Origin: Epithemia pelagica
Taxonomy: Eukaryota > Protista > Bacillariophyta
Direction of reading: 5' to 3'
Assembly: GCA_946965045.2 (NCBI GenBank)
Contig: OX337237.1
Span: forward strand, 3,224,001 to 3,288,000
DNA length: 64,000 bases
Both the position numbers and the translations under genes were made by a program. The notes beneath the pieces are model-generated. The model was not told the origin of the DNA. It saw nothing but the letters and a program-made list of their open reading frames with translations, and ran no database searches. This document shows, piece by piece, positions 1 through 64,000 of this stretch (position 1 is its first letter; each line of letters opens with the position of its first letter).

Positions 1-223
1 GACTGTGTCTCCTTGTCGTCTCTCATCATCAGTTATTTTTTTTTGCGAAACGAGATTGTGAGAAAGGGCGCGACTCCAAATTTGAGAATTGTTGCGCGGG
101 CGGCGGGCGCTCGAAAAAATTGCGCACGTACAAGTCTGCCCTTCCTGCACGAGGGCACGAACTTTGCCGCGCCAAAACAATGGTCGTCTGTCATTTATCC
201 GAGATGCAGATGGAGCACACATA

Positions 224-1705
224 CCGTCTGTCCGTCCATCCTGAGCACGACGCCTGGCAGGCACATCGGGGCGGCGGCCTCGCAGGCTCGAAATTCGGAA
301 GAGGTGTTGTGACAAGATCTTTCGAACATTCCGTTGGTTCGGTCAGCGCTCGCTCTCCCCCAAGCCAAGAAGAAAGAAGACAGCACTCCAAATTTTTTGC
401 ATTTCATCGAAGCCACACACACGCACCCCACAAACTGCCAAAAAAAAGATTCTGTTTTCTCTTGTTCCCTTCTTTGGTGCCCAGCAACAAAACATCAAAC
501 AAAGAAGGAGCAGATCATCGAAACACATGATTGACACACATCATCCCCATCTCAGAATCGAAGGATCCAAGGAGAGTTCAAAGTGCTATTAGGTTCGAGG
601 TTTAGCTCTATAAGAGAGTGCTGCTGCTGCTTGTTCCTCTTATTTTTGTGCATTGAATTCGATATATCCAACGACCGCATCCGTCTGTTTGTGCTCATAC
701 TATACACGTGGTGTTCCATTCCATTCACAACGACCGTGACAACGACACCATGCCTGCTACTATCACTACAAGTAACGCCACGGCTGGGGACGAAATTGAA
801 CAATTGACCTTGCAAGCAGATGCCATTTTGGAGACCCTACGATTGGAAACCCACAAATCGAACAACAACCACGACAACATCGAGGACAACAACTTTTCTC
901 CAGACGAAACGACCGCATCCTCTCCTACCGCACGTGCCATTTCCACTACACACCAATGGTTGCAATGGTCCAACCACACACAAGAACAAGAAGAATCCAC
1001 AGCGGCCGTGGTTCCATCCGATTCGCAATCCTTTTCCTCTTCGTACAGCAATCCTCCTATCAATACTAGCGACCAGCCACCAAATGTGGATGAGTTACAG
1101 CAGGAACAAGGAGAAGAACAAGCTTCCTCGTCGTTGTTGTCCTCCTGGTTGGCCCAGACTCGTCGTTCCGATCCTCTCCACCATTCAGAAAGTGACAATG
1201 ATGAGGATGCCATTCCTCCCATGGTGGTCATGGTCGGTGGTGGCTTACTCGGTGCCAATTTGGTGCAACACCAAGAATATTTGCAAGAACAAAAGACTCT
1301 CAAACACCATCAACAAGTGCAATCGCAATTGGCTAGCCAAGCGGCGGCCAAGGCGCGAGCCAATGAGGAACGACGCAAAGAACAAGAACGAAGCGAACGA
1401 CGACGACGACGACGCAGAGCGGCACTCGAACAGGAGCAGAACCACACGATGCAACTCGAGAACCACAAGCCGTTTGCCGTTACATGGTTGGATGTCGCCT
1501 TGCTGAGTGCTACACTGGTGGTTCTAACCAGTGTCGCTTGGCTCGTGTTTGGATCATCTCAACCACAATCATCTTCTTATTCTTCACAAGCACAGCAGCA
1601 AGCCCTCTTGTTGCATCCGGATGGACACATGATTACACCATTGGCCTCGTGGTATCCTCCAAGAAGATTCTAGGACTTTCGGATCCTTGCCGTCTCCGAT
1701 TCGAA
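224..1705 (+). repeat. Copy 1 of a ~1.5 kb inverted segmental duplication (partner 36325-37781)
   Basis: CCGTCTGTCCGTCC at 224 matches the reverse complement of 37768-37781. Similarity continues through the upstream region and CDS to just past the stop codon. Confidence 0.9.
750..1673 (+). CDS. Hypothetical coiled-coil protein with a single C-terminal transmembrane helix (paralog A1)
   Basis: ORF 708..1673, first ATG at 750. It has a Q/E/R-rich coiled-coil and a hydrophobic segment FAVTWLDVALLSATLVVLTSVAWLVFG. The reading frame is conserved in the inverted paralog at 36353-37267. Confidence 0.7.
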   Translation: MPATITTSNATAGDEIEQLTLQADAILETLRLETHKSNNNHDNIEDNNFSPDETTASSPTARAISTTHQWLQWSNHTQEQEESTAAVVPSDSQSFSSSYSNPPINTSDQPPNVDELQQEQGEEQASSSLLSSWLAQTRRSDPLHHSESDNDEDAIPPMVVMVGGGLLGANLVQHQEYLQEQKTLKHHQQVQSQLASQAAAKARANEERRKEQERSERRRRRRRAALEQEQNHTMQLENHKPFAVTWLDVALLSATLVVLTSVAWLVFGSSQPQSSSYSSQAQQQALLLHPDGHMITPLASWYPPRRF

Positions 1706-2709
1706 CCACACACACATGTACACGATCATGTTGCTGCTGGACGAGGTATTCCCTGCGGTGGCACAGTTGGCTACCGTGTCGAACGAGTTGCGCGCACGGC
1801 ACCCACACGAGAATGAACCAAAGGCCGGGTGCCAATACTCGTTGTGTGGTTCCGCAACTCGTGGTGGTGGTCGTTCCGTCACTCGTGGACCGAGACTGTC
1901 TGTGGCACATGCCGCAACAACCAGAAACGATTGCATAAAACAGAGCCACACAAGAACGGAAAGAGCTACATTGACTGCCCAGGAAAAGACTTGGGGCCAC
2001 CGAACCGCGACCTAGAATCGTTGTCCTCCTCCATTGCGCCGAATATCATGGTATCGTAGACTACACAGCTTCGTCTGGCTTGGGTCCACCGAACCGCGAC
2101 TGATAATCGACTCCCATCCTGATTACGCTCCATCGGTTGAGGGATACAGTTAAATATATGGTATACTATATTGTACATTATCGAAACGATGAGTAGGATA
2201 CGCAACTTCAACGTTGCGTGGAAATGCGTGGCGCTTGTCATGAATACAAGAAAATTGGAGACATCATCCTCATCTTTCTCATCCTCACACACACACGAGG
2301 TCCATGTCAGAGCGAGAGCATCCGATCTCTCCACCGTCATCTGCCTTGGTTCTCACTTGTCACTTACCTTCTCAACGCATCAAGAGCATCATCAGTAGTG
2401 AGAGTCATCGATCACCATCACCAACCAAGACAACGGACAGCCGCAATCGTGTCACGTCACAAACACCAGTGTGCATACCCACGATTAAGGATAGTTGTGG
2501 TGATTGTCATTTCTTTTTGGACAATCCAAACAAGACAAAACGATCGAGTTTCCGGAGAATCTGTTGCTCCCTCTCCAACAATATCAACAACAACAACAAC
2601 CTTCCGCTAGAACAACGACGAGACACACGTCTTGAGAGATTCTCTCCAACAACAAACAAGCCAAGAATCCATCCAAGAAGAATCCAAAGGTTCCCTTTCA
2701 TCTCGTGTC

Positions 2710-3663
2710 ATGGTGAATTCTGTTTTGGTTTGGACGATGCTGCTCTTGCTTGTCGTGTCACCCAGTCACGCCTGGCAGATATCGACACCACGAACCACTA
2801 CGACCAGTCCGTTCCACCATCCTGTTCGTCGTCGCCACTCCATGGCGGTCTTGTCCATGACACAGACGGAACGTTCGTCGTCTTCCCTGTTGCAACGGTT
2901 TCAATCCAGTGTCCAGGGGGCCATTCGCTTTGGCGTGGCCCAACGAGCCTTGCCCAATGGCACCTTGGTGCCTCGACCGCCGCAAGTCCAAAAACCACCG
3001 GCCTACTTGTTGCAACCCTTGACCTGGGTCGATCGATCCATTCATCAACGCGATTATGGAGGAGAAGTGCCAACATCAGCTGCACGGCAACGACGACCAG
3101 CACCACCACCACAAGAACAACTCGAACAAGAACAAGACCAAGACGAACAACAACTGGTGGAGGAGGAACCCGAGCGACCAGAACAAGAAGAAGAAGAAGA
3201 ACCAGAACAAGATTCAGCCGATGCTGGTACGTGGGACATTTTCCCCACCTACAAGACAACGAGAGCGACAAGGATGGAACCCACTCCAACCGTCACGGCA
3301 AACGACGACCGGATCGACGCAATCACACCAACGACTCCAGTGTTGGAGGTGGAAATGGCAACCACCACCACTACCACAGATCCTTCCATTGTGGTCAACG
3401 ACGATACCACAAGGACGACGACTGTATCCTCCCGAGCAACAACGGACGTACCACCGCCGCAGAACCACAACAACAAGGACCAGACGAGGAGCGAGATGGA
3501 GGACGACAGCCCAGACCACAAGATGAATGATGATGATGACGATGGCATGGTCGAGGCCACACAGAAAAAGGACGACGCCACGTCGTCTCGCGAGTTGGTG
3601 GGTGCTGGAACAGCAGTCAACGACCCAACAACGGTACCCTTTTTTCTACAGCAAACACGCTAG
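2710..3663 (+). CDS. Hypothetical protein with a probable bipartite (signal + transit peptide) plastid-targeting presequence
   Basis: ATG at 2710 is in frame with ORF 2632..3663. The N-terminus MVNSVLVWTMLLLLVVSPSHA|WQ is followed by an S/T/R-rich, acid-poor stretch. The body is acidic and low-complexity. Confidence 0.6.
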   Translation: MVNSVLVWTMLLLLVVSPSHAWQISTPRTTTTSPFHHPVRRRHSMAVLSMTQTERSSSSLLQRFQSSVQGAIRFGVAQRALPNGTLVPRPPQVQKPPAYLLQPLTWVDRSIHQRDYGGEVPTSAARQRRPAPPPQEQLEQEQDQDEQQLVEEEPERPEQEEEEEPEQDSADAGTWDIFPTYKTTRATRMEPTPTVTANDDRIDAITPTTPVLEVEMATTTTTTDPSIVVNDDTTRTTTVSSRATTDVPPPQNHNNKDQTRSEMEDDSPDHKMNDDDDDGMVEATQKKDDATSSRELVGAGTAVNDPTTVPFFLQQTR

Positions 3664-4446
3664 ACGTGAACACGAAATTACGTTCGACACACCTAAAACA
3701 TTCATTTATTCATTCATAAAATCCAAGAAGAGTCGACGACGACAAGGACCAACAGTACAAGATACAAGGTGTCAAGACTCGGAGATGGGACGGCGACAGA
3801 CCCCCTGACAACAACCACAACAACAACAACAAAAGACACTAGTACGGAGAGTCTTCAGCGCAGAGGTATGTGATGGTATCTCTCCTGTCGACCAATTTTT
3901 AGTAGACGGGCGACGACACCCACAATGCCTGCCTGGATGAGCCCTCTGCACGACCTTGATTCGTGATCGTACAGAACTAGTGTGTGACAGATCCGGGATG
4001 GATCGTCCCCGAAATGACAGTGTCAGGAGGATGGTGAGGGTGCGGAAGTGCGCTCCTCTTGGACGACGCTGAAACGAGTTCCACCAAAAGACACATGGCA
4101 CGGATGAAATGGTGAATGTGGACTTATCCAAAATTATTGTGCATCATCTAATACTACTAATAATAGAACTATAATCAAAAGACCACCAGTCTCCTACGAA
4201 AACGATTTCGCGGAACCGTTTTGCGACTAGGTAGGCACTACGAACATGACATGGCATTCATACTTTGCGAGTCAGTCGTCCGACACTTTTGAGATAGAGG
4301 GTCCCCACCCTCTTGGATAGCAGCATCCGGACACAATGACAACCGGTAACATGGGTACACACTAGTCATTTCGTGTGTTTCGTTCCCTCCCGATCCATGC
4401 ATTCCCGCTTAGGAACCATGGTTCGTTATTGTCAACGACGGAAGAA

Positions 4447-4449
4447 ACG

Positions 4450-4496
<47 letters not shown>

Positions 4497-4497
4497 C
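4447..4497. repeat. (ACA)n trinucleotide microsatellite
   Basis: Uninterrupted run of aca units. Confidence 0.95.
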
Positions 4498-4639
4498 GCG
4501 GTCTTTTTGGAATGTGCATGATGAATGTGTTGTTCTTGGGACGTGGACACATGTACGCACAAATGTCTTGCCGGGAGAACAATGGGGTATGTTAATAGCG
4601 TCCAATGACATTCCAGCGAGACAACATGTGTGTATTCTT

Positions 4640-6295
4640 TCAATTGAAGCCACGGTTCCAGGCCAGTTCCAATTCCTCCAGCAATACCGCATTGGTTCGT
4701 TTCAAAGTGGTGGTTGTTGTTGTGGTGGAAGTCACATTGATGGGATGATGCTGGTGGTTGGTATGAGAGACGAGCTTGAGCTTGGACGTTTGTGGTGATT
4801 GTGGGCGGCTCTTCTTGTTGTTGGAAGTCAAAGAAGGAGCATGATACCAAACGGATCGATCACAGGCCGATGGGACGACCCCGGCCACGGTATGAGGCTG
4901 CGGTCCCCGGTGTCCATTGGTATATTGCCACAGTGTATAATGCGACCATCCCGGTGGAATGGTGGGTTGGGTCGACTTTGTGGTCGTCCATTCGGCCCAC
5001 CAGAGGGGACACTGGTTCAGAATGGCATCGCCGCCACTTTGTTTCATGGAATCGCGCAACAATTTACCGCCATACAAGACGGGCCATTTCCCCGTGCGAC
5101 GATGAATGCCTTGACAAAAGGCACGGGCTTGCGGTAGGGTCATTTGGGTTCCGTGTGGATTTTCTTCCCAATCCAACACGAGCAGGGTCGTGTTATGGAC
5201 TGTGGGTTGCACGACGGACATAAAGTAGTTCAATTGTTTCGTCACATTGGTACCCGTGCCAAAATGATAGGCGCCCCACAACAAGCCAGCCGCCATGGCT
5301 TGTTTGCGCCGCTTATGATAGGTCGGATCGGTATAGCCGTAGCCTTCGGTACTCTTGGCAATCACGGCTCGAATCGTGCCGTGTCGGGCCAAGGTGGGAA
5401 AATCCACATGGGTTTGATAGTGCGAAATATCCAAGACCACATTCCACGTATTGACAGGAGGAAAGGAAGAGGATTGGCGGTTCTTGTTGCTCGAGGAGGA
5501 AAATGGCACGATGGCGTTGGGGGAGGATGGCAAGTGCCATCCCATCCACAGGGCCTGGGTCCACGTGTCAAGCCCCACAATGCCGTCCATGGGTGCCAGG
5601 CCGTGACGGTCTTGAAAGGCTCGCGTGGCTCGTTCCGTGCGAGGTCCAAACCACCCATCGACGCGCAAGAATTCGTCGTTGTTGTCGTCAAGTTGTTTCA
5701 AAAAGGCTTGCCAGGCGGCGACATCGGGCCCCTGACTCTGACCGCGATACGAGATCAAGAGGGTGACCAATCCATAATACTCGTAGGCCACCCGTAGGGT
5801 TTGGGGACCGACAATCCCATCCACCACCAATTGTCTGCCATGTTTGGATTGAAAGGCGCGCGTCGCCTGTTCCGTCTGCGGACCAAAGTCTCCATCGATG
5901 CGACCCACGACCGTCAGTTGTACCACGTCTCGCAAAAAGCCTTGCCACACGCGCACATACCAGGCATGACAGGCATTCTTCACCGGATGGTTGTGGGACG
6001 GTTGTCTGGACTGGGGTTGCAAAAATCCCATGGATTGGGCTTGCATCAAGGTGGGCGGATCGACCAGGCCCGAGGGTTGCACGAGTTGCGCAAAGCTAGT
6101 GTGATTGTTCCACCGTTGAACATGACCATTTTGATAGGCGGGAACGAACCGTCGTTGAAAGGCTTGCGTGGCGTCCCGCGTTTGAGGGCCAAACACACCA
6201 TCCACATTTACTACTTTGTAGTGTTGGTGTTGCTGCAAAAAGCATTGCCAGGCTTGCACGTCCGGGCCGGAACGACCGAGGCGCAACGGAGGCAT
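4640..6295 (-). CDS. Modular muramidase: three PG_binding_1-type domains plus a GH25 lysozyme catalytic domain
   Basis: 551-aa intronless ORF with three repeats of the pattern 'GPDV..WQ.FL...VDG.FGP.T..AT.AFQ...L..DG.VG..T'. These are followed by GH25 motifs VVLDISHYQ, KSTEG, GAYHF, LVLDWE, VLY, LWWAEW and WQYT. Confidence 0.92.
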   Translation of the reverse strand: MPPLRLGRSGPDVQAWQCFLQQHQHYKVVNVDGVFGPQTRDATQAFQRRFVPAYQNGHVQRWNNHTSFAQLVQPSGLVDPPTLMQAQSMGFLQPQSRQPSHNHPVKNACHAWYVRVWQGFLRDVVQLTVVGRIDGDFGPQTEQATRAFQSKHGRQLVVDGIVGPQTLRVAYEYYGLVTLLISYRGQSQGPDVAAWQAFLKQLDDNNDEFLRVDGWFGPRTERATRAFQDRHGLAPMDGIVGLDTWTQALWMGWHLPSSPNAIVPFSSSSNKNRQSSSFPPVNTWNVVLDISHYQTHVDFPTLARHGTIRAVIAKSTEGYGYTDPTYHKRRKQAMAAGLLWGAYHFGTGTNVTKQLNYFMSVVQPTVHNTTLLVLDWEENPHGTQMTLPQARAFCQGIHRRTGKWPVLYGGKLLRDSMKQSGGDAILNQCPLWWAEWTTTKSTQPTIPPGWSHYTLWQYTNGHRGPQPHTVAGVVPSACDRSVWYHAPSLTSNNKKSRPQSPQTSKLKLVSHTNHQHHPINVTSTTTTTTTLKRTNAVLLEELELAWNRGFN

Positions 6296-6590
6296 TCTTG
6301 ATTGTTGGTTGATGGACTAATAGGTAGTTGGAATCGAGGCAAGTAGGCACGGTCGATCAACTTTGGCTCCGAAAATAATAGGGGTATGTGCAATCGGGTG
6401 AGCTGACAAAGAATCAGAGGCAACGAAGGAGCAATCCAGAGGCTTGCTGGAGCTCGTTTGATTTGTCTTGGTTTTGTTGTTGTTTGGTAGAACGGTTTGT
6501 GTTTCTTCGCTTGGGGATCGAACGGCGCTTGGATTTCCTGCTGGCTTGTCTGTTTCGTGGTTTGTTCCTCGAGTGCACTACGAGTTTTCG

Positions 6591-6714
6591 ACAATGCCTG
6601 GACTGCGAAATCTCCAGTCTCTCTCTCTCTCTCTCTCTCTCAGTGCGGTTGATTTGCTTGTTTGTTGCGGCAAATTTCCAAACTACAACACAATGCCTGG
6701 ACTGCGAAATCTCC
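6591..6714. repeat. Exact 25-bp direct repeat (ACAATGCCTGGACTGCGAAATCTCC) flanking a (CT)n microsatellite
   Basis: Copies at 6591-6615 and 6690-6714, in the intergenic region upstream of the GH25 gene. Confidence 0.9.
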
Positions 6715-7700
6715 TTTCCAAAAGGATGATACTCGTAGGATGTTGTTGTTGTTCGACACAAAAGAGTCCTCTTCTTGTAGGATGCTGCTGCTACTGGGCA
6801 CATTCGTCACACACAGACAGAGCCATCACATTATATTTCTTTGTTTGTCGCTGTTGTGTCATGGTCTTGGACCGTCGCCATTCGGAACAAAAATCTTGTC
6901 GGCAGAACGCCCCGCCAACTGGCCCGGCAGATGTTCGTCTGTTATCTGTCCGACGACCGTTCACGATTCGGGATTCGGGATTCGGGACTGGGTCGACCGC
7001 GCATTCAACTCGCGCAAACGAATTGAATCGGCCGCCACGTTCCGTTGAAGCGCCGGGCAACCAGGGTCCCACCAGTCGTTGCTCTATGTGCTTCATTTTT
7101 TGGAGTTTGCAACGACGAGCCACATGCAACAAACACAAAGTTGCCTTCTCTGATACGGCATTCTCTCTTCTTCTCGCTATCACTTTTTCAGCTCTGTCTC
7201 TTCGGTTGGTTGGTTCTTCTGGTTTTTCCAACAACAACAAGCCATATTCCAAAAAACAGTCATTCTCGTCCTTCCGGTGATGCTGCTGCATCCGAGTTCG
7301 AATCCCACAATTCCAACGGAACACGCGGATCGGTAAAAAGTTTGCCTCCTCACGAGAAAGACTAGGGGGCACACCAGTTTGTGAAATTGTGCGTGTGCTG
7401 CAAACTACATTGCTTCTCTTTTGGGGGGTTTGTCCACCAAGAGTTGAGACCAAACAACAAGAACAACCACAAGTCGCTCTATACGTGTGTTTCTCTTGGA
7501 GCGTACGGTCGGTGGTTTCTTGCAGCTACAACAACAAACAACAAGACTATCCTTGGGGGTGTGTGTGTTGTTCCTCCAGGAGAGACTTGAGAAGAAGAAA
7601 ACAACCCAACGAATCAACACCAACAACAACAACAACGAACACAATATTTCCAAGCGAGCAAGCCACAGCAAAAAAAGAACTTGCAAGCAACCAAGCAACC

Positions 7701-9266
7701 ATGGCGGCAGAAACCAGCACTGCGTCCCGAACGGCATGGCCGTATCGATCCAGTCTCTTGCTGCGTCCTTGCAGCAACTCCCAACGACGATCCAAATCAT
7801 CATCCTTGTCCAAAACAGAAGCCACTCCACAACCACAACCACAACAAGCAACCACACTTGTTTCGAAAAAGGCAGCCGCCCTCTTGGCGTGTCCGATTCG
7901 TCCCAAACGACTCCTGCTACGGCAACAACCACGCAGCAAAACTGCTGGTGATGATGAGGAGGAGGTCAGGGCTCCTTCCCCCACCACCACCACCACAACC
8001 ACGAAAGAGCCACCGACCACCACCCGAACCAGACGAACCATTCTTCGGAACGGAGCGACATGCATGCAATCATCCTCCCACCGGATCGACCGTACGGCAC
8101 CTCCCATCCAACAACAGAGCAGCAACACTGGAATACCATCCACTTCTTGTTTGGTGGAACCATCCCAACAAAAAAAGAAGAAAAAGACGCTCACCTTTGC
8201 CCTCGATGAGTCTACCAAGAATCATGACACGGAGGATGATGCAAACGAACGACACTTGATACATCGTTTGTCGCAATTGCAATTGGAAACCCGTCACGAA
8301 CAAGCCCAATTGCGACATTTGGTCCATCAACTCAAGCAACAGCCGCCATCCAGTAGTGGTATTTCCAATCGACCCCCGAAGCATCGTCCCTATCCCTGGT
8401 CCTATTCGGGAAACGACCATCCTCACAATCATCATCACAATCATGTGGACGATACCAATCAAACCATGGTGACGCATTCCACCTCGGCCTCGACCGCCTC
8501 GGGCTTTACCCTGTCCACCACGGCCTCGTCCTTTGTCGTGGCCACCTATCAAGTCTTGACGGGCGATTGTGGTTGGTTCGGGTCGTCGTCCAAACCAACA
8601 ACTGCGGCGGGTGGCAGCACACCGTGGTGTTGTGGCACTGCTAGCAGTAGTCGGTGGTGTACCCTCTGTCCCGACGGAACCTGGGCTCAACAAGAACGAC
8701 GGAATGCCCGCAAACTCAAACGACGACGCGGTGGAGGACGACCTCGACCCTCGGCATCGCCCCCACCACCACCGGTCAAAAGCCTGTGGCACTCGCAACC
8801 CCCCACATCGTTTGTGCACATTCCCAGCACTACTTCGGAACAACCACAACTGTCATTATCCTCTCCATTGTCGTCTCCCCTTGCGTGTACTCCAACGTCG
8901 TCTTCTTCTCCGTCTCATCACTATCATGCGCAAGACCGGACCGTTCCACTCTTGGGATTGGAAGAAGAACAAAGCATGGCCCAGTCGGAATTGTCCACCT
9001 TTTTTGCCTTTGGCACTACTACTACTGGTAGAAATAATCCGCAGCAGAACCAAAAGAATCGTGGGGTGGTTTCATCATCACCACAAAATACTAAGGGCCG
9101 TCCCCTCTTTACCGGCACCAGCTACGCCAAGCACACTGGGAAAACCAACGACACGGACGACGACGACGAGGATTCCGATCCTCATGCCTTGTGGGCCGTC
9201 ATGGCACGACGCCAACGACGATTGGAACAACAACGACGACAGGCACAACGACAAGCACAATCCTAG
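7701..9266 (+). CDS. Hypothetical low-complexity (S/T/P/Q/R-rich) protein
   Basis: Long ORF 7389..9266 with a plausible ATG at 7701 (MAAETSTAS). No recognisable domain; short coiled-coil segments. Confidence 0.6.
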   Translation: MAAETSTASRTAWPYRSSLLLRPCSNSQRRSKSSSLSKTEATPQPQPQQATTLVSKKAAALLACPIRPKRLLLRQQPRSKTAGDDEEEVRAPSPTTTTTTTKEPPTTTRTRRTILRNGATCMQSSSHRIDRTAPPIQQQSSNTGIPSTSCLVEPSQQKKKKKTLTFALDESTKNHDTEDDANERHLIHRLSQLQLETRHEQAQLRHLVHQLKQQPPSSSGISNRPPKHRPYPWSYSGNDHPHNHHHNHVDDTNQTMVTHSTSASTASGFTLSTTASSFVVATYQVLTGDCGWFGSSSKPTTAAGGSTPWCCGTASSSRWCTLCPDGTWAQQERRNARKLKRRRGGGRPRPSASPPPPPVKSLWHSQPPTSFVHIPSTTSEQPQLSLSSPLSSPLACTPTSSSSPSHHYHAQDRTVPLLGLEEEQSMAQSELSTFFAFGTTTTGRNNPQQNQKNRGVVSSSPQNTKGRPLFTGTSYAKHTGKTNDTDDDDEDSDPHALWAVMARRQRRLEQQRRQAQRQAQS

Positions 9267-9647
9267 AGAAGAAGAGAATACGGCACTGTACAAAGCTTTT
9301 TCTTCTTTCTCTTTGTTAAAATAGCTACAATCACACACAAACACACGCAAACAATGGAGTGGAACAAGAATCGTACCATTCGTGGGGCTGGTAACACAAG
9401 TTTCCATGGGTTGCTAGTAGTGTTGTTTGGTGTACAATCTCTCCTTCCTCTCTCGCTCTGGTATGTGTGTGTGTGCTCCATCTTGGTGCGGTGGTCCTGT
9501 TTGGCTCCATGTCGTTTTTTTTTGGAGGGACCCCCCAAATCCATTCTATCTTGTGTGCATTCCTCCTCCTCTTCCTCATTGACGAGGAACGCAAAACTCC
9601 ATTCGTTCCTTGCCTGTGCACACGGCCAACTTGTGCGTGGTTCCTCC

Positions 9648-10544
9648 TTACAAACTGGTACTCGTATAGACGGCCGCAAAATACCCCAAGGTCACCAGTA
9701 GGACCACAACACTGCCGGTAGTAGTGTGGAACATGTCGTGGGGACCGGCGGGGACCAATTCTTGGACCATGTCGTGCCAGGACTGCCACAGTCGAGACGC
9801 AAGAGTGGAATGATCCTTGTGGTCGTTATTGTTGTCGTCGTTGTGGTTGTCGTCGACCAAAACGAGGGGAAGGAGCCATCGTACCAGCAAGGCTCCCAAG
9901 GTCATGGTGGCCACAAGTTGGGTCCATGTCACGGACTGGAACGAAACCAAAGAATATCCGTTGGAGGACGAACCGACCAGGAGGCACACCAACAAGACCA
10001 AGAATACCATTCCACAGACGGCCAGAATCCGTAGTGACTTGTTCGTTGGTTGGTTGGCCTGCTTGGTGTTGTCCGTGCCAGTTGTGTCGTTGTCATTGGA
10101 ATAATACACGAGTTGGACTTGCGCTATTAGTGATTGCATCCAGGACGCTCGTTGCAAATGTTCGGGACGCAAGGCAATGGGTGGATTGCTGCTGGTGGGT
10201 TTCGTTGTCTTGTCAACGTTTTTATCGTCGTTCTTGTCCTTGTCGTTGTCGACCGGAAGTGGCTTGGTCAATTGGACCCAATACCGTCCGGTCGGCATGT
10301 GATAGTCGACAATCCAGGCCAATTGACCATTCAAGACACCCTTGCGACTCGTCGTGCCCTGAATTTGGACAAGGACAATGTTGCGTTGCGCATGGTTGGA
10401 CGACGAGGACGACGACGAGTACAGCGGGGGTAACCAGTGATGCGGATCGCGATACTCGTACTCCGTCTTGTTGGACGTCTGGCAATTCTCTTTGTGCTGC
10501 TTTTGGTCCTCCTCGGCCAAAAAGTCAACGGATGGAAAGGTCAT
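9648..10544 (-). CDS. Hypothetical membrane protein with an N-terminal small beta-rich (SH3-like) module and about 3 TM helices
   Basis: 298-aa ORF. VLVQIQG...LNGQLAWIVDY...GRYWVQL...IALRPEHL matches a module I recall as recurrent in stramenopile proteins. Hydrophobic segments follow. Confidence 0.65.
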   Translation of the reverse strand: MTFPSVDFLAEEDQKQHKENCQTSNKTEYEYRDPHHWLPPLYSSSSSSSNHAQRNIVLVQIQGTTSRKGVLNGQLAWIVDYHMPTGRYWVQLTKPLPVDNDKDKNDDKNVDKTTKPTSSNPPIALRPEHLQRASWMQSLIAQVQLVYYSNDNDTTGTDNTKQANQPTNKSLRILAVCGMVFLVLLVCLLVGSSSNGYSLVSFQSVTWTQLVATMTLGALLVRWLLPLVLVDDNHNDDNNNDHKDHSTLASRLWQSWHDMVQELVPAGPHDMFHTTTGSVVVLLVTLGYFAAVYTSTSL

Positions 10545-10640
10545 GGTGGTGATGGTCCAACACTATACACTGCAGAACACACACACACTTTCACCCTCTT
10601 GCTTGTTGGTTTGGTTACCCCCTAACTTATCACCGGAACA

Positions 10641-10919
10641 TTGATGCGGGTGAAGGTGCGAGTGCGGGGGGTAAGCCCCCGCACTCGCATCAACATTCCT
10701 ACTAGAAACTTAACAGTTATCCGTAGTTTTGTCATGCGAGTGTGCTTCAACGGATAGAATGACAGACGATTACCGATACTCTTCAGCTTTGGCGCGGCAA
10801 ATCGTTGCCCTCGCAGCCCTTGCATGCCCGCAGTGACTTGCACGCAATTTTTGCGAGCGCCCGCGCTAAATTTTTAGATTTGGAGTCCCCCCTCGCACTC
10901 GCACCTGCCCCCGCACCAA
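10641..10919. mobile_element. MITE-like ~280-bp element with imperfect terminal inverted repeats and a perfect internal hairpin
   Basis: Left end TTGATGCGGGTGAAGGTGCGAGTGCGGGGGG aligns to the reverse complement of the right end (TTGGTGCGGGGGCAGGTGCGAGTGCGAGGGGGG). A 14-bp perfect stem at 10657-10670/10676-10689 has a GTAAG loop. No TSD was seen. Confidence 0.45.
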
Positions 10920-11543
10920 AAAGTAGCCTGTTACGCCATGCATTGTAATAAAATAGATTGCATTCCATTTTGTCTCTGTGGATGTTCCTCGTCCTTCTCG
11001 AGATCAGATTGTCGATGTGTGAATGACGTGTTGTGCGCGACTGTTTTGTCCGTAAGACAGACAGTCCGTCAGTCTGCTTGTCGGTAAAACGAGCTCTCTC
11101 CTGTTGTGTCGGCCGGCTCGTTCCTTCCAGCGCGGGAAACCGCGCAACGAAGGATGGAACCGAGCCTGTCGGATGGTACACACTTCAGTACTGTTTGTTC
11201 GAGTGAGTCGATTTACTATAGGATTAAACGTAAAATGGAGTTCGGTCGGCGCTTCCGGTCTCTTTTGTTTGTACTATGAAATCGTGTGCGCCGCACAAAG
11301 CAAACAAGCGAGCGGCCAGTTCCGTTGCGACGTTTGTGCGTCCGTGGATCTCTCGACGACAACAGTCGAACAACAGAGTAAAAAAGTGTGCATGCTGTTC
11401 TCCATGTTCTATTGAGGCTTGTAAAGAAAAAGGGAGAGAGTCCGACAAAAGAGACAAGAAATCTATAGATAGCATCCAGCAACAACCACAACCAAAGTTG
11501 CCAAGCCAATCCACATCCACAACAACACCAACAACACAACATC

Positions 11544-11575
<32 letters not shown>

Positions 11576-12062
11576 CAATCCGTCTTGGCAACCTTGGTTT
11601 GAAACGATTCCAAATTGTGGCACGATCGCAGCAACGTTCGTTGGCTGCTTGTGCAGTATTCTAGACCCTTTTCGATCATTTGCTCCTCCGTCGTGAATTG
11701 GGGTGTGCTGCTCGAGAGCGTGTGTGTATGTGTGTGTGATTCCTGGAAAGGAAGAAAAGAAGCACACTCCTCGCCACAGCCTGACACAACAAACAACAAC
11801 AACAGAGAGACACTATTGATTTCTTGGAGTTGGTGTTGCTTCTCCTGGTTCCGTAATTCCTCTAGTATTACAACAAGAAACGGATTGTGCAAGCCAAAAG
11901 CAGACTGGAAAATAAGGATCGATTCCTCTTTTTTTCTGGTTGGACAATTTCGTTTGTGGGTATTGCCGTCTTGTGCAAAACGCAACACAACCAAAAAAGA
12001 AGAAAGCACAAACAACACAACACACAGACAGTTCGTTGCAGTATTGACTGTTCCATTGGATC

Positions 12063-13304
12063 ATGACGACGATTCAAGATCGCTTGTTGGAAGCGCGGGG
12101 CGATGGCATGGAGGAACAAAAGGAGGAATTGCCAGATCCAGCCTTGGTGGTATCAGCAGCCACTGCGGCAGCAGCTGGAGGAGGAGTACCAGTGGGTGGT
12201 CCCTTGGCACCTTCTTCTCGGGCGGCCATGATTCCTGGCAAACCCGAACCCCTTTCGCCCGACAAGGTCGGTGACGAACATGGCTTTCGAGCGCAATTGG
12301 AAGGCTTGGCCAAGGCCGTGTTTGGAGGATGCGGCAGTGTCATGGACTTTTTTGTGCCAGATAAAAGTCGAACGGCACCACATCCTGCAGGATATCCTCC
12401 TGCTCATGCCGCACATGCGGCGGCGCACTATCCACCACCCCCTGGAGCATCGCCATATGGTGGTGCTGTTGGTGGAGTCTATCCATCAACCATGCCGCCA
12501 CAACCACCCGTGCCGCATCCCCACGATCCGATCGCGGCCGCCTATGGACCCCATTATGGGCCACTGCATCATGCCCCGGATCCAGCCCTGCATCCTGCGC
12601 ATCATTCCCCCTATCATGCTCATCCGTCCATGATGATGCCACCGGGCGCCTATCCTCATCCCCCTCCCCACTACCCTCCTTATGCCCCGCAATTGGTGTA
12701 CAATCAAGAACCGGCCCCGGCCTTGAGCATTGCCGAAGAATTGCGTCAATTGGCCTTGCAACAACAAGCGCCGCAGATTCATCCGGAATATGCCGCACCA
12801 CGGGATATTCCCAAATTTTTGGGCGAAGAAGCGGGCTTTGACGATGACAACATTTCGGCCATTTCCCAACATACCTTGGAAGAAATGGCCCGTCGGAATG
12901 CCCGGATTGCTGCCGCCAACGCGAATGCGGCGAATCAAAATAATGCACAACGAGCAGGAACCGTGGCACCGGCGCCGGGGACTCTTCATCCCCTGTCGCA
13001 ATCGCAACAATCACAGCAAGGGCCCGCCTCCTCGTCGGCTTCCTATGGACCTACGGCAGTCGAAGCCGCCGCACCGACTCGACGACCGTCGTCGCACTCG
13101 GCGCCGCCCACCACGACGAGGACTACAATTACGACAGCAGCACCGATGACCACGGATCGGCCACCCTCTCCCACACGGACCCAAAGCTTGTCCACCTCGA
13201 CGCCACCCAGTACCAACAATACCAACATGAACAACAACAATAATACGAATCTCAAGAATCCACCCTCCAACAACAACGACAATGACAAGACTGTATCCTT
13301 ATAA
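12063..13304 (+). CDS. Hypothetical Pro/His/Tyr/Ala-rich disordered protein
   Basis: 413-aa ATG-initiated ORF with coding-like composition. No domain recognised. Confidence 0.7.
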   Translation: MTTIQDRLLEARGDGMEEQKEELPDPALVVSAATAAAAGGGVPVGGPLAPSSRAAMIPGKPEPLSPDKVGDEHGFRAQLEGLAKAVFGGCGSVMDFFVPDKSRTAPHPAGYPPAHAAHAAAHYPPPPGASPYGGAVGGVYPSTMPPQPPVPHPHDPIAAAYGPHYGPLHHAPDPALHPAHHSPYHAHPSMMMPPGAYPHPPPHYPPYAPQLVYNQEPAPALSIAEELRQLALQQQAPQIHPEYAAPRDIPKFLGEEAGFDDDNISAISQHTLEEMARRNARIAAANANAANQNNAQRAGTVAPAPGTLHPLSQSQQSQQGPASSSASYGPTAVEAAAPTRRPSSHSAPPTTTRTTITTAAPMTTDRPPSPTRTQSLSTSTPPSTNNTNMNNNNNTNLKNPPSNNNDNDKTVSL

Positions 13305-13885
13305 GACAAACGTGGAACAACATTCCAGATACTGTATGTAGAGACAACGAGACACAGACAAGACACCTACCCCAATACAAACTCTCTTGGAAGAGTACCA
13401 CGCGTCGGAACGAATCATCCACAGGTCGTGTGATTGGGGTGGTTCGGTGTTTTGTCCTTTCCTCTCGATACAATACGAAACGTAAGTGTGTGTGTGGACC
13501 ACGTATGGGTCACACGGAGAACGTTTCACACAAGAACGACACGGACCAAAGAAGGACTGACACGCCACAGCAGCAAGAGCAGCAGGTGACGTTGGCAAAC
13601 GAATGGTGGCGAAGCCTTTCACAAGATGGACTGTTTTGTTTGTATACCATATTAGGTACGAGCCCTCCGTTTTGTTTCGAAACGAAGATGCATGTAGTAG
13701 TAGAATGATAGAACAAGACGTTTTCGTAGTAGTACTATGTTTTTTTTTTGGTTCCAGACAAAAGTGTGCCTGGAAGGAAGGATACAACCATGTGTGTGTG
13801 TTTATAACTGGTTTCCAGTCCCCCCTGGGGAAACCCTGTTCTGGATTGTCTAGGTGTGCGTTACTAGATGACATTCACTTTTTGT

Positions 13886-15349
13886 TTAATCGACTGCCAT
13901 TACAAAGTCCAAGACACTTTGACAAAACTCCAGGTTGTTATGAAGCCTTATCGTCGCCGTCGTCGACTCGTTCTTGTTGTTCTGGAGCGGGTGGTGCAAG
14001 TCAACCACTGGTGGTTGTGTTGGGTGTGCTTGTTCATGTTGTTCTTCTTGCAGGACAATCATGTCTTCCAAAAGATACAAGAGGGGACAATGATGAATGC
14101 GATGCATCCAACCAATGTCTTGTTCACTGTACCACAACAAGCCAAGATAGGAGGAGGCGGATAAATCGTTCTTGTCGTCGTCATCGTTCTTGTGGACCTT
14201 TGGGTGCCTGGAGGGGTCCTCCTCCTCCTCCGCTAGTAGTGGACTGCTGGATGATACGGAAGTCCTTCTCCTCCTCTTCCACCACAAAGCAGAAGACGAC
14301 CATGGCTCCTCCTCGTGCTGTGGTGAATTACAATGTGTTTGTGAAAAGGAAAAAGACGACGACGACGACGATGAGAGACACGACGAGAATCGAACTCGTC
14401 GTCGTCGTCGAGAAGATCGTGACGGGGTCACTTGGTTCGGGAGGCTTTGCCGCCGCCGCCGCCATGGTACAACAAGAATGGGTTGCCACCAACATGTGTT
14501 TGTTCCAGTCATGGTGGTGGTACCAGACGGTCGTCCCTGGTTGGAACGACGACGACGACTCCAGGAAAGGACGGCAAGGGCCGAAGAAGACCACCCCCAT
14601 CCTGGATGCACCAATCTCACTAATTGCCCATTCACACCGTCCTCACTTGTTGTTGTGGGGTGCTGAGACGCATCGTCGGAGGACGATGAGGATGAAGAAG
14701 AAGAAGAAGTTGTCGAAAAGGGCGAGACGGGTCGGGAGGGTGCCAAGGATGACTCGGACAAAGAATAGCAAGGGTCTTGTTGTTGTTGTTGTTGTTGTTG
14801 GTTGTCGTCCTTTGTGGACATTGGTGCAGTCGATACGGTGTTGCTGCTGGGTTGTCGCAAACAAGATTTGAGGAGCCGTGGTGGTGAAGAAGATGATGAT
14901 GATAATGGTTGGCCGCCTGGTGCTTTGCCTTGTGATCGTTGTCGTGGAGGAAGGGATAGGAGAGACCACCGTTGTTGTAGGAGTGGTCGTGACACGGAAC
15001 ACCAATAACTGTAGTGTTGTTGCCAAAACGATCCAGCCACTTGGCGTCGTTCACGTTGGCGTTGTCGCCGACGACAATGGTTCCTCCACAAAAGACGACA
15101 TTCTTGGCACAATGTTGTTGTCGCCGTCGGCGTGGTGCTTCGCCGACTGGACAATGACAAACGACTCGGTGGGACACGAGGACGACGAGAGTGTGATTGT
15201 GACGACGAGGAGGAGGAATCCTTCGTTGGTACCTTTTTCTTGCATACAGACACGGAAGGATGACCATTCGACTTGTCGTCGTCGTTTGAGTCCAGCGGGT
15301 CGTTCCAGACTGGCACTTCGTCTTCTTCTTCTTGTTTGAGTTGAGACAT
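13886..15349 (-). CDS. Hypothetical S/R-rich protein, possibly a divergent member of the VxF...WY family
   Basis: ORF 13886..15664 with plausible ATG at 15349 (MSQLKQEEE). It contains RRRVRFS and LLWYSEQDI but no clear GLE motif. Confidence 0.55.
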   Translation of the reverse strand: MSQLKQEEEDEVPVWNDPLDSNDDDKSNGHPSVSVCKKKVPTKDSSSSSSQSHSRRPRVPPSRLSLSSRRSTTPTATTTLCQECRLLWRNHCRRRQRQRERRQVAGSFWQQHYSYWCSVSRPLLQQRWSLLSLPPRQRSQGKAPGGQPLSSSSSSPPRLLKSCLRQPSSNTVSTAPMSTKDDNQQQQQQQQDPCYSLSESSLAPSRPVSPFSTTSSSSSSSSSSDDASQHPTTTSEDGVNGQLVRLVHPGWGWSSSALAVLSWSRRRRSNQGRPSGTTTMTGTNTCWWQPILVVPWRRRRQSLPNQVTPSRSSRRRRRVRFSSCLSSSSSSSFSFSQTHCNSPQHEEEPWSSSALWWKRRRRTSVSSSSPLLAEEEEDPSRHPKVHKNDDDDKNDLSASSYLGLLWYSEQDIGWMHRIHHCPLLYLLEDMIVLQEEQHEQAHPTQPPVVDLHHPLQNNKNESTTATIRLHNNLEFCQSVLDFVMAVD

Positions 15350-17640
15350 GATGATACGAGAAAACGGAATGACTGGTAGTGCTGAAATAAGATAGATAAC
15401 GAGAGAAACAGATTGAAAAGACGAACCAAAAAGACAGAATGAAGGAATGAATGAGCACGACACTCTGCAAACAATGAAACGAGAAAAAACGCAACGGTCC
15501 GCAAACAAACAAAACTCACATGTCAAGAAGAAGAAGAGGGGGAAACACAATGGAGAGGAGGATACGAATGAATGCGAAGGTTGTCTTCTCGTTTGTTGCA
15601 CAAAGACAGAGGGCTTGACCACGCACAATGATGCCTCTTTCCACTCCGGAGGAGGAAGGAGCACTTTCTATTCTACGACCGCCCCTACCAGTAGTAGTAG
15701 ACAAGTAGGAGAGTTCGTTTTTACTTTGCACCCAGAGTTTGTTTGCAGATTGCAAACACGAAGCAGATTCCTTGTTTCGTTGGTCTACTACACCAATGGT
15801 TTTGGGGACATGTCTGCCGATTCGGATTGACGGCGTGTTGCGTGTTGCGTGTTGCGTGTTGTTTGTTGCCGCTGTGGTTGCGCGTTGCGCAGGAATCTTA
15901 GCCATCACACCCGTGCGAAACCGGAACGTCGTCATTTCGTCACGTCAATATCGGTCAATGAACAATCACATAGAACGGATGATCGAACGACTCCTAGCTA
16001 GAGCCTGTCTCCATCTCGCATGAGAAGTACCTACTCAGGAAGCCCGACGTCCATAAAAGTGTAATCCTGTGTCCCACTGGAACCACTGGCAAAGCAGAAA
16101 TGCACCAAGAACATATGTTGTGGACGGCAGACGCCTCCGCCGCCCATTGCGGTTCATTCATTTGTCGAGCTCTAGCAGCTACCTGTTCCTCTCTCTAGCT
16201 AGCTCCCTAGCTACCGTAGTTCTCGAAAGCCCCTGTCGTCCTTCTGGACCAGAAATGGAACAAGATTTCTAGGTAGGCCACACAATATCCTTTTTCATCT
16301 GTAGAACGATCTTGGAACAGAGAGTGGAACGAACAGGGTTTCAATTTTATGCTCCATATGTGTCTATGATTGGAGAACCAAGGCAACAACGAGACAGAAG
16401 AGTCAATCGGTCAGTCACGTCATGTCAAGATAATTTCAAACTGCCAGACACGAATGGATTCGGAAGCAAGTTGTAGAAGTCGCCTCGAGGCATTCTACAA
16501 CGAGCATGAATGCACTCTGACTTTTCTGCCTCGGGGCATGAGAGGCACAGAATTCAACATCGAGAATTCTGCTTCCTTGGTCGTTCCGCGCAATTCTCTG
16601 GTTGCGGTGTGGCAGCTGTCGGCGGCTGAAGTTCTGCGCGCGTCCTTTTCGCGACTCAAGAATGACCCAAGATTCCCGAAAAGATGCTAGGCCATAAAAA
16701 AGGAAACCATGGACTACTACTGGAACGAGGAACAGTTCAGAGGATTGACAATTTAAAACAATAGCAAACAAAAAGGAAAAAGAGCTTTCTGTACAAAAGG
16801 TTTCCGACGACACACTGTTATCAGTCGTGTTGGGCTTGTGCTAGCATGGCAGCCAGAAAGCAAGAGGGTTGGGATAGTTGGTGGGAGGTGGCGGTCATGA
16901 GAAGATTCGCCGCCTCTTGTTCCAACGCTTGTCGTCGTACTAGTTCGGGGCTGCTGCTGTTCCTCCACAAACCATTCAATCGTCGTCGGTGCTCTTGCAC
17001 TTGCCAATGAGCATCTTGAATATCCAAAACACGATGGATCAATTGTTGCCGACATTCCTTCTTGTCCAAATACAAGGCACGAATGGTCGTCTTTTCCATA
17101 CCCACTCGCTCCTCATCCAGAACTTGTTTCAAGAGTTGCCAATCTTGCAGATTCTCGTGCAAAAAGGTCGTGAGTGTGTCCTCGTCATGATGATTTCTTG
17201 GGGTTCTTCTTGTTTTTTGGCTCGACGAGGACGATGGGGTGGTTTCACTGGTTCTTGACAAGGTACAGGTTATATGCAAGCGTTCCACGATATTGCGATA
17301 GGAAGATGGATTTGAGCGGTGACCCGATCGTCGTTCATCACGCAAGATTCGCTTGGCCGTGGCGATATGATGGTCCTTGAAAGCCTTGTATTCGTCCGAT
17401 GTGTACCAAAATGTGGTCGAATCGCTTTCTACTCGTTCTTCAAGATCTTGTTGTTGTTCGTACCACAAATTGGCCGATTTGTCAAAGGTGACTTGTTTTC
17501 TTCTTGGGGTGGTTACTGTCGCAGGATCTGTCGTTGTGAGTTTGATGAGACTGGAGACTTGATGATCATGATGGTGTGGTGGTAAGTGTGGGAGGAGACT
17601 CGCGACCTCGACGGTGGAGGAAATAGAATGATCGTCACTG

Positions 17641-18039
17641 AGCGAAAGAAAACTTAGATACCAGTAACACTTACTGTAGACTGGCTTGAGCTCTTGAGGT
17701 GATCAAGCTCGTGAGGTCAAGCCAGTAGGACGATGATAATACGATGGTAATGCAATTTGGACAATTTCTAAGATTGTGAGCATTAGACTAAAGTTATTTC
17801 GAACGACGACTCTTGTGATTTTTCAAACTAGAACGCATCCACATGTATAGTCCATGTAGCACATGAGATGCACATAGATTAACCGACCAAAGAAAATTGC
17901 TAACACATAATGTGTGATTGCTAACACATAATGTGTGATCGACTGAGGTGCGATACACATTGTGTGTTGCACATAATGTGTCACACATACGGTGGTGCGT
18001 TATAGCCGTTGACCGTTGTGCACATAGATTTCCATAACT
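17641..18039 (-). repeat. 3' LTR of element 1
   Basis: Direct repeat of 24197-24595. One mismatch was found by eye (G17683 vs A24239). Confidence 0.97.
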
Positions 18040-18048
18040 CTCCCTCTC
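18040..18048 (-). promoter_or_regulatory. Polypurine tract of element 1
   Basis: Element-sense GAGAGGGAG immediately precedes the 3' LTR. Confidence 0.8.
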
Positions 18049-18057
18049 ACAATGGTG

Positions 18058-21000
18058 TCACCAACCTTGGTTCTGCTTCCGATTCGCGATAAACTTTTCA
18101 GCGACCAAACCTTTCGTGAGATAGTCGGCACGTTGATCATGGGTGGAGATTTTCGAAACCTTGGCGAAACCATCATTGACGTATTCCCAGAAGAAGTGTA
18201 ACTTGCAGTTGAGCCACTTGGATCGATCAGTGAGGCGTTGATTGTTTGCTAGAAGGAAGGCCGAGTTGTTGTCTTCGAAAACCTCTGCAAGAATCTGGGG
18301 TGTGTCGGTGGTGAAAGGAAGGCAAGCGACCATGTCCTGGAGAACTCGTTGAACCACTATCAATTGTCGCATGGCGGCAGACAAGGCGACGTACTCAGCA
18401 TGGAATGTTGAGAGGGCCGTTTCGGTCTGGAGTTTAGACTTCCACAAGAGCGGGCTACCACAGAAGAAGAGGATGTAGCCTGTCCTCGACTTTGCACTTG
18501 TTGGGTTGTCTTGGTCCTCTCTGCCGTGCAAGCCGGCAAAGTCCGCGTCGACATAACAATCAATCTTGTAGTTGTTGTTGGGTGTGAAGATTGTTCCACG
18601 GTTGACGGTGCCGGACAAGTATCGAACGATCATCTTCACAGCAGAGGCATGGGATTGTTTGGGTTGGGATCCAAAGCGTGCAACTTGGCTGACGGCGAAA
18701 GCGATGTCGGGCCGAGTATTTGTTGACAAGTACAAGAGCATTCCAATGACCGAAGGATAGGACCAAGCTTCTTTCATTGGAGGGCCAGTGGGATCGGACC
18801 CGAGTGCAGTCGTCGAGGCTGGTGTTTTGTTTGGGTTGCAGTTGTCCATTTGTGTTGCTTGGACAATCTTGTTGATTAAGCCGGGTTATGTCATGGTGAT
18901 GGTGTTTGCCGTTTTGTCGACCACAAATTTGATACCAAGGTACTCCGCAAAGTCACCATCTTGGGTTAGCTCAAACCCTTTCTTGTTCAACCGAGCGACA
19001 AAGTCATCGTCATCGTCTGGAAGGAACTGAAATGTACTATCACCAAATAGACGGGACCATTCGGGCGATTGAAAGTCAGGCAAATTGGTGGGATCCGTCG
19101 CAATGGTTTCGAACCAGTCGTCGAAAACGACGTGAAATTGTGGCGTGATGGCGCCAGTACTTGGATTCAGAACGAGTGGGACGGAGCTGGCGTGGTTTGG
19201 GCTTAGGCCCATAAACATACAGCGATGGGAACGAGGTTTCCATCTAGGAAGTTTTCGGCCGTCGGAGATCTTCTTGTCCAGAACGTAGACTGGGCAGCCC
19301 CATACGTGCAAGTCATGAAACCGGTTGTGCTCGAATCGTGTTCGAGTGAAAATGTCGTTAGGGCTGAGACCTGTTGTTGGATGTGGGACATGGTTGAAAA
19401 GATAGGCGGCATGTCGGACGGCCATCGGCCATAACGAAGAATCGGCAAGGTCCGGCCAGTGGATTGCAGAATGAAGCATCATTGTTCGAGCGATGCTCAT
19501 TATGGACTGGATGGCTCGCTCAGCGACACCATTGTGGTGGTGTGCTCCCACACCAGCAAATCGTTGTATTTGCCAAAATTGTTGAAGGTGGCTCGTGTAT
19601 TCCTTCGATGTGAAGGCAGAGCCATTGTCGGATAGGTATTGTTGTGGTACCACACCGACGTCACGACACTTCAATTCGAACGATTCCTTGGCTTTGAGCG
19701 TTTCATGTGTGCTCAAATGGGTTTGGAAGATGCAATCCACATGTCCGCTTGCCATATCGACGAAGATGGCTCCTCCACAGTACATGCGGTCGTCTTTTGT
19801 TTTGCCTTTTGACTCAAACAGCCGTCCTTTGGTCGAACAAACAAAGTGATCGACGGCAATGCATTGTCCTGGTAGGAGGTGGTCTCGTTTCAAGGCGCCA
19901 TCTCTAGCTGATTCGACCTTTGTAGTTCGTCCTGGTGCTGATCGTTGGCGTTGTTTGCCAAACTGGCAGGCAGCACACATTGGAGGATGGGTCAATCGAC
20001 TTGCCTGGGCATGGAGTTTTCGTTGTGCCTCCGAGGTGGCAAGGACACCCGTGTGCATGAGGAATTGTACTGCCTTGAAGTTGATATGGCCGAGTCGTAT
20101 GTGCCATTTCATCAATTCTCGTTGGACTGGGTTTAGGTTGATGTTGTTGTTGTGTACCGTAGTGATGGTGTTGGCCAAAGTCGCAGTGGCTGCCTTGAGT
20201 CCTTGAGTGTCGTAACCGTAGGAAGTTGGTAGGTTGTTGACGGGGTTGAGGAGGACATCAATCGAACGGCAAAACTTGTCTTTCTTGACACCGCTGAGAG
20301 TCAAACCACGTGGATTGATGGAGATGGTCTCTCCTTGGTAGGTTTGAAGGAGACTGGAAGTGCTGAGAAGGCGGATCTTGGCCTCTGGGATGTATAAAGC
20401 AGGCACTTTCAGCGCTCTGAGCATTCCAGATGTATCCAAAACATGCCACAGGACGGTTCCTCGTCCTTTCACTTCAACATCACTTGCAATACCGTTGACT
20501 TTGAGTTGTTCCACTGTTTCTGGAGAGGTATCCAAGGTACCATGGAAGTCGTCCTCACAGAAACTCATCGAGACACTGGCACCCGAATCCCAAACGATAG
20601 GGTAGCACGCTCCGTTGGGCATGGCCGCTCGTAGTTGTGTAGGAGACTGAAGGCTGGCTTTGAGTAGGGTGTCAGCATCAGCCTGAGAAAACATGAAGGC
20701 AGCAGCAGTTGGTGGATATTTCGGGTGCTTGGATGGACGGAGAGGTGAACCAAACGGAGGTTTGGCGACGTTTTTGGGGACGTTGAAATCAAAGCGACGG
20801 CTTGGTGGAACGTTGTGTGGCCAACCAACAGGACGAGGTGGAGATTGTCGTTGACTTGTAGGACGAAAACCACGGCGTCGTTGTTGGTGAATGAATTGGC
20901 AACGGTGTCGTTGGCGACGGATGTGATCACCACGGAGTTGGCGTCGACGTTTTGTTGTGTCAGGAACGCAAGTGTTGGTGTTGTTGATGGTTGCTTCTCC

Positions 21001-23796
21001 CTCTAACAAAGCGTTGGCGACACGACTCAACCAAGAGCAACATCGGCGAAGGAGTTGAACCACACGGCGACGAGAGACCACGACGAAAAGACAATCGGCA
21101 ATCAACTGGCGTATCGGATTGACCAGGTGCGACAACATCGGCGGGGGAGTGTTGTCCAGGTGGGCTTGGTGACAGCGAAGACGGAGGGGGTAGGCACGGG
21201 ATCGGCGATGATGTGTGGCGCCACCGGGGGCAACGGAGGTGACTTGGGAACCACGTCGAGATGGCGACGGTGGCGGAGCGGCATCGGCAAAGGCACGAAT
21301 CTGACGACCAAGAGGAGACGTGAAGTCTTGAATATGAACAAACTCCAACTTGTGGCACAAAGCAAGGACAATGCCAGTGCATCCGATCCAAAGACAAAGA
21401 CCAGGAAAGATGGTAATGAAGGTCCACAAGGTAGCGCTTGGAAGGGTGAAGATCCAAAGGACAAACCAAAGAATGAGAAACACAACAAGAGTATCCAAAA
21501 TCGTGACAGACGACGGACGAGAACATGTCGAGTTGACACGACCACTGTGGAGTGAAGAGTGGCCACGGGTTGTGCGACTGGAAAAATTCGGAGAAGCCGA
21601 AGAAGGCAGACGGTTCGAAATCTTTGGTGTGCAACGTGCTGGTGACGGAGGACGAAAGATCTTGGGACTGTCAACAGGAGAACAAGTGTCACAGCAAAGA
21701 GTGTCAAAACGAGGTGTCGAATGGCGCGACGCTGGAGTCCTGTGGTGAGACGGAGACGGATGGTTCTTTCTTTTGGAACTAACAAACGGGTTCTTGGAGG
21801 GCGGCGACTTGGTGGAACGTGGAGATTTGTGCTTTGGAGACTTGTTTTTCTTGGTTTTCTTGGTGGAGCGATGAACGAATGGACTAGGAGGCATGACACG
21901 ACGAGGACGTTTCTTGTGAGTGGAGGTGGATACGGCTTGAGGGCTGGGAGTGACTGCGAAGGCAAGGTTGTGGGCTTCGGGAAGAGAGTGAAGAAATTCT
22001 TCAGGCGGGTAGATCAAGTCTTCTGGAGGAGTGTCGTCGGAGTCGTTGAGGACTGTAACGACGCAAACCGGTGGATCCTTGAGGGCAGGAGGCTTGGAAT
22101 CCATCGCGTCGTCTTCCAGAGCAGACGGTTTGGTTTCCTTGTTGTCAACAGAAAGGGTCAAAAGGGCGAACGAGTTGCTGACAGGGACAGGGGAGCAAGC
22201 AGTCGTCGGTTTCTTGGTGGAGCCATTGACGACTGGAGTCCAATCCTCCAAATTCAAGCTTCGGACATTACAATCAACCATCCAGGCAGACGGGTCCAAG
22301 GGGAGCGGTCGTGCCTGGGAGACGGACCCAGTGTTGGCTTGGTGGGTTTCGTTGGTGGAACCACGGTGTTGGGACGTGGAATGCGTCGTGTTCCAGCATG
22401 GTGGAGTGCATTTGGCACACCAGTGGAAGGTGCGACCATTGTACTCCTTGGTTTCAGGAGTGCCTGGCGGAGGAGGGACGGTACGCCACGGGGCCAATTC
22501 GCGTGTGCGGGAGGAGCGATTGGGGAATCCTCTCCCTCCACCACCACGACCAGAGCGTCCTTGGTGGTGTCCACGAGAATCGCGACGTCCGCAACCACCA
22601 CGACCACCACGACCACTACGACCACCGCGACCACCACCACGAGAGGGACGAGAACCGGAGTGACGGCCAGAAGCAGAGTCTTGCTTGTGGGGGCAGTCGG
22701 CTGCCCAATGGTCGGGGGCACCGCAGATGTAACAACCGCCAGACTTCTTGGACTTGGTGGACAACGAGGAGAAATGTTGAACAAGAGCGTTCAACTCAGT
22801 CGTAGAGTAGTAGCCGGCGGGGGGAAGTTTGGAGTCCTTGTTGTTACGAGCAGGTGGCCAATCGCCATCGCCCAAAGCCTCACGATACTTGTCTTCAGCG
22901 AGTTGGCAGATCTGGCGAAAGCCAAGGCCAAGGTTGTTCAGGTAATCATTCGCAGCCGTCTTGTCGGTCATGAAGCGTTCTTGTTTCAAGGCCTTGTTCA
23001 GTTCGGATTGAACCTTCATCAACTCAAAGCGATACTCATTATTCCCATCGGCCATGAGGAATTGCTTGAGAATCGTGGCATTCAACTGGTGGTTGAAGAG
23101 GCCGGCGGTGTGCAACGTAGTGGCGCGGCTGGAAATGGCGAGAGCCATTTCAGCAATGTTCTGACCGGCATATTGCTTCGGGTGTTGGGACTTGATCTCG
23201 GCTTCTATACGAGCGAATTTTCCCATGGAGTCACTCTGGATGATCTGAATGAGCATCATCCAGAGGAGGGGAAAGTTCGGTTCATCGGGCATGCGTTCTT
23301 CCATTTCGAGACGAAGCTTCGGAGTCAAGCTATCCAACAATGTGAGACGAGCGCCGCGATCGTTGGACTTGTCGTACTGATCGTAGTCCTTGAGTTGAGG
23401 TTCGATCGAAGTCTTGACGGCGTCCACAGTGAACCTGGTGTGGTGGGTCAGGGCGCAAACCATGCTACCGTCGGACGGGTCGGGTAGGTACGTGATGGAA
23501 TCCATCCCATGAGTCTGAAAATGATCCAACAAATTCCTTGAAAAGAGCTGGAGGTTGTCGGTCTTGTCAAACTTGGTGTCAAATCCCGTGCACCGAGTAG
23601 TAAAACCCTTGTCATCGTAAGAGGGTCGCTGTTGGGATGGTTGCTGGTATCCATCAGGGGTGACAAGGCCATCTTCCCATTTGTCCTTGGGTTTGCCACC
23701 GGTCCAAGCAGAGAAGAGATCATGCTTGACTTGGATTAGGCCACCCATTTTCGGAGGGGTAGGTTTGAACGGGGTGTAGTCTCGGGATTCCGTCAT
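18058..23796 (-). pseudogene. gag-pol: Copia gag-pol polyprotein with an RT deletion and one premature stop
   Basis: Motifs include the zinc knuckle CYICGAPDHWAADC, protease IVWDSGAS, WHIRLGH, integrase (AVDHF, SDNGSAF, NGVAERAI) and RNase H (YVDADFAG, EYVALS, EDN, ADYLTK). The RT N-terminal half including YVDD is missing. An in-frame TAA at 18886-18888 (TMT*PGLI) links ORFs 18886..23796 and 18058..18849. Confidence 0.93.
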
Positions 23797-24184
23797 GGTT
23801 GGAGGCTCGGTTGGATGCTCAGTTGGGTCAGTGGGGTCTCGGTTGGAGTCTTGAGGGCCAGAGGGTGGAGCACCAGTTGGAGGCAGAGTGGTATCGACAG
23901 TTGGACGAGTTGGACGGGGGTTTCGGTCAGTTGGACGGTTTAGATCGGTTGGACTTGGATTGGAGGAGTCGGTGGGATCTTGGTTAGCGCTTGTGTCGGT
24001 CGGACCTTGGTTTGGAGCTGGACGATCGGTTGGACCTTGGTTGGGGTCAGTAGGATCTTGTTGTTCTCCCCACAGATCGAGAAAGCTAAACGAGCTTCCA
24101 GTGCTTGTGGGTGAGATGTCTTCGATGGTGGAAACGTTTCACTCGAGGATGCAGAGTTGCGTCGGCTTGGCTAGGCACTATCTT

Positions 24185-24196
24185 GGGCTCAGAACC
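24185..24196 (-). promoter_or_regulatory. Primer-binding site of element 1 (half-tRNA-iMet type)
   Basis: Element-sense GGTTCTGAGCCC abuts the LTR and matches GGTTATGAGCCC, the complement of the initiator-tRNA anticodon arm GGGCUCAUAACC, with one mismatch. Confidence 0.8.
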
Positions 24197-24595
24197 AGCG
24201 AAAGAAAACTTAGATACCAGTAACACTTACTGTAGACTAGCTTGAGCTCTTGAGGTGATCAAGCTCGTGAGGTCAAGCCAGTAGGACGATGATAATACGA
24301 TGGTAATGCAATTTGGACAATTTCTAAGATTGTGAGCATTAGACTAAAGTTATTTCGAACGACGACTCTTGTGATTTTTCAAACTAGAACGCATCCACAT
24401 GTATAGTCCATGTAGCACATGAGATGCACATAGATTAACCGACCAAAGAAAATTGCTAACACATAATGTGTGATTGCTAACACATAATGTGTGATCGACT
24501 GAGGTGCGATACACATTGTGTGTTGCACATAATGTGTCACACATACGGTGGTGCGTTATAGCCGTTGACCGTTGTGCACATAGATTTCCATAACT
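24197..24595 (-). repeat. 5' LTR of element 1
   Basis: Direct repeat of 17641-18039, immediately followed in element sense by the PBS. Confidence 0.97.
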
Positions 24596-26575
24596 CACTG
24601 TGAAGAAAGGTGGTATCAATCATGATGATGGTGCCAGCCAAAGCAAGAGCAAAGATACGAAAAATTACACTGACAGAATTCGTTTGCTTGAATCGCCGTG
24701 AGTGTGCACTTGCAACTCCCCAAGAAGAAAAATTATGATCCAAAGATGATTGATCGTAGAGATACTTTTGGCAGACAGTGGAGCGATGGTTGGGTTCTAC
24801 CTTTGCTTCTTCGGTCTTCTTTGATGTTTGAGACGAGACTGGTTGGGGCGAGAAAGCAAAGGCGAATGATTCGCATTTTTTATCCAACCCCGTGCCCTGG
24901 CGAAATGCGAAACTCTAAAAAATGAGCATGGTAATGCGAAGCTCCCACCTGTTTGGACTTATCGTCCTTCGCATATTCCACGTAAATAGGTCAATTGGCC
25001 ATTGGACCTTTCGGGGCTATTGAGAAGAACCGATACTCTATCACAGAATGGTCAATGCTAGCTCGACCATAAAGTAACAGAAAGGAGTACCTTGTGTATT
25101 GTAGGGTGTCATGTGTCATCCGTTCATCGTGCTTCTTTCTTCGCCCTTTCATTTTCATCACTCATATCTCTCATCGACAAAGGGTGAAACGTGAAACATG
25201 AAACAGAAAACAGATCGAGTTTGTCAAGATGTCCTGATATTTGATTGTACTTCAAACATTGAACTTACGAGATATGCCCCTCCAGCAAAGAAGCACCGTC
25301 ATGACGTATGATGTAATGTCAAATAATGTCCATATCCAAAATCCAAAATCCAAAGATCACCTGTTGGCTGTTGGCCAGTCCTAGAAACTACCTACCTAGA
25401 GTCTACTCTCTACTAGATCGATATCTTGCATCTTGCATCTTGTATCGTTGTTGTAGTCATATATCTTGTATAATCTGTCGCTTCGCATCTCGCATCAGGG
25501 ACTGCGATACAATTGACAAGAGAAGACGATGGACGGAAACTCTATCTGTTGGCATCATGCTCGCTGCTGCGGTCCCCCTAGTAATCCTTGACGAGAACAA
25601 GACGGGGTATATCATCAGGCCACAACATAGCGTCCGTATATCTATTGGACGGACTTAGACGTATTATTTATTTCTTGGTCAGACCATCTGTAAGTTTGAG
25701 ACGCCAGAAATAAAGGGGCCGCGTATGGGTTTTGGGTTTTGGGTTTTGGCTATGATATACGAGATACGAGCTCGTATACGAGTGAAGTCTCAAGTCTCAA
25801 AGCTCGAAGCCTCACATTATTATTATTTCCTCGAACTTACGCCGGTCCCTGGAACACTGACGAAGGGAAAGACCCCAATACCAAACGAAAATGAGAATGC
25901 ATGGGAATGCGAACACAGAATTGGACTACAACCAGGGACAAAAAATAATTAATTCTGCAAGTCAAACGCTGAAACCACAAAACACACGACACAGATGAGA
26001 AAAATGAGAAGCACACCCAAGGCGCAATTTCCCCCTTCGAGTCCCTGCACCATAAGATTGCACACTCTCCTTATTCTCTTCGCCATTGTGGTCATCTGGA
26101 CAGATCTAGAGGTAGAAGATCAATGAGAGTGCAAATGGGAACATCTGCTGCTTGTTTGTCCTTGCATTGGCTTCGATCCACTACCGTGGGTAGGACAGAA
26201 CTTTATGGGTGAGCGTGCAAAGACAGAATTTCATGGACACCAAGGATCCAACCTCCGTCGTGTATCAAGGAAGAACGGTTCCTCTCTAGACTCGATCTAG
26301 GTTCCCATTGGTGCGTCTTCTCGTTTAGCCTAGAGATTGAGCCAGAGATTATAATGTCTCGTAGAACAAACCAAACCAGAAGGTTAAAAGTAAGGAATTC
26401 CCATTTCTTCGGCACCCTTCGCTTATCTTGTTGCTGCAAGAAGACGCTATATCAATCCTTGCATGTCCCTATACATCTGAAGACAACAAAGACCAAAGCC
26501 AACACCCCAGCCTTATCGAAAAGGACAAGGCCAAGGAAAAGGGACATTTTCGGTGCTTCACGATCCTAGAGCTTG

Positions 26576-26945
26576 ATTTGTTTCTCTCCGCTTCTCATGT
26601 TGAAAAGAACGGCGATCAATCGACTGCCATGTCCGAAAAGAACGTCGATCAATCGACTGCCATGTCCGCAACCGGCCAATGCCTCCGTTGGGTTTTCCAT
26701 TGTTCTTGTAACATCCACTAAAGAAGTGTTATTGCCTTTGGGTCTACTAGTCCTAGCTAGTTGAGCATAAGTATGAGGTGCAGGACCTTGCAGGGTAGGT
26801 GATTGTCAGTTCCCATCATGGTGGTCCGAGTGGCCAAACTTCTCTTGATAGATCTATGGCCATGGTTGCTACCGGATCTACCCCTCAAAGTGCGACACGA
26901 GTTCGGGAAGTCCCGGGTCAGTTCCGAATGCGCGCGCCTCGCCCA
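26576..26945 (+). repeat. Diverged ~370-bp direct repeat, copy 1 (contains an internal 33-bp tandem duplication at ~26601-26667)
   Basis: Colinear similarity with 32884-33255 from ATTTGTTTCTCTC to CTCGCCCA, with indels. Confidence 0.88.
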
Positions 26946-27128
26946 GGGAGATGGGGTAATCCTGAGCAGGTCGCTACCTTACCAGTCAGATACTGACTGT
27001 GACCTATAGGAGTTACCGAACGCTTTTTCTGAATAAAGAACACTCTAGCGACAAAAGATGATATACTGACTGCTAGTACTATTAAAACCCACCTCCACCC
27101 GGTTCATAACCGCTACATATTTGTACTG

Positions 27129-28067
27129 CTAGTCATCTTCCACTTCGATCTGAAACACTTTCGCCTCACCATTTTCAATCTTCATCTGAACCAGATTCAC
27201 CACTGCTCCAAACACCTTGTGATGCCCATCCAGATCTCCTCTGTATTTCTCCTTTAAGATATTGTAATGTTTCAGTAAATTGTTGACAGTTTCATGTCTC
27301 GCCCTGGCATCTGCCATCATCTTGTCTTGATAGTCATTTCTTCCAGTAGGTGTGACAAAGTAGCATCCAGAATCGTTGTAACCACCATCAGCAATCACTT
27401 TCTCATTCGGTAGTAGCTCTTGAACAAGCCAGTCTCTGGCAATCCGTAGGTCTGGCCAAGCGCCACAAGGGAATGCACCATTCCACCACACTATCCAGCC
27501 AGTTTTCAGGCAGATTCCCACCTCATACCTCACACCTGCTCCCTTAAACTTGTGCGAGTACCATTTTGGATCAAAAGGTGACGGCTCCAAAATCCTGAAG
27601 TCAGTACCATCCAAGCTAATGAAACAGACCTGTCCAGGTACACAACAATCAAACCTATTGTCCCATACAATCTGTTATAAGAACAACAGCAATGGTCAGA
27701 TATGAGGAGGACGACTTCATGGCAAATTCATGTAGGGCCATGTACTTACATAATGAAGACCACTATACAACAAATATACAAACACTTTGACCCACTTCCT
27801 GAAGGTCTTCCTCGTTGTTTTGGCTATTGAGACCATAACATCCTCTGTAGCATAGACTTTCAGAAAAGCCAGTGTCCACAACAAATGACGAGGCAATGCA
27901 CCTTTGGGCAATGAACTGTCCAGTTCATCCCACACATGAACACAGAGCAAGGGAGACATTCCAAAGTAAGAGCGAAAAGCACGTGAGAAATCAAGTGAAT
28001 GTGAGTGTCTTGCTCTACCAAGCATTGGTAGAGCCAAGTTGATGAATGTTTGTTGTGTCACCAACAT
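27129..28067 (-). CDS. Harbinger/DDE_Tnp_4-type transposase, 2 exons (28067-27750, 27671-27129), 286 aa
   Basis: A 78-nt phase-0 intron (GTAAGT...TAACAG) joins the two ORFs in frame. Catalytic triad motifs are ISLDGTD, KVIADGGY and RARHETVN. Confidence 0.9.
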
Positions 28068-28407
28068 GGTGGGAGAAAATCGCTTTGGAAAATTTATGTT
28101 TGCTCAGTCTGTGTCGCGATGCAGACCACACCTTCACTCTGATCTCGGTCTGTCTCTGTGTAGTACTGTCAGTTCATTGGAACAGGTTTTTTGAAATTTC
28201 ATCACGTTCATTTGATTGGCTGGTCAGTTGAGCAGTGAGACTAAACTTAGTACTGTTCTACATATAGTGACTCATTCGAATTCGTGTCCGGTCATTGGAA
28301 CCGGCCTGGAACGGTGCAGAAATCGATTCAAAAATCGTTTTCATTCAAAAACTGGAATTTCTAAAGGGCCCTACCTCGCCAACATCCTATGCCTTTCTAC
28401 ATCTTAA

Positions 28408-28630
28408 GCAACCCACATATTGCCCTTATCTTGGGTAAACTGTGGGTCGCTTGATTATATCATTTGAACCACTAGAAAGTGTCCTGGGTCGGTTTTGAAA
28501 AAACGACCTGGCTCGAAAAAAACGACCCAGCTCGTTTTTTTAAAACCGACCCAGGACACCTTATAAGTGCCCAATTCATTTGGACGAACGACCCACGGTT
28601 GACCCAAGGCAAGGGCAATACGTGGGTCGC
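28408..28630. repeat. ~220-bp imperfect palindrome (fold-back) between the two transposon genes
   Basis: Outer arms GCAACCCACATATTGCCCTT...GTGGGTCG at both ends. The near-perfect inner arm GTGTCCTGGGTCGGTTTT(G)AAAAAACGA spans 28479-28559. Confidence 0.85.
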
Positions 28631-28795
28631 ACTACTTTCAGAATTGGAGCCAAATTGGGCATGGCCTCCTCGATTGAAAAATGGAGTCCATGATGAAAAC
28701 CGACCCAGTTTGGATTTTGGTTTTTAGGGTCATAATTAGTTTTCGTGCGAACAGACCAGTCTGGTTTTGCACTCCCTCGCGCTACCTATACTCCA

Positions 28796-29870
28796 ATGAC
28801 CAGGTCTGGCCGCAACACTTTGGGCGAGGGTGCCCTGCTTTCGTGGGATTCAAAGTCGAAAGATGCCGAATTCCTTGACAAAATCGTGTCAGAAGGCTTG
28901 ATCCTGGAGAGCGCCACACCCAAATCTGTGTGGTTGGAACGTGCTGTTTTCCAAAAGTACAAATTGGAATCATTCAGGTCGGCCCTCAACAAAGCCAAAA
29001 AAAAATATCAAGTCCACTTGAAGGATCAACATGAGAGAGAGACTGGTCATGAGTTGTTGGGTGGTGGTGAGACGGCCCCATCTATGGGTGGAAAGGTAAG
29101 GAACCCCAATGATGGAGATCTCAAACCAGCTCCTTCTTTGTTTGTGTCGTCCAAAGGACAAGGTAAGTGCCAGTGTACACTGTTTGTTTGATTGTTGAGT
29201 CACTGTCCTTACCTGTGGTGGTTTATTGTCTTTTATGACCAGGTGTTGCTGCCAAGGTCACTCCTGAATCTGTTGTCAGTGATGATGCTATGGTGGAGAA
29301 AAGGGCGGCAGGATCCATGCCATTACAGGAGACACTACAGGTACAACTACAACAAAAGAGGAAAAAGACAAATGAAGAAGACAGTGGTAATGACATGATG
29401 AGGAATTGGGAGCCTCCTCATGTCTTGACACAGTGGGTTGACGACAAGAAACAGCGCGTCATTTGGTGATTTTGGTGGTGTTGCCTACAGGTATTGCACA
29501 TGAAGACACAACAAATTGCTTGATTGAAGTTGATCCAAGCCAGCTACAGGTACATGTGAAGGTAATTTGGCCTGACAACGCAACTCATATCCAGTATCTA
29601 ACCCAACACATGCACAGAGAGTGGCATGTCGAGGAGAAAAACCTACGAATGAAACTTGCTTTGGAAGACGCCATGAATCAGATGCGAAAAAGAGAAACAG
29701 ACTTTGTCAGGTCAAAGTTTTCTCTGACTCTTCCTTTCATGGTCCAAAGCAGGTTCGACTACGAATTTATGTACAACACAACAAACGGATTCAGAGCGTT
29801 GTTGATTTCCCTACATGAGCCGGACGCCAAGTTTGAAGGCGGCATGAAACACAAGATGGTGCGTCTGTAA
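28796..29870 (+). pseudogene. Harbinger accessory (putative DNA-binding) protein with an intron at 29163-29242 and an apparent 1-nt frameshift near 29460
   Basis: ATG at 28796 and a GTAAGT...GACCAG intron in matching phase. The spliced frame stops at 29467-29469 while a coding-like ORF continues in another frame (29463..29870). The gene lies within the TIRs. Confidence 0.65.
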
Positions 29871-30250
29871 ATAAATGTAGTATGATTTGGGGCGGTTGCA
29901 AAAACCGGGTGGTGGTGGGCCTAAATCTTTCTATTAGTTCTCTATTTGTCCATGTTCATAGTTTATGCTATTGTACATCGATTAAGCGTTCTGGTCGTGT
30001 TCCGCTTTGTAGTCAGACTTTGCCTGGCATGACAGCGAGCTGCTCAGGATTACCCCAGCTCCCAGTGAGCATGAGCACCAAAATCGCGCTTTTGCGCGTC
30101 GATAGAATGGACCCTCAGGCGGTCACACAGGTTTGATCCTTTCATCAAAGGACGAGCGAGTTGTCAGTGTCAGTACATCATTACCATATCGGAGATCCTG
30201 CACTTGATTGTCACCTTTGCGCTGGTGTGCATATTGAGCGAAGCAAAACA

Positions 30251-32320
30251 ATGAGCGCACCACAAGGATCCAAGGCTGGAGCCGAAGGTGACGTAAAGCT
30301 GTCGGCGTCGTCGGTACCTCCTACCACGTACGGAAAGTTCCAGGTAGGGTTCAATCAAGAATTCGAACTGGACAGAAAGTGCTCGGTGAAGTTGCCCGAT
30401 TTGTTTGTGAGAAATGCACAAGACGGCTTGTTGCGTTTCAAGGTCGAAGATGATATTCTTGACCTAGAAAGCTGCCTCTGTGCAGTTCGCAAGGAAGATG
30501 ACAAATTCTTGCCTCCTCGGATTTTCGTTCGGAAGCACTTGAACCGAGCCCTGTTGCTCCGACAGACCGAGGACCACAGACCAACCGTTGTTTTCGGTTC
30601 TCCGGGAGTTGGAAAGTCGGTCTTTTGCTTTCTGGCCGCCATCGCGTCCGCCTTTCTAGAGAGAAACAAGACCGTCTTGTATGTGCGCAAGGTCGAAGCC
30701 GACGAAGAACCGAGTATCTCTCTTTTTTGGATAACTGAGGTCGGTGAAGAAAAGGTCGAAATTGTTGCAAGTCGAAACATTAACGAGGCTTTTAGCATTC
30801 GAAACGTTTGCAGAGCCATAAACCTCGCAATTTTCAAAGGGCAGGTTAACTTGGCTAACAGTCCGACCGAGAATGGTGTTAAAATTATTGTTGATGGGCC
30901 ACAGTATGCCGATAAATTGCATCCGAGAGGATCCGATCTCGTGACCAGTGGAGGGTGCCCGCCACAGAAGCAGCAGAACATGGCCCAATGGCAATTCCCC
31001 ATCGATGTTTGGTCATTCGACCAAACATACAAAGCGCTCAAAAGCCTCTACAAGTGTACCCGTGCCACAGTCGAGAAGATTTTTGATACGACAGGCGGCA
31101 GCATCCGGCTTGCCACCAAGTGTTCCACTAACTCGGGAAAAGTGGATGAAAAGACACTTTCCGACACCCAAAAATGGATGGAGCGCGTCGTCGAAGCGCA
31201 GGGAAATAGTTTTGTGGTCGACATGGCTTTTCACAGAACTAAACTGTCTTCAGACGAGTACAGTATGAATCGTCTCCGCTCGATGATTGTGAAGGAGGAT
31301 CAAGAAAAGACTGGCCACGTGATCTTCTTTGACACAACGCTGGTTTTAGCTTCGGCGTTTATAGCGCGTCTGCTTTGGTCGAAACTCGAAATATCCCAAG
31401 TGCTGAAAGCAATGAACTTCGCAAGAAGCACCCAAAACCAAAGTCTCTACGATTGGCATTTTGAACTCTGGTGCCACAAATTGTCCGAGCTAGCTATTGA
31501 ACAGTGGCAAAAGCAGGCCGCAGCTACCGCTACTTCTCAGCAAGCGGCGGTTGCAGCTGGCGCTTCCACTGCTTCGCAGCCAGTCACCGGAGCTTCCGTC
31601 CAGGGCGCTTGCGGCGCAGCGGCGTTACCAACTACCCCGTCTCCCGCTTTTGTGCAGGCGATTGGAAGTGGAAAAGAAGGAATCAAATCACTCAACGCGG
31701 TGTGGCTCTACTGGAAACCCAGCATCCCCAACTTTGCCAACATTGACTCGGCAATTCTTCTTGGAGATGGAACGTTGTGTTGCAACCAATACACCGTCGA
31801 CGATACGCACGCCTTCGACGTGCTGACATTCTTGCATGGGTTCTTCTACAACATCCCTGTTAATGTTCTGAATCAAGTGCGGAAGATCAAAGTCGTCTTT
31901 GTCGTCCCGAATGGCGTGGTATTCTCCGCTGTCCGTATCCCACTGACGCAGAAGACGCTTTGTCAGAGCTACATCCAACAATCGGGAGCCATGGCTCCTT
32001 CGGGGGCGATGGTTCCAACGATCAAGTATGTGAAACCCAAGTCAGCGAAAGCACCTTCTGTCCCGCTGCAAATATCCTTAGCAGAGGCGCAGACGGGAAT
32101 TGAGTCTATGGATACGGACAGTTCCTATTTGACAAAAGATGACGACACCTCGTCATTTGACGACTCTTTTGATGATGAAACGTGGTTCTCGGAGACCGTG
32201 GACATGACCGATACCAACCAGCCTACCATTTTGGTGGAGTTCGAAGTGTTATCCGTGCCTACTGATGCTAGCCCCGACAACTTTCCGCTCTTCACCCTCC
32301 CTCCCGTCCCCCGAGGCTGA
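30251..32320 (+). CDS. Crinkler/RHS-like protein: P-loop NTPase plus C-terminal restriction-endonuclease-fold domain
   Basis: Intronless ORF with ATG at 30251. It has Walker A GSPGVGKS, Walker B-like IIVDG, TGGSIR, and C-terminal YWKPSIPNFANIDS...NQYTVDDTH resembling CR-REase motifs. No signal peptide. Confidence 0.7.
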   Translation: MSAPQGSKAGAEGDVKLSASSVPPTTYGKFQVGFNQEFELDRKCSVKLPDLFVRNAQDGLLRFKVEDDILDLESCLCAVRKEDDKFLPPRIFVRKHLNRALLLRQTEDHRPTVVFGSPGVGKSVFCFLAAIASAFLERNKTVLYVRKVEADEEPSISLFWITEVGEEKVEIVASRNINEAFSIRNVCRAINLAIFKGQVNLANSPTENGVKIIVDGPQYADKLHPRGSDLVTSGGCPPQKQQNMAQWQFPIDVWSFDQTYKALKSLYKCTRATVEKIFDTTGGSIRLATKCSTNSGKVDEKTLSDTQKWMERVVEAQGNSFVVDMAFHRTKLSSDEYSMNRLRSMIVKEDQEKTGHVIFFDTTLVLASAFIARLLWSKLEISQVLKAMNFARSTQNQSLYDWHFELWCHKLSELAIEQWQKQAAATATSQQAAVAAGASTASQPVTGASVQGACGAAALPTTPSPAFVQAIGSGKEGIKSLNAVWLYWKPSIPNFANIDSAILLGDGTLCCNQYTVDDTHAFDVLTFLHGFFYNIPVNVLNQVRKIKVVFVVPNGVVFSAVRIPLTQKTLCQSYIQQSGAMAPSGAMVPTIKYVKPKSAKAPSVPLQISLAEAQTGIESMDTDSSYLTKDDDTSSFDDSFDDETWFSETVDMTDTNQPTILVEFEVLSVPTDASPDNFPLFTLPPVPRG

Positions 32321-32883
32321 GCGACTGGCTTGAAAAAGGTAGAGGAGTTGTGTCCCCAAGCAAGATACATTGTCATTTTCTTCATTGGTATAGTCGATAT
32401 TAGCATTGTTGACGTTAGTACTGTCATGATCGCCACGTTCAGTATGTGGACGACGATAACTAGTCACAGACGCGTGCATACTCTCGCTCGACGAAGCAGA
32501 GTTATCCGCTTTATTGTTCCCTCGGGCATACGGTAATACGATTGGCGATCCTACGGCAGGGGATCCGTATCGCAGTAGCTTTGGACAGCTCCTTGCGTCA
32601 AATGAAAGGGCCATCGAGTCGATTACACGGTCGGTCGACTCGATTACACGAATAGCCGAGCGCAACCACGAGGCTCTGCAACAAGCACTATTTGGTGTAT
32701 CATTGGGGTTAGCCCTGTATCCACGTCTACGACGGCCACGACCACTATCACGAGAAATGGGCACACGGGGTGTGTTCGATGCCAACGATTGATTATGCAC
32801 CATTCACGAGAGTACCGTTGTTTTAGTGTTGCTGGTTGCTGAACAGTAGCCAAGTGCACAAAAAACGCTGGTTTTGCTCTTTT

Positions 32884-33255
32884 ATTTGTTTCTCTCAGGT
32901 TCTTCTCATGTCGAAAAGAATAGTGATCAATCGACTGCCATGTCCGCAATCGGTCAATGCATCCGTTTGGTTTTCCCATTGGTTGTTGTAACATCCACTA
33001 AAAAGAAGTGTTATTGCCTTTGCCTGTACTAGTCCTAGCCAGCTGAGCAAAAGTACGAGGTGCAAGACCTTGCAAGGTGATTGCCATCAATGGTGGTCCG
33101 AGTGGCCAAGCTTCTCTTGATAGATCTATGGCCATTGTTGCTACCGGATCTACCCCATTATTGTCGCTCAAAGAAAGTGCGACACGACGAGTTCGGGGTT
33201 GGATGAGAGAATAGTCAGTCCCGGGTCAGTTCCGAATACGCGCGTACCTCGCCCA
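32884..33255 (+). repeat. Diverged ~370-bp direct repeat, copy 2
   Basis: Colinear with 26576-26945. Confidence 0.88.
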
Positions 33256-34026
33256 AATTCTGTGTCCTGGCGATGACTGTGATGAGTGCGCTAGATCGTA
33301 GTTGATTTCCATCGATCTTATCCTTACGGTCGCTCACACTCGAGCGTGAACCGAGCGCTGACGCGTGTGTCAGAACATTTATGATCAACGACACACACAA
33401 GAGATCTTTGACGCAAAAGATCCCCCCACAACGACCACTACAGCAACAATATCCTACACATGTCTTCTCATCGATCAACACCAGAAAAAGCGGGAGAGAA
33501 AGAACAACAATTCAGCACAAGACACCCTTGCCATCTCATTGTCGTTTGCACCCAAAAACTTGAGGTTTCTTCTTCTTCTTCTTTTCTGTTGTTTTTGCAA
33601 AGTCATTGCCATTGCATCGAGTTCCTATTGATCCCTCTGTAAGAAGAGGTGGCGTAAGGAGCAGAGCATCCACACTGGGCCAGAAAAACGAGAATCGCAA
33701 CGACGAGGAATTGACACTTTTTTTTCTCAAACGTGTGTTGGCGGTGGACTGTCGTGATCGAGTGCCGGTGAGTATCAATGATCCTCGTTGTGTATTCCAT
33801 CTTGTTTGGCCTGAGTGACAAGGGACTCTCATGATTTGCTGCCGAACGTTCTTCTCTTGTGTGTGTGTGTTCTGCGAACCAATTTTCAAGGTTTCTGGTA
33901 AACCCAAAGTGTTCGTTTCGTTCGGCTTGCGGATTCTATGCCATAGAACTTTGTCCTCCTCTACTTGGATTGGAGCTCCATTCTCGTGTGTCCCTTTGTA
34001 ACATCGTGGGTCGTGGGTGTGCAATT

Positions 34027-35835
34027 ATGTCGACCGCCACCGCAACCACCACCACTACCGCTACTTCTACTGCGAGTGGTACGTACCAAAAAAGAGGCCT
34101 GTTGGTGTTGGTCTCATGACAGGGTTTATATTTATTATGTATTCTCATTTGTTTTGGTATTCGTTGCTTGGAATGGTGATCATCATATTTTTGGATTCCT
34201 GGAACTTGGTTCTTGACCGCTTTGATTCTATCCTTGCTACCCCTTGCAGTATCCAGACCTTCCCCGCTGCAATCCCGTCCTACCACACTCCAAACAGAAG
34301 CATCTTTGTTGGATTCTGGTTCCATGGAACTGCCGCTTGCTGGAGGTGCGAGTCACGTAGCCAGAAAGGGTCCAACGTCGGATTCCGTGATGAGCCAAGG
34401 CTCCTTGACACGAGCGGATCGCAGTCCATGGAAGAACCGTCGTCTTCAAAGCAGTGATCGAGCCTGGAGTGCACCGTCGTTGAGCAGCCCCACGCAATCC
34501 CCCCGTTTGACGAATACTATTTTGTCGACTCCATCCAAAGACACCTCATCTTCCTCGTCCCAGGCACACCAGGGCAGTCCGGACGGATCTTCGACTACCA
34601 CAACCAGCGCTAGCAGTAGTGCTACCAGCAACTCCTCGTCCGAAACCTCCTTGTCTCTTTCGAGTGCGACCGACTGGGTGGTACCGGCCATGGCTCCAGC
34701 GTTGGCAGCTTCCTCCTCGCCAACCTCGTCTCCGCTGTGGATGGTTCGTCCTCGGCCACGCCTGCGACCCCTGACCCTGTTGGGACGTACCAGCAGTTGG
34801 GTCGATGCGTCGTCCCGTGAGCATGACTTGACACGGTGGCAATCACGTCTCTTGGTGTCGTCGTCCGAGGCCACACCACCCACCAACCACTATCAGCGCA
34901 TTATGATGATGAAATTGATTGCCGCCCTCCCGCACAATCACTCCAAGAAAAAGACCCAAACTCCCAAAGTGGTGTCCTCATCTGCTTGTTCCCAAGAGTC
35001 CTTAGACGACGACGTGGCTCCCAGTTCATCCGAACGCACAAGGGTCAAGACTGATGCTCCACGTTCTTCTCCGGTTGCCGCTGCTGCGGCTATCAAGAAA
35101 AAGAAGACCCCCAAGTCGATTGGCCTGACTCCGGCAGCGGCCTTGGCCCAAACCAAGGCGGCCCTCAAGCTCAACAATTCCATGGTGTACTTGGCCGGCC
35201 CGGGTGTGTATTCCTGTCATGCCTGTCGGACCCACTTGACGACGCACGACGATATCATTAGCAAGTCCTTTCAGGGTCGGCACGGACGGGCCTTTTTGCT
35301 CGATCATGCCGTCAATGTCAAGATTGGACCTTCGGAAGATCGACTGCTCATGACGGGATTGCACAGTGTTTGCGACTTGTTTTGTCAACGATGCCAAACT
35401 CTGGTGGGATGGACCTATCAAAAGGCCTATGAAGCCTCACAAAAGTACAAGGAAGGCAAGTTTATTATCGAAAAGATTCATTTGTATCAAGAAGATAAAG
35501 AAGAGGAATGGGAAGAGGACGACAACGACACACAGGTGACTGCTGGTAACCCATCCCTGGTGGATTTGCGAAGCGAACATGATTGGGAACTGTCCTTGTC
35601 CTATTCACGAAGGAATGATCGGACACGACGACGACGACCGCAACGACGTCGACAAACCTCGAGCCGTGAAATGGTGGCTCCCTGGTCTCTGTCCGAGCCA
35701 CACGTGGTGTATGAGTACGGATCCACTCCTCTGGATTGGCATTCGGCCTCCACTTTGTCCTCCTCCTCATCGTCGTCGTCGTCGTCACCGACCATGTGTG
35801 CCAATAGCTTCTCCTTGACCAGTGCCAAGAATTAG
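34027..35835 (+). CDS. Yippee/YPEL-family zinc-binding protein with long disordered extensions; exons 34027-34078 and 34250-35835
   Basis: The Yippee domain reads YSCHACRTHL...SKSFQGRHGRAFL...RLLMTGLHSVCDLFCQRCQTLVGWTY.KAYE.SQKYKEGKFIIEK. A phase-1 GTACGT...TTGCAG intron joins an upstream ATG exon in frame. Confidence 0.9.
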
Positions 35836-36324
35836 GCAAGAAGGTCCAGCGATACTGGTGGTTCCAAACAATACAGAGAGGCTCAAGAGGACAAGGACAA
35901 TGGGAAAGTCCTTGTCGACCCCTGGCTCTCCAGAAAGGACGGGCATCAGTCTTTGGAGAATGATCCAAATGTTGTCAAAAATATCCACCAGTGGTTGCTT
36001 GCTTGTTTGTGTCTATATGTGCGTCCCACATTCCAAACAGTGAATTGTTCTAGGCGGACGACGACACACACTAACAGTCGAGGTATCCAGCAACGTATCA
36101 ACAAAGGCGATATCTCTACATGATGCATACATGATAATGGTTTCGATATACTATATATAAGGTAGAATGCTATTAGCTTTTTTCTCCCACAGCCCCATTT
36201 TATGCACTAGCATAGGTACGCCTAAGGATTTGGGGCGAATTCAGCAAGCAAGGGGCTTGAAAAAAGTGGTAGCGTCTGTACATATAAAGTGAGTCAATGA
36301 ATATGTATAAGAGAGCCATGAAAG

Positions 36325-37781
36325 ACCTGTTCCAATCAGAGATGAAGGATTCCTATCTTGGCTGAAACCAGGAGGCCAAGGGAGTCATCATGTGTCCATC
36401 CGGATGCAACAAGAGTGCTTGCTGCTGAGGTTGTTGTAGTGAAGAAGACTGTGGTTGGGATGATCCAAACACGAGCCAAGCGACACTGGATAGAACCACA
36501 AGTGTAATAATCAGCAAGGCGACATCCAACCATGTCACGGCAAACGGCTTGTTGTTTTCGTGTTCGAGTTGCTCCTGTTCGAGTGCCGCTTGGCGTTGTC
36601 GTCGTGCTTCCCGTCGCTCGCGTCGTTCTTGTTCCTTGCGTTGCTCCTCATTGGCTCGCGCCTTGGCCGCCGCTTGCGTGGCCAATTGCGATTGTATTTG
36701 TTGATGGTGTTTGAGAGTCTTTTGTTCTTGCAGATATTCTTGGTGTTGCACCAAATCGGCACCCAATAAGCCACCACCAACCATGACCACCATGGGAGGA
36801 ATGGCATCCTCATCATGGTCACTTTCTGCATGGAGGAGTGGATCGCAACGACGAGACTGGGCCAACCACGAGGACAACAACGACGAGGAAGCTTGTTCTT
36901 GTCCTTGTTCCTGCTGCAACTCATCCAGATTTGGTGGCTGGTCGCTATGGATAGGAGGATTGCTGTGCGAGGAGGAAAAGGATTGCGAATCGGATGGAAC
37001 CACGGCCGCTGTGGATTCTTCTTGTTCTTGTGTGCGGTTGGACCATTGCAACCATTGATGTGTGGTCGAAATGGCACGTGCGGCAGGAGAGGCTGGGGCC
37101 ATTTCGTCTGGAGAAAAGTTGTTGACGTTGTCGACGTCCTTATGGTTGTCGTTGGACAACCTTTGGGTTTCCAATCTCAAGATATCCAAAATGGCATCTG
37201 CTTGCAAAGACAATTGTTCAATTTCGTCCCGAGGCTTGTTGGTCGTAGTAGAAGTTTTTGTAGCCATGGTGTCGTTGCCACTGTCGTTGTGATTTTGCGA
37301 ATGAAACACCACGTGTAGTATGAGCACAAACAGACGGATGAGACGCTTGGATATCGAATTCAATGCACCAAAAAGAAGAGGAACAAGCACCAGAAGTAGC
37401 AGCAGCACTCTCGAATAGAGCGAAACCTCGAAGCTAATATCCCTTTGGACTCTGCTTGGATCCTTATTATTCTGAGATTGTGATGATGTGTGTCAATGAT
37501 GTGTTTCGATGATCTGCTCCTTCTTTGTTGGATGTTTTGTTGCTTGGCACCAAAGAAGGGAACAAGAGAAAACAGAATCTTTTTTTTCGGTGCGTGTGTG
37601 TGTGTGTCTTGGATGAGCTGTTGTTCGAGCCAAAAATTTGGAGGCCTCTGGTTGGTCTGTTTGTGCTCTCTTTTGGGGGGAGAGTGAGCGCCGACCGAAC
37701 AAACGGAATTTTCGAAAGATCTGGTCACAACACATCCTTCGAATTTCGAGCCGGCCTTGCTCGGGGGGGACGGACAGACGG
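36325..37781 (-). repeat. Copy 2 of the inverted segmental duplication (partner 224-1705)
   Basis: Reverse-complement similarity to 224-1705. Confidence 0.9.
36353..37267 (-). CDS. Hypothetical coiled-coil/C-terminal TM protein (paralog A2 of 750-1673)
   Basis: Near-identical blocks are shared with A1: LQADAIL, HQWLQW, IPPMVVMVGGGLLG and FAVTWLDVALL. Confidence 0.7.
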   Translation of the reverse strand: MATKTSTTTNKPRDEIEQLSLQADAILDILRLETQRLSNDNHKDVDNVNNFSPDEMAPASPAARAISTTHQWLQWSNRTQEQEESTAAVVPSDSQSFSSSHSNPPIHSDQPPNLDELQQEQGQEQASSSLLSSWLAQSRRCDPLLHAESDHDEDAIPPMVVMVGGGLLGADLVQHQEYLQEQKTLKHHQQIQSQLATQAAAKARANEEQRKEQERRERREARRQRQAALEQEQLEHENNKPFAVTWLDVALLIITLVVLSSVAWLVFGSSQPQSSSLQQPQQQALLLHPDGHMMTPLASWFQPR

Positions 37782-39780
37782 TTACATAGGAGCACGAAAG
37801 CATCTATCTCCTGTGTACTCCTCTAGCTAGAGGAGAGCCTATTTCGTAGGTAGGTATAGTTAGACCCTGTTACCATTCTACCATGGCAAGGCGTTGGACA
37901 CAAAGGCACCTACCTATAGAAACCAGTGTCGGGAGTCAGAACCAACCCTCAAGTTCATGCGTTTGTACCAATTCACTCTGTGAATCGTATGGGATTATGA
38001 TTTCTGGAAGCGTATTCTGGAACGCCACAGAGATAACACTATGACTACGATCGGATTTGGGCAATCCCCACCTCGACTAAGTGCTATCTATACAGGAGAA
38101 CCAGAGAACCTGTCCTTGGACGTGGCAGGAATTCTGCAGCCGTCGTCTTGTTCGTCTTGGTGGAAAGTCTCTCGGGTTTTGGCACGCCCCAGGGACCGCC
38201 GTTTCCAACGTGACAGCCATCCCGTGCGGCGGTGGTGAACTTTTGGACCATTGTGGACACCAAGTGTAGTACTAGTAGGGTCATGCTGCGTTTCTTGTGG
38301 TAGGAGTGGTGATTGGTTGGATAATACCAACAATTTGTCCTTTGGAGTATGCTCTTGTTGTTGTTTGCTCCTTGCTTCCCTCAACTCTTGCAGCGGAGGA
38401 GAGTGCTGACTAGCACCATTTGTATGCGTAGTAGTTCCTTCTTGTGGATCCAAGAATTTATCCAAGGAATTTGCTGTCGGCCTTTCATCATTGCTTGGTC
38501 TTTGAAGCCATTAATCTCTAAAATCCTGAGCTTGCATGCGAAAGATTTCGGCTTTCACGTCATCACGCACTCCTGGAAACATATCTTCCCGAACCATGGC
38601 CTCATAAACAATATCCATAAAGGCTGGAACAAAGATTTTATGTCTCAGCACCAGAGTGAAGCAAGCTAGCCAGACATTTCGATCTCGTGGAGAATCGGCT
38701 TCGAAATGCAATGTGCCTTCCACGAAACAGAGAGAAACGCACAAGTTCTCCGACACACTCGCGGTTTCGACACTGCGCAGGGTTGTGGTGTGCTTTCCCG
38801 TCAGCACGTGCTGGATATGAGACAGTGATACTTGATGCAATGGACCTAGTTTGGGTTGGTTGGTGTCCTTTGACTTGTTTCGTGTTTCCGTTCTCCATAG
38901 AATGACATGTTCGGTCAATCGCAAACGCACAGATTTAGGCTTGTTTCCGCCAAACTTGTGCGCCACAATCAATATCCCTGGATCATAAAGTTGATGCATG
39001 GCGGCACGGAGAGTCGTTTCGTCCATATCAATCTGTGGCACAACATCTATCTGTTGCTGCGGTCTACTTGGGGAAGGAGGAGGAGAAGCACTGTGGACAG
39101 TCACAATGGACCCGAGCAACGGATCCTGGTTGTGGTGGGAAGGCAGAGGACAACAAATGGATTCCCCCTCTTCTTGTTTCTCCATGAAACGGATTATTTC
39201 ATCCACCAGCACCAGAATCAAAAAGTCGATTCCGGTCCAGAACATCAAGGGCGCGAGGATCCAAAGAAGCGAAAACGTGGCTCCCTCCAATTTACAAACA
39301 CACATGACCAAGACCAGCAACCATAGCACGGGAAACTTGAAGAGATGCCAACAACCATGATTGTTTTCAAAGAAACGTAGTACTTGTCGTTGTTCCTCCA
39401 TCTCCAAATCACTGGTGGTCTTCAAGGCGAGGCTCATGGATGATTCGTCATTTGCTACCACTGCGTGGTATGGTGTTGCCATGTTGTTGTTGTCGTCGTT
39501 TGTGACTTGCTGGCGTGGTGTGGATTCCTCCCCAGGATGTTGTTCTTGTTCTTGTTCTTGTTGTCCTTGTTTGTTTGGTTTCGTCTTGGCTTTCTTGTAG
39601 AGGTCTCGTAATCTCCGATAGGCTCGAAGAAACGCAAGGAGGATGGAGATCCACAGGGGACCAAAGACAATCCACCAACGGCACTCCAGCTGAACTTTAG
39701 TCTCGTAGACCTCCATCCGGCAAACGGCCAGCACGAAACAGATGAGACACAAGAGCAAGTGTCCCATCCATTCTCCCCTT

Positions 39781-40489
39781 TAGTAGAGATTCATCAATAC
39801 ACGCTCTAGAAGAGCCACAATCGATTACCAACTGATACCAAGGTTCTCCACGGGTCAGAGAACAAAGGAAACCCAAGGTTTCTATCGTAGGGATAGTCAG
39901 GACACTGAAGACGTGATGATATGGTAATGTTAATGATTGTGAGCTTTAGGACTACGGTGTGTGTGTGGGTGTGCAGGTCTGGTCAGGGTGCATGACTGAT
40001 ATATTCATGGCGCTGACAGGACTGGTATGGTTGGAGTAGACATGGATATTGTGTATTGGAAGTATATGCACTTGTATATCATATACCAATGCCAACAGCT
40101 CTTGCTTTGTCATGATATAGGTAGTTTCCTTGGCGCGTTGCTGTTTGCATTCTTTGATTTGTGGGAATAGAGATATGGTCTCGCGTGATCGTGATTCGTG
40201 CTTCGGTTACTTAGTCCGTTGGGCTAAGTCGTGGAGGTGCGTACTCGGATATTGATTGCGCGCGCTTGAGAATAATGGGTGCGCACGTGTTGGGCCATAA
40301 TTAATATCCGATCGGTCGCTCATAACGCATGCATTGCGAGCATGCCTTGGCCGAAATTAAAAGGTCTGCGAGCATGCCGTCATTCTTTTCTCACTTTTAC
40401 GAAAATGTCATCGGATGCCATAAAATACTAGCATCAGTCGATGAGTTGTAGATTCCACCACAACCTAGTTGTTGGTGAGAATTCTGCCA
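39781..40489 (-). repeat. 3' LTR of element 2
   Basis: Direct repeat of 45227-45935, preceded in element sense by PPT TGGGGAG (40490-40496). Confidence 0.96.
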
Positions 40490-42967
40490 CTCCCCACAAT
40501 TCGTCGAGTGAGGATTGTTATTTTCCTTTGTCGTTCTTGTGATTGTTTCCATTCCAGAAGAAGAAGAAGGTCTTGAACATCGTCTAGCATGTGGAGAATT
40601 TCCAATGTTTGCCGTGAACATCTTCTGGATTGGTGTATAAAAACGTCTGAGGCAGTTGATAATAAATCCATCATTCTTGAGTGTAAAGTTGTTGCAGATA
40701 CCTTCAGAGCTCTTCTCCCCGGGTGCTTTCTTCATCCAAACATTGGGAATTGCTTTACTTGGTGACAAATCCATATCAAGAAAGACATCAAATAAACAGT
40801 CATGTTGACGTTCTCCTGACAAATTGAATCCATTTGAGGTCTTGTAGTAGGTAACCAAGGTGTGACATAATTCCTTGAGTTCTTGTCTTGCGACTATCAA
40901 GGTCTTCTCCCCAGCTAAAGCTTTCAGGTTGCATGCATTTCCAATGTATGCTCTCCATATATCCATATCATTGAGAGGCCCAAGGTAGATGGTAGTATGG
41001 AAGTTGCAAAAGGAAATAGCACATGGACAGATTGCCTCAACTGGTTCTTTGGTAAAATGTTCACACGTGACGAGAAGTGCCTTGCATCTATCATCATGTT
41101 TCACACGATAGACTTGAATCTTGTTGTGATACTCTTCTTGTGCATCTAACATTTTCCCAAGATGGACTTGAACTTGATCATGATCCTTCAATGTCTTGAG
41201 TGATTGAATCTGTGAGGGTCCAAAATTGGTAGTGTCTTGCCACTTGTTTTTGCCATGTTGCTTGTCTAAAACAATTGCTTCTTTGTGTGTCTGTGGAACG
41301 TGTGGGTAACCAAACTTGTACTTGACAAAAAGACTGAGTTGCTTGATTCTTGACTGCTGTTTAGCAGCTTGAATGAGGCATTCACTGATCTTGACAAAAT
41401 GCTTGAAATGCTTCCATCCAAGTTCATTCAGTAGGTCATGTTTCTTGCCATAGACAATGGTTATGGTGGGTGTTGGAGGCTCAAAGATCATCTCCCCAGT
41501 CTCCCAATCAACAAGTTCATTCCAGCGACTTCCTTTGTAGTCAGGGTTGTTATTACTGCTTGAAGGTCCTTGATGTATGACAACATCTCTGAATTGGAAA
41601 ACAACATCTTCAGTTGCCTGTTCCTGGTTGTCCTGTCCATTGTATTCCACAAGTTGACTGCATGAGATCACCTTCTTGTCAATATTGGAATTGTGTTTGC
41701 AGAAAATGTACTTCTTGATACATGCTTCTTGCTTGAAAGCGTCTTGTTCTAAATTGACGTGTTGGATTATACATGCTTGTTGTTGCTCCCCATTTCCCTC
41801 TGCTGGTTTGTAAGGAAACGCTTGTCCAAAAATTTTGTCGCAGTTCTTGATCGTAGGCATTTGTGCGGATGGATCTTCACCTTTGCTACAAATGAAAACG
41901 GTGTCAGCTTGCTTGTCATTGGGTTTATTTGGAAGTGACTCCTCCCCTGAAGAGGCATCCGGACAAAGATAGGGTGCATAAGATTCGGTACAGGAGAAGA
42001 CCTTGTCGCAGAGAAGGAAGAAAAGGGGTTGGGAAAAATTGGGAGGGCGACCATTGAGGATCTGAAGAGGAAGATGACCAGAAACGTTTATGATGACGTA
42101 AGGCATCTTCTTAACGGTAGGATAACGCTTCTCAGTCCTCATGTTGTGATGTTGATGGTACAGTTTGGAACAAGAGTCTCCAATAAGGTGTGAGGAGAAG
42201 GAAGGTGTATCAGGTCCATGATCGTAAGGTAAATCCAAAAGGTGAGTGAGGTTACAGACATCACGATCAGTGTACTCCCCATAATTGTCATTGTCATATG
42301 GGTGATGCGTCGTACTACCATCAGTGTTGACTTGTTGCCAGTTAGAAGCACTGTCAGGTGATGAGGCAGGATGCAAATGATCTAAAACACCAGGATCCCA
42401 GATGTCAGGTGACGTGAAGATGATTTGGGGTAATGTGTCCATGTCATCATCTCTGGGGATACCAAGGGAGTGGATGTATGATAATCCATTTTTGCTGTGA
42501 AGAGGGATAGCACGTCTACCAAGTATAGTGATGCATTGTTTGCCATCAACTTTAGCAGATCTGTCCATGTCGTCATCAGAAGGAACACCCAAATACTGAA
42601 TATAGGCAAGACCATCCTTGATACAGAGAGGTAAAGCACGTCCATCAAGAGTAGTGATGCGTTGCTTCCCATCCACCTTGATAGAACGTTCATCCACAGA
42701 TAGTCCATAATGTTCTAATTGGCAAGGCGCATGTATAGACTGTCCTTTTCCATAGTATGCATATTCGTTGAAGATGCCGACGATTGGCCCGTCATTAGTT
42801 TCAAATTTGGCAGCACAAGTGACAATAGGGAGACCAGTAAGCTCATGGTTGTCGATTCCCACAGTCGTGATGTTACGACCTGTCTTGGAAAGGATACGCA
42901 TATCAGCTCCGGCTAAACCACCATTGGCACCGCGATCGATGAGTTGATTCCCAGTATAGGTTGACTT
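40397..42967 (-). pseudogene. pol: Degenerate pol of element 2: protease retained, integrase core, RT YVDD and RNase H absent
   Basis: In frame with gag after a single TGA (MFS*KSTYTGNQLIDRGANGG). Eroded remnants include HQGP...YKGSRWNELVDWETGE, KYKFG and VKHDDRCKA. The protease region has an internal tandem duplication (KVDGKQ...DDDMD x2). Confidence 0.85.
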
Positions 42968-44650
42968 TCAAGAGAACATGTACTGAGCCATGTGGATCTT
43001 CTGCTTGTGCTCTTTCTGTTTGAAACTAACTTTCTTACTCGTCTTGGATGCGGCATTGGATAGAACATTAGACAAATCAGAAGCTGGATGATTGAGGTCG
43101 GTTGACGTCATTGCTTGATGGATGAGATGGGTGGCTGGATCGGAATCATCCTGCGGATATGTGAGGTTGTCCAGGTCGTCGAAAACATCTTGACCGGGGT
43201 CAGGATCAGGTTCAGGATCAATGTCAAGGGAGTGTTGCTGTACGTTTCTTGGACTTGGAGTAGGAGCTTGCACGTTCTTGTTATACTCAACAATCACCTT
43301 GCGAGCATCCTCAGGAAGTTTAAACCATAGGTCACGAGGAAGACTGGCTTTTGGAGATGCCGTGTTGTCATCTTGGACGTTGGTATTGTTTATCTGATAT
43401 GCATTGTCTTCCTGAAGAGATCCCTCAATATCATGTTGTGTTTCGTGTTGCTCGTGTTGCTTGACACTACGACGACGACCAGTTGCAGAAGATTGCGTGA
43501 CTTGATCATGGTCATATGCTGCGTCCATCAAAATGGAGAAGTACGACTGATAACATAAAGACTTTGCTCCAGACTTCGTGTTGACGACGTTGTCCAAGAT
43601 TTTAACTCTGCGAAGGTCAGGTACCTTCTCGACAGCTTGCATAAGAAACGTCATCCTGGTGTGATCAGGTATGCGATCAGAGAGATCAACAAGGTTATCG
43701 AGTAAACGTAGTTTGTCTTGGAAATGAAGCAAGAATTGACGTGATGATCCACGCCATGTATCATCGAGGCGAAGGTTGGAGATGTAATTGGTTAATCGTA
43801 GGACCTCTCGTTTTGCTAAGTCTGACTTCGTATACAATGTGTGAAGCTTCTGTAACACTGCTCGTGCGTCTTCATCATGTTCATGTTTGCGAACATAAGC
43901 TCTTCCTTGATCAGTCTGGATGATGCGCACAAGGACGGAGTATAGGAAGATTTGTTGCTCTTGGAAAAGTTCTGTTGCATACGTATCATTCGTCGGCGGC
44001 TTGTATCGGAAGTCAAGAACATTAGATAAACCTTGGGCTTTTGCTGTGGTCTTGAAAGTCCTCCAGAACGTGTCGTAGTATCGTTCATCCTTGAATGTTT
44101 CATATGCCATAGCGTCACGCTTGGTTCCCTTCTTGAATGCGGTTAGGTCCAGTTGGGACTGTGATGCAGCAGAAGTAGTACTAAACGATTTGGGTGACGT
44201 CGAATGGGATGGAGATTTCATAGGTGATACTGGGTCAGTGATAGGACTTCCAGAGCGAAAGTCAGTGTTTATCCTCCATAGATCAAATTCTGCCTTGGTC
44301 AGATTCATCCAGGTTGCCTTGGAAGGTATACCCTGAATGTCGATACTCGTTTGTCGGAACCAATGGGCAAGCAACTTGATCTGCTGGCTTGTATTGACAT
44401 GTAGGTCGTGCATTTGTTTTCCTGACTTGTATTTTGTCATACTATCCATGTTCTTCTCAGGGTCAATCGCCATATGTTCAATGATACTAAGGATATCATC
44501 AAAAGCATGATGGTGCATCCATTTCACGAGTACATCGACCCTTTCCTTGGAAAAGTTGAACAACACCTGAGTAATATGATCAAAGACTTCTTGATCAGAT
44601 ATACTTTGATTGGGGTTGAACTCTGATGTGGTCGGTGTAGTTGGTTCCAT
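42968..44650 (-). CDS. gag: Gag-like protein of element 2 (560 aa)
   Basis: The CoDi-type gag block FKKGTKRDAMAYETFKDERYYDTFWRTFKTTAKAQGLSNVLD lies downstream of the PBS. Confidence 0.85.
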   Translation of the reverse strand: MEPTTPTTSEFNPNQSISDQEVFDHITQVLFNFSKERVDVLVKWMHHHAFDDILSIIEHMAIDPEKNMDSMTKYKSGKQMHDLHVNTSQQIKLLAHWFRQTSIDIQGIPSKATWMNLTKAEFDLWRINTDFRSGSPITDPVSPMKSPSHSTSPKSFSTTSAASQSQLDLTAFKKGTKRDAMAYETFKDERYYDTFWRTFKTTAKAQGLSNVLDFRYKPPTNDTYATELFQEQQIFLYSVLVRIIQTDQGRAYVRKHEHDEDARAVLQKLHTLYTKSDLAKREVLRLTNYISNLRLDDTWRGSSRQFLLHFQDKLRLLDNLVDLSDRIPDHTRMTFLMQAVEKVPDLRRVKILDNVVNTKSGAKSLCYQSYFSILMDAAYDHDQVTQSSATGRRRSVKQHEQHETQHDIEGSLQEDNAYQINNTNVQDDNTASPKASLPRDLWFKLPEDARKVIVEYNKNVQAPTPSPRNVQQHSLDIDPEPDPDPGQDVFDDLDNLTYPQDDSDPATHLIHQAMTSTDLNHPASDLSNVLSNAASKTSKKVSFKQKEHKQKIHMAQYMFS

Positions 44651-44726
44651 GATTGCTTGACTTGGTGATAAGATATGTTGATATGTGTCCTGTGATGTCT
44701 TAGTCGAAAACTTTAGTTATGTTTTG

Positions 44727-44832
44727 TAACCCGGATGTGTGGTGTGCCTTGCGAACCCGGATGTGCCACGTGTGTGCCACGTATGAAGTACCCGGATGTG
44801 TGTTGTGATGTCCAAAAGGTAACCCGGATGTG
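44727..44832. repeat. Four spaced copies of ACCCGGATGTG in the 5' leader of element 2
   Basis: Copies at about 44729, 44755, 44790 and 44822. Confidence 0.9.
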
Positions 44833-45213
44833 CGGAACTTGGTTTTGTCTCCGGTTTGGTGTGAAAACTACTTAAAGTTATTTATTCTTGGTCACTTCCA
44901 GACTCGTTGCGGTGATCGAGTTGATCCGGAGATTCAGTAACAGAAGGCGGCTTCTTCGTCGTACTCGTAGTAGTCCTCAACAAAAGTGGTTCACTGGTTG
45001 GATGAGTATTGGGAAGGTAGTTGTACGGAGTCCTGGTGCAGCTTGAGGTCCTGGAATAGGAGAGGGTTGGTGACCCTAGCCTTAGCTAGGCTGGCCCTGT
45101 TGATGGGTTGAGTAGCTTTGTCCTCTAACTCTTGTTTGTTGTGGTAGCTCAATCTGTAACGGGTGTTGATGGGTAAGTAAGGTTTCAATTGCAACTGCAG
45201 GGAAATAAGCATT

Positions 45214-45226
45214 GAGACTGTTAATC
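45214..45226 (-). promoter_or_regulatory. Putative PBS of element 2, complementary to a tRNA-Asn(GUU) anticodon arm
   Basis: Element-sense GATTAACAGTCTC abuts the LTR. The plus strand reads GAGACTGTTAATC, a stem around the CUGUUAA anticodon loop. Confidence 0.65.
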
Positions 45227-45935
45227 TAGTAGAGATTCATCAATACACGCTCTAGAAGAGCCACAATCGATTACCAACTGATACCAAGGTTCTCCACGGG
45301 TCAGAGAACAAAGGAAACCCAAGGTTTCTATCGTAGGGATAGTCAGGACACTGAAGACGTGATGATATGGTAATGTTAATGATTGTGAGCTTTAGGACTA
45401 CGGTGTGTGTGTGGGTGTGCAGGTCTGGTCAGGGTGCATGACTGATATATTCATGGCGCTGACAGGACTGGTATGGTTGGAGTAGACATGGATATTGTGT
45501 ATTGGAAGTATATGCACTTGTATATCATATACCAATGCCAACAGCTCTTGCTTTGTCATGATATAGGTAGTTTCCTTGGCGCGTTGCTGTTTGCATTCTT
45601 TGATTTGTGGGAATAGAGATATGGTCTCGCGTGATCGTGATTCGTGCTTCGGTTACTTAGTCCGTTGGGCTAAGTCGTGGAGGTGCGTACTCGGATATTG
45701 ATTGCGCGCGCTTGAGAATAATGGGTGCGCACGTGTTGGGCCATAATTAATATCCGATCGGTCGCTCATAACGCATGCATTGCGAGCATGCCTTGGCCGA
45801 AATTAAAAGGTCTGCGAGCATGCCGTCATTCTTTTCTCACTTTTACGAAAATGTCATCGGATGCCATAAAATACTAGCATCAGTCGATGAGTTGTAGATT
45901 CCACCACAACCTAGTTGTTGGTGAGAATTCTGCCA
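45227..45935 (-). repeat. 5' LTR of element 2
   Basis: Direct repeat of 39781-40489. Confidence 0.96.
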
Positions 45936-46836
45936 CCCTTGTTGTTGTTTCTTGGAGAGTAATGCGATGCTGATTTCCAATCACCAGTATGGTAACGGTG
46001 GTGGCCCTGTCATGGATGGTGTTGTCTTCGTAGAGTCCTTGGAACCAAACGAGATTCGCGAAAAAGAGAAACAACAGGGCATACGCCCCTAGTCTATCCA
46101 CTGTGGGGTATTTCAGGTGGAGCGTCAGCAACCATTGAACCACAATCAAGAGAATATGACATATAGCAATGTAACCTCGTGTCCACGAAAAGAATAAAAC
46201 TCGAAGCGAAAGGACATTTCCCAGAAAGAGGAGTAACAGGGCCAACACCCAATACACCTCGTGGGCCAGTGTTCCATCCAAGTGGAGAGCAATGAAAATG
46301 GGTCCGCTCCAAAGAGCTACGCCAAACAGAAACCACTGGCACACGATCTTGCAAGGGTTTTGCGGTCGTTCTATTATTGGGTTTCCCGGTTGCGGCTGTT
46401 GTGGCTCGTGATTCTGCTGCTGCTGTTCCTCCTTTGGGTCCTCGTTTAACGTTTCTTCAGCTGCTACTACACCAAGGCTTTCCGGATCCTTTTCTCCTGG
46501 TCGTACCATGTTGCTCAAGTCGCTTCTTGGTGGTTCTTGTGGATGCTTTGTTGTTGTCGTCGGGGATGGTGGTCCCTCTTTCCTGTGGTGGTGGTGGTTG
46601 TTGTTGGGGGACACGAGTGCCATGGTCTTGGTATTCCGAGGTTCGTTGTTGACTGCTGTGACGATTGGTCCACGCCATTAAGAGAAACGCATGATGATTC
46701 GTTCCGCAATCAGTATCCAAGAGTTTCCAACATTCGACACCACCAGACATCATCATCATCATCATCATCAAAACATGCACCAACCAATCGGATTGGCGAG
46801 CAGGGGCCATAACGAACATCGATCCGTTGATTCCTC

Positions 46837-47256
46837 CATCAGGCTGTTCCTTGACTTTCCCGAAACGAAAACTGAAACGTGACACGTCATCATTTTACAT
46901 CATCTTGACGTCACACATCCGGGTATTATTGGTTTTCAACTTTCGGGCTTCCGAAAGTTGGTACCAACTTTCGTAAACCTTAGTGCTCTTACGAAAGTTG
47001 AAATCACATTAGGGATATTAGTTCCCATTGCTAGTGTACCATTTGCCTACAGTTTCGAATCAGTCAGACAGGCGTTCGACATGGCATGCAGGCGTTGAAC
47101 TCCAACGGTCGGTGCATCCTCTGTCCGTTTGCATTGTTTCAGCATACTTTGGTTTCGTTGAGCTCAAGGACGGCATTTCGCGCCAAAACAAGAAAATATG
47201 ATGTGACAACACGATTCAGTTTTCGTTTCGGAAAGCTAAAAAGGAACAGCCTCATG
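46837..47256. promoter_or_regulatory. Symmetric intergenic region between the divergent TMEM185-like and VTA1 genes
   Basis: Inverted arms contain exact 17-bp (46860-46876/47215-47231) and 12-bp (46841-46852/47241-47252) blocks. Four alternating CAACTTTCG units at 46937-47000 include a perfect 22-bp palindrome at 46952-46973. Confidence 0.65.
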
Positions 47257-47553
47257 ACTCATGACCCAGGATGCGCATCTCGTCCGCTGCTGTCGTCGAT
47301 GGGTCGCGTTTGACCCTGAGACGGAGGGAAGGTCGGACGGAGCCAGGCGGTCGCTGTTGGGTAGGTCTATAGATCGCGCTTGAGTCACTTGAAAGGAAGT
47401 CGTGTTTGCCGTTTGAGTCGTGTGTGGCGGTCTCGATCGCGAAGATGGTGGGAATCACGGTGTTGCGGCTGCTGGTTTGATGTGGTTCTGTTGTTGTTCG
47501 TTGACAACTTTTGTGATTCGTTCCTCCTAAATCAACTTTCCATCACCACCATC

Positions 47554-48750
47554 ATGTCATCCACACCACCGACAACAACGACGCCCTTGTCGATTCCTCC
47601 CGAACTCAAGGCGATTACGCCCTTTGTCCGTCGCGCCGAAGAATTGGACAAGGAATCGTCATCGACTAATAGCAGTCGTCCGGAATCCCGATTGGTGGCC
47701 TATTATTGTCGTCAATATGCCGTCCGTCAAGGCATTGCGCTAGCGCAAGGCCATGCGGCCGCCACGGCGTGTTTGGGAACCTTGCTCCAACTCTTGGAAA
47801 CGGAAAAACCCCACATGGACACCTTTACGCGGCCCGAAGCGGAATTTGTTTGTCGACAATTTGCCTATGGTGTCTTTGACAAGGCCGATGGCGACGATCG
47901 CAGTGGCCAGGCCACCAAAACCACGGCCAAGACGTTTTATACGGCCGCCAGCTTTTTGCAAATGCTGCAACAATTTTATCCCGAATCGAACGAGGAAGCC
48001 ACCGACGAACAAACCACTCATATGCAAGAAGATAAAAAACGAGCCTTGTATGCCAAATGGAAAGCGACGGACATTCTCAAGGCACTCAAAGAGGGTCGGA
48101 CACCGCAAGCGGGGGGATATGGAGAACAAGAACCCGATCTTCCAGATGACGAAGAAGAAAAAGACGACAAAAAAGACTCCACCACACCGGCCACACAACC
48201 AACCAGCACTCCGGAACCCAGTACGACTCCTACTAGTACTAGTACTCCAGCCGTAGTGCCACCACCACCAACGACAGACGACGTGCTGCCACCTCCCCCA
48301 GCCTATCCCATGCCGCCACCACCGGCAGCAGTCGACTCGAAACCAACCGCACCGGAACCCAACCAGGTGGAAACCGTCTTTCGTGATGACGACGACGACA
48401 ATGACGACGATGACGAAGAGGGTACCGAAGTGGTGAGTGACTTGCCTCCTTCGTATCCTGGAGGAGCGAATGCCTTTCCCCCACCGGCACCAACGCATTC
48501 CTTGCCCCCCGTTGTCGTGGCTCCACCACCACCAGCACCACCAGCGAAAAAGCCAACGTCCAATAATAGTAGTAGTGGTGGTTGGTTTGGGGGCGGTCGT
48601 TCCAACCGGAAAAAGATTTCGCACAAAAAGGCTCACATTACCGATGCGACGGAATTGACGCGGTTTGCCATGGCGGCCTTGGAAGACAAGCAACCCGAAT
48701 TGGCGGCCGAACGATTGCAACAAGCCTTGGATGCCCTATATCAAGGATAG
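47554..48750 (+). CDS. VTA1: VTA1/LIP5, ESCRT-III/Vps4 activator
   Basis: N-terminal MIT-type Vta1 domain (IPPELKAITPFVRRAEEL, VAYYCRQYA, FYTAASFL, YAKWKATDI), a Pro-rich linker and a C-terminal VSL helix pair (DATELTRFAMAAL...ERLQQAL). Confidence 0.92.
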   Translation: MSSTPPTTTTPLSIPPELKAITPFVRRAEELDKESSSTNSSRPESRLVAYYCRQYAVRQGIALAQGHAAATACLGTLLQLLETEKPHMDTFTRPEAEFVCRQFAYGVFDKADGDDRSGQATKTTAKTFYTAASFLQMLQQFYPESNEEATDEQTTHMQEDKKRALYAKWKATDILKALKEGRTPQAGGYGEQEPDLPDDEEEKDDKKDSTTPATQPTSTPEPSTTPTSTSTPAVVPPPPTTDDVLPPPPAYPMPPPPAAVDSKPTAPEPNQVETVFRDDDDDNDDDDEEGTEVVSDLPPSYPGGANAFPPPAPTHSLPPVVVAPPPPAPPAKKPTSNNSSSGGWFGGGRSNRKKISHKKAHITDATELTRFAMAALEDKQPELAAERLQQALDALYQG

Positions 48751-49455
48751 ATACTGAAATAATGACTCTTACAACAAATAAATGTGAAGCATTAGGAGGA
48801 ATGATAGAGAGCATTTGTGTAGAGAGAGTTTGTGTCCCATAGTGTGGAAAGACAGACGGACTAGTATACTTGAGAGATAGAGAGCATGCTGTTTGTTCCA
48901 TAGATCTTTGGAGATTTGTTGTTGTTGGTGGTGGTTTCTGAGTCGTCCAACAAGGTAACTTTGGACGATTGTGATTGCCGTCCATGGCGGTGTCTGTCCA
49001 ATCTACCTGCCTCTAGTATTCTAGTTTGTATATAGAAAAAGGGAAAACATTGTTTGATGTGGTATTGCCTCTCTCTAATAGGAGCACAGAGTCGTTTGCT
49101 ATGGTCGTCCTTGGTGCGTTTGGAACCAACCAAACAAGCAAACAAACATAGATACCGTTCCACAACAGGAGAACATGGCACTTGTCGAATCAATGTCTTT
49201 GTTCCGTTTTGTGGTTGTTGTTGTTGTTGTGAGACTCCACAACAGCAGCTGCCCATTGACTCGCGGACTGCATCCGTGTTGGTGCGTGTCACGAATGGCC
49301 CTTTTTGGTTGGCAGTCATCTCCCAGCCATGGCAGTGTGTCATGAGAGAGCGGACGAGCCTCTTGGCAGCTGTCGTTCCTTGACGAGCAAGTCCTTGGTA
49401 GAAAGGGCAAAAACTAGTGAACTCGAGCTTCCCGTTGTACCAACCAACCAACTCT

Positions 49456-50364
49456 TTAGAATGAGGATGATGACGCCAAGGTGTGCGCCAAGACGAGTGC
49501 AAATCGTTCTTCGGCCAACTGTTGTTGCTGCTTCTTGTGTTTGGAAGCATGATTGCGTGCCAAGGACGACAAAAAGTTGCGTCCTTGATCTTGGTCTTGC
49601 TGCTGTTGTTGTTTGCGACGTACCAAGGACAGTAGAATGCGTTCCAATCCCAAGACGGTCCATTTCTCTTCGTCTTCGTCGTCAGTGTCTTGTGGGAGGG
49701 CCGTCGAACCTTGCGTGTCCTCGTCGTCATTGGAGTGCGAGCTCCAGGAATTCTTGCGGCGTTTGCGGCGCAACGAGTCGGAAAGGCGACGACTGCTGCT
49801 ATTGGAAGCAACGTCGTCGGCATCGTGATAGAGGACGCGTTGTAAATTGTGCGACAAGAGCTTGGGAACGATATCGGTTGCCGTAGTAGTAGTAGTGCTG
49901 CCACCATGACTGAGATTGCGCCGACACTGCGTGTCGAGTCGCGACAATAATTTCAAACAGTTCGTGGCATGTTTCTTGTGTCGCACCAACAAGTGCGTCG
50001 CATCGCGGACCATTTGAGATTGAAAATACACAATATCGTGTGCGGTATACCAAATTTCCGAATCGCAATAGTCCTCGCGATCCAATTCGGCCTCGACCTG
50101 TTGGGTCCGTGTCAAATCAAAGTGGACGGCCGAGCGCTTGTTGCCCGCAGGACTTTGTTGTCTGTCCTTTGCAGTAGTGTGTTGTTGTGATGGTGCATGC
50201 GCAAAGGGCCATTTGGTTCGGCGATGGACCTCCTTGTCGTTGGAAGCAGAACTGGTGGAGGAGACGGTGGTTTCCGTGTCATCCTCCGTGTAGTCGTAGT
50301 GATTCTTGTCTGAGGGATGATTCCGTTGCGTTTGGGGGGACAATGAAGGATGAATGCGAAACAT
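49456..50364 (-). CDS. VxF-WY-GLE family protein (302 aa)
   Basis: KRSAVHFD...EIWYTAHDI...VLGLERILL...FALVLAHTL. Confidence 0.75.
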   Translation of the reverse strand: MFRIHPSLSPQTQRNHPSDKNHYDYTEDDTETTVSSTSSASNDKEVHRRTKWPFAHAPSQQHTTAKDRQQSPAGNKRSAVHFDLTRTQQVEAELDREDYCDSEIWYTAHDIVYFQSQMVRDATHLLVRHKKHATNCLKLLSRLDTQCRRNLSHGGSTTTTTATDIVPKLLSHNLQRVLYHDADDVASNSSSRRLSDSLRRKRRKNSWSSHSNDDEDTQGSTALPQDTDDEDEEKWTVLGLERILLSLVRRKQQQQQDQDQGRNFLSSLARNHASKHKKQQQQLAEERFALVLAHTLASSSSF

Positions 50365-51302
50365 GATGCGTCTGGTTGTAGCAGCTCTGTTGTTATGGAG
50401 AGGTAGAGATTTGTGCTTTTTTGCGTTTGGTTCTCGTTTGGGTGGACCAAGTGTTCTCGTTTTGTGAGCAATGAACGTGTGCAGCTTTTTGGCATGCCCG
50501 GCACAGATGTGAGAGGCTGCGTTGGATTTGGATGGATTTGGATGGACACATGTCGGATTCTCCGTGATTTGTTATACGCCCACTCCCGCTTCGCCGGATG
50601 GACTAATGTACAATTTGTCGATAGAGTGGAAATGGTTTGGCAGACAAAGGGGAGTGCTTCGAGGAAGTTCTTCCGATCTCGCGCGGTCTTCCAGCGCTCC
50701 CTATCGAGCCGCGACTGGATAATACTATAGTCCATGGTCCCGAGTTCGCATCGATACCACTCCTCGTCTGAAAAGAACATGAAAATAGGTTCTATTGTAA
50801 TTGAAAATAATTATTTACCACCACTAGGGTTTAATGACCCATGCATGGAGAATGTTTGTTCTGCCGGCGGAATGCGAACCTCCGCTGCTGCTGCCGTTGT
50901 CGGTTGGGTGCGGTGGTGGCAGTAATAACTTCGCAGTCCGGGATCCGTTGGGTCGGGAGTCGGGAAGCACGAGATCCTTTCGCTGTTCGATCGCACACAT
51001 CCGTGTGGGCTCTCTACAATACGAACTACTCCTAGTATCTACTCCCCTAGGTATATGCGGTGCTCTTAGCTCTACCGGTAGGAGTAGTTTAGAGATAGCT
51101 CCAAAGCCTGGGACGAATCTATTGAGAGACATGTACATTCTATATTCTATCTCCAAATGTTTGGACCAACAACAAAAGAAGAAAGACCAAGACCACCTTT
51201 GAGAGAACCATTCCATTGCCAAACAGAGGATGACTTGTGTATGGAACTTCAGTTCCCCAACTCTATATTCGCTGTTACTCTACAAGCAGCGGTACTATCT
51301 AG

Positions 51303-52588
51303 TTAGTAGGAATCGTCGTGTTGCAAGGATGTGGCCAAGGCACGCGCCAATTCCTGGGCAAACAAACTGGACGCCATACTACCCGCCGAAACAGGGATCC
51401 AAACACCAGCAGCACCAGCAGCAGCAGTTCACTGGAACCGTCGTCGTGTCCCGGTCCTTCTTGTTGTACTACTGATGGAAGAATGCCTTGTCGGTGGTGG
51501 AGGTGGCGCAACTGTTGCTGTTGCAAGGCCAACAATCGTTGTTGACGCACAAAGTGCCGTCGTTCTTGATGGACGCGACGAAAGGTACTGGATCCCATGA
51601 GCAACCGCTCCAATCCCAACAAGAGAGGGGTTGTCGCCATGGCATGGTGGTGGTGGTGGTGGTGGTTGGCATGGTGGTGACTGCGAGGACGAGTGCGTCG
51701 ACCACAAGAACCAGAATGACAAGAAGCATGTCTTTCTTGTGGTGATGGGTGTGGACATGGCAACACATGCAGTGGGGGTGGATCCGCTGCGGCTGTGCGC
51801 GGTTCCGAGTATTCTTGTTCGAGTGGTGCTGCATAGACATAATGTTGTAGCATGTCCCGCAACAAGGTGCGAGAAATTTCCGTCGCATCGATCGAGTCTC
51901 TGCTGCTGGTGCTGGTGGATGCTGGTGTCGTATCGTTTTCTAGCCGTGTGGTTTCTTGTTGTTCTTGTTGTTGCACTACGGCTCGACGACAGCAATCCAA
52001 GTAGACGAGTCGGAGCGTGGTCAAACAGTGCGTGGCTCGTTCGGAATCCAACACCAAGACGGCTGATGCATCGGGGACCAATTGTTCCTTGAACCGAGCC
52101 AATTCCATGGTCGTATACCAAGCAGTATCTTTCGGGTAATCGTCGTCGTTGTCATGGTCGGGAGGATGTGTGGCTCGTTCCATTCTATCGCTGCCATTGT
52201 GGCAAACAAAGAGACTTGGAGCAAATCGAACCGATTTGGGGAGGAGCGGCTGGGGAGAGTTGGTGGTGGTGTGTGGCCTGTTGGTTTTGAGAATGCCCTT
52301 CTTGACAGGATGGCACGACGAAACGTGTCGTGGAGCATCATCATTCTCATGTAACGAGGGACCCAGACGAATCGAACGATACTGGGACAACGACGATGAA
52401 CCACCACAAGACGACGATGATGACGACGACGAGCAGGACGTGGTGGTGCTCGTGTCATCGTCCGGATCCTTTTCCGGCTGGACCATGGATTCGGTCGTGA
52501 ACGACAAATCATATCGAATGGTTTCACGAGGCATTTTTCTCTTGTTGCGTGGCACTTGTTGTTGTTGGTGTTGCAATGGTAATACCAT
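51303..52588 (-). CDS. VxF-WY-GLE family protein with an apparent 1-nt frameshift near 51428
   Basis: ATG at 52588, then KSVRFAP...TAWYTTMEL...LLGLERLL. The family-type C-terminus ASSLFAQELARALATSL lies in a shifted frame ending at 51303. Confidence 0.7.
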
Positions 52589-53973
52589 GGAGGAGCGAGT
52601 TTGTCGTCGTTCTCGGATTGAAATGAAAGTACAATGAAGCACTTCACTCGTTCTCGGATTGAAACAAAACAGAAGCACTTTGGTGCGATGGATCAAGCAA
52701 TACAAAAAATGAGATCAGAGCGAGGACGAATATTTTTGTGTGTGTGGTCCATGAAAAATAAACACTAGCGAGTGAAGGAGTGTAGAGTATGCATCGATGG
52801 TGGTGCACCTTCGTTGTATTGTGTAGAGATCCTTTGTTGGTTGGATGGTCGTCCGAATGCGAATCACAGTGTCATTCACCCATGGATTGGGTTCGCGTTT
52901 CCCCTCCTTCTTATTCGCAATACTGCAGTTCGTTGTTGTCTATGGTATGGTGCCCATCACACAATTTTTGGATTTTTTGTGGGTGGGTATCTTTGGATCT
53001 TTTTGGGGGCCTTCTGATGTCGTTCGGTTGTGCGACCTACATATGACCCAAGGGGAAAGTGGATCGACGGACTTGAGAAAGCTGTCAAGTCTCCTCTCTC
53101 TCTATCTCTCGACGGAGACCGAATCGAGGTCTCATCAACACATGACTATGGATCCTGTTCCTTTAGGTTTGTCATTTCTAGAGCAATGTGGGGTCTTACT
53201 CCATCTAGCTCCTTGTTGTCTCTCTCCTCTCTAAGTAGCTAGAGGAGTAGTTTTCTCCTTGACAAAACGTGAATGTTTCATGGGTAGTCCTTTCTTGCGT
53301 CGAATCTAGCAAGACCAAATCAGTGACCGACTGGACGGACACTTTGAATGTCTGCAGAGGAACATCCGAGCCGGTCTTCCGTTGTAGCTCTAAATTTTTG
53401 TCTCCGTTCAGTACTAGGCCAGCTGTAAGTAATTGTCAGGACCGTCCCCGTGGACCGTGGAGCACCAAAGGCTCGCATCTCGCAATTCTCATTTTTCTCA
53501 CATCTTCACAGAATGCGAATCTCCTCCTCCTTCGTTGGGGGGTTGGAACGACATGCAAGGTATGGTTCGTTCCACGAACAGAACGAGAAACCGACCCCAC
53601 CACCACCTACCAAACTCATCCACACATGCCAAAGAGACAAGGCGAACGAATCTTGATCGTGGTCGTTGGTTCGCCACAATGCGAACAAGACCCTTGTGCC
53701 ATGACCGCATGCCTCTCGCATACATATGCAATACCTACAACGGACATGCAAGGAATGGGAGTTGCCTTGAAAATTTGGAGCCGAGTTCTGTGGCGTTGGA
53801 GTGCACCGGGTCCCCAAACAGAACTCGACCGAAAGCCATGGCTCTGGACTCTCTGCCTTGGAATGTGGTCACAAAACACCCCCCATGCCAAAGGGTATCC
53901 GCGAGAAAGATTCCCATTGTTTGGAGAAGTAAAAGTTTGAAACACAAGGCCAACACCAAAAACCAGAAGCACC

Positions 53974-55477
53974 ATGTTATCGTCCTTGGCCGTCCGACGA
54001 TTGGGCTTGTTGCAGCTCAAGGATCATGTCACGACGCTGCAGAAAAATAACAATAACAACCACAAGACCTTTCACACCAAGGAAGAGGAACTCTTCATGG
54101 ATGACGATTCGACGGCATCCTTGTCCGTCTCCTCCATGTCCTCTGTATCCACTGCCACGTGGACGACGACCCCACCGCCAAGTCCAGCTTCGTCGTCCTT
54201 ATTGTTGTTGCAGAAACTGGTGGGACCCACCACCACACCCATAGAACCAGCCGCACCAACCTTGCGATCGGCCCTCAAGAAGAACAAGGGCAGTCGCAAC
54301 GAGGACGACAAGACTTTTACCAAGCCCAAGTCTGTTCGCTTTGACCTTCAAGCCATTCAAGTGTATCCATCCACCATGTCCTTTTACGGTCCCTCCTTGT
54401 CCTTTTCTCGACGACGACGGAGTCGTTCGGGCACCATTGCCAGTGCCACGGAAGCCAACAGCAACCAAGAGAACACGACGGACAAGGATCCAGCCGTCAG
54501 TGACTTTTATGACTTGTGGTATACCTGTCAAGAATTGGATGCCATGCAAGAAGCCGTCTTGCCCGATGCGTGTGCGTGGATGACCACCACACGGCAGAGC
54601 CGCAAAATTCTCCAACGCTTGTATCACCAAGCCGCACGGACCGTCCAGACCACCACCACCACCAACACAGTACTAGAGGAACACGACGAGTCGTCCAAAT
54701 CCACCCACGAGGAGGACAGTGCCCTAGTACCGGCACGGCAAACAGCTCTATACCATGGGAGCAGACGAGGATGCCGCACCGAGAATAGAGGGCAGGACCA
54801 TGCGAAGGACAAGAAGCAAACCGAATAATATCCATGTGGCCGCCTTGGCCCTGGCCACCCGAGCCTTGGAAGAGGAGCATGGGAACGACCCAGAGCCTGT
54901 GCAAGACGAACACCAGCCGCAAGAAAGTCCAGAGCAAGAACAAGTTGCCCAGTTGGTATGGGAACCACCGCACGGCGGCCACGACAGTGACCAAAGCACG
55001 ACTGTCTTGGGTCTGGAACATTTGATCATGGGAGGTATTCCCGGAGGATCGACATCCTTGAGTGACGAAGCACGACGATATCGACACCAAGTGCTACGGC
55101 GACAACGCCAACAGCGACAGACATTGCCAACACCCACTGCAAGTTTGTTTGGTAGTGGGGGTGGTGGTGCTGATTGTGCCATTCCCTGTTTTGTCTCTTC
55201 CGGGGAGGACGAGGCGACAATGTCGTATTCGGGATCGTTTTCACTATCCTCTTGGAATGACGCCTTGTGTCTCCCATCATCCGAGGACAAAAAGAGCGAG
55301 ACTCGAACCATTGTTTTGGCTTCCCAAGAAATGGCACATTTGATGGCCCAAGCCTTGGCAGATTCCTTGTACCAACATCCAACAACAACAACAAGTCCAA
55401 TAGAGGAACAACCAGAACCGAAAATGAACAAACAAGCATTTTTGGGTAGTAGTACATCAACGACCCGGACCACATAG
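53974..55477 (+). CDS. VxF-WY-GLE family protein with an apparent 1-nt frameshift near 54740
   Basis: KSVRFDLQAIQVY...LWYTCQEL is in ORF 53974..54828, and VLGLEHL...SQEMAHLMAQALADSL is in ORF 54755..55477. Removing one A from the A-run at 54740-54742 fuses them. Confidence 0.72.
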
Positions 55478-55975
55478 AGAGCAGACCATTGTGTCTGTGT
55501 GTGTGCGTGTGTCTGTGTAACCAAGACCACGACTCCATGACTTTAGACATACATTTATTCCTTCTTATACTCTCTGTAGAAAGTAACTAACCAGCAGCAG
55601 ATGGTCTTGTTGCAAATTTCATCGTGGTTGCGAATCCAGACGAGGGAAAATGTGTTGCGCTTTCGAATCAAGGGTGATCGCGTCGCGCTCACGACGTCGT
55701 CTGTCTCCTGGGCAGTTTTATTTTGGGGTCGCGGTAGTTTCGCCATCCCGCTTGGGGCTATTATTTCCAGGCCAGACTTCTGTACCAGAAAATTAAAAAT
55801 AGATGCGCGAGTCGGCTGAACCATCTCGCCATTTTTATCGCCCTTCATAATATTATTTGTTTTTGTTGACAACTCCCAAAACATCACAACACAAAGCAAA
55901 ACTACCAAGACCGACAACCGTCCGTGTGCTATGACTTCGAATCTGTCGTTACCTGGATTAAGAAAGTGGTAAATC

Positions 55976-57454
55976 ATGATCCGCGCTTCCAAGAACGAGC
56001 AGCAACCGGAAAGAAAGCTGGTTTCGGTTCCACCCACAGAGGAAAGCCATCCCAATACTCAGAGTACAATGGCGCCACATAAAGACACTATTTTGGACGC
56101 TTTGAATAAGCCACAACGAAAAGAAGCACGAAATACTACTAGTCACAACAGGACAATACCGGTTGTTGTTTCTATTCTGGTACTTGGTTTCGTAATTCTG
56201 TGGATAGGAAATCTTGTCTTGTTCGTATCTTTATTCTCGATTTTAAAGCGTCGGTTGCTTGTGGTATGCCATGGTCTCGTGATTGCATTTCAAATCTTGG
56301 TGGCTCTGAAATTGGATGGACAACTGGTCATGAGTTCCTGGTGCCAAGTGTTTGCGCCCTTGGTCATGGCCGAAATGGTTTGGATGGTGGAAGTTCTGTG
56401 TACGGTTGTCGAGTTGGTGAAGATAGTTGCGGACGACACACGTACTGGCCCAAAAGACGCAACGGCGGAGGACCGTGAGAACCCGCACCCAGGCGAACAA
56501 AAGAACGTTGAACAAGCCGTAGCCCGACGACTCATACTCATAGGGTGCGTCGTGCTTCTGGCGCAAAGTCTCATGCGCATAGTTTGCTGTTATGGCATGC
56601 TTGTGGGTCGACTGGATGGCTGGTTCGAGTGGAATTGGTGGATTGTCTTTTGGCCATTATGGACATCGCTCCTCGCGGGATCCACTAGCAATTGTTGGCG
56701 CTTGTACCAGGGCTATCAAGGCTATCAATCCTATCAACAAACGAAACAAACGAGGAAGAACCGAAAGACGCAATCAAAGGAATGCATTGATAACGAGGAC
56801 AACAGTACTGCGGTCACCTACCACGCCATTGATAGTGATGACTCATCCCCGGAAACAAGACCAGGACAAGCGTCCTACGAAACGGAATTCTTACAGACAT
56901 GTTTCGAATTTGTGATCGACGTGGTCTATCAAGTTGTTTTATTTTTGTCATTGTGCTTGTTGGTGGCGAAATTGGAAGGTGCTTCACTATCCTCATTGTG
57001 GATTTTGTTGCCTTTCTTCATCACGACGGGAGTCGCTGTGGCCTCGTGTGCCTGCTGTTTTTGTTGTTGTTCCCGCCATGATGCGGTCAGTAACGAGGAG
57101 GATGCAATAGTTTCCAATGCCATTGTCGATCCAGTAAAAACAGAGATGACCACGAAGAATGAGAAACCCCCCAAAGACTACACTCCTCCCGCGATTCATC
57201 CATCAGAGAAACTGTCTCCTTCTTCTTCCCACATACTACCACAGCAAACACCAGCGGGGAAACAGCATCAAGTCGATTCGGTACTGGTTGGTGTCCATAT
57301 TGATCAGGTTCACCACCACCGCACTGGCTGGCTGTCACGTTTGAAGCGGTACCTGGGGCGTGTGAACGCCCGAGAAATTCACCAAGTAGACGACAAAGGC
57401 GACGGTTCGAGGGTGTCTCCCACGTCCAAGGACATGTTATCTCCCATGGTCTAG
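55976..57454 (+). CDS. TMEM185-like multi-pass membrane protein (492 aa), paralog of the split gene
   Basis: Repeated KLDG/KLEG...W..VF.PL motifs and many TM segments. The C-terminal HHRTGWLSR tail is shared with 38088-38465. Confidence 0.75.
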   Translation: MIRASKNEQQPERKLVSVPPTEESHPNTQSTMAPHKDTILDALNKPQRKEARNTTSHNRTIPVVVSILVLGFVILWIGNLVLFVSLFSILKRRLLVVCHGLVIAFQILVALKLDGQLVMSSWCQVFAPLVMAEMVWMVEVLCTVVELVKIVADDTRTGPKDATAEDRENPHPGEQKNVEQAVARRLILIGCVVLLAQSLMRIVCCYGMLVGRLDGWFEWNWWIVFWPLWTSLLAGSTSNCWRLYQGYQGYQSYQQTKQTRKNRKTQSKECIDNEDNSTAVTYHAIDSDDSSPETRPGQASYETEFLQTCFEFVIDVVYQVVLFLSLCLLVAKLEGASLSSLWILLPFFITTGVAVASCACCFCCCSRHDAVSNEEDAIVSNAIVDPVKTEMTTKNEKPPKDYTPPAIHPSEKLSPSSSHILPQQTPAGKQHQVDSVLVGVHIDQVHHHRTGWLSRLKRYLGRVNAREIHQVDDKGDGSRVSPTSKDMLSPMV

Positions 57455-58363
57455 GTTTAGCTGACTTTCGGATTCTCCAATCCATGTCGTTACGTTACGA
57501 GCCCATATATTGCGCATCGGTTTTGTTGGAACAAAACCCATACACTCCCCTAGTAGGTAGGTGGGATTAGTACCACTATGGTAGCTAGAGCTAGCGAAGT
57601 CGGATCCTCTCTCTTCGCCAGGTAGAGCTCATAGTTCATAACGAACGCGTCGGCATGCGCTTTCGCGAGGCTTCCTCCGAAAGAGCACGTCGAGCCATTG
57701 GCCATTCGTTGCTGTGCGACTGGTTCTCAACACAGAACACCGATGGAGACTGTGCAAGCGAGATCAACGAGCCAAAGAGAGAAATCAGAGCGCATCATAT
57801 TCAAGAAGCTGCACGACTACACCTGCACCAAAGACAGCGAGATGGATGACAAAGATCCGAGACACAAAAGAGGATGGGCGAAGGGGGAGCAGTGGTCGTC
57901 ACGGTCTCAACCACCGATTCCACAAGTCCATGAGAGGGACAGTGCCAAATGTTGCTCCGTAACCCAGAACTTCAAAAAAAAACAAGCGTCATTTCACCAG
58001 CAATTTCTAAAGTCGCTCGCCCCCTTCGCATCACCACACTTTAACGATTCAAACACTGTTGGAAAAGCCGGTATGTTGCTTCTAATAAAACCGTGAGTAT
58101 GTCTGGGATCAACCCTTTTGGTTGGGAACGCCTCTCTGAAATTGGATGTAGGGTGGCTCGATCTCACACATGGTGGCATGTGTTTGGTCCACCGGGTTTT
58201 GCGGATAGTCTGATGCTTGTCAAACTGTGCCTTTGCAGTGCCATGAAAATCCTACTGTATGGTCGAAGGAAAGGAACTTGTTAACAAGGATATACATGAA
58301 TTTATTTGATATAGGACTGCAACTTCAGGAGTCTGTTCCCTTGTTCTCAAAGTCCCCTTGCTT

Positions 58364-61300
58364 TTAAACAGGTGCTTGCTCAGGAGCTTGCTCAGGAGCT
58401 TGCTCAGGAGCTTGTTCTGCACAGGAAGCCTCTTCGACGGGACCCTGGTCCCGGAAATTCTGAAGCATTTCCGCAACAAGTTCTTGCCCCTTTAGTTCCC
58501 ACTCCTTGCGATTCTGTACGGCATACTGCAAATACTCATCCGATGACACACCAAAGACACCACAATCTTTCAACTTCTTCGCCAAAGGAATGATGTAGAA
58601 ATCGAAAAAGCCCTTTTCGCCTTCGTACCAAAATTCCGATGGGTTCTTCTCCGCCCGGCCTTGCAAGTAAGCCACATAAAGTTCCTTGAACAGGCGTTGG
58701 TTCCATTTTCGGTAGATATGCCAATGCTGCATAGTGTGTGCCACATCCGAAGCCTGAATTAAATGCTCCATGACAATAGTTGCTTTGCGATTCACATCAT
58801 CCTCCGAGGAATCTGACACCTCGGCAGAGAAGGCTTTGTTCCACCGGCCTTTACGAAGAGCAGCGAGATCCTTGTCCATAATGTCAGTCGCAAGTACAAT
58901 GTTCACAACAAGCTGCCTGAAGCGCGTGAATTCGGAAGTCGTTACATAGATGGTATGGCGAAGGTCACTGTAAGCGTCATCCATAAGAAGATCCCATGCC
59001 AAATCCACAGAGTTCTGTTCCGCAATGGATTTGTTTCGATATACCGCAGCCAAACTGCTTTTTTCCTTGACAAGTTGCGTATTCGGGACGCCTGGGTGGT
59101 CAGCGTCGTGAATGAGGGCCGACAACGCAACTGCAAACTGAGTCATTGGATCGGAAGTAATCCCGTAAGTGTGATCATGAAGGGCTTCTTCCGTGTCTTT
59201 GGGCGCGGACGTGAGATCAGGAGCCACGATTCGAGACAGAAGCTTCATCACGGACATCGTAACATGTGACGCATGCTCAAAGTTATGGAAGGGGTTGTCT
59301 CGGTACATAGAAGCGAGAGTCTGGACATAGTCTTTGAGTTGTCCCAAGACATCTTCACTGAGATGAATCGACAACGGATCAACTCTTTGTGCATATGCTT
59401 CGTATTTCGGAAGACGTACAATCTCTTGGACTTCGCTCAACACATAACGGTTGGATGTGTACTTTTCCTCCAGCGCTCTAATTTCACCAATTGAATCAGG
59501 ATCCTTGCGACGGGACTCCCTGCGTGCAACAATCTGAGTTAGAAGTTTGGCCAAAATATCACAGTTCCATGCGACAAGTCGATTGTACTTGTCGGCAGAA
59601 GGGACAGCAGGCGCTGCCGTCGTAACTTGGACTGCGGATGCCTCCTTGTCCTCGCTTTCAGTTTCCATTTCCTCAGTGCTTCCAGAACCAGTTGATCTCG
59701 CAGTTTCTCCTATGGCGTCCAACCAGTACGTCTGAAGCTCACCCTTTCCCTTAGCGACTACCGTCTCCTTTCGAGTCCGCAACCACTGCGATTTGCCAGC
59801 AGCTACAAGCAAATCGGCAGTTTCTTGGGAAACGTGAATCTTGTTTGGTTGCCCTGTACTCTCCATACGTGCGGTGGTGTTGACAGTGTCACCAAACAAT
59901 TGGAATCGAGCACGCTCACCACGCAACACACCAGCTGTGACGGGACCGGAATGAAGACCAATTCTAACGCCGAGCTTTCTCAGGTAAAAGTTGTGAAAGG
60001 TACAAAGCATGTTAAAGCGAGATGTAGATTCAGGGACGGATTCGTAACCGGTGGACTTACCTCTTCCGTGTCGGGACCTAGCTCCAAAACCATTGCTTTC
60101 ATGGTGGCAGAAAACTGAATCAAACAGTCTCGCGCGAAGCGAGCCATTACGATCGCGTGATCCTTGCGAGGCTCTGGTAAGCCAGCAACTGCTACATAGC
60201 AATCGCCAACTGTCTCGACCTTGAAAACACGACGACGACCAGCAATTTCATCAAAGACATGGTAAATCGTTTCGAGAAGCTGGAAGACTTGAGTCGGTTC
60301 ACGGGTCGAACTCCACGCAGTGAAACCGACGATATCAGCAAAAATAATTGTTGCTTCCGGGAAAAGGTCGGCAATCGGTTTCGATCTCTTGATCCCTGCG
60401 CTCACGTTCTCAGCATATTCCTCATTGGCGTCTTTACCCTTGAGGAAATTTTGGAGCTGGTCTTTAGTTCGGTTTCCTCTCATGGTGAGTGGCTTGTTTG
60501 CATCTCGATTTACCTCTTCCTCAACGTCCTTCATGATTCGATCTTGCACGTTCTTCGGAAACAGTGAAGACACGATCGCCTGGGTCTTGCGAGCTGCCCG
60601 AATGATCATCCACTGGCGCCTCTGAACGACCCAATCGTAAACAAGGAAAACCGTGGTTGTAAAGACGAAGATCATCGCAACAACAATTGCATAGATGATG
60701 GGATCTCTCGATTCATACTCGTTTTCCAAGTTCTCGGTGGGATAAATATCGAGCACATAGTTACAGCCTGAGAATGGCTGGCCACGCTCAGTATTGCTTC
60801 CGATATTGCTCGAGAGAACCATATCGTCGTATTCCGTGTCGTGCAAATCCCCCTCACCCTTCAAATGGAAGTGAGAACCATGTACCAAGTATGTGAACAC
60901 ACTGCCGCAAGAATCTGATAATACAACCTCGATGTGAGCGGTTCCTTCAGGAAGGAGATCTTGGAAGAATTCATCCCATTCAAAGTCCAGGTAATGGAAG
61001 CCGACAACTGCACCGTGATCGCCGGAATCACGGAAGATTGGATCCAGAAGAAAGCTGCGAGGGCTTGCTGTAGAAAGACTGTGACTGTTTATTCCGTGAT
61101 GTTCGTGATCGCTTCCAGCAGCATGACTGTGACTGTGTCCCTGATGTGCGTGATCGTTTGTTATATACTCGAGCTCCGAGGACTCGGGGAAGTACTGCAT
61201 GATAGGAAGAGAATAAATCTTGGAGATATAACTGAAACGCTTCTTGACTACGTCTGTTGCAAGGCCAAAAAAGGTTTTGTCTGAAAGAAGGTCTGTATTG

Positions 61301-62179
61301 ACCACGGAGGCATCAATCGGGGCGGGTCCTGTTTGCCTGGAATTACGAGATTGAATCGCAAGGGTAAGTTCACAGAGAGAGGACAAACAAAAAGTTCATA
61401 CACCGGTATATCGTACCATAGAGCAGCAATATAGTTGTCAAGCATAGAAATCGGTTCCCTCATGTCATCTGACATTTCAGAGATGTCGTGAATATATTGG
61501 GGGACCGGGCCAGGGTTTGTATCCTTATGCCCGTTCAAGGCCAGACCTTCTTGGATCCACGAAGTATGGTTTTGAGCGTAGGCCTCCCAATCCGTTTGCC
61601 GGTCCTTGAGGAAAAGGGGAATGAACATGATCAAATCGGCTTCAGACATTTCTCGTGCTTTCCTGGTCAGTTGTTCAAAATCAGGCGTCGTCACAAAAGG
61701 CCAGTCATGGCCTCTTTCATTGGCATAGGAAGTGGCACTCATGCTCAAACTTTGCGCGACATCAAACTTGAGCAATAACTCTGCCTTTGCAGACCGCATA
61801 ATCTCGCCAGCATGTGCGTGAAACTAAAAACAATAGAACGTAAGAAAGGAAGGAAGGAATGCATTATCAGTCTCTGATGTGATGGAAAAAAGAGGACGAA
61901 TGAATAACGACAAACACTTACATCGTTCTCAAAGTGATTGCTGTCCTGGTTTGCAATGAATATAAACGTTACAGTGCTCGCAGCGACACACGAGAGGATC
62001 AAAACCAAGTACACCATCATCTTGGCTCGAAATACTCCTCGTGTCTCCTTTTGGCCAATGTAGTCAGATTTCTCCTGCTGCCCCAGGTCAATGTTGCTGC
62101 CGTCATTGTTGGTGTTGTGGTCATCTTCTTGGCTAAAGTCGTCGGACACCGACACATTATCACTGTCGTCCTGATCCAT
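58364..62179 (-). CDS. Receptor-type class III guanylate/adenylate cyclase fused to a C-terminal cyclic-nucleotide phosphodiesterase; exons 62179-61922, 61823-61417, 61336-60061, 59974-58364
   Basis: Three GT-AG introns (98, 80 and 86 nt) join the ORFs in frame. Two TM helices flank a sensor region. Cyclase motifs are IFADIVGFT, KVETVGDCY, RIGLHSGPV and FQLFGDTVNTTARMES. PDE motifs are FHNFEHASHV, IHDADH, LATDI, QASDV and FFDFYIIP. Confidence 0.93.
58369..58416. repeat. 12-bp tandem repeat (CAGGAGCTTGCT-like x4) encoding a C-terminal (EQAP)4
   Basis: Visible in the DNA and in the translated tail AEQAPEQAPEQAPEQAPV. Confidence 0.9.
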
Positions 62180-64000
62180 TTTGGAAGCTCCAACACGGCC
62201 TGTTTTCCTCACAAACTGTACTTGTTGAGAAGGGGGCAAACCGGAAAATGAGAGCTTGTGGGTGGTGGTGTTTGTTGCGTTGACGTTAGAGTTTCTTGGG
62301 GACGGGGGAGGAATCAAACTTGAAACTACGAATAGCCATCTGGGTCCATGGAAGTTCTTAGTTCTCACTGGACATGTTATGGGCGAAGAAGGATATCTGA
62401 TACTATAGCTTCAACAAGTATAATGAAATAATGGTGTACAAAGATTTAAATTGTGAGAATTGAGCATGTTACTAGAGTATAAAGGCCCAAGAAGATTGAG
62501 TCGGTGGGAGTGCTAGAGGCTAGAGGGTAGAGGAGCTAGGGAGAAATAAGGACAATAAATTAATTATAATAATACTCGTAGGGCCCGTGTATTACAATCT
62601 ATAGTGAATATGACTGTGGTTTACTTACTTGATACTCGCATACATCAGGGATACCCATTATTTCTTGTCGATAGGTGACATTTTTACTGTAAGGTTGATA
62701 AATTCTGAAATTAATGTACAAAAGTCCATATTGCCCTTCTGGTACGACATTGGTTTTCTGTTCGTTTATTATAGCCTAGTTCAATGTCTACAGTTGTCCA
62801 CTCATGAAGAGTACAGTCAGTTCTTGATGAGATAATCTAATGGGCATTGAGCAAAGGTGCGGCTTTTTTCGTGTTTTTGGCAAAATGCGAACTCCCCAAC
62901 AGGGTATTCGCAACAAACGGCAGAAGACCGCCGAAAGACGACATCCAATGATACTCGGATATGGCATGGTATTAGGCCCTACTAATATCATGATTCGCCA
63001 CGACCCTTGATATCGTCTTAAGATGTCTTCTTATATTCTAAAGCTCCGTATCACGAATGACACGCGTCAACTGGATTGACGCCATCAGTCGGTGACGAAT
63101 GACGGGAAACAAAAATCTTCTTTTGCCTCTTGTTTCGTCGAACGGAAATGGCGACAAACGCGACACAATGGCATAAAAATTGATCTAAGAAATAAAAACA
63201 ATCATCCATTGATGATCGTGCATGATTGTAGTAATAGGTAGCCAAGAAGAATGAATATGATAGCTGTGGCGGGACCTTTCTCCGACGCAGGCTGTTCGTG
63301 CTGCACGGCAATATGCAGCTGTAACTACAGGAAGTAATGAAGGCCCACCGGAGGAACACCCTGATACTTTGGAGCCTTTACTCACTGAAAATAGAAGGAT
63401 CTTCTCTCTGGAGGACTAACGATACATCAGTCGGAAAGACTACATGTGTCGGGACACGCACAGTCTTACGGATTTTATACCCAGAAAAGGAGCCGAAATG
63501 GAGCTTCCATCCATTAGGAGAGCAGTTATGCTTATGCTCTACCAACACCAACAGACATACGAGACCATTATTCATTAGCTACATGCATGAAGTTAGTCAA
63601 TACACAATAGGAGTACGGTAGTTCTTTCATTCCATGTTATGTTTTCTATGGACCTGACCGGAACAAAATGTTCTCACTGGTTGGCGGCGTCACGTCAGGC
63701 GTATTGCCCGTGACGTGACGTTTGACGCTGTAGCTTCGGTAGCATCGCGACAAACCGTATGTACGTTTTCCGTGAAATGTCTCTCCGTCGGCCAATTTTC
63801 CCCGATTCATAATTTTTCCAGTCAAAATACACAAAAAATTCATCTACCGTTACCATGGGTCTAATGGCATAGCTCATCGTATGCACTCGACGTAGATGTA
63901 GACGCAGGAGGCCACACTAGTAGGACAGGTAGTACCTGCCACTTTGGGTTTCTCGTTAAGTCGTATGATCTAGTCTTCGTCCTCACTCCATTTTTGTCTG

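Follow-up and report, generated by a model that had tools for sequence, protein, structure and literature searches.

Horizontal transfer of bacterial GH25 muramidases has been described before. Metcalf et al. (2014, eLife; PMC4241558) reported such a gene in Selaginella, aphids, fungi, Aciduliprofundum and phage WO, and the abstract of that paper describes the transferred lysozyme family as acting as an antibacterial. Here, we analyzed a gene for a putative murein hydrolase with three peptidoglycan (PG)-binding repeats and a GH25 domain in the raphid pennate diatom Epithemia pelagica. The best explanation, to which we assign a probability of roughly 0.7, is that it is a functional diatom nuclear gene descended from one old bacterium-to-diatom transfer.

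Gene structure, domains and active site

The window (the whole 64,000-nucleotide stretch of DNA analyzed) contains a complete coding sequence at positions 4640 to 6295 of the minus strand, the strand on which all features of the gene given below lie. It runs uninterrupted from an ATG start through 551 codons to a TGA stop, which fits an intronless gene. Reading upstream from the ATG, the eighth codon, after 7 sense codons, is an in-frame TAG (6317 to 6319), which therefore rules out an unspliced N-terminal extension; at the Epithemia clementina locus and that of an Amphora-like diatom (eukB), a stop likewise precedes the ATG, by 5 codons and 1 codon, respectively. We found no signal peptide: the protein begins directly within PG-binding repeat 1, without a hydrophobic leader. 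There was also no sign of a signal-peptide exon hidden upstream of the ATG, where haplotype conservation is heterogeneous. Both the missing signal peptide and the upstream TAG had been noted in the initial annotation, made from the sequence, and both are borne out.

The same annotation had proposed three PG-binding repeats followed by a GH25 domain, and Pfam detected both families far above their cutoffs: PG_binding_1 (PF01471) in 3 stretches (E = 2e-31; 108.3 bits, cutoff 23) and Glyco_hydro_25 (PF01183) at amino acids (aa) 289 to 461 (E = 2.5e-31; 109.8 bits, cutoff 27; profile positions 2 to 174 of 180). The phmmer matches place the three repeats at aa 5 to 65, 110 to 171 and 184 to 250, and the AF2 model has a helical bundle in each. 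Repeat 1 (aa 3 to 92; 6020 to 6289), delimited by Pfam, phmmer and the AF2 helices H11-22, H37-50 and H80-88, has a disordered loop of ~20 aa ahead of its last helix, with low pLDDT at residues 59 to 70. By comparison of start codons, its N terminus corresponds to the start of bacterial single-repeat proteins. Repeat 2 (aa 108 to 171; 5783 to 5974) and repeat 3 (aa 184 to 250; 5546 to 5746) were likewise located by Pfam, phmmer and AF2, and repeat 3 is the top Pfam match of the three (aa 188 to 246). A Ser-rich disordered linker (aa 251 to 280; 5456 to 5545; pLDDT below 50 at aa 257 to 276), which differs in length between haplotypes and between species, leads from the binding module to the catalytic domain.

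The GH25 muramidase domain (aa 281 to 485; 4841 to 5455) was delimited using PF01183, pLDDT values of 91 to 98, Foldseek matches and a low dN/dS of 0.10. All of the top 22 Foldseek matches were GH25 structures, the best being 1jfx (E = 3.4e-13; TMt 0.74) and others including 6zm8 and 2x8r; hence, the prediction of a GH25 fold is a confident one. The acidic motifs DISHYQ and DWE, singled out in the initial annotation, are present and align with their catalytic counterparts in solved GH25 structures. Asp289 (codon at 5429 to 5431), the first conserved acidic active-site residue, is within LDISHYQ, which aligns with FDISGWQ of 6zm8 and FDISNHQ of 2x8r. The DxE catalytic motif, Asp375-Trp-Glu377 (codons at 5165 to 5173), is within LDWEENP, which aligns with LDIEYNP of both structures. 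Asp289, Asp375, Glu377 and Asp479 were invariant in an alignment of 30 sequences.

Beyond the catalytic domain, the alignment reveals a host-type low-complexity insert (aa 490 to 531; 4703 to 4828; pLDDT below 50) that is not found in bacterial relatives and is shorter in the other diatoms. This disordered insert includes a run of 7 Thr (4706 to 4726) that differs between haplotypes. A conserved C-terminal helix follows (aa 535 to 548; 4652 to 4693; alignment and AF2), in which L542 and W546 are kept from bacteria to diatoms. In a protein built this way, the three PG_binding_1 modules would anchor the chain to murein, and the flexible linker would join them to a GH25 N-acetylmuramidase barrel; this barrel, its Asp/Asp-x-Glu active site intact, would cleave MurNAc-beta-1,4-GlcNAc bonds in bacterial cell walls. 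The sequence suggests that the enzyme is active.

A nuclear locus under purifying selection

The gene sits on a contig of 2.06 Mb, surrounded by eukaryotic genes; the same window contains Vta1, Yippee/Mis18 and cyclase-PDE genes as well as Copia elements, and the ORFs adjoining the gene have no Pfam domains and so gave no taxonomic information. An (AAC)16 microsatellite (4450 to 4497) in the 3′ flank falls within 282 bp that the other haplotype lacks or has replaced (joint 4344>4627; an alignment gap), and a (TC)12 microsatellite is located at 6618 to 6641. The host genes and microsatellites agree with the surroundings described in the initial annotation. Read depth in X1 and X2 was ~100 to 170 over the gene and ~90 to 135 over its flanks. 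The Logan contigs for the region are short unitigs that show depth and alleles, none of them spanning the entire gene and both flanks; joints with sides of 20 to 23 bases sit in low-complexity repeats and were disregarded. An independent 776-kb contig from a second haplotype or strain is collinear with window positions 1 to 16282, with the gene and its neighbors in place. The allele on this contig is intact, encodes 553 aa and has 92.7% amino acid identity to that in the window, and 23 of 23 read variants match it. We conclude that the gene is a real nuclear locus in a diatom chromosome.

Comparison of the two haplotypes gave a dS of 0.169 and a dN/dS of 0.23 for the whole gene, with regional dN/dS values of 0.10 for GH25, 0.31 for the PG-binding region and 0.42 for the C terminus; gaps in the coding sequence occur in blocks of 6 bases. 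Between species, dN/dS is ~0.17 to 0.22, with dS saturated. The gene is under purifying selection; hence, some function has been kept. Its GC3 (0.61) is within the range of host genes (0.49 to 0.68), compared with 0.35 to 0.43 for Roseivirga-type genes. A search of sequencing runs identified four that contain the gene, all from one study and none on record as RNA; in two of these (X3 and X4), which are of unknown library type, coverage of the gene is patchy. The searched databases include diatom genomes and transcriptomes, since Vta1 and TauD queries matched them. However, none of the transcriptome sources matched by these two queries (MMETSP/EukProt) was among the GH25 hits, indicating that the gene is rare or rarely expressed.

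Bacterial ancestry and distribution among diatoms

Our searches covered about 15 billion proteins (5.8 billion 90% clusters; 1.84 billion 50% representatives). An exhaustive phmmer search of the 1.84 billion representatives gave 9552 hits, with identity exceeding 51% in just two clusters, P0003 and that of the window gene itself. A word search found full-length relatives only in E. clementina (P0002; protein KAL7581438.1) and eukB (P0003/P0262). Thus, in the protein cluster databases, the only eukaryotic carriers found were three diatom species; the broad vertical inheritance across stramenopiles that, according to the initial annotation, would speak against a transfer was not found. The E. 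clementina and eukB orthologues are in eukaryotic contexts, with UGGT, MutS and Copia genes alongside, and the TauD gene neighboring the eukB orthologue is nearest to Amphora among named taxa. There was no synteny among the three species beyond the gene itself, other matches being Copia elements only.

All three diatom orthologues have the same start codon and the same layout of three repeats. The gene is not a recent acquisition private to this alga, since E. clementina and a third pennate diatom share the derived three-repeat architecture; for the same reason, we conclude that the transfer is old and that the gene has been vertically inherited since.

The diatom sequences form one clade (support, 100/99), nested in a wider one (96/91) that also holds Roseivirgaceae, Cyclobacteriaceae and other Bacteroidota and itself falls within a larger clade with support of 98/89. 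The gene is therefore of bacterial ancestry, and the ameliorated horizontal transfer proposed initially is borne out by this nesting, by integration in a nuclear chromosome and by a host-like composition. The Bacteroidota relatives are marine, single-repeat PGB-GH25 genes without a signal peptide, and their start matches the diatom start (M-L-L-K-I-G-S-Q-G...DWQ), with no leader. In the chromosome of Roseivirga sp. E12, the order of genes is DnaX, HD-domain protein, PGB-GH25, GH64 glucanase and PIF1-like helicase; no phage genes were found at this conserved housekeeping-type locus beside DnaX. The placement of three GH25-only metagenome proteins (P0126, P0172 and P0216) beside the diatoms was not relied on: their branches are long, the support values are 87/65 and 93/76, and their identity is below that of the Bacteroidota protein P0122. 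A tree of the individual PG-binding repeats gave no resolution among the three, these domains being too short. At the site of D-W-Q in the Bacteroidota proteins, the diatom repeats read A-W-Q, or V-W-Q in the case of window repeat 2.

These relationships suggest a single entry of the gene into a diatom ancestor, with a bacterial relative of marine Cytophagales-type Bacteroidota (Roseivirgaceae/Cyclobacteriaceae-like) as the source; bacteria of the donor type would have carried a one-repeat leaderless PGB-GH25 gene chromosomally. After transfer, the binding module would have expanded to three copies, although several repeats may have been present in the donor from the outset. A low-complexity insert would have grown near the C terminus, and base composition would have drifted to host values. 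Vertical inheritance would have followed, with retention in few lineages: the window species, the Amphora-like diatom and E. clementina. The alga did not lose a signal peptide; the donor-type gene already lacked one.

Alternative explanations, function and known systems

Because the protein family is overwhelmingly bacterial and no Logan contig covers the complete gene and both flanks, we considered contamination or a chimeric assembly, in which the ORF would come from a bacterium sequenced together with the alga. This reading is strongly disfavored: the gene sits amid eukaryotic genes on a megabase-scale contig at the depth of its flanks, an independent contig has the same gene and neighbors, two other diatom assemblies hold orthologues beside eukaryotic genes, and both the GC3 and the poly-Thr insert are of host type. 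The lack of any run recorded as RNA would also fit a functionless, decaying relic of transferred bacterial DNA, but this is very improbable given an ORF (475 to 553 codons) that is intact in all five alleles from the three species, a catalytic-domain dN/dS of 0.10 at a dS of 0.17 to 0.22, invariant catalytic residues and in-frame gaps between haplotypes. A true endolysin, acquired from a phage or other virus and not directly from a bacterial chromosome, deserves somewhat more weight than a relic and is still improbable. Endolysins typically show this leaderless combination of a binding module and GH25, the fold matches include phage endolysins of solved structure, and viral contigs, in which we found 106 relatives, commonly carry GH25 genes. 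However, the best of these reach just 39 to 44% identity, the best-scoring matches cover the GH25 part alone, and the viral sequences fall outside the 96/91 clade of Bacteroidota and diatoms. Hence, the phage-endolysin affinity suggested initially gives way to chromosomal genes of marine Bacteroidota as nearest relatives, and the gene is not a phage endolysin.

The initial annotation proposed a weapon or digestive enzyme against phycosphere bacteria. A plausible target would be murein from bacteria that inhabit the surface or interior of these biofilm diatoms, in antibacterial defense or antagonism. Since no orthologue has a leader peptide, the enzyme may reach bacteria by a non-classical route; a cytosolic location is the default because no orthologue has a signal peptide or other targeting signal. 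The same observation, together with stop codons just upstream of each ATG and selection to retain some function, could point to an enzyme that is no weapon against outside bacteria and acts inside the cell, on bacteria or endosymbionts that enter or reside in the cytoplasm (the cyanobacterial diazoplast in the case of Epithemia) or on murein fragments that are imported as a nitrogen and carbon source. Consistent with this, one carrier, E. clementina, harbors a cyanobacterial endosymbiont (PMC12377750). We nevertheless consider an intracellular role unlikely: the gene is shared by two or more further diatom lineages and so is probably older than the Epithemia symbiosis. In addition, diatoms are not known to be phagotrophs. 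A further idea, which is decidedly speculative, is that a leaderless, cytosolic triple-module murein hydrolase could police bacteria inside diatom cells. Acquired earlier than the nitrogen-fixing symbiosis of Rhopalodiacean diatoms, it might have pre-adapted the Epithemia lineage for controlling or dividing its cyanobacterial endosymbiont. Mealybugs, which use peptidoglycan genes derived from horizontal transfer, offer a comparison for host-encoded peptidoglycan remodeling by an enzyme of foreign origin.

Diatoms live coated with bacteria, and some of these, Bacteroidota in particular, attack the diatoms or consume diatom polysaccharides. A lysozyme that a diatom encodes and that came from this very group would be a concrete, assayable player in these phycosphere conflicts, and the missing export signal poses a testable cell-biological question: how, or whether, the enzyme meets peptidoglycan. 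The locus is also a clean example of the later fate of a transferred gene, with its binding domain multiplied, a host-type insert grown and its composition shifted toward that of the host; it has been kept under selection over deep divergence, yet only in few lineages. The literature searched, to which the horizontal-transfer table of the Epithemia genome paper does not belong, contained no link between GH25 or lysozyme and diatoms.

GH25 transfer is a known kind of event (PMC4241558), to which diatoms are added as recipients, and the repeated capture of these muramidases by non-bacteria now extends to stramenopile algae. As in the transfers described by Metcalf et al., a non-bacterial GH25 clade is nested in bacteria, vertical inheritance follows, and antibacterial use is proposed. 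In contrast, the recipient is a diatom lineage, not mentioned in that paper, the donor side is marine Bacteroidota, and the diatom protein kept the PG_binding_1 module and expanded it to three.

GH25 phage endolysins such as Cpl-1 (1h09), phiSM101 (4krt) and CTP1L (5a6s) are likewise leaderless, combine cell-wall-binding and GH25 modules and match the fold clearly. The binding module of the phiSM101 endolysin is of the SH3 type. The solved GH25 endolysins carry a different type of binding module, at the C terminus, which in Cpl-1 binds choline (according to the title of PDB 1oba), whereas the diatom gene has PG-binding repeats in front and is in no lysis cassette; its viral relatives are more distant than the Bacteroidota genes.

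Cellosyl (the Streptomyces coelicolor lysozyme, 1jfx) and the fungal GH25 muramidases (6zm8 and 2x8r) share the barrel fold (Foldseek E, ~1e-13; TMt, 0.72 to 0.75) and the aligned DxE and N-terminal Asp motifs. However, identity is 23 to 26%, and their chains of ~207 to 217 residues match the GH25 part alone, without binding repeats. They are secreted enzymes, whereas the diatom protein is leaderless.

The closest supported phylogenetic neighbors of the diatom genes are the single-repeat PGB-GH25 genes of Roseivirgaceae, Cyclobacteriaceae and related Bacteroidota (L006-L012, P0004 and P0122). These differ in having one repeat rather than three, no low-complexity insert, a much lower GC3 and a bacterial chromosome setting adjoining DnaX and a GH64 glucanase. 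They share with the diatom genes the order of PG_binding_1 then GH25, the leaderless start, the C-terminal L..FW helix and 41 to 45% identity over both domains.

Gene structure and predicted fold

On the minus strand, an open reading frame (ORF) at window positions 4640 to 6295 opens with ATG and runs for 551 codons without interruption. Reading of the sequence placed an in-frame TAG upstream of the ATG (6317-6319, minus strand), a run of seven threonines within the coding sequence (4706-4726, minus strand), an (AAC)16 microsatellite on the 3′ side of the gene (4450-4497), and a (TC)12 microsatellite at 6618-6641. Pfam searches identified three stretches of PG_binding_1 (E value, 2e-31) and one Glyco_hydro_25 (GH25) domain at residues 289 to 461 (E value, 2.5e-31), all far over the curated thresholds; peptidoglycan hydrolase families in NCBIfam were matched only partially, with every score under the cutoff. 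Among solved structures, the GH25 part matched the fungal muramidases 6zm8, 2x8r, and 6zmv, cellosyl (1jfx), and phage and clostridial lysins, whose acidic motifs aligned with LDISHYQ and LDWEENP of the window protein. Asp289, Asp375, Glu377, and Asp479 showed no variation across a 30-sequence alignment. In an AlphaFold model built from this alignment, the GH25 barrel had pLDDT values of 91 to 98, the three helical binding modules had moderate to good values, and the linkers and residues 490 to 531 were disordered. The first 22 Foldseek matches were all GH25 structures. The ORF, Pfam, alignment, and sequence checks bear out the initial annotation of the ORF, repeats, GH25 motifs, TAG, threonine run, and microsatellites.

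A nuclear gene maintained by selection

The window also contains eukaryotic genes (Vta1, Yippee/Mis18, and cyclase-phosphodiesterase fusions) and Copia elements. In the two sequencing runs with even coverage, read depth was ~100 to 170 over the lysozyme gene and ~90 to 135 over its flanks. The second member of the window protein's 90% cluster, P0389, is encoded on a 776-kb contig (L167) from another assembly. This contig is collinear with window positions 1 to 16282 at 80 to 96% DNA identity, has the lysozyme gene in the matching place, and also carries the Vta1 orthologue. Sequencing runs of the window organism show 23 variant bases, all of which agree with the P0389 allele; the allele hence comes from a second haplotype or strain of this organism. 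We conclude that the lysozyme gene is a real nuclear gene. Just 3′ of its stop codon, 282 bp around (AAC)16 (4345-4626) are missing or replaced in the second haplotype or strain; runs X2 and X4 show this difference as a joint, and the alignment to L167 shows it as a gap.

The two alleles are 92.7% identical in amino acid sequence, with a dS of 0.169. Their dN/dS was 0.23 overall, 0.10 for GH25, 0.31 for the binding region, and 0.42 for the C-terminal part, and indels between the haplotypes within the coding sequence came in 6-base blocks. Between species, dN/dS was roughly 0.2, with dS saturated. We conclude that selection maintains the gene, and the catalytic domain most strongly.

Several features of the surrounding DNA were also recorded. 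The interval between the lysozyme gene and a divergent ORF starting at 7389 (7000-7400) is 96 to 100% identical between haplotypes, compared with ~91% for the lysozyme coding sequence; a shared promoter or other regulatory region could account for this, as could mere mosaic divergence of the haplotypes. A single L167 segment (reverse complement, ~5600-7210) aligns to the window twice, at 1-1679 (81%) and, in inverted orientation, at 36356-37722 (82%); the window therefore has two diverged copies of one sequence. Over window 3000-8500, runs X3 and X4 were uneven over gene bodies and largely empty in the intergenic region at 6500-7400, whereas the other two runs were even. This pattern would fit RNA-type libraries, in which case the lysozyme gene may be transcribed.

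Diatom carriers and bacterial relatives

A word-based search of 5.8 billion clusters yielded just two more relatives along the full length: P0002, annotated as a "hypothetical protein" in Epithemia clementina (49% identity to the window protein), and P0003, from an Amphora-like diatom (47%). The matches ranked below these were bacterial proteins that resembled either the binding repeats or the GH25 domain. When this domain served as query in an exhaustive phmmer search of 1.84 billion representatives, 9552 matches were returned, in which identity fell sharply from 67% for P0003 to ≤51%. On a 6.6-Mb contig, UGGT and GTP cyclohydrolase I flank the P0002 gene. P0003 has an allele, P0262; the two come from separate haplotigs of the same assembly, where they are found amid Copia elements and a TauD gene whose nearest named taxon is Amphora coffeiformis; named matches of the window Vta1 include Amphiprora, Amphora, and Seminavis. 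All three known carriers are raphid pennate diatoms, and no further carrier appeared among the numerous diatom genomes and transcriptomes that the searched databases also cover. In alignment, the three proteins start at the same position, all have three repeats, and carry a C-terminal insert at a common site. In the third diatom, haplotigs L002 and L005 (assembly ERZ25042306) encode proteins with different C-terminal ends (475 versus 490 residues, with other last residues); dN/dS between these alleles was 0.39, from few changes.

In a maximum-likelihood tree of 144 GH25 domains, the diatom sequences formed one clade (ultrafast bootstrap/SH-aLRT support, 100/99) within a 96/91 clade of Roseivirga and Roseivirgaceae, a Cyclobacteriaceae genome, a Bacteroidota metagenome-assembled genome, and metagenome proteins. 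This supported nesting in a Bacteroidota-rich clade upholds the proposed horizontal transfer. Except for three GH25-only fragments, members of the 96/91 clade are mostly proteins of ~290 to 300 residues with one peptidoglycan-binding module before GH25 (PGB-GH25). The one-repeat proteins start with M-L-L-K-I-G-S-Q-G-x-x-V-K-D-W-Q, as the diatom proteins do, so the leaderless state is ancestral. The repeat motif is A-W-Q in diatoms (V-W-Q in window repeat 2) but D-W-Q in bacteria. GC3 was 0.61 for the diatom lysozyme gene, which falls within the host-gene range (0.49 to 0.68) and well above the values for Roseivirga-type genes (0.35 to 0.43).

In Roseivirga sp. E12, the PGB-GH25 gene lies between DnaX/HD-domain genes and genes for a GH64 β-1,3-glucanase and a PIF1-like helicase. 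A Cyclobacteriaceae chromosome has the same ORF layout in size and order, and DnaX is also a neighbor on a related metagenome scaffold. The locus in these bacteria is chromosomal, not prophage. A phage source, which the endolysin-like architecture might suggest, is unlikely, since the nearest relatives are Bacteroidota chromosomal genes and viral sequences are more distant: viral contigs reached ≤44% identity and fell outside the 96/91 clade, and the best-scoring viral matches were restricted to the GH25 part. The gene was not acquired by this alga alone; with orthologues in three diatom lineages, the transfer is old. The simplest history is a single transfer from a marine Bacteroidota-like bacterium to a pennate diatom ancestor, after which the binding module would have multiplied, the low-complexity insert grown, and retention become patchy.

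The Roseivirga sp. E12 gene adjoining PGB-GH25 (L011:6999-9434) encodes an N-terminal GH64 β-1,3-glucanase domain; an ORF at L010:7002-9482 is similar in size and in relative position. β-1,3-Glucan (chrysolaminarin) is the storage polysaccharide of diatoms, and donor-type bacteria may thus be diatom-associated feeders, which would offer an ecological route for transfer. Separately, P0121, from a JGI metagenome contig of 3090 bp, is a 684-residue protein with an unusual triple-catalytic architecture: its three GH25 domains stand in tandem, and each shares ~42% identity with that of the diatoms.

Predicted function and known transfers

Through its three PG_binding_1 modules, which are borne on flexible linkers, the protein would attach multivalently to murein, whose glycan strands the GH25 barrel would cleave. 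Lysozyme orthologues of all carrier species lack an export or organelle signal, and stops just upstream of the ATG exclude an unspliced N-terminal extension; by default, these proteins would thus be cytosolic. An antibacterial function is plausible. The most likely putative use is to combat bacteria that live in association with these biofilm diatoms, with the enzyme perhaps released by a nonclassical route or upon cell damage. The main rival is a role inside the cell, where the enzyme could keep invaders or endosymbionts in check or break down murein fragments.

Bacterial GH25 muramidases were transferred independently to Selaginella, aphids, fungi, an archaeon, and phages and then inherited vertically (Metcalf et al. 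2014, PMC4241558). The Epithemia genome paper puts the number of horizontal transfer candidates at 118 for E. clementina and 97 for E. pelagica (PMC12377750). Because Metcalf et al. do not mention diatoms or stramenopiles, no relevant paper on horizontally transferred GH25 or lysozyme in diatoms turned up in the literature searched, and the text of the Epithemia paper mentions neither lysozyme nor peptidoglycan, we conclude that diatoms are a new recipient lineage for the known GH25 transfers and that the triple binding module is a new architectural variant.
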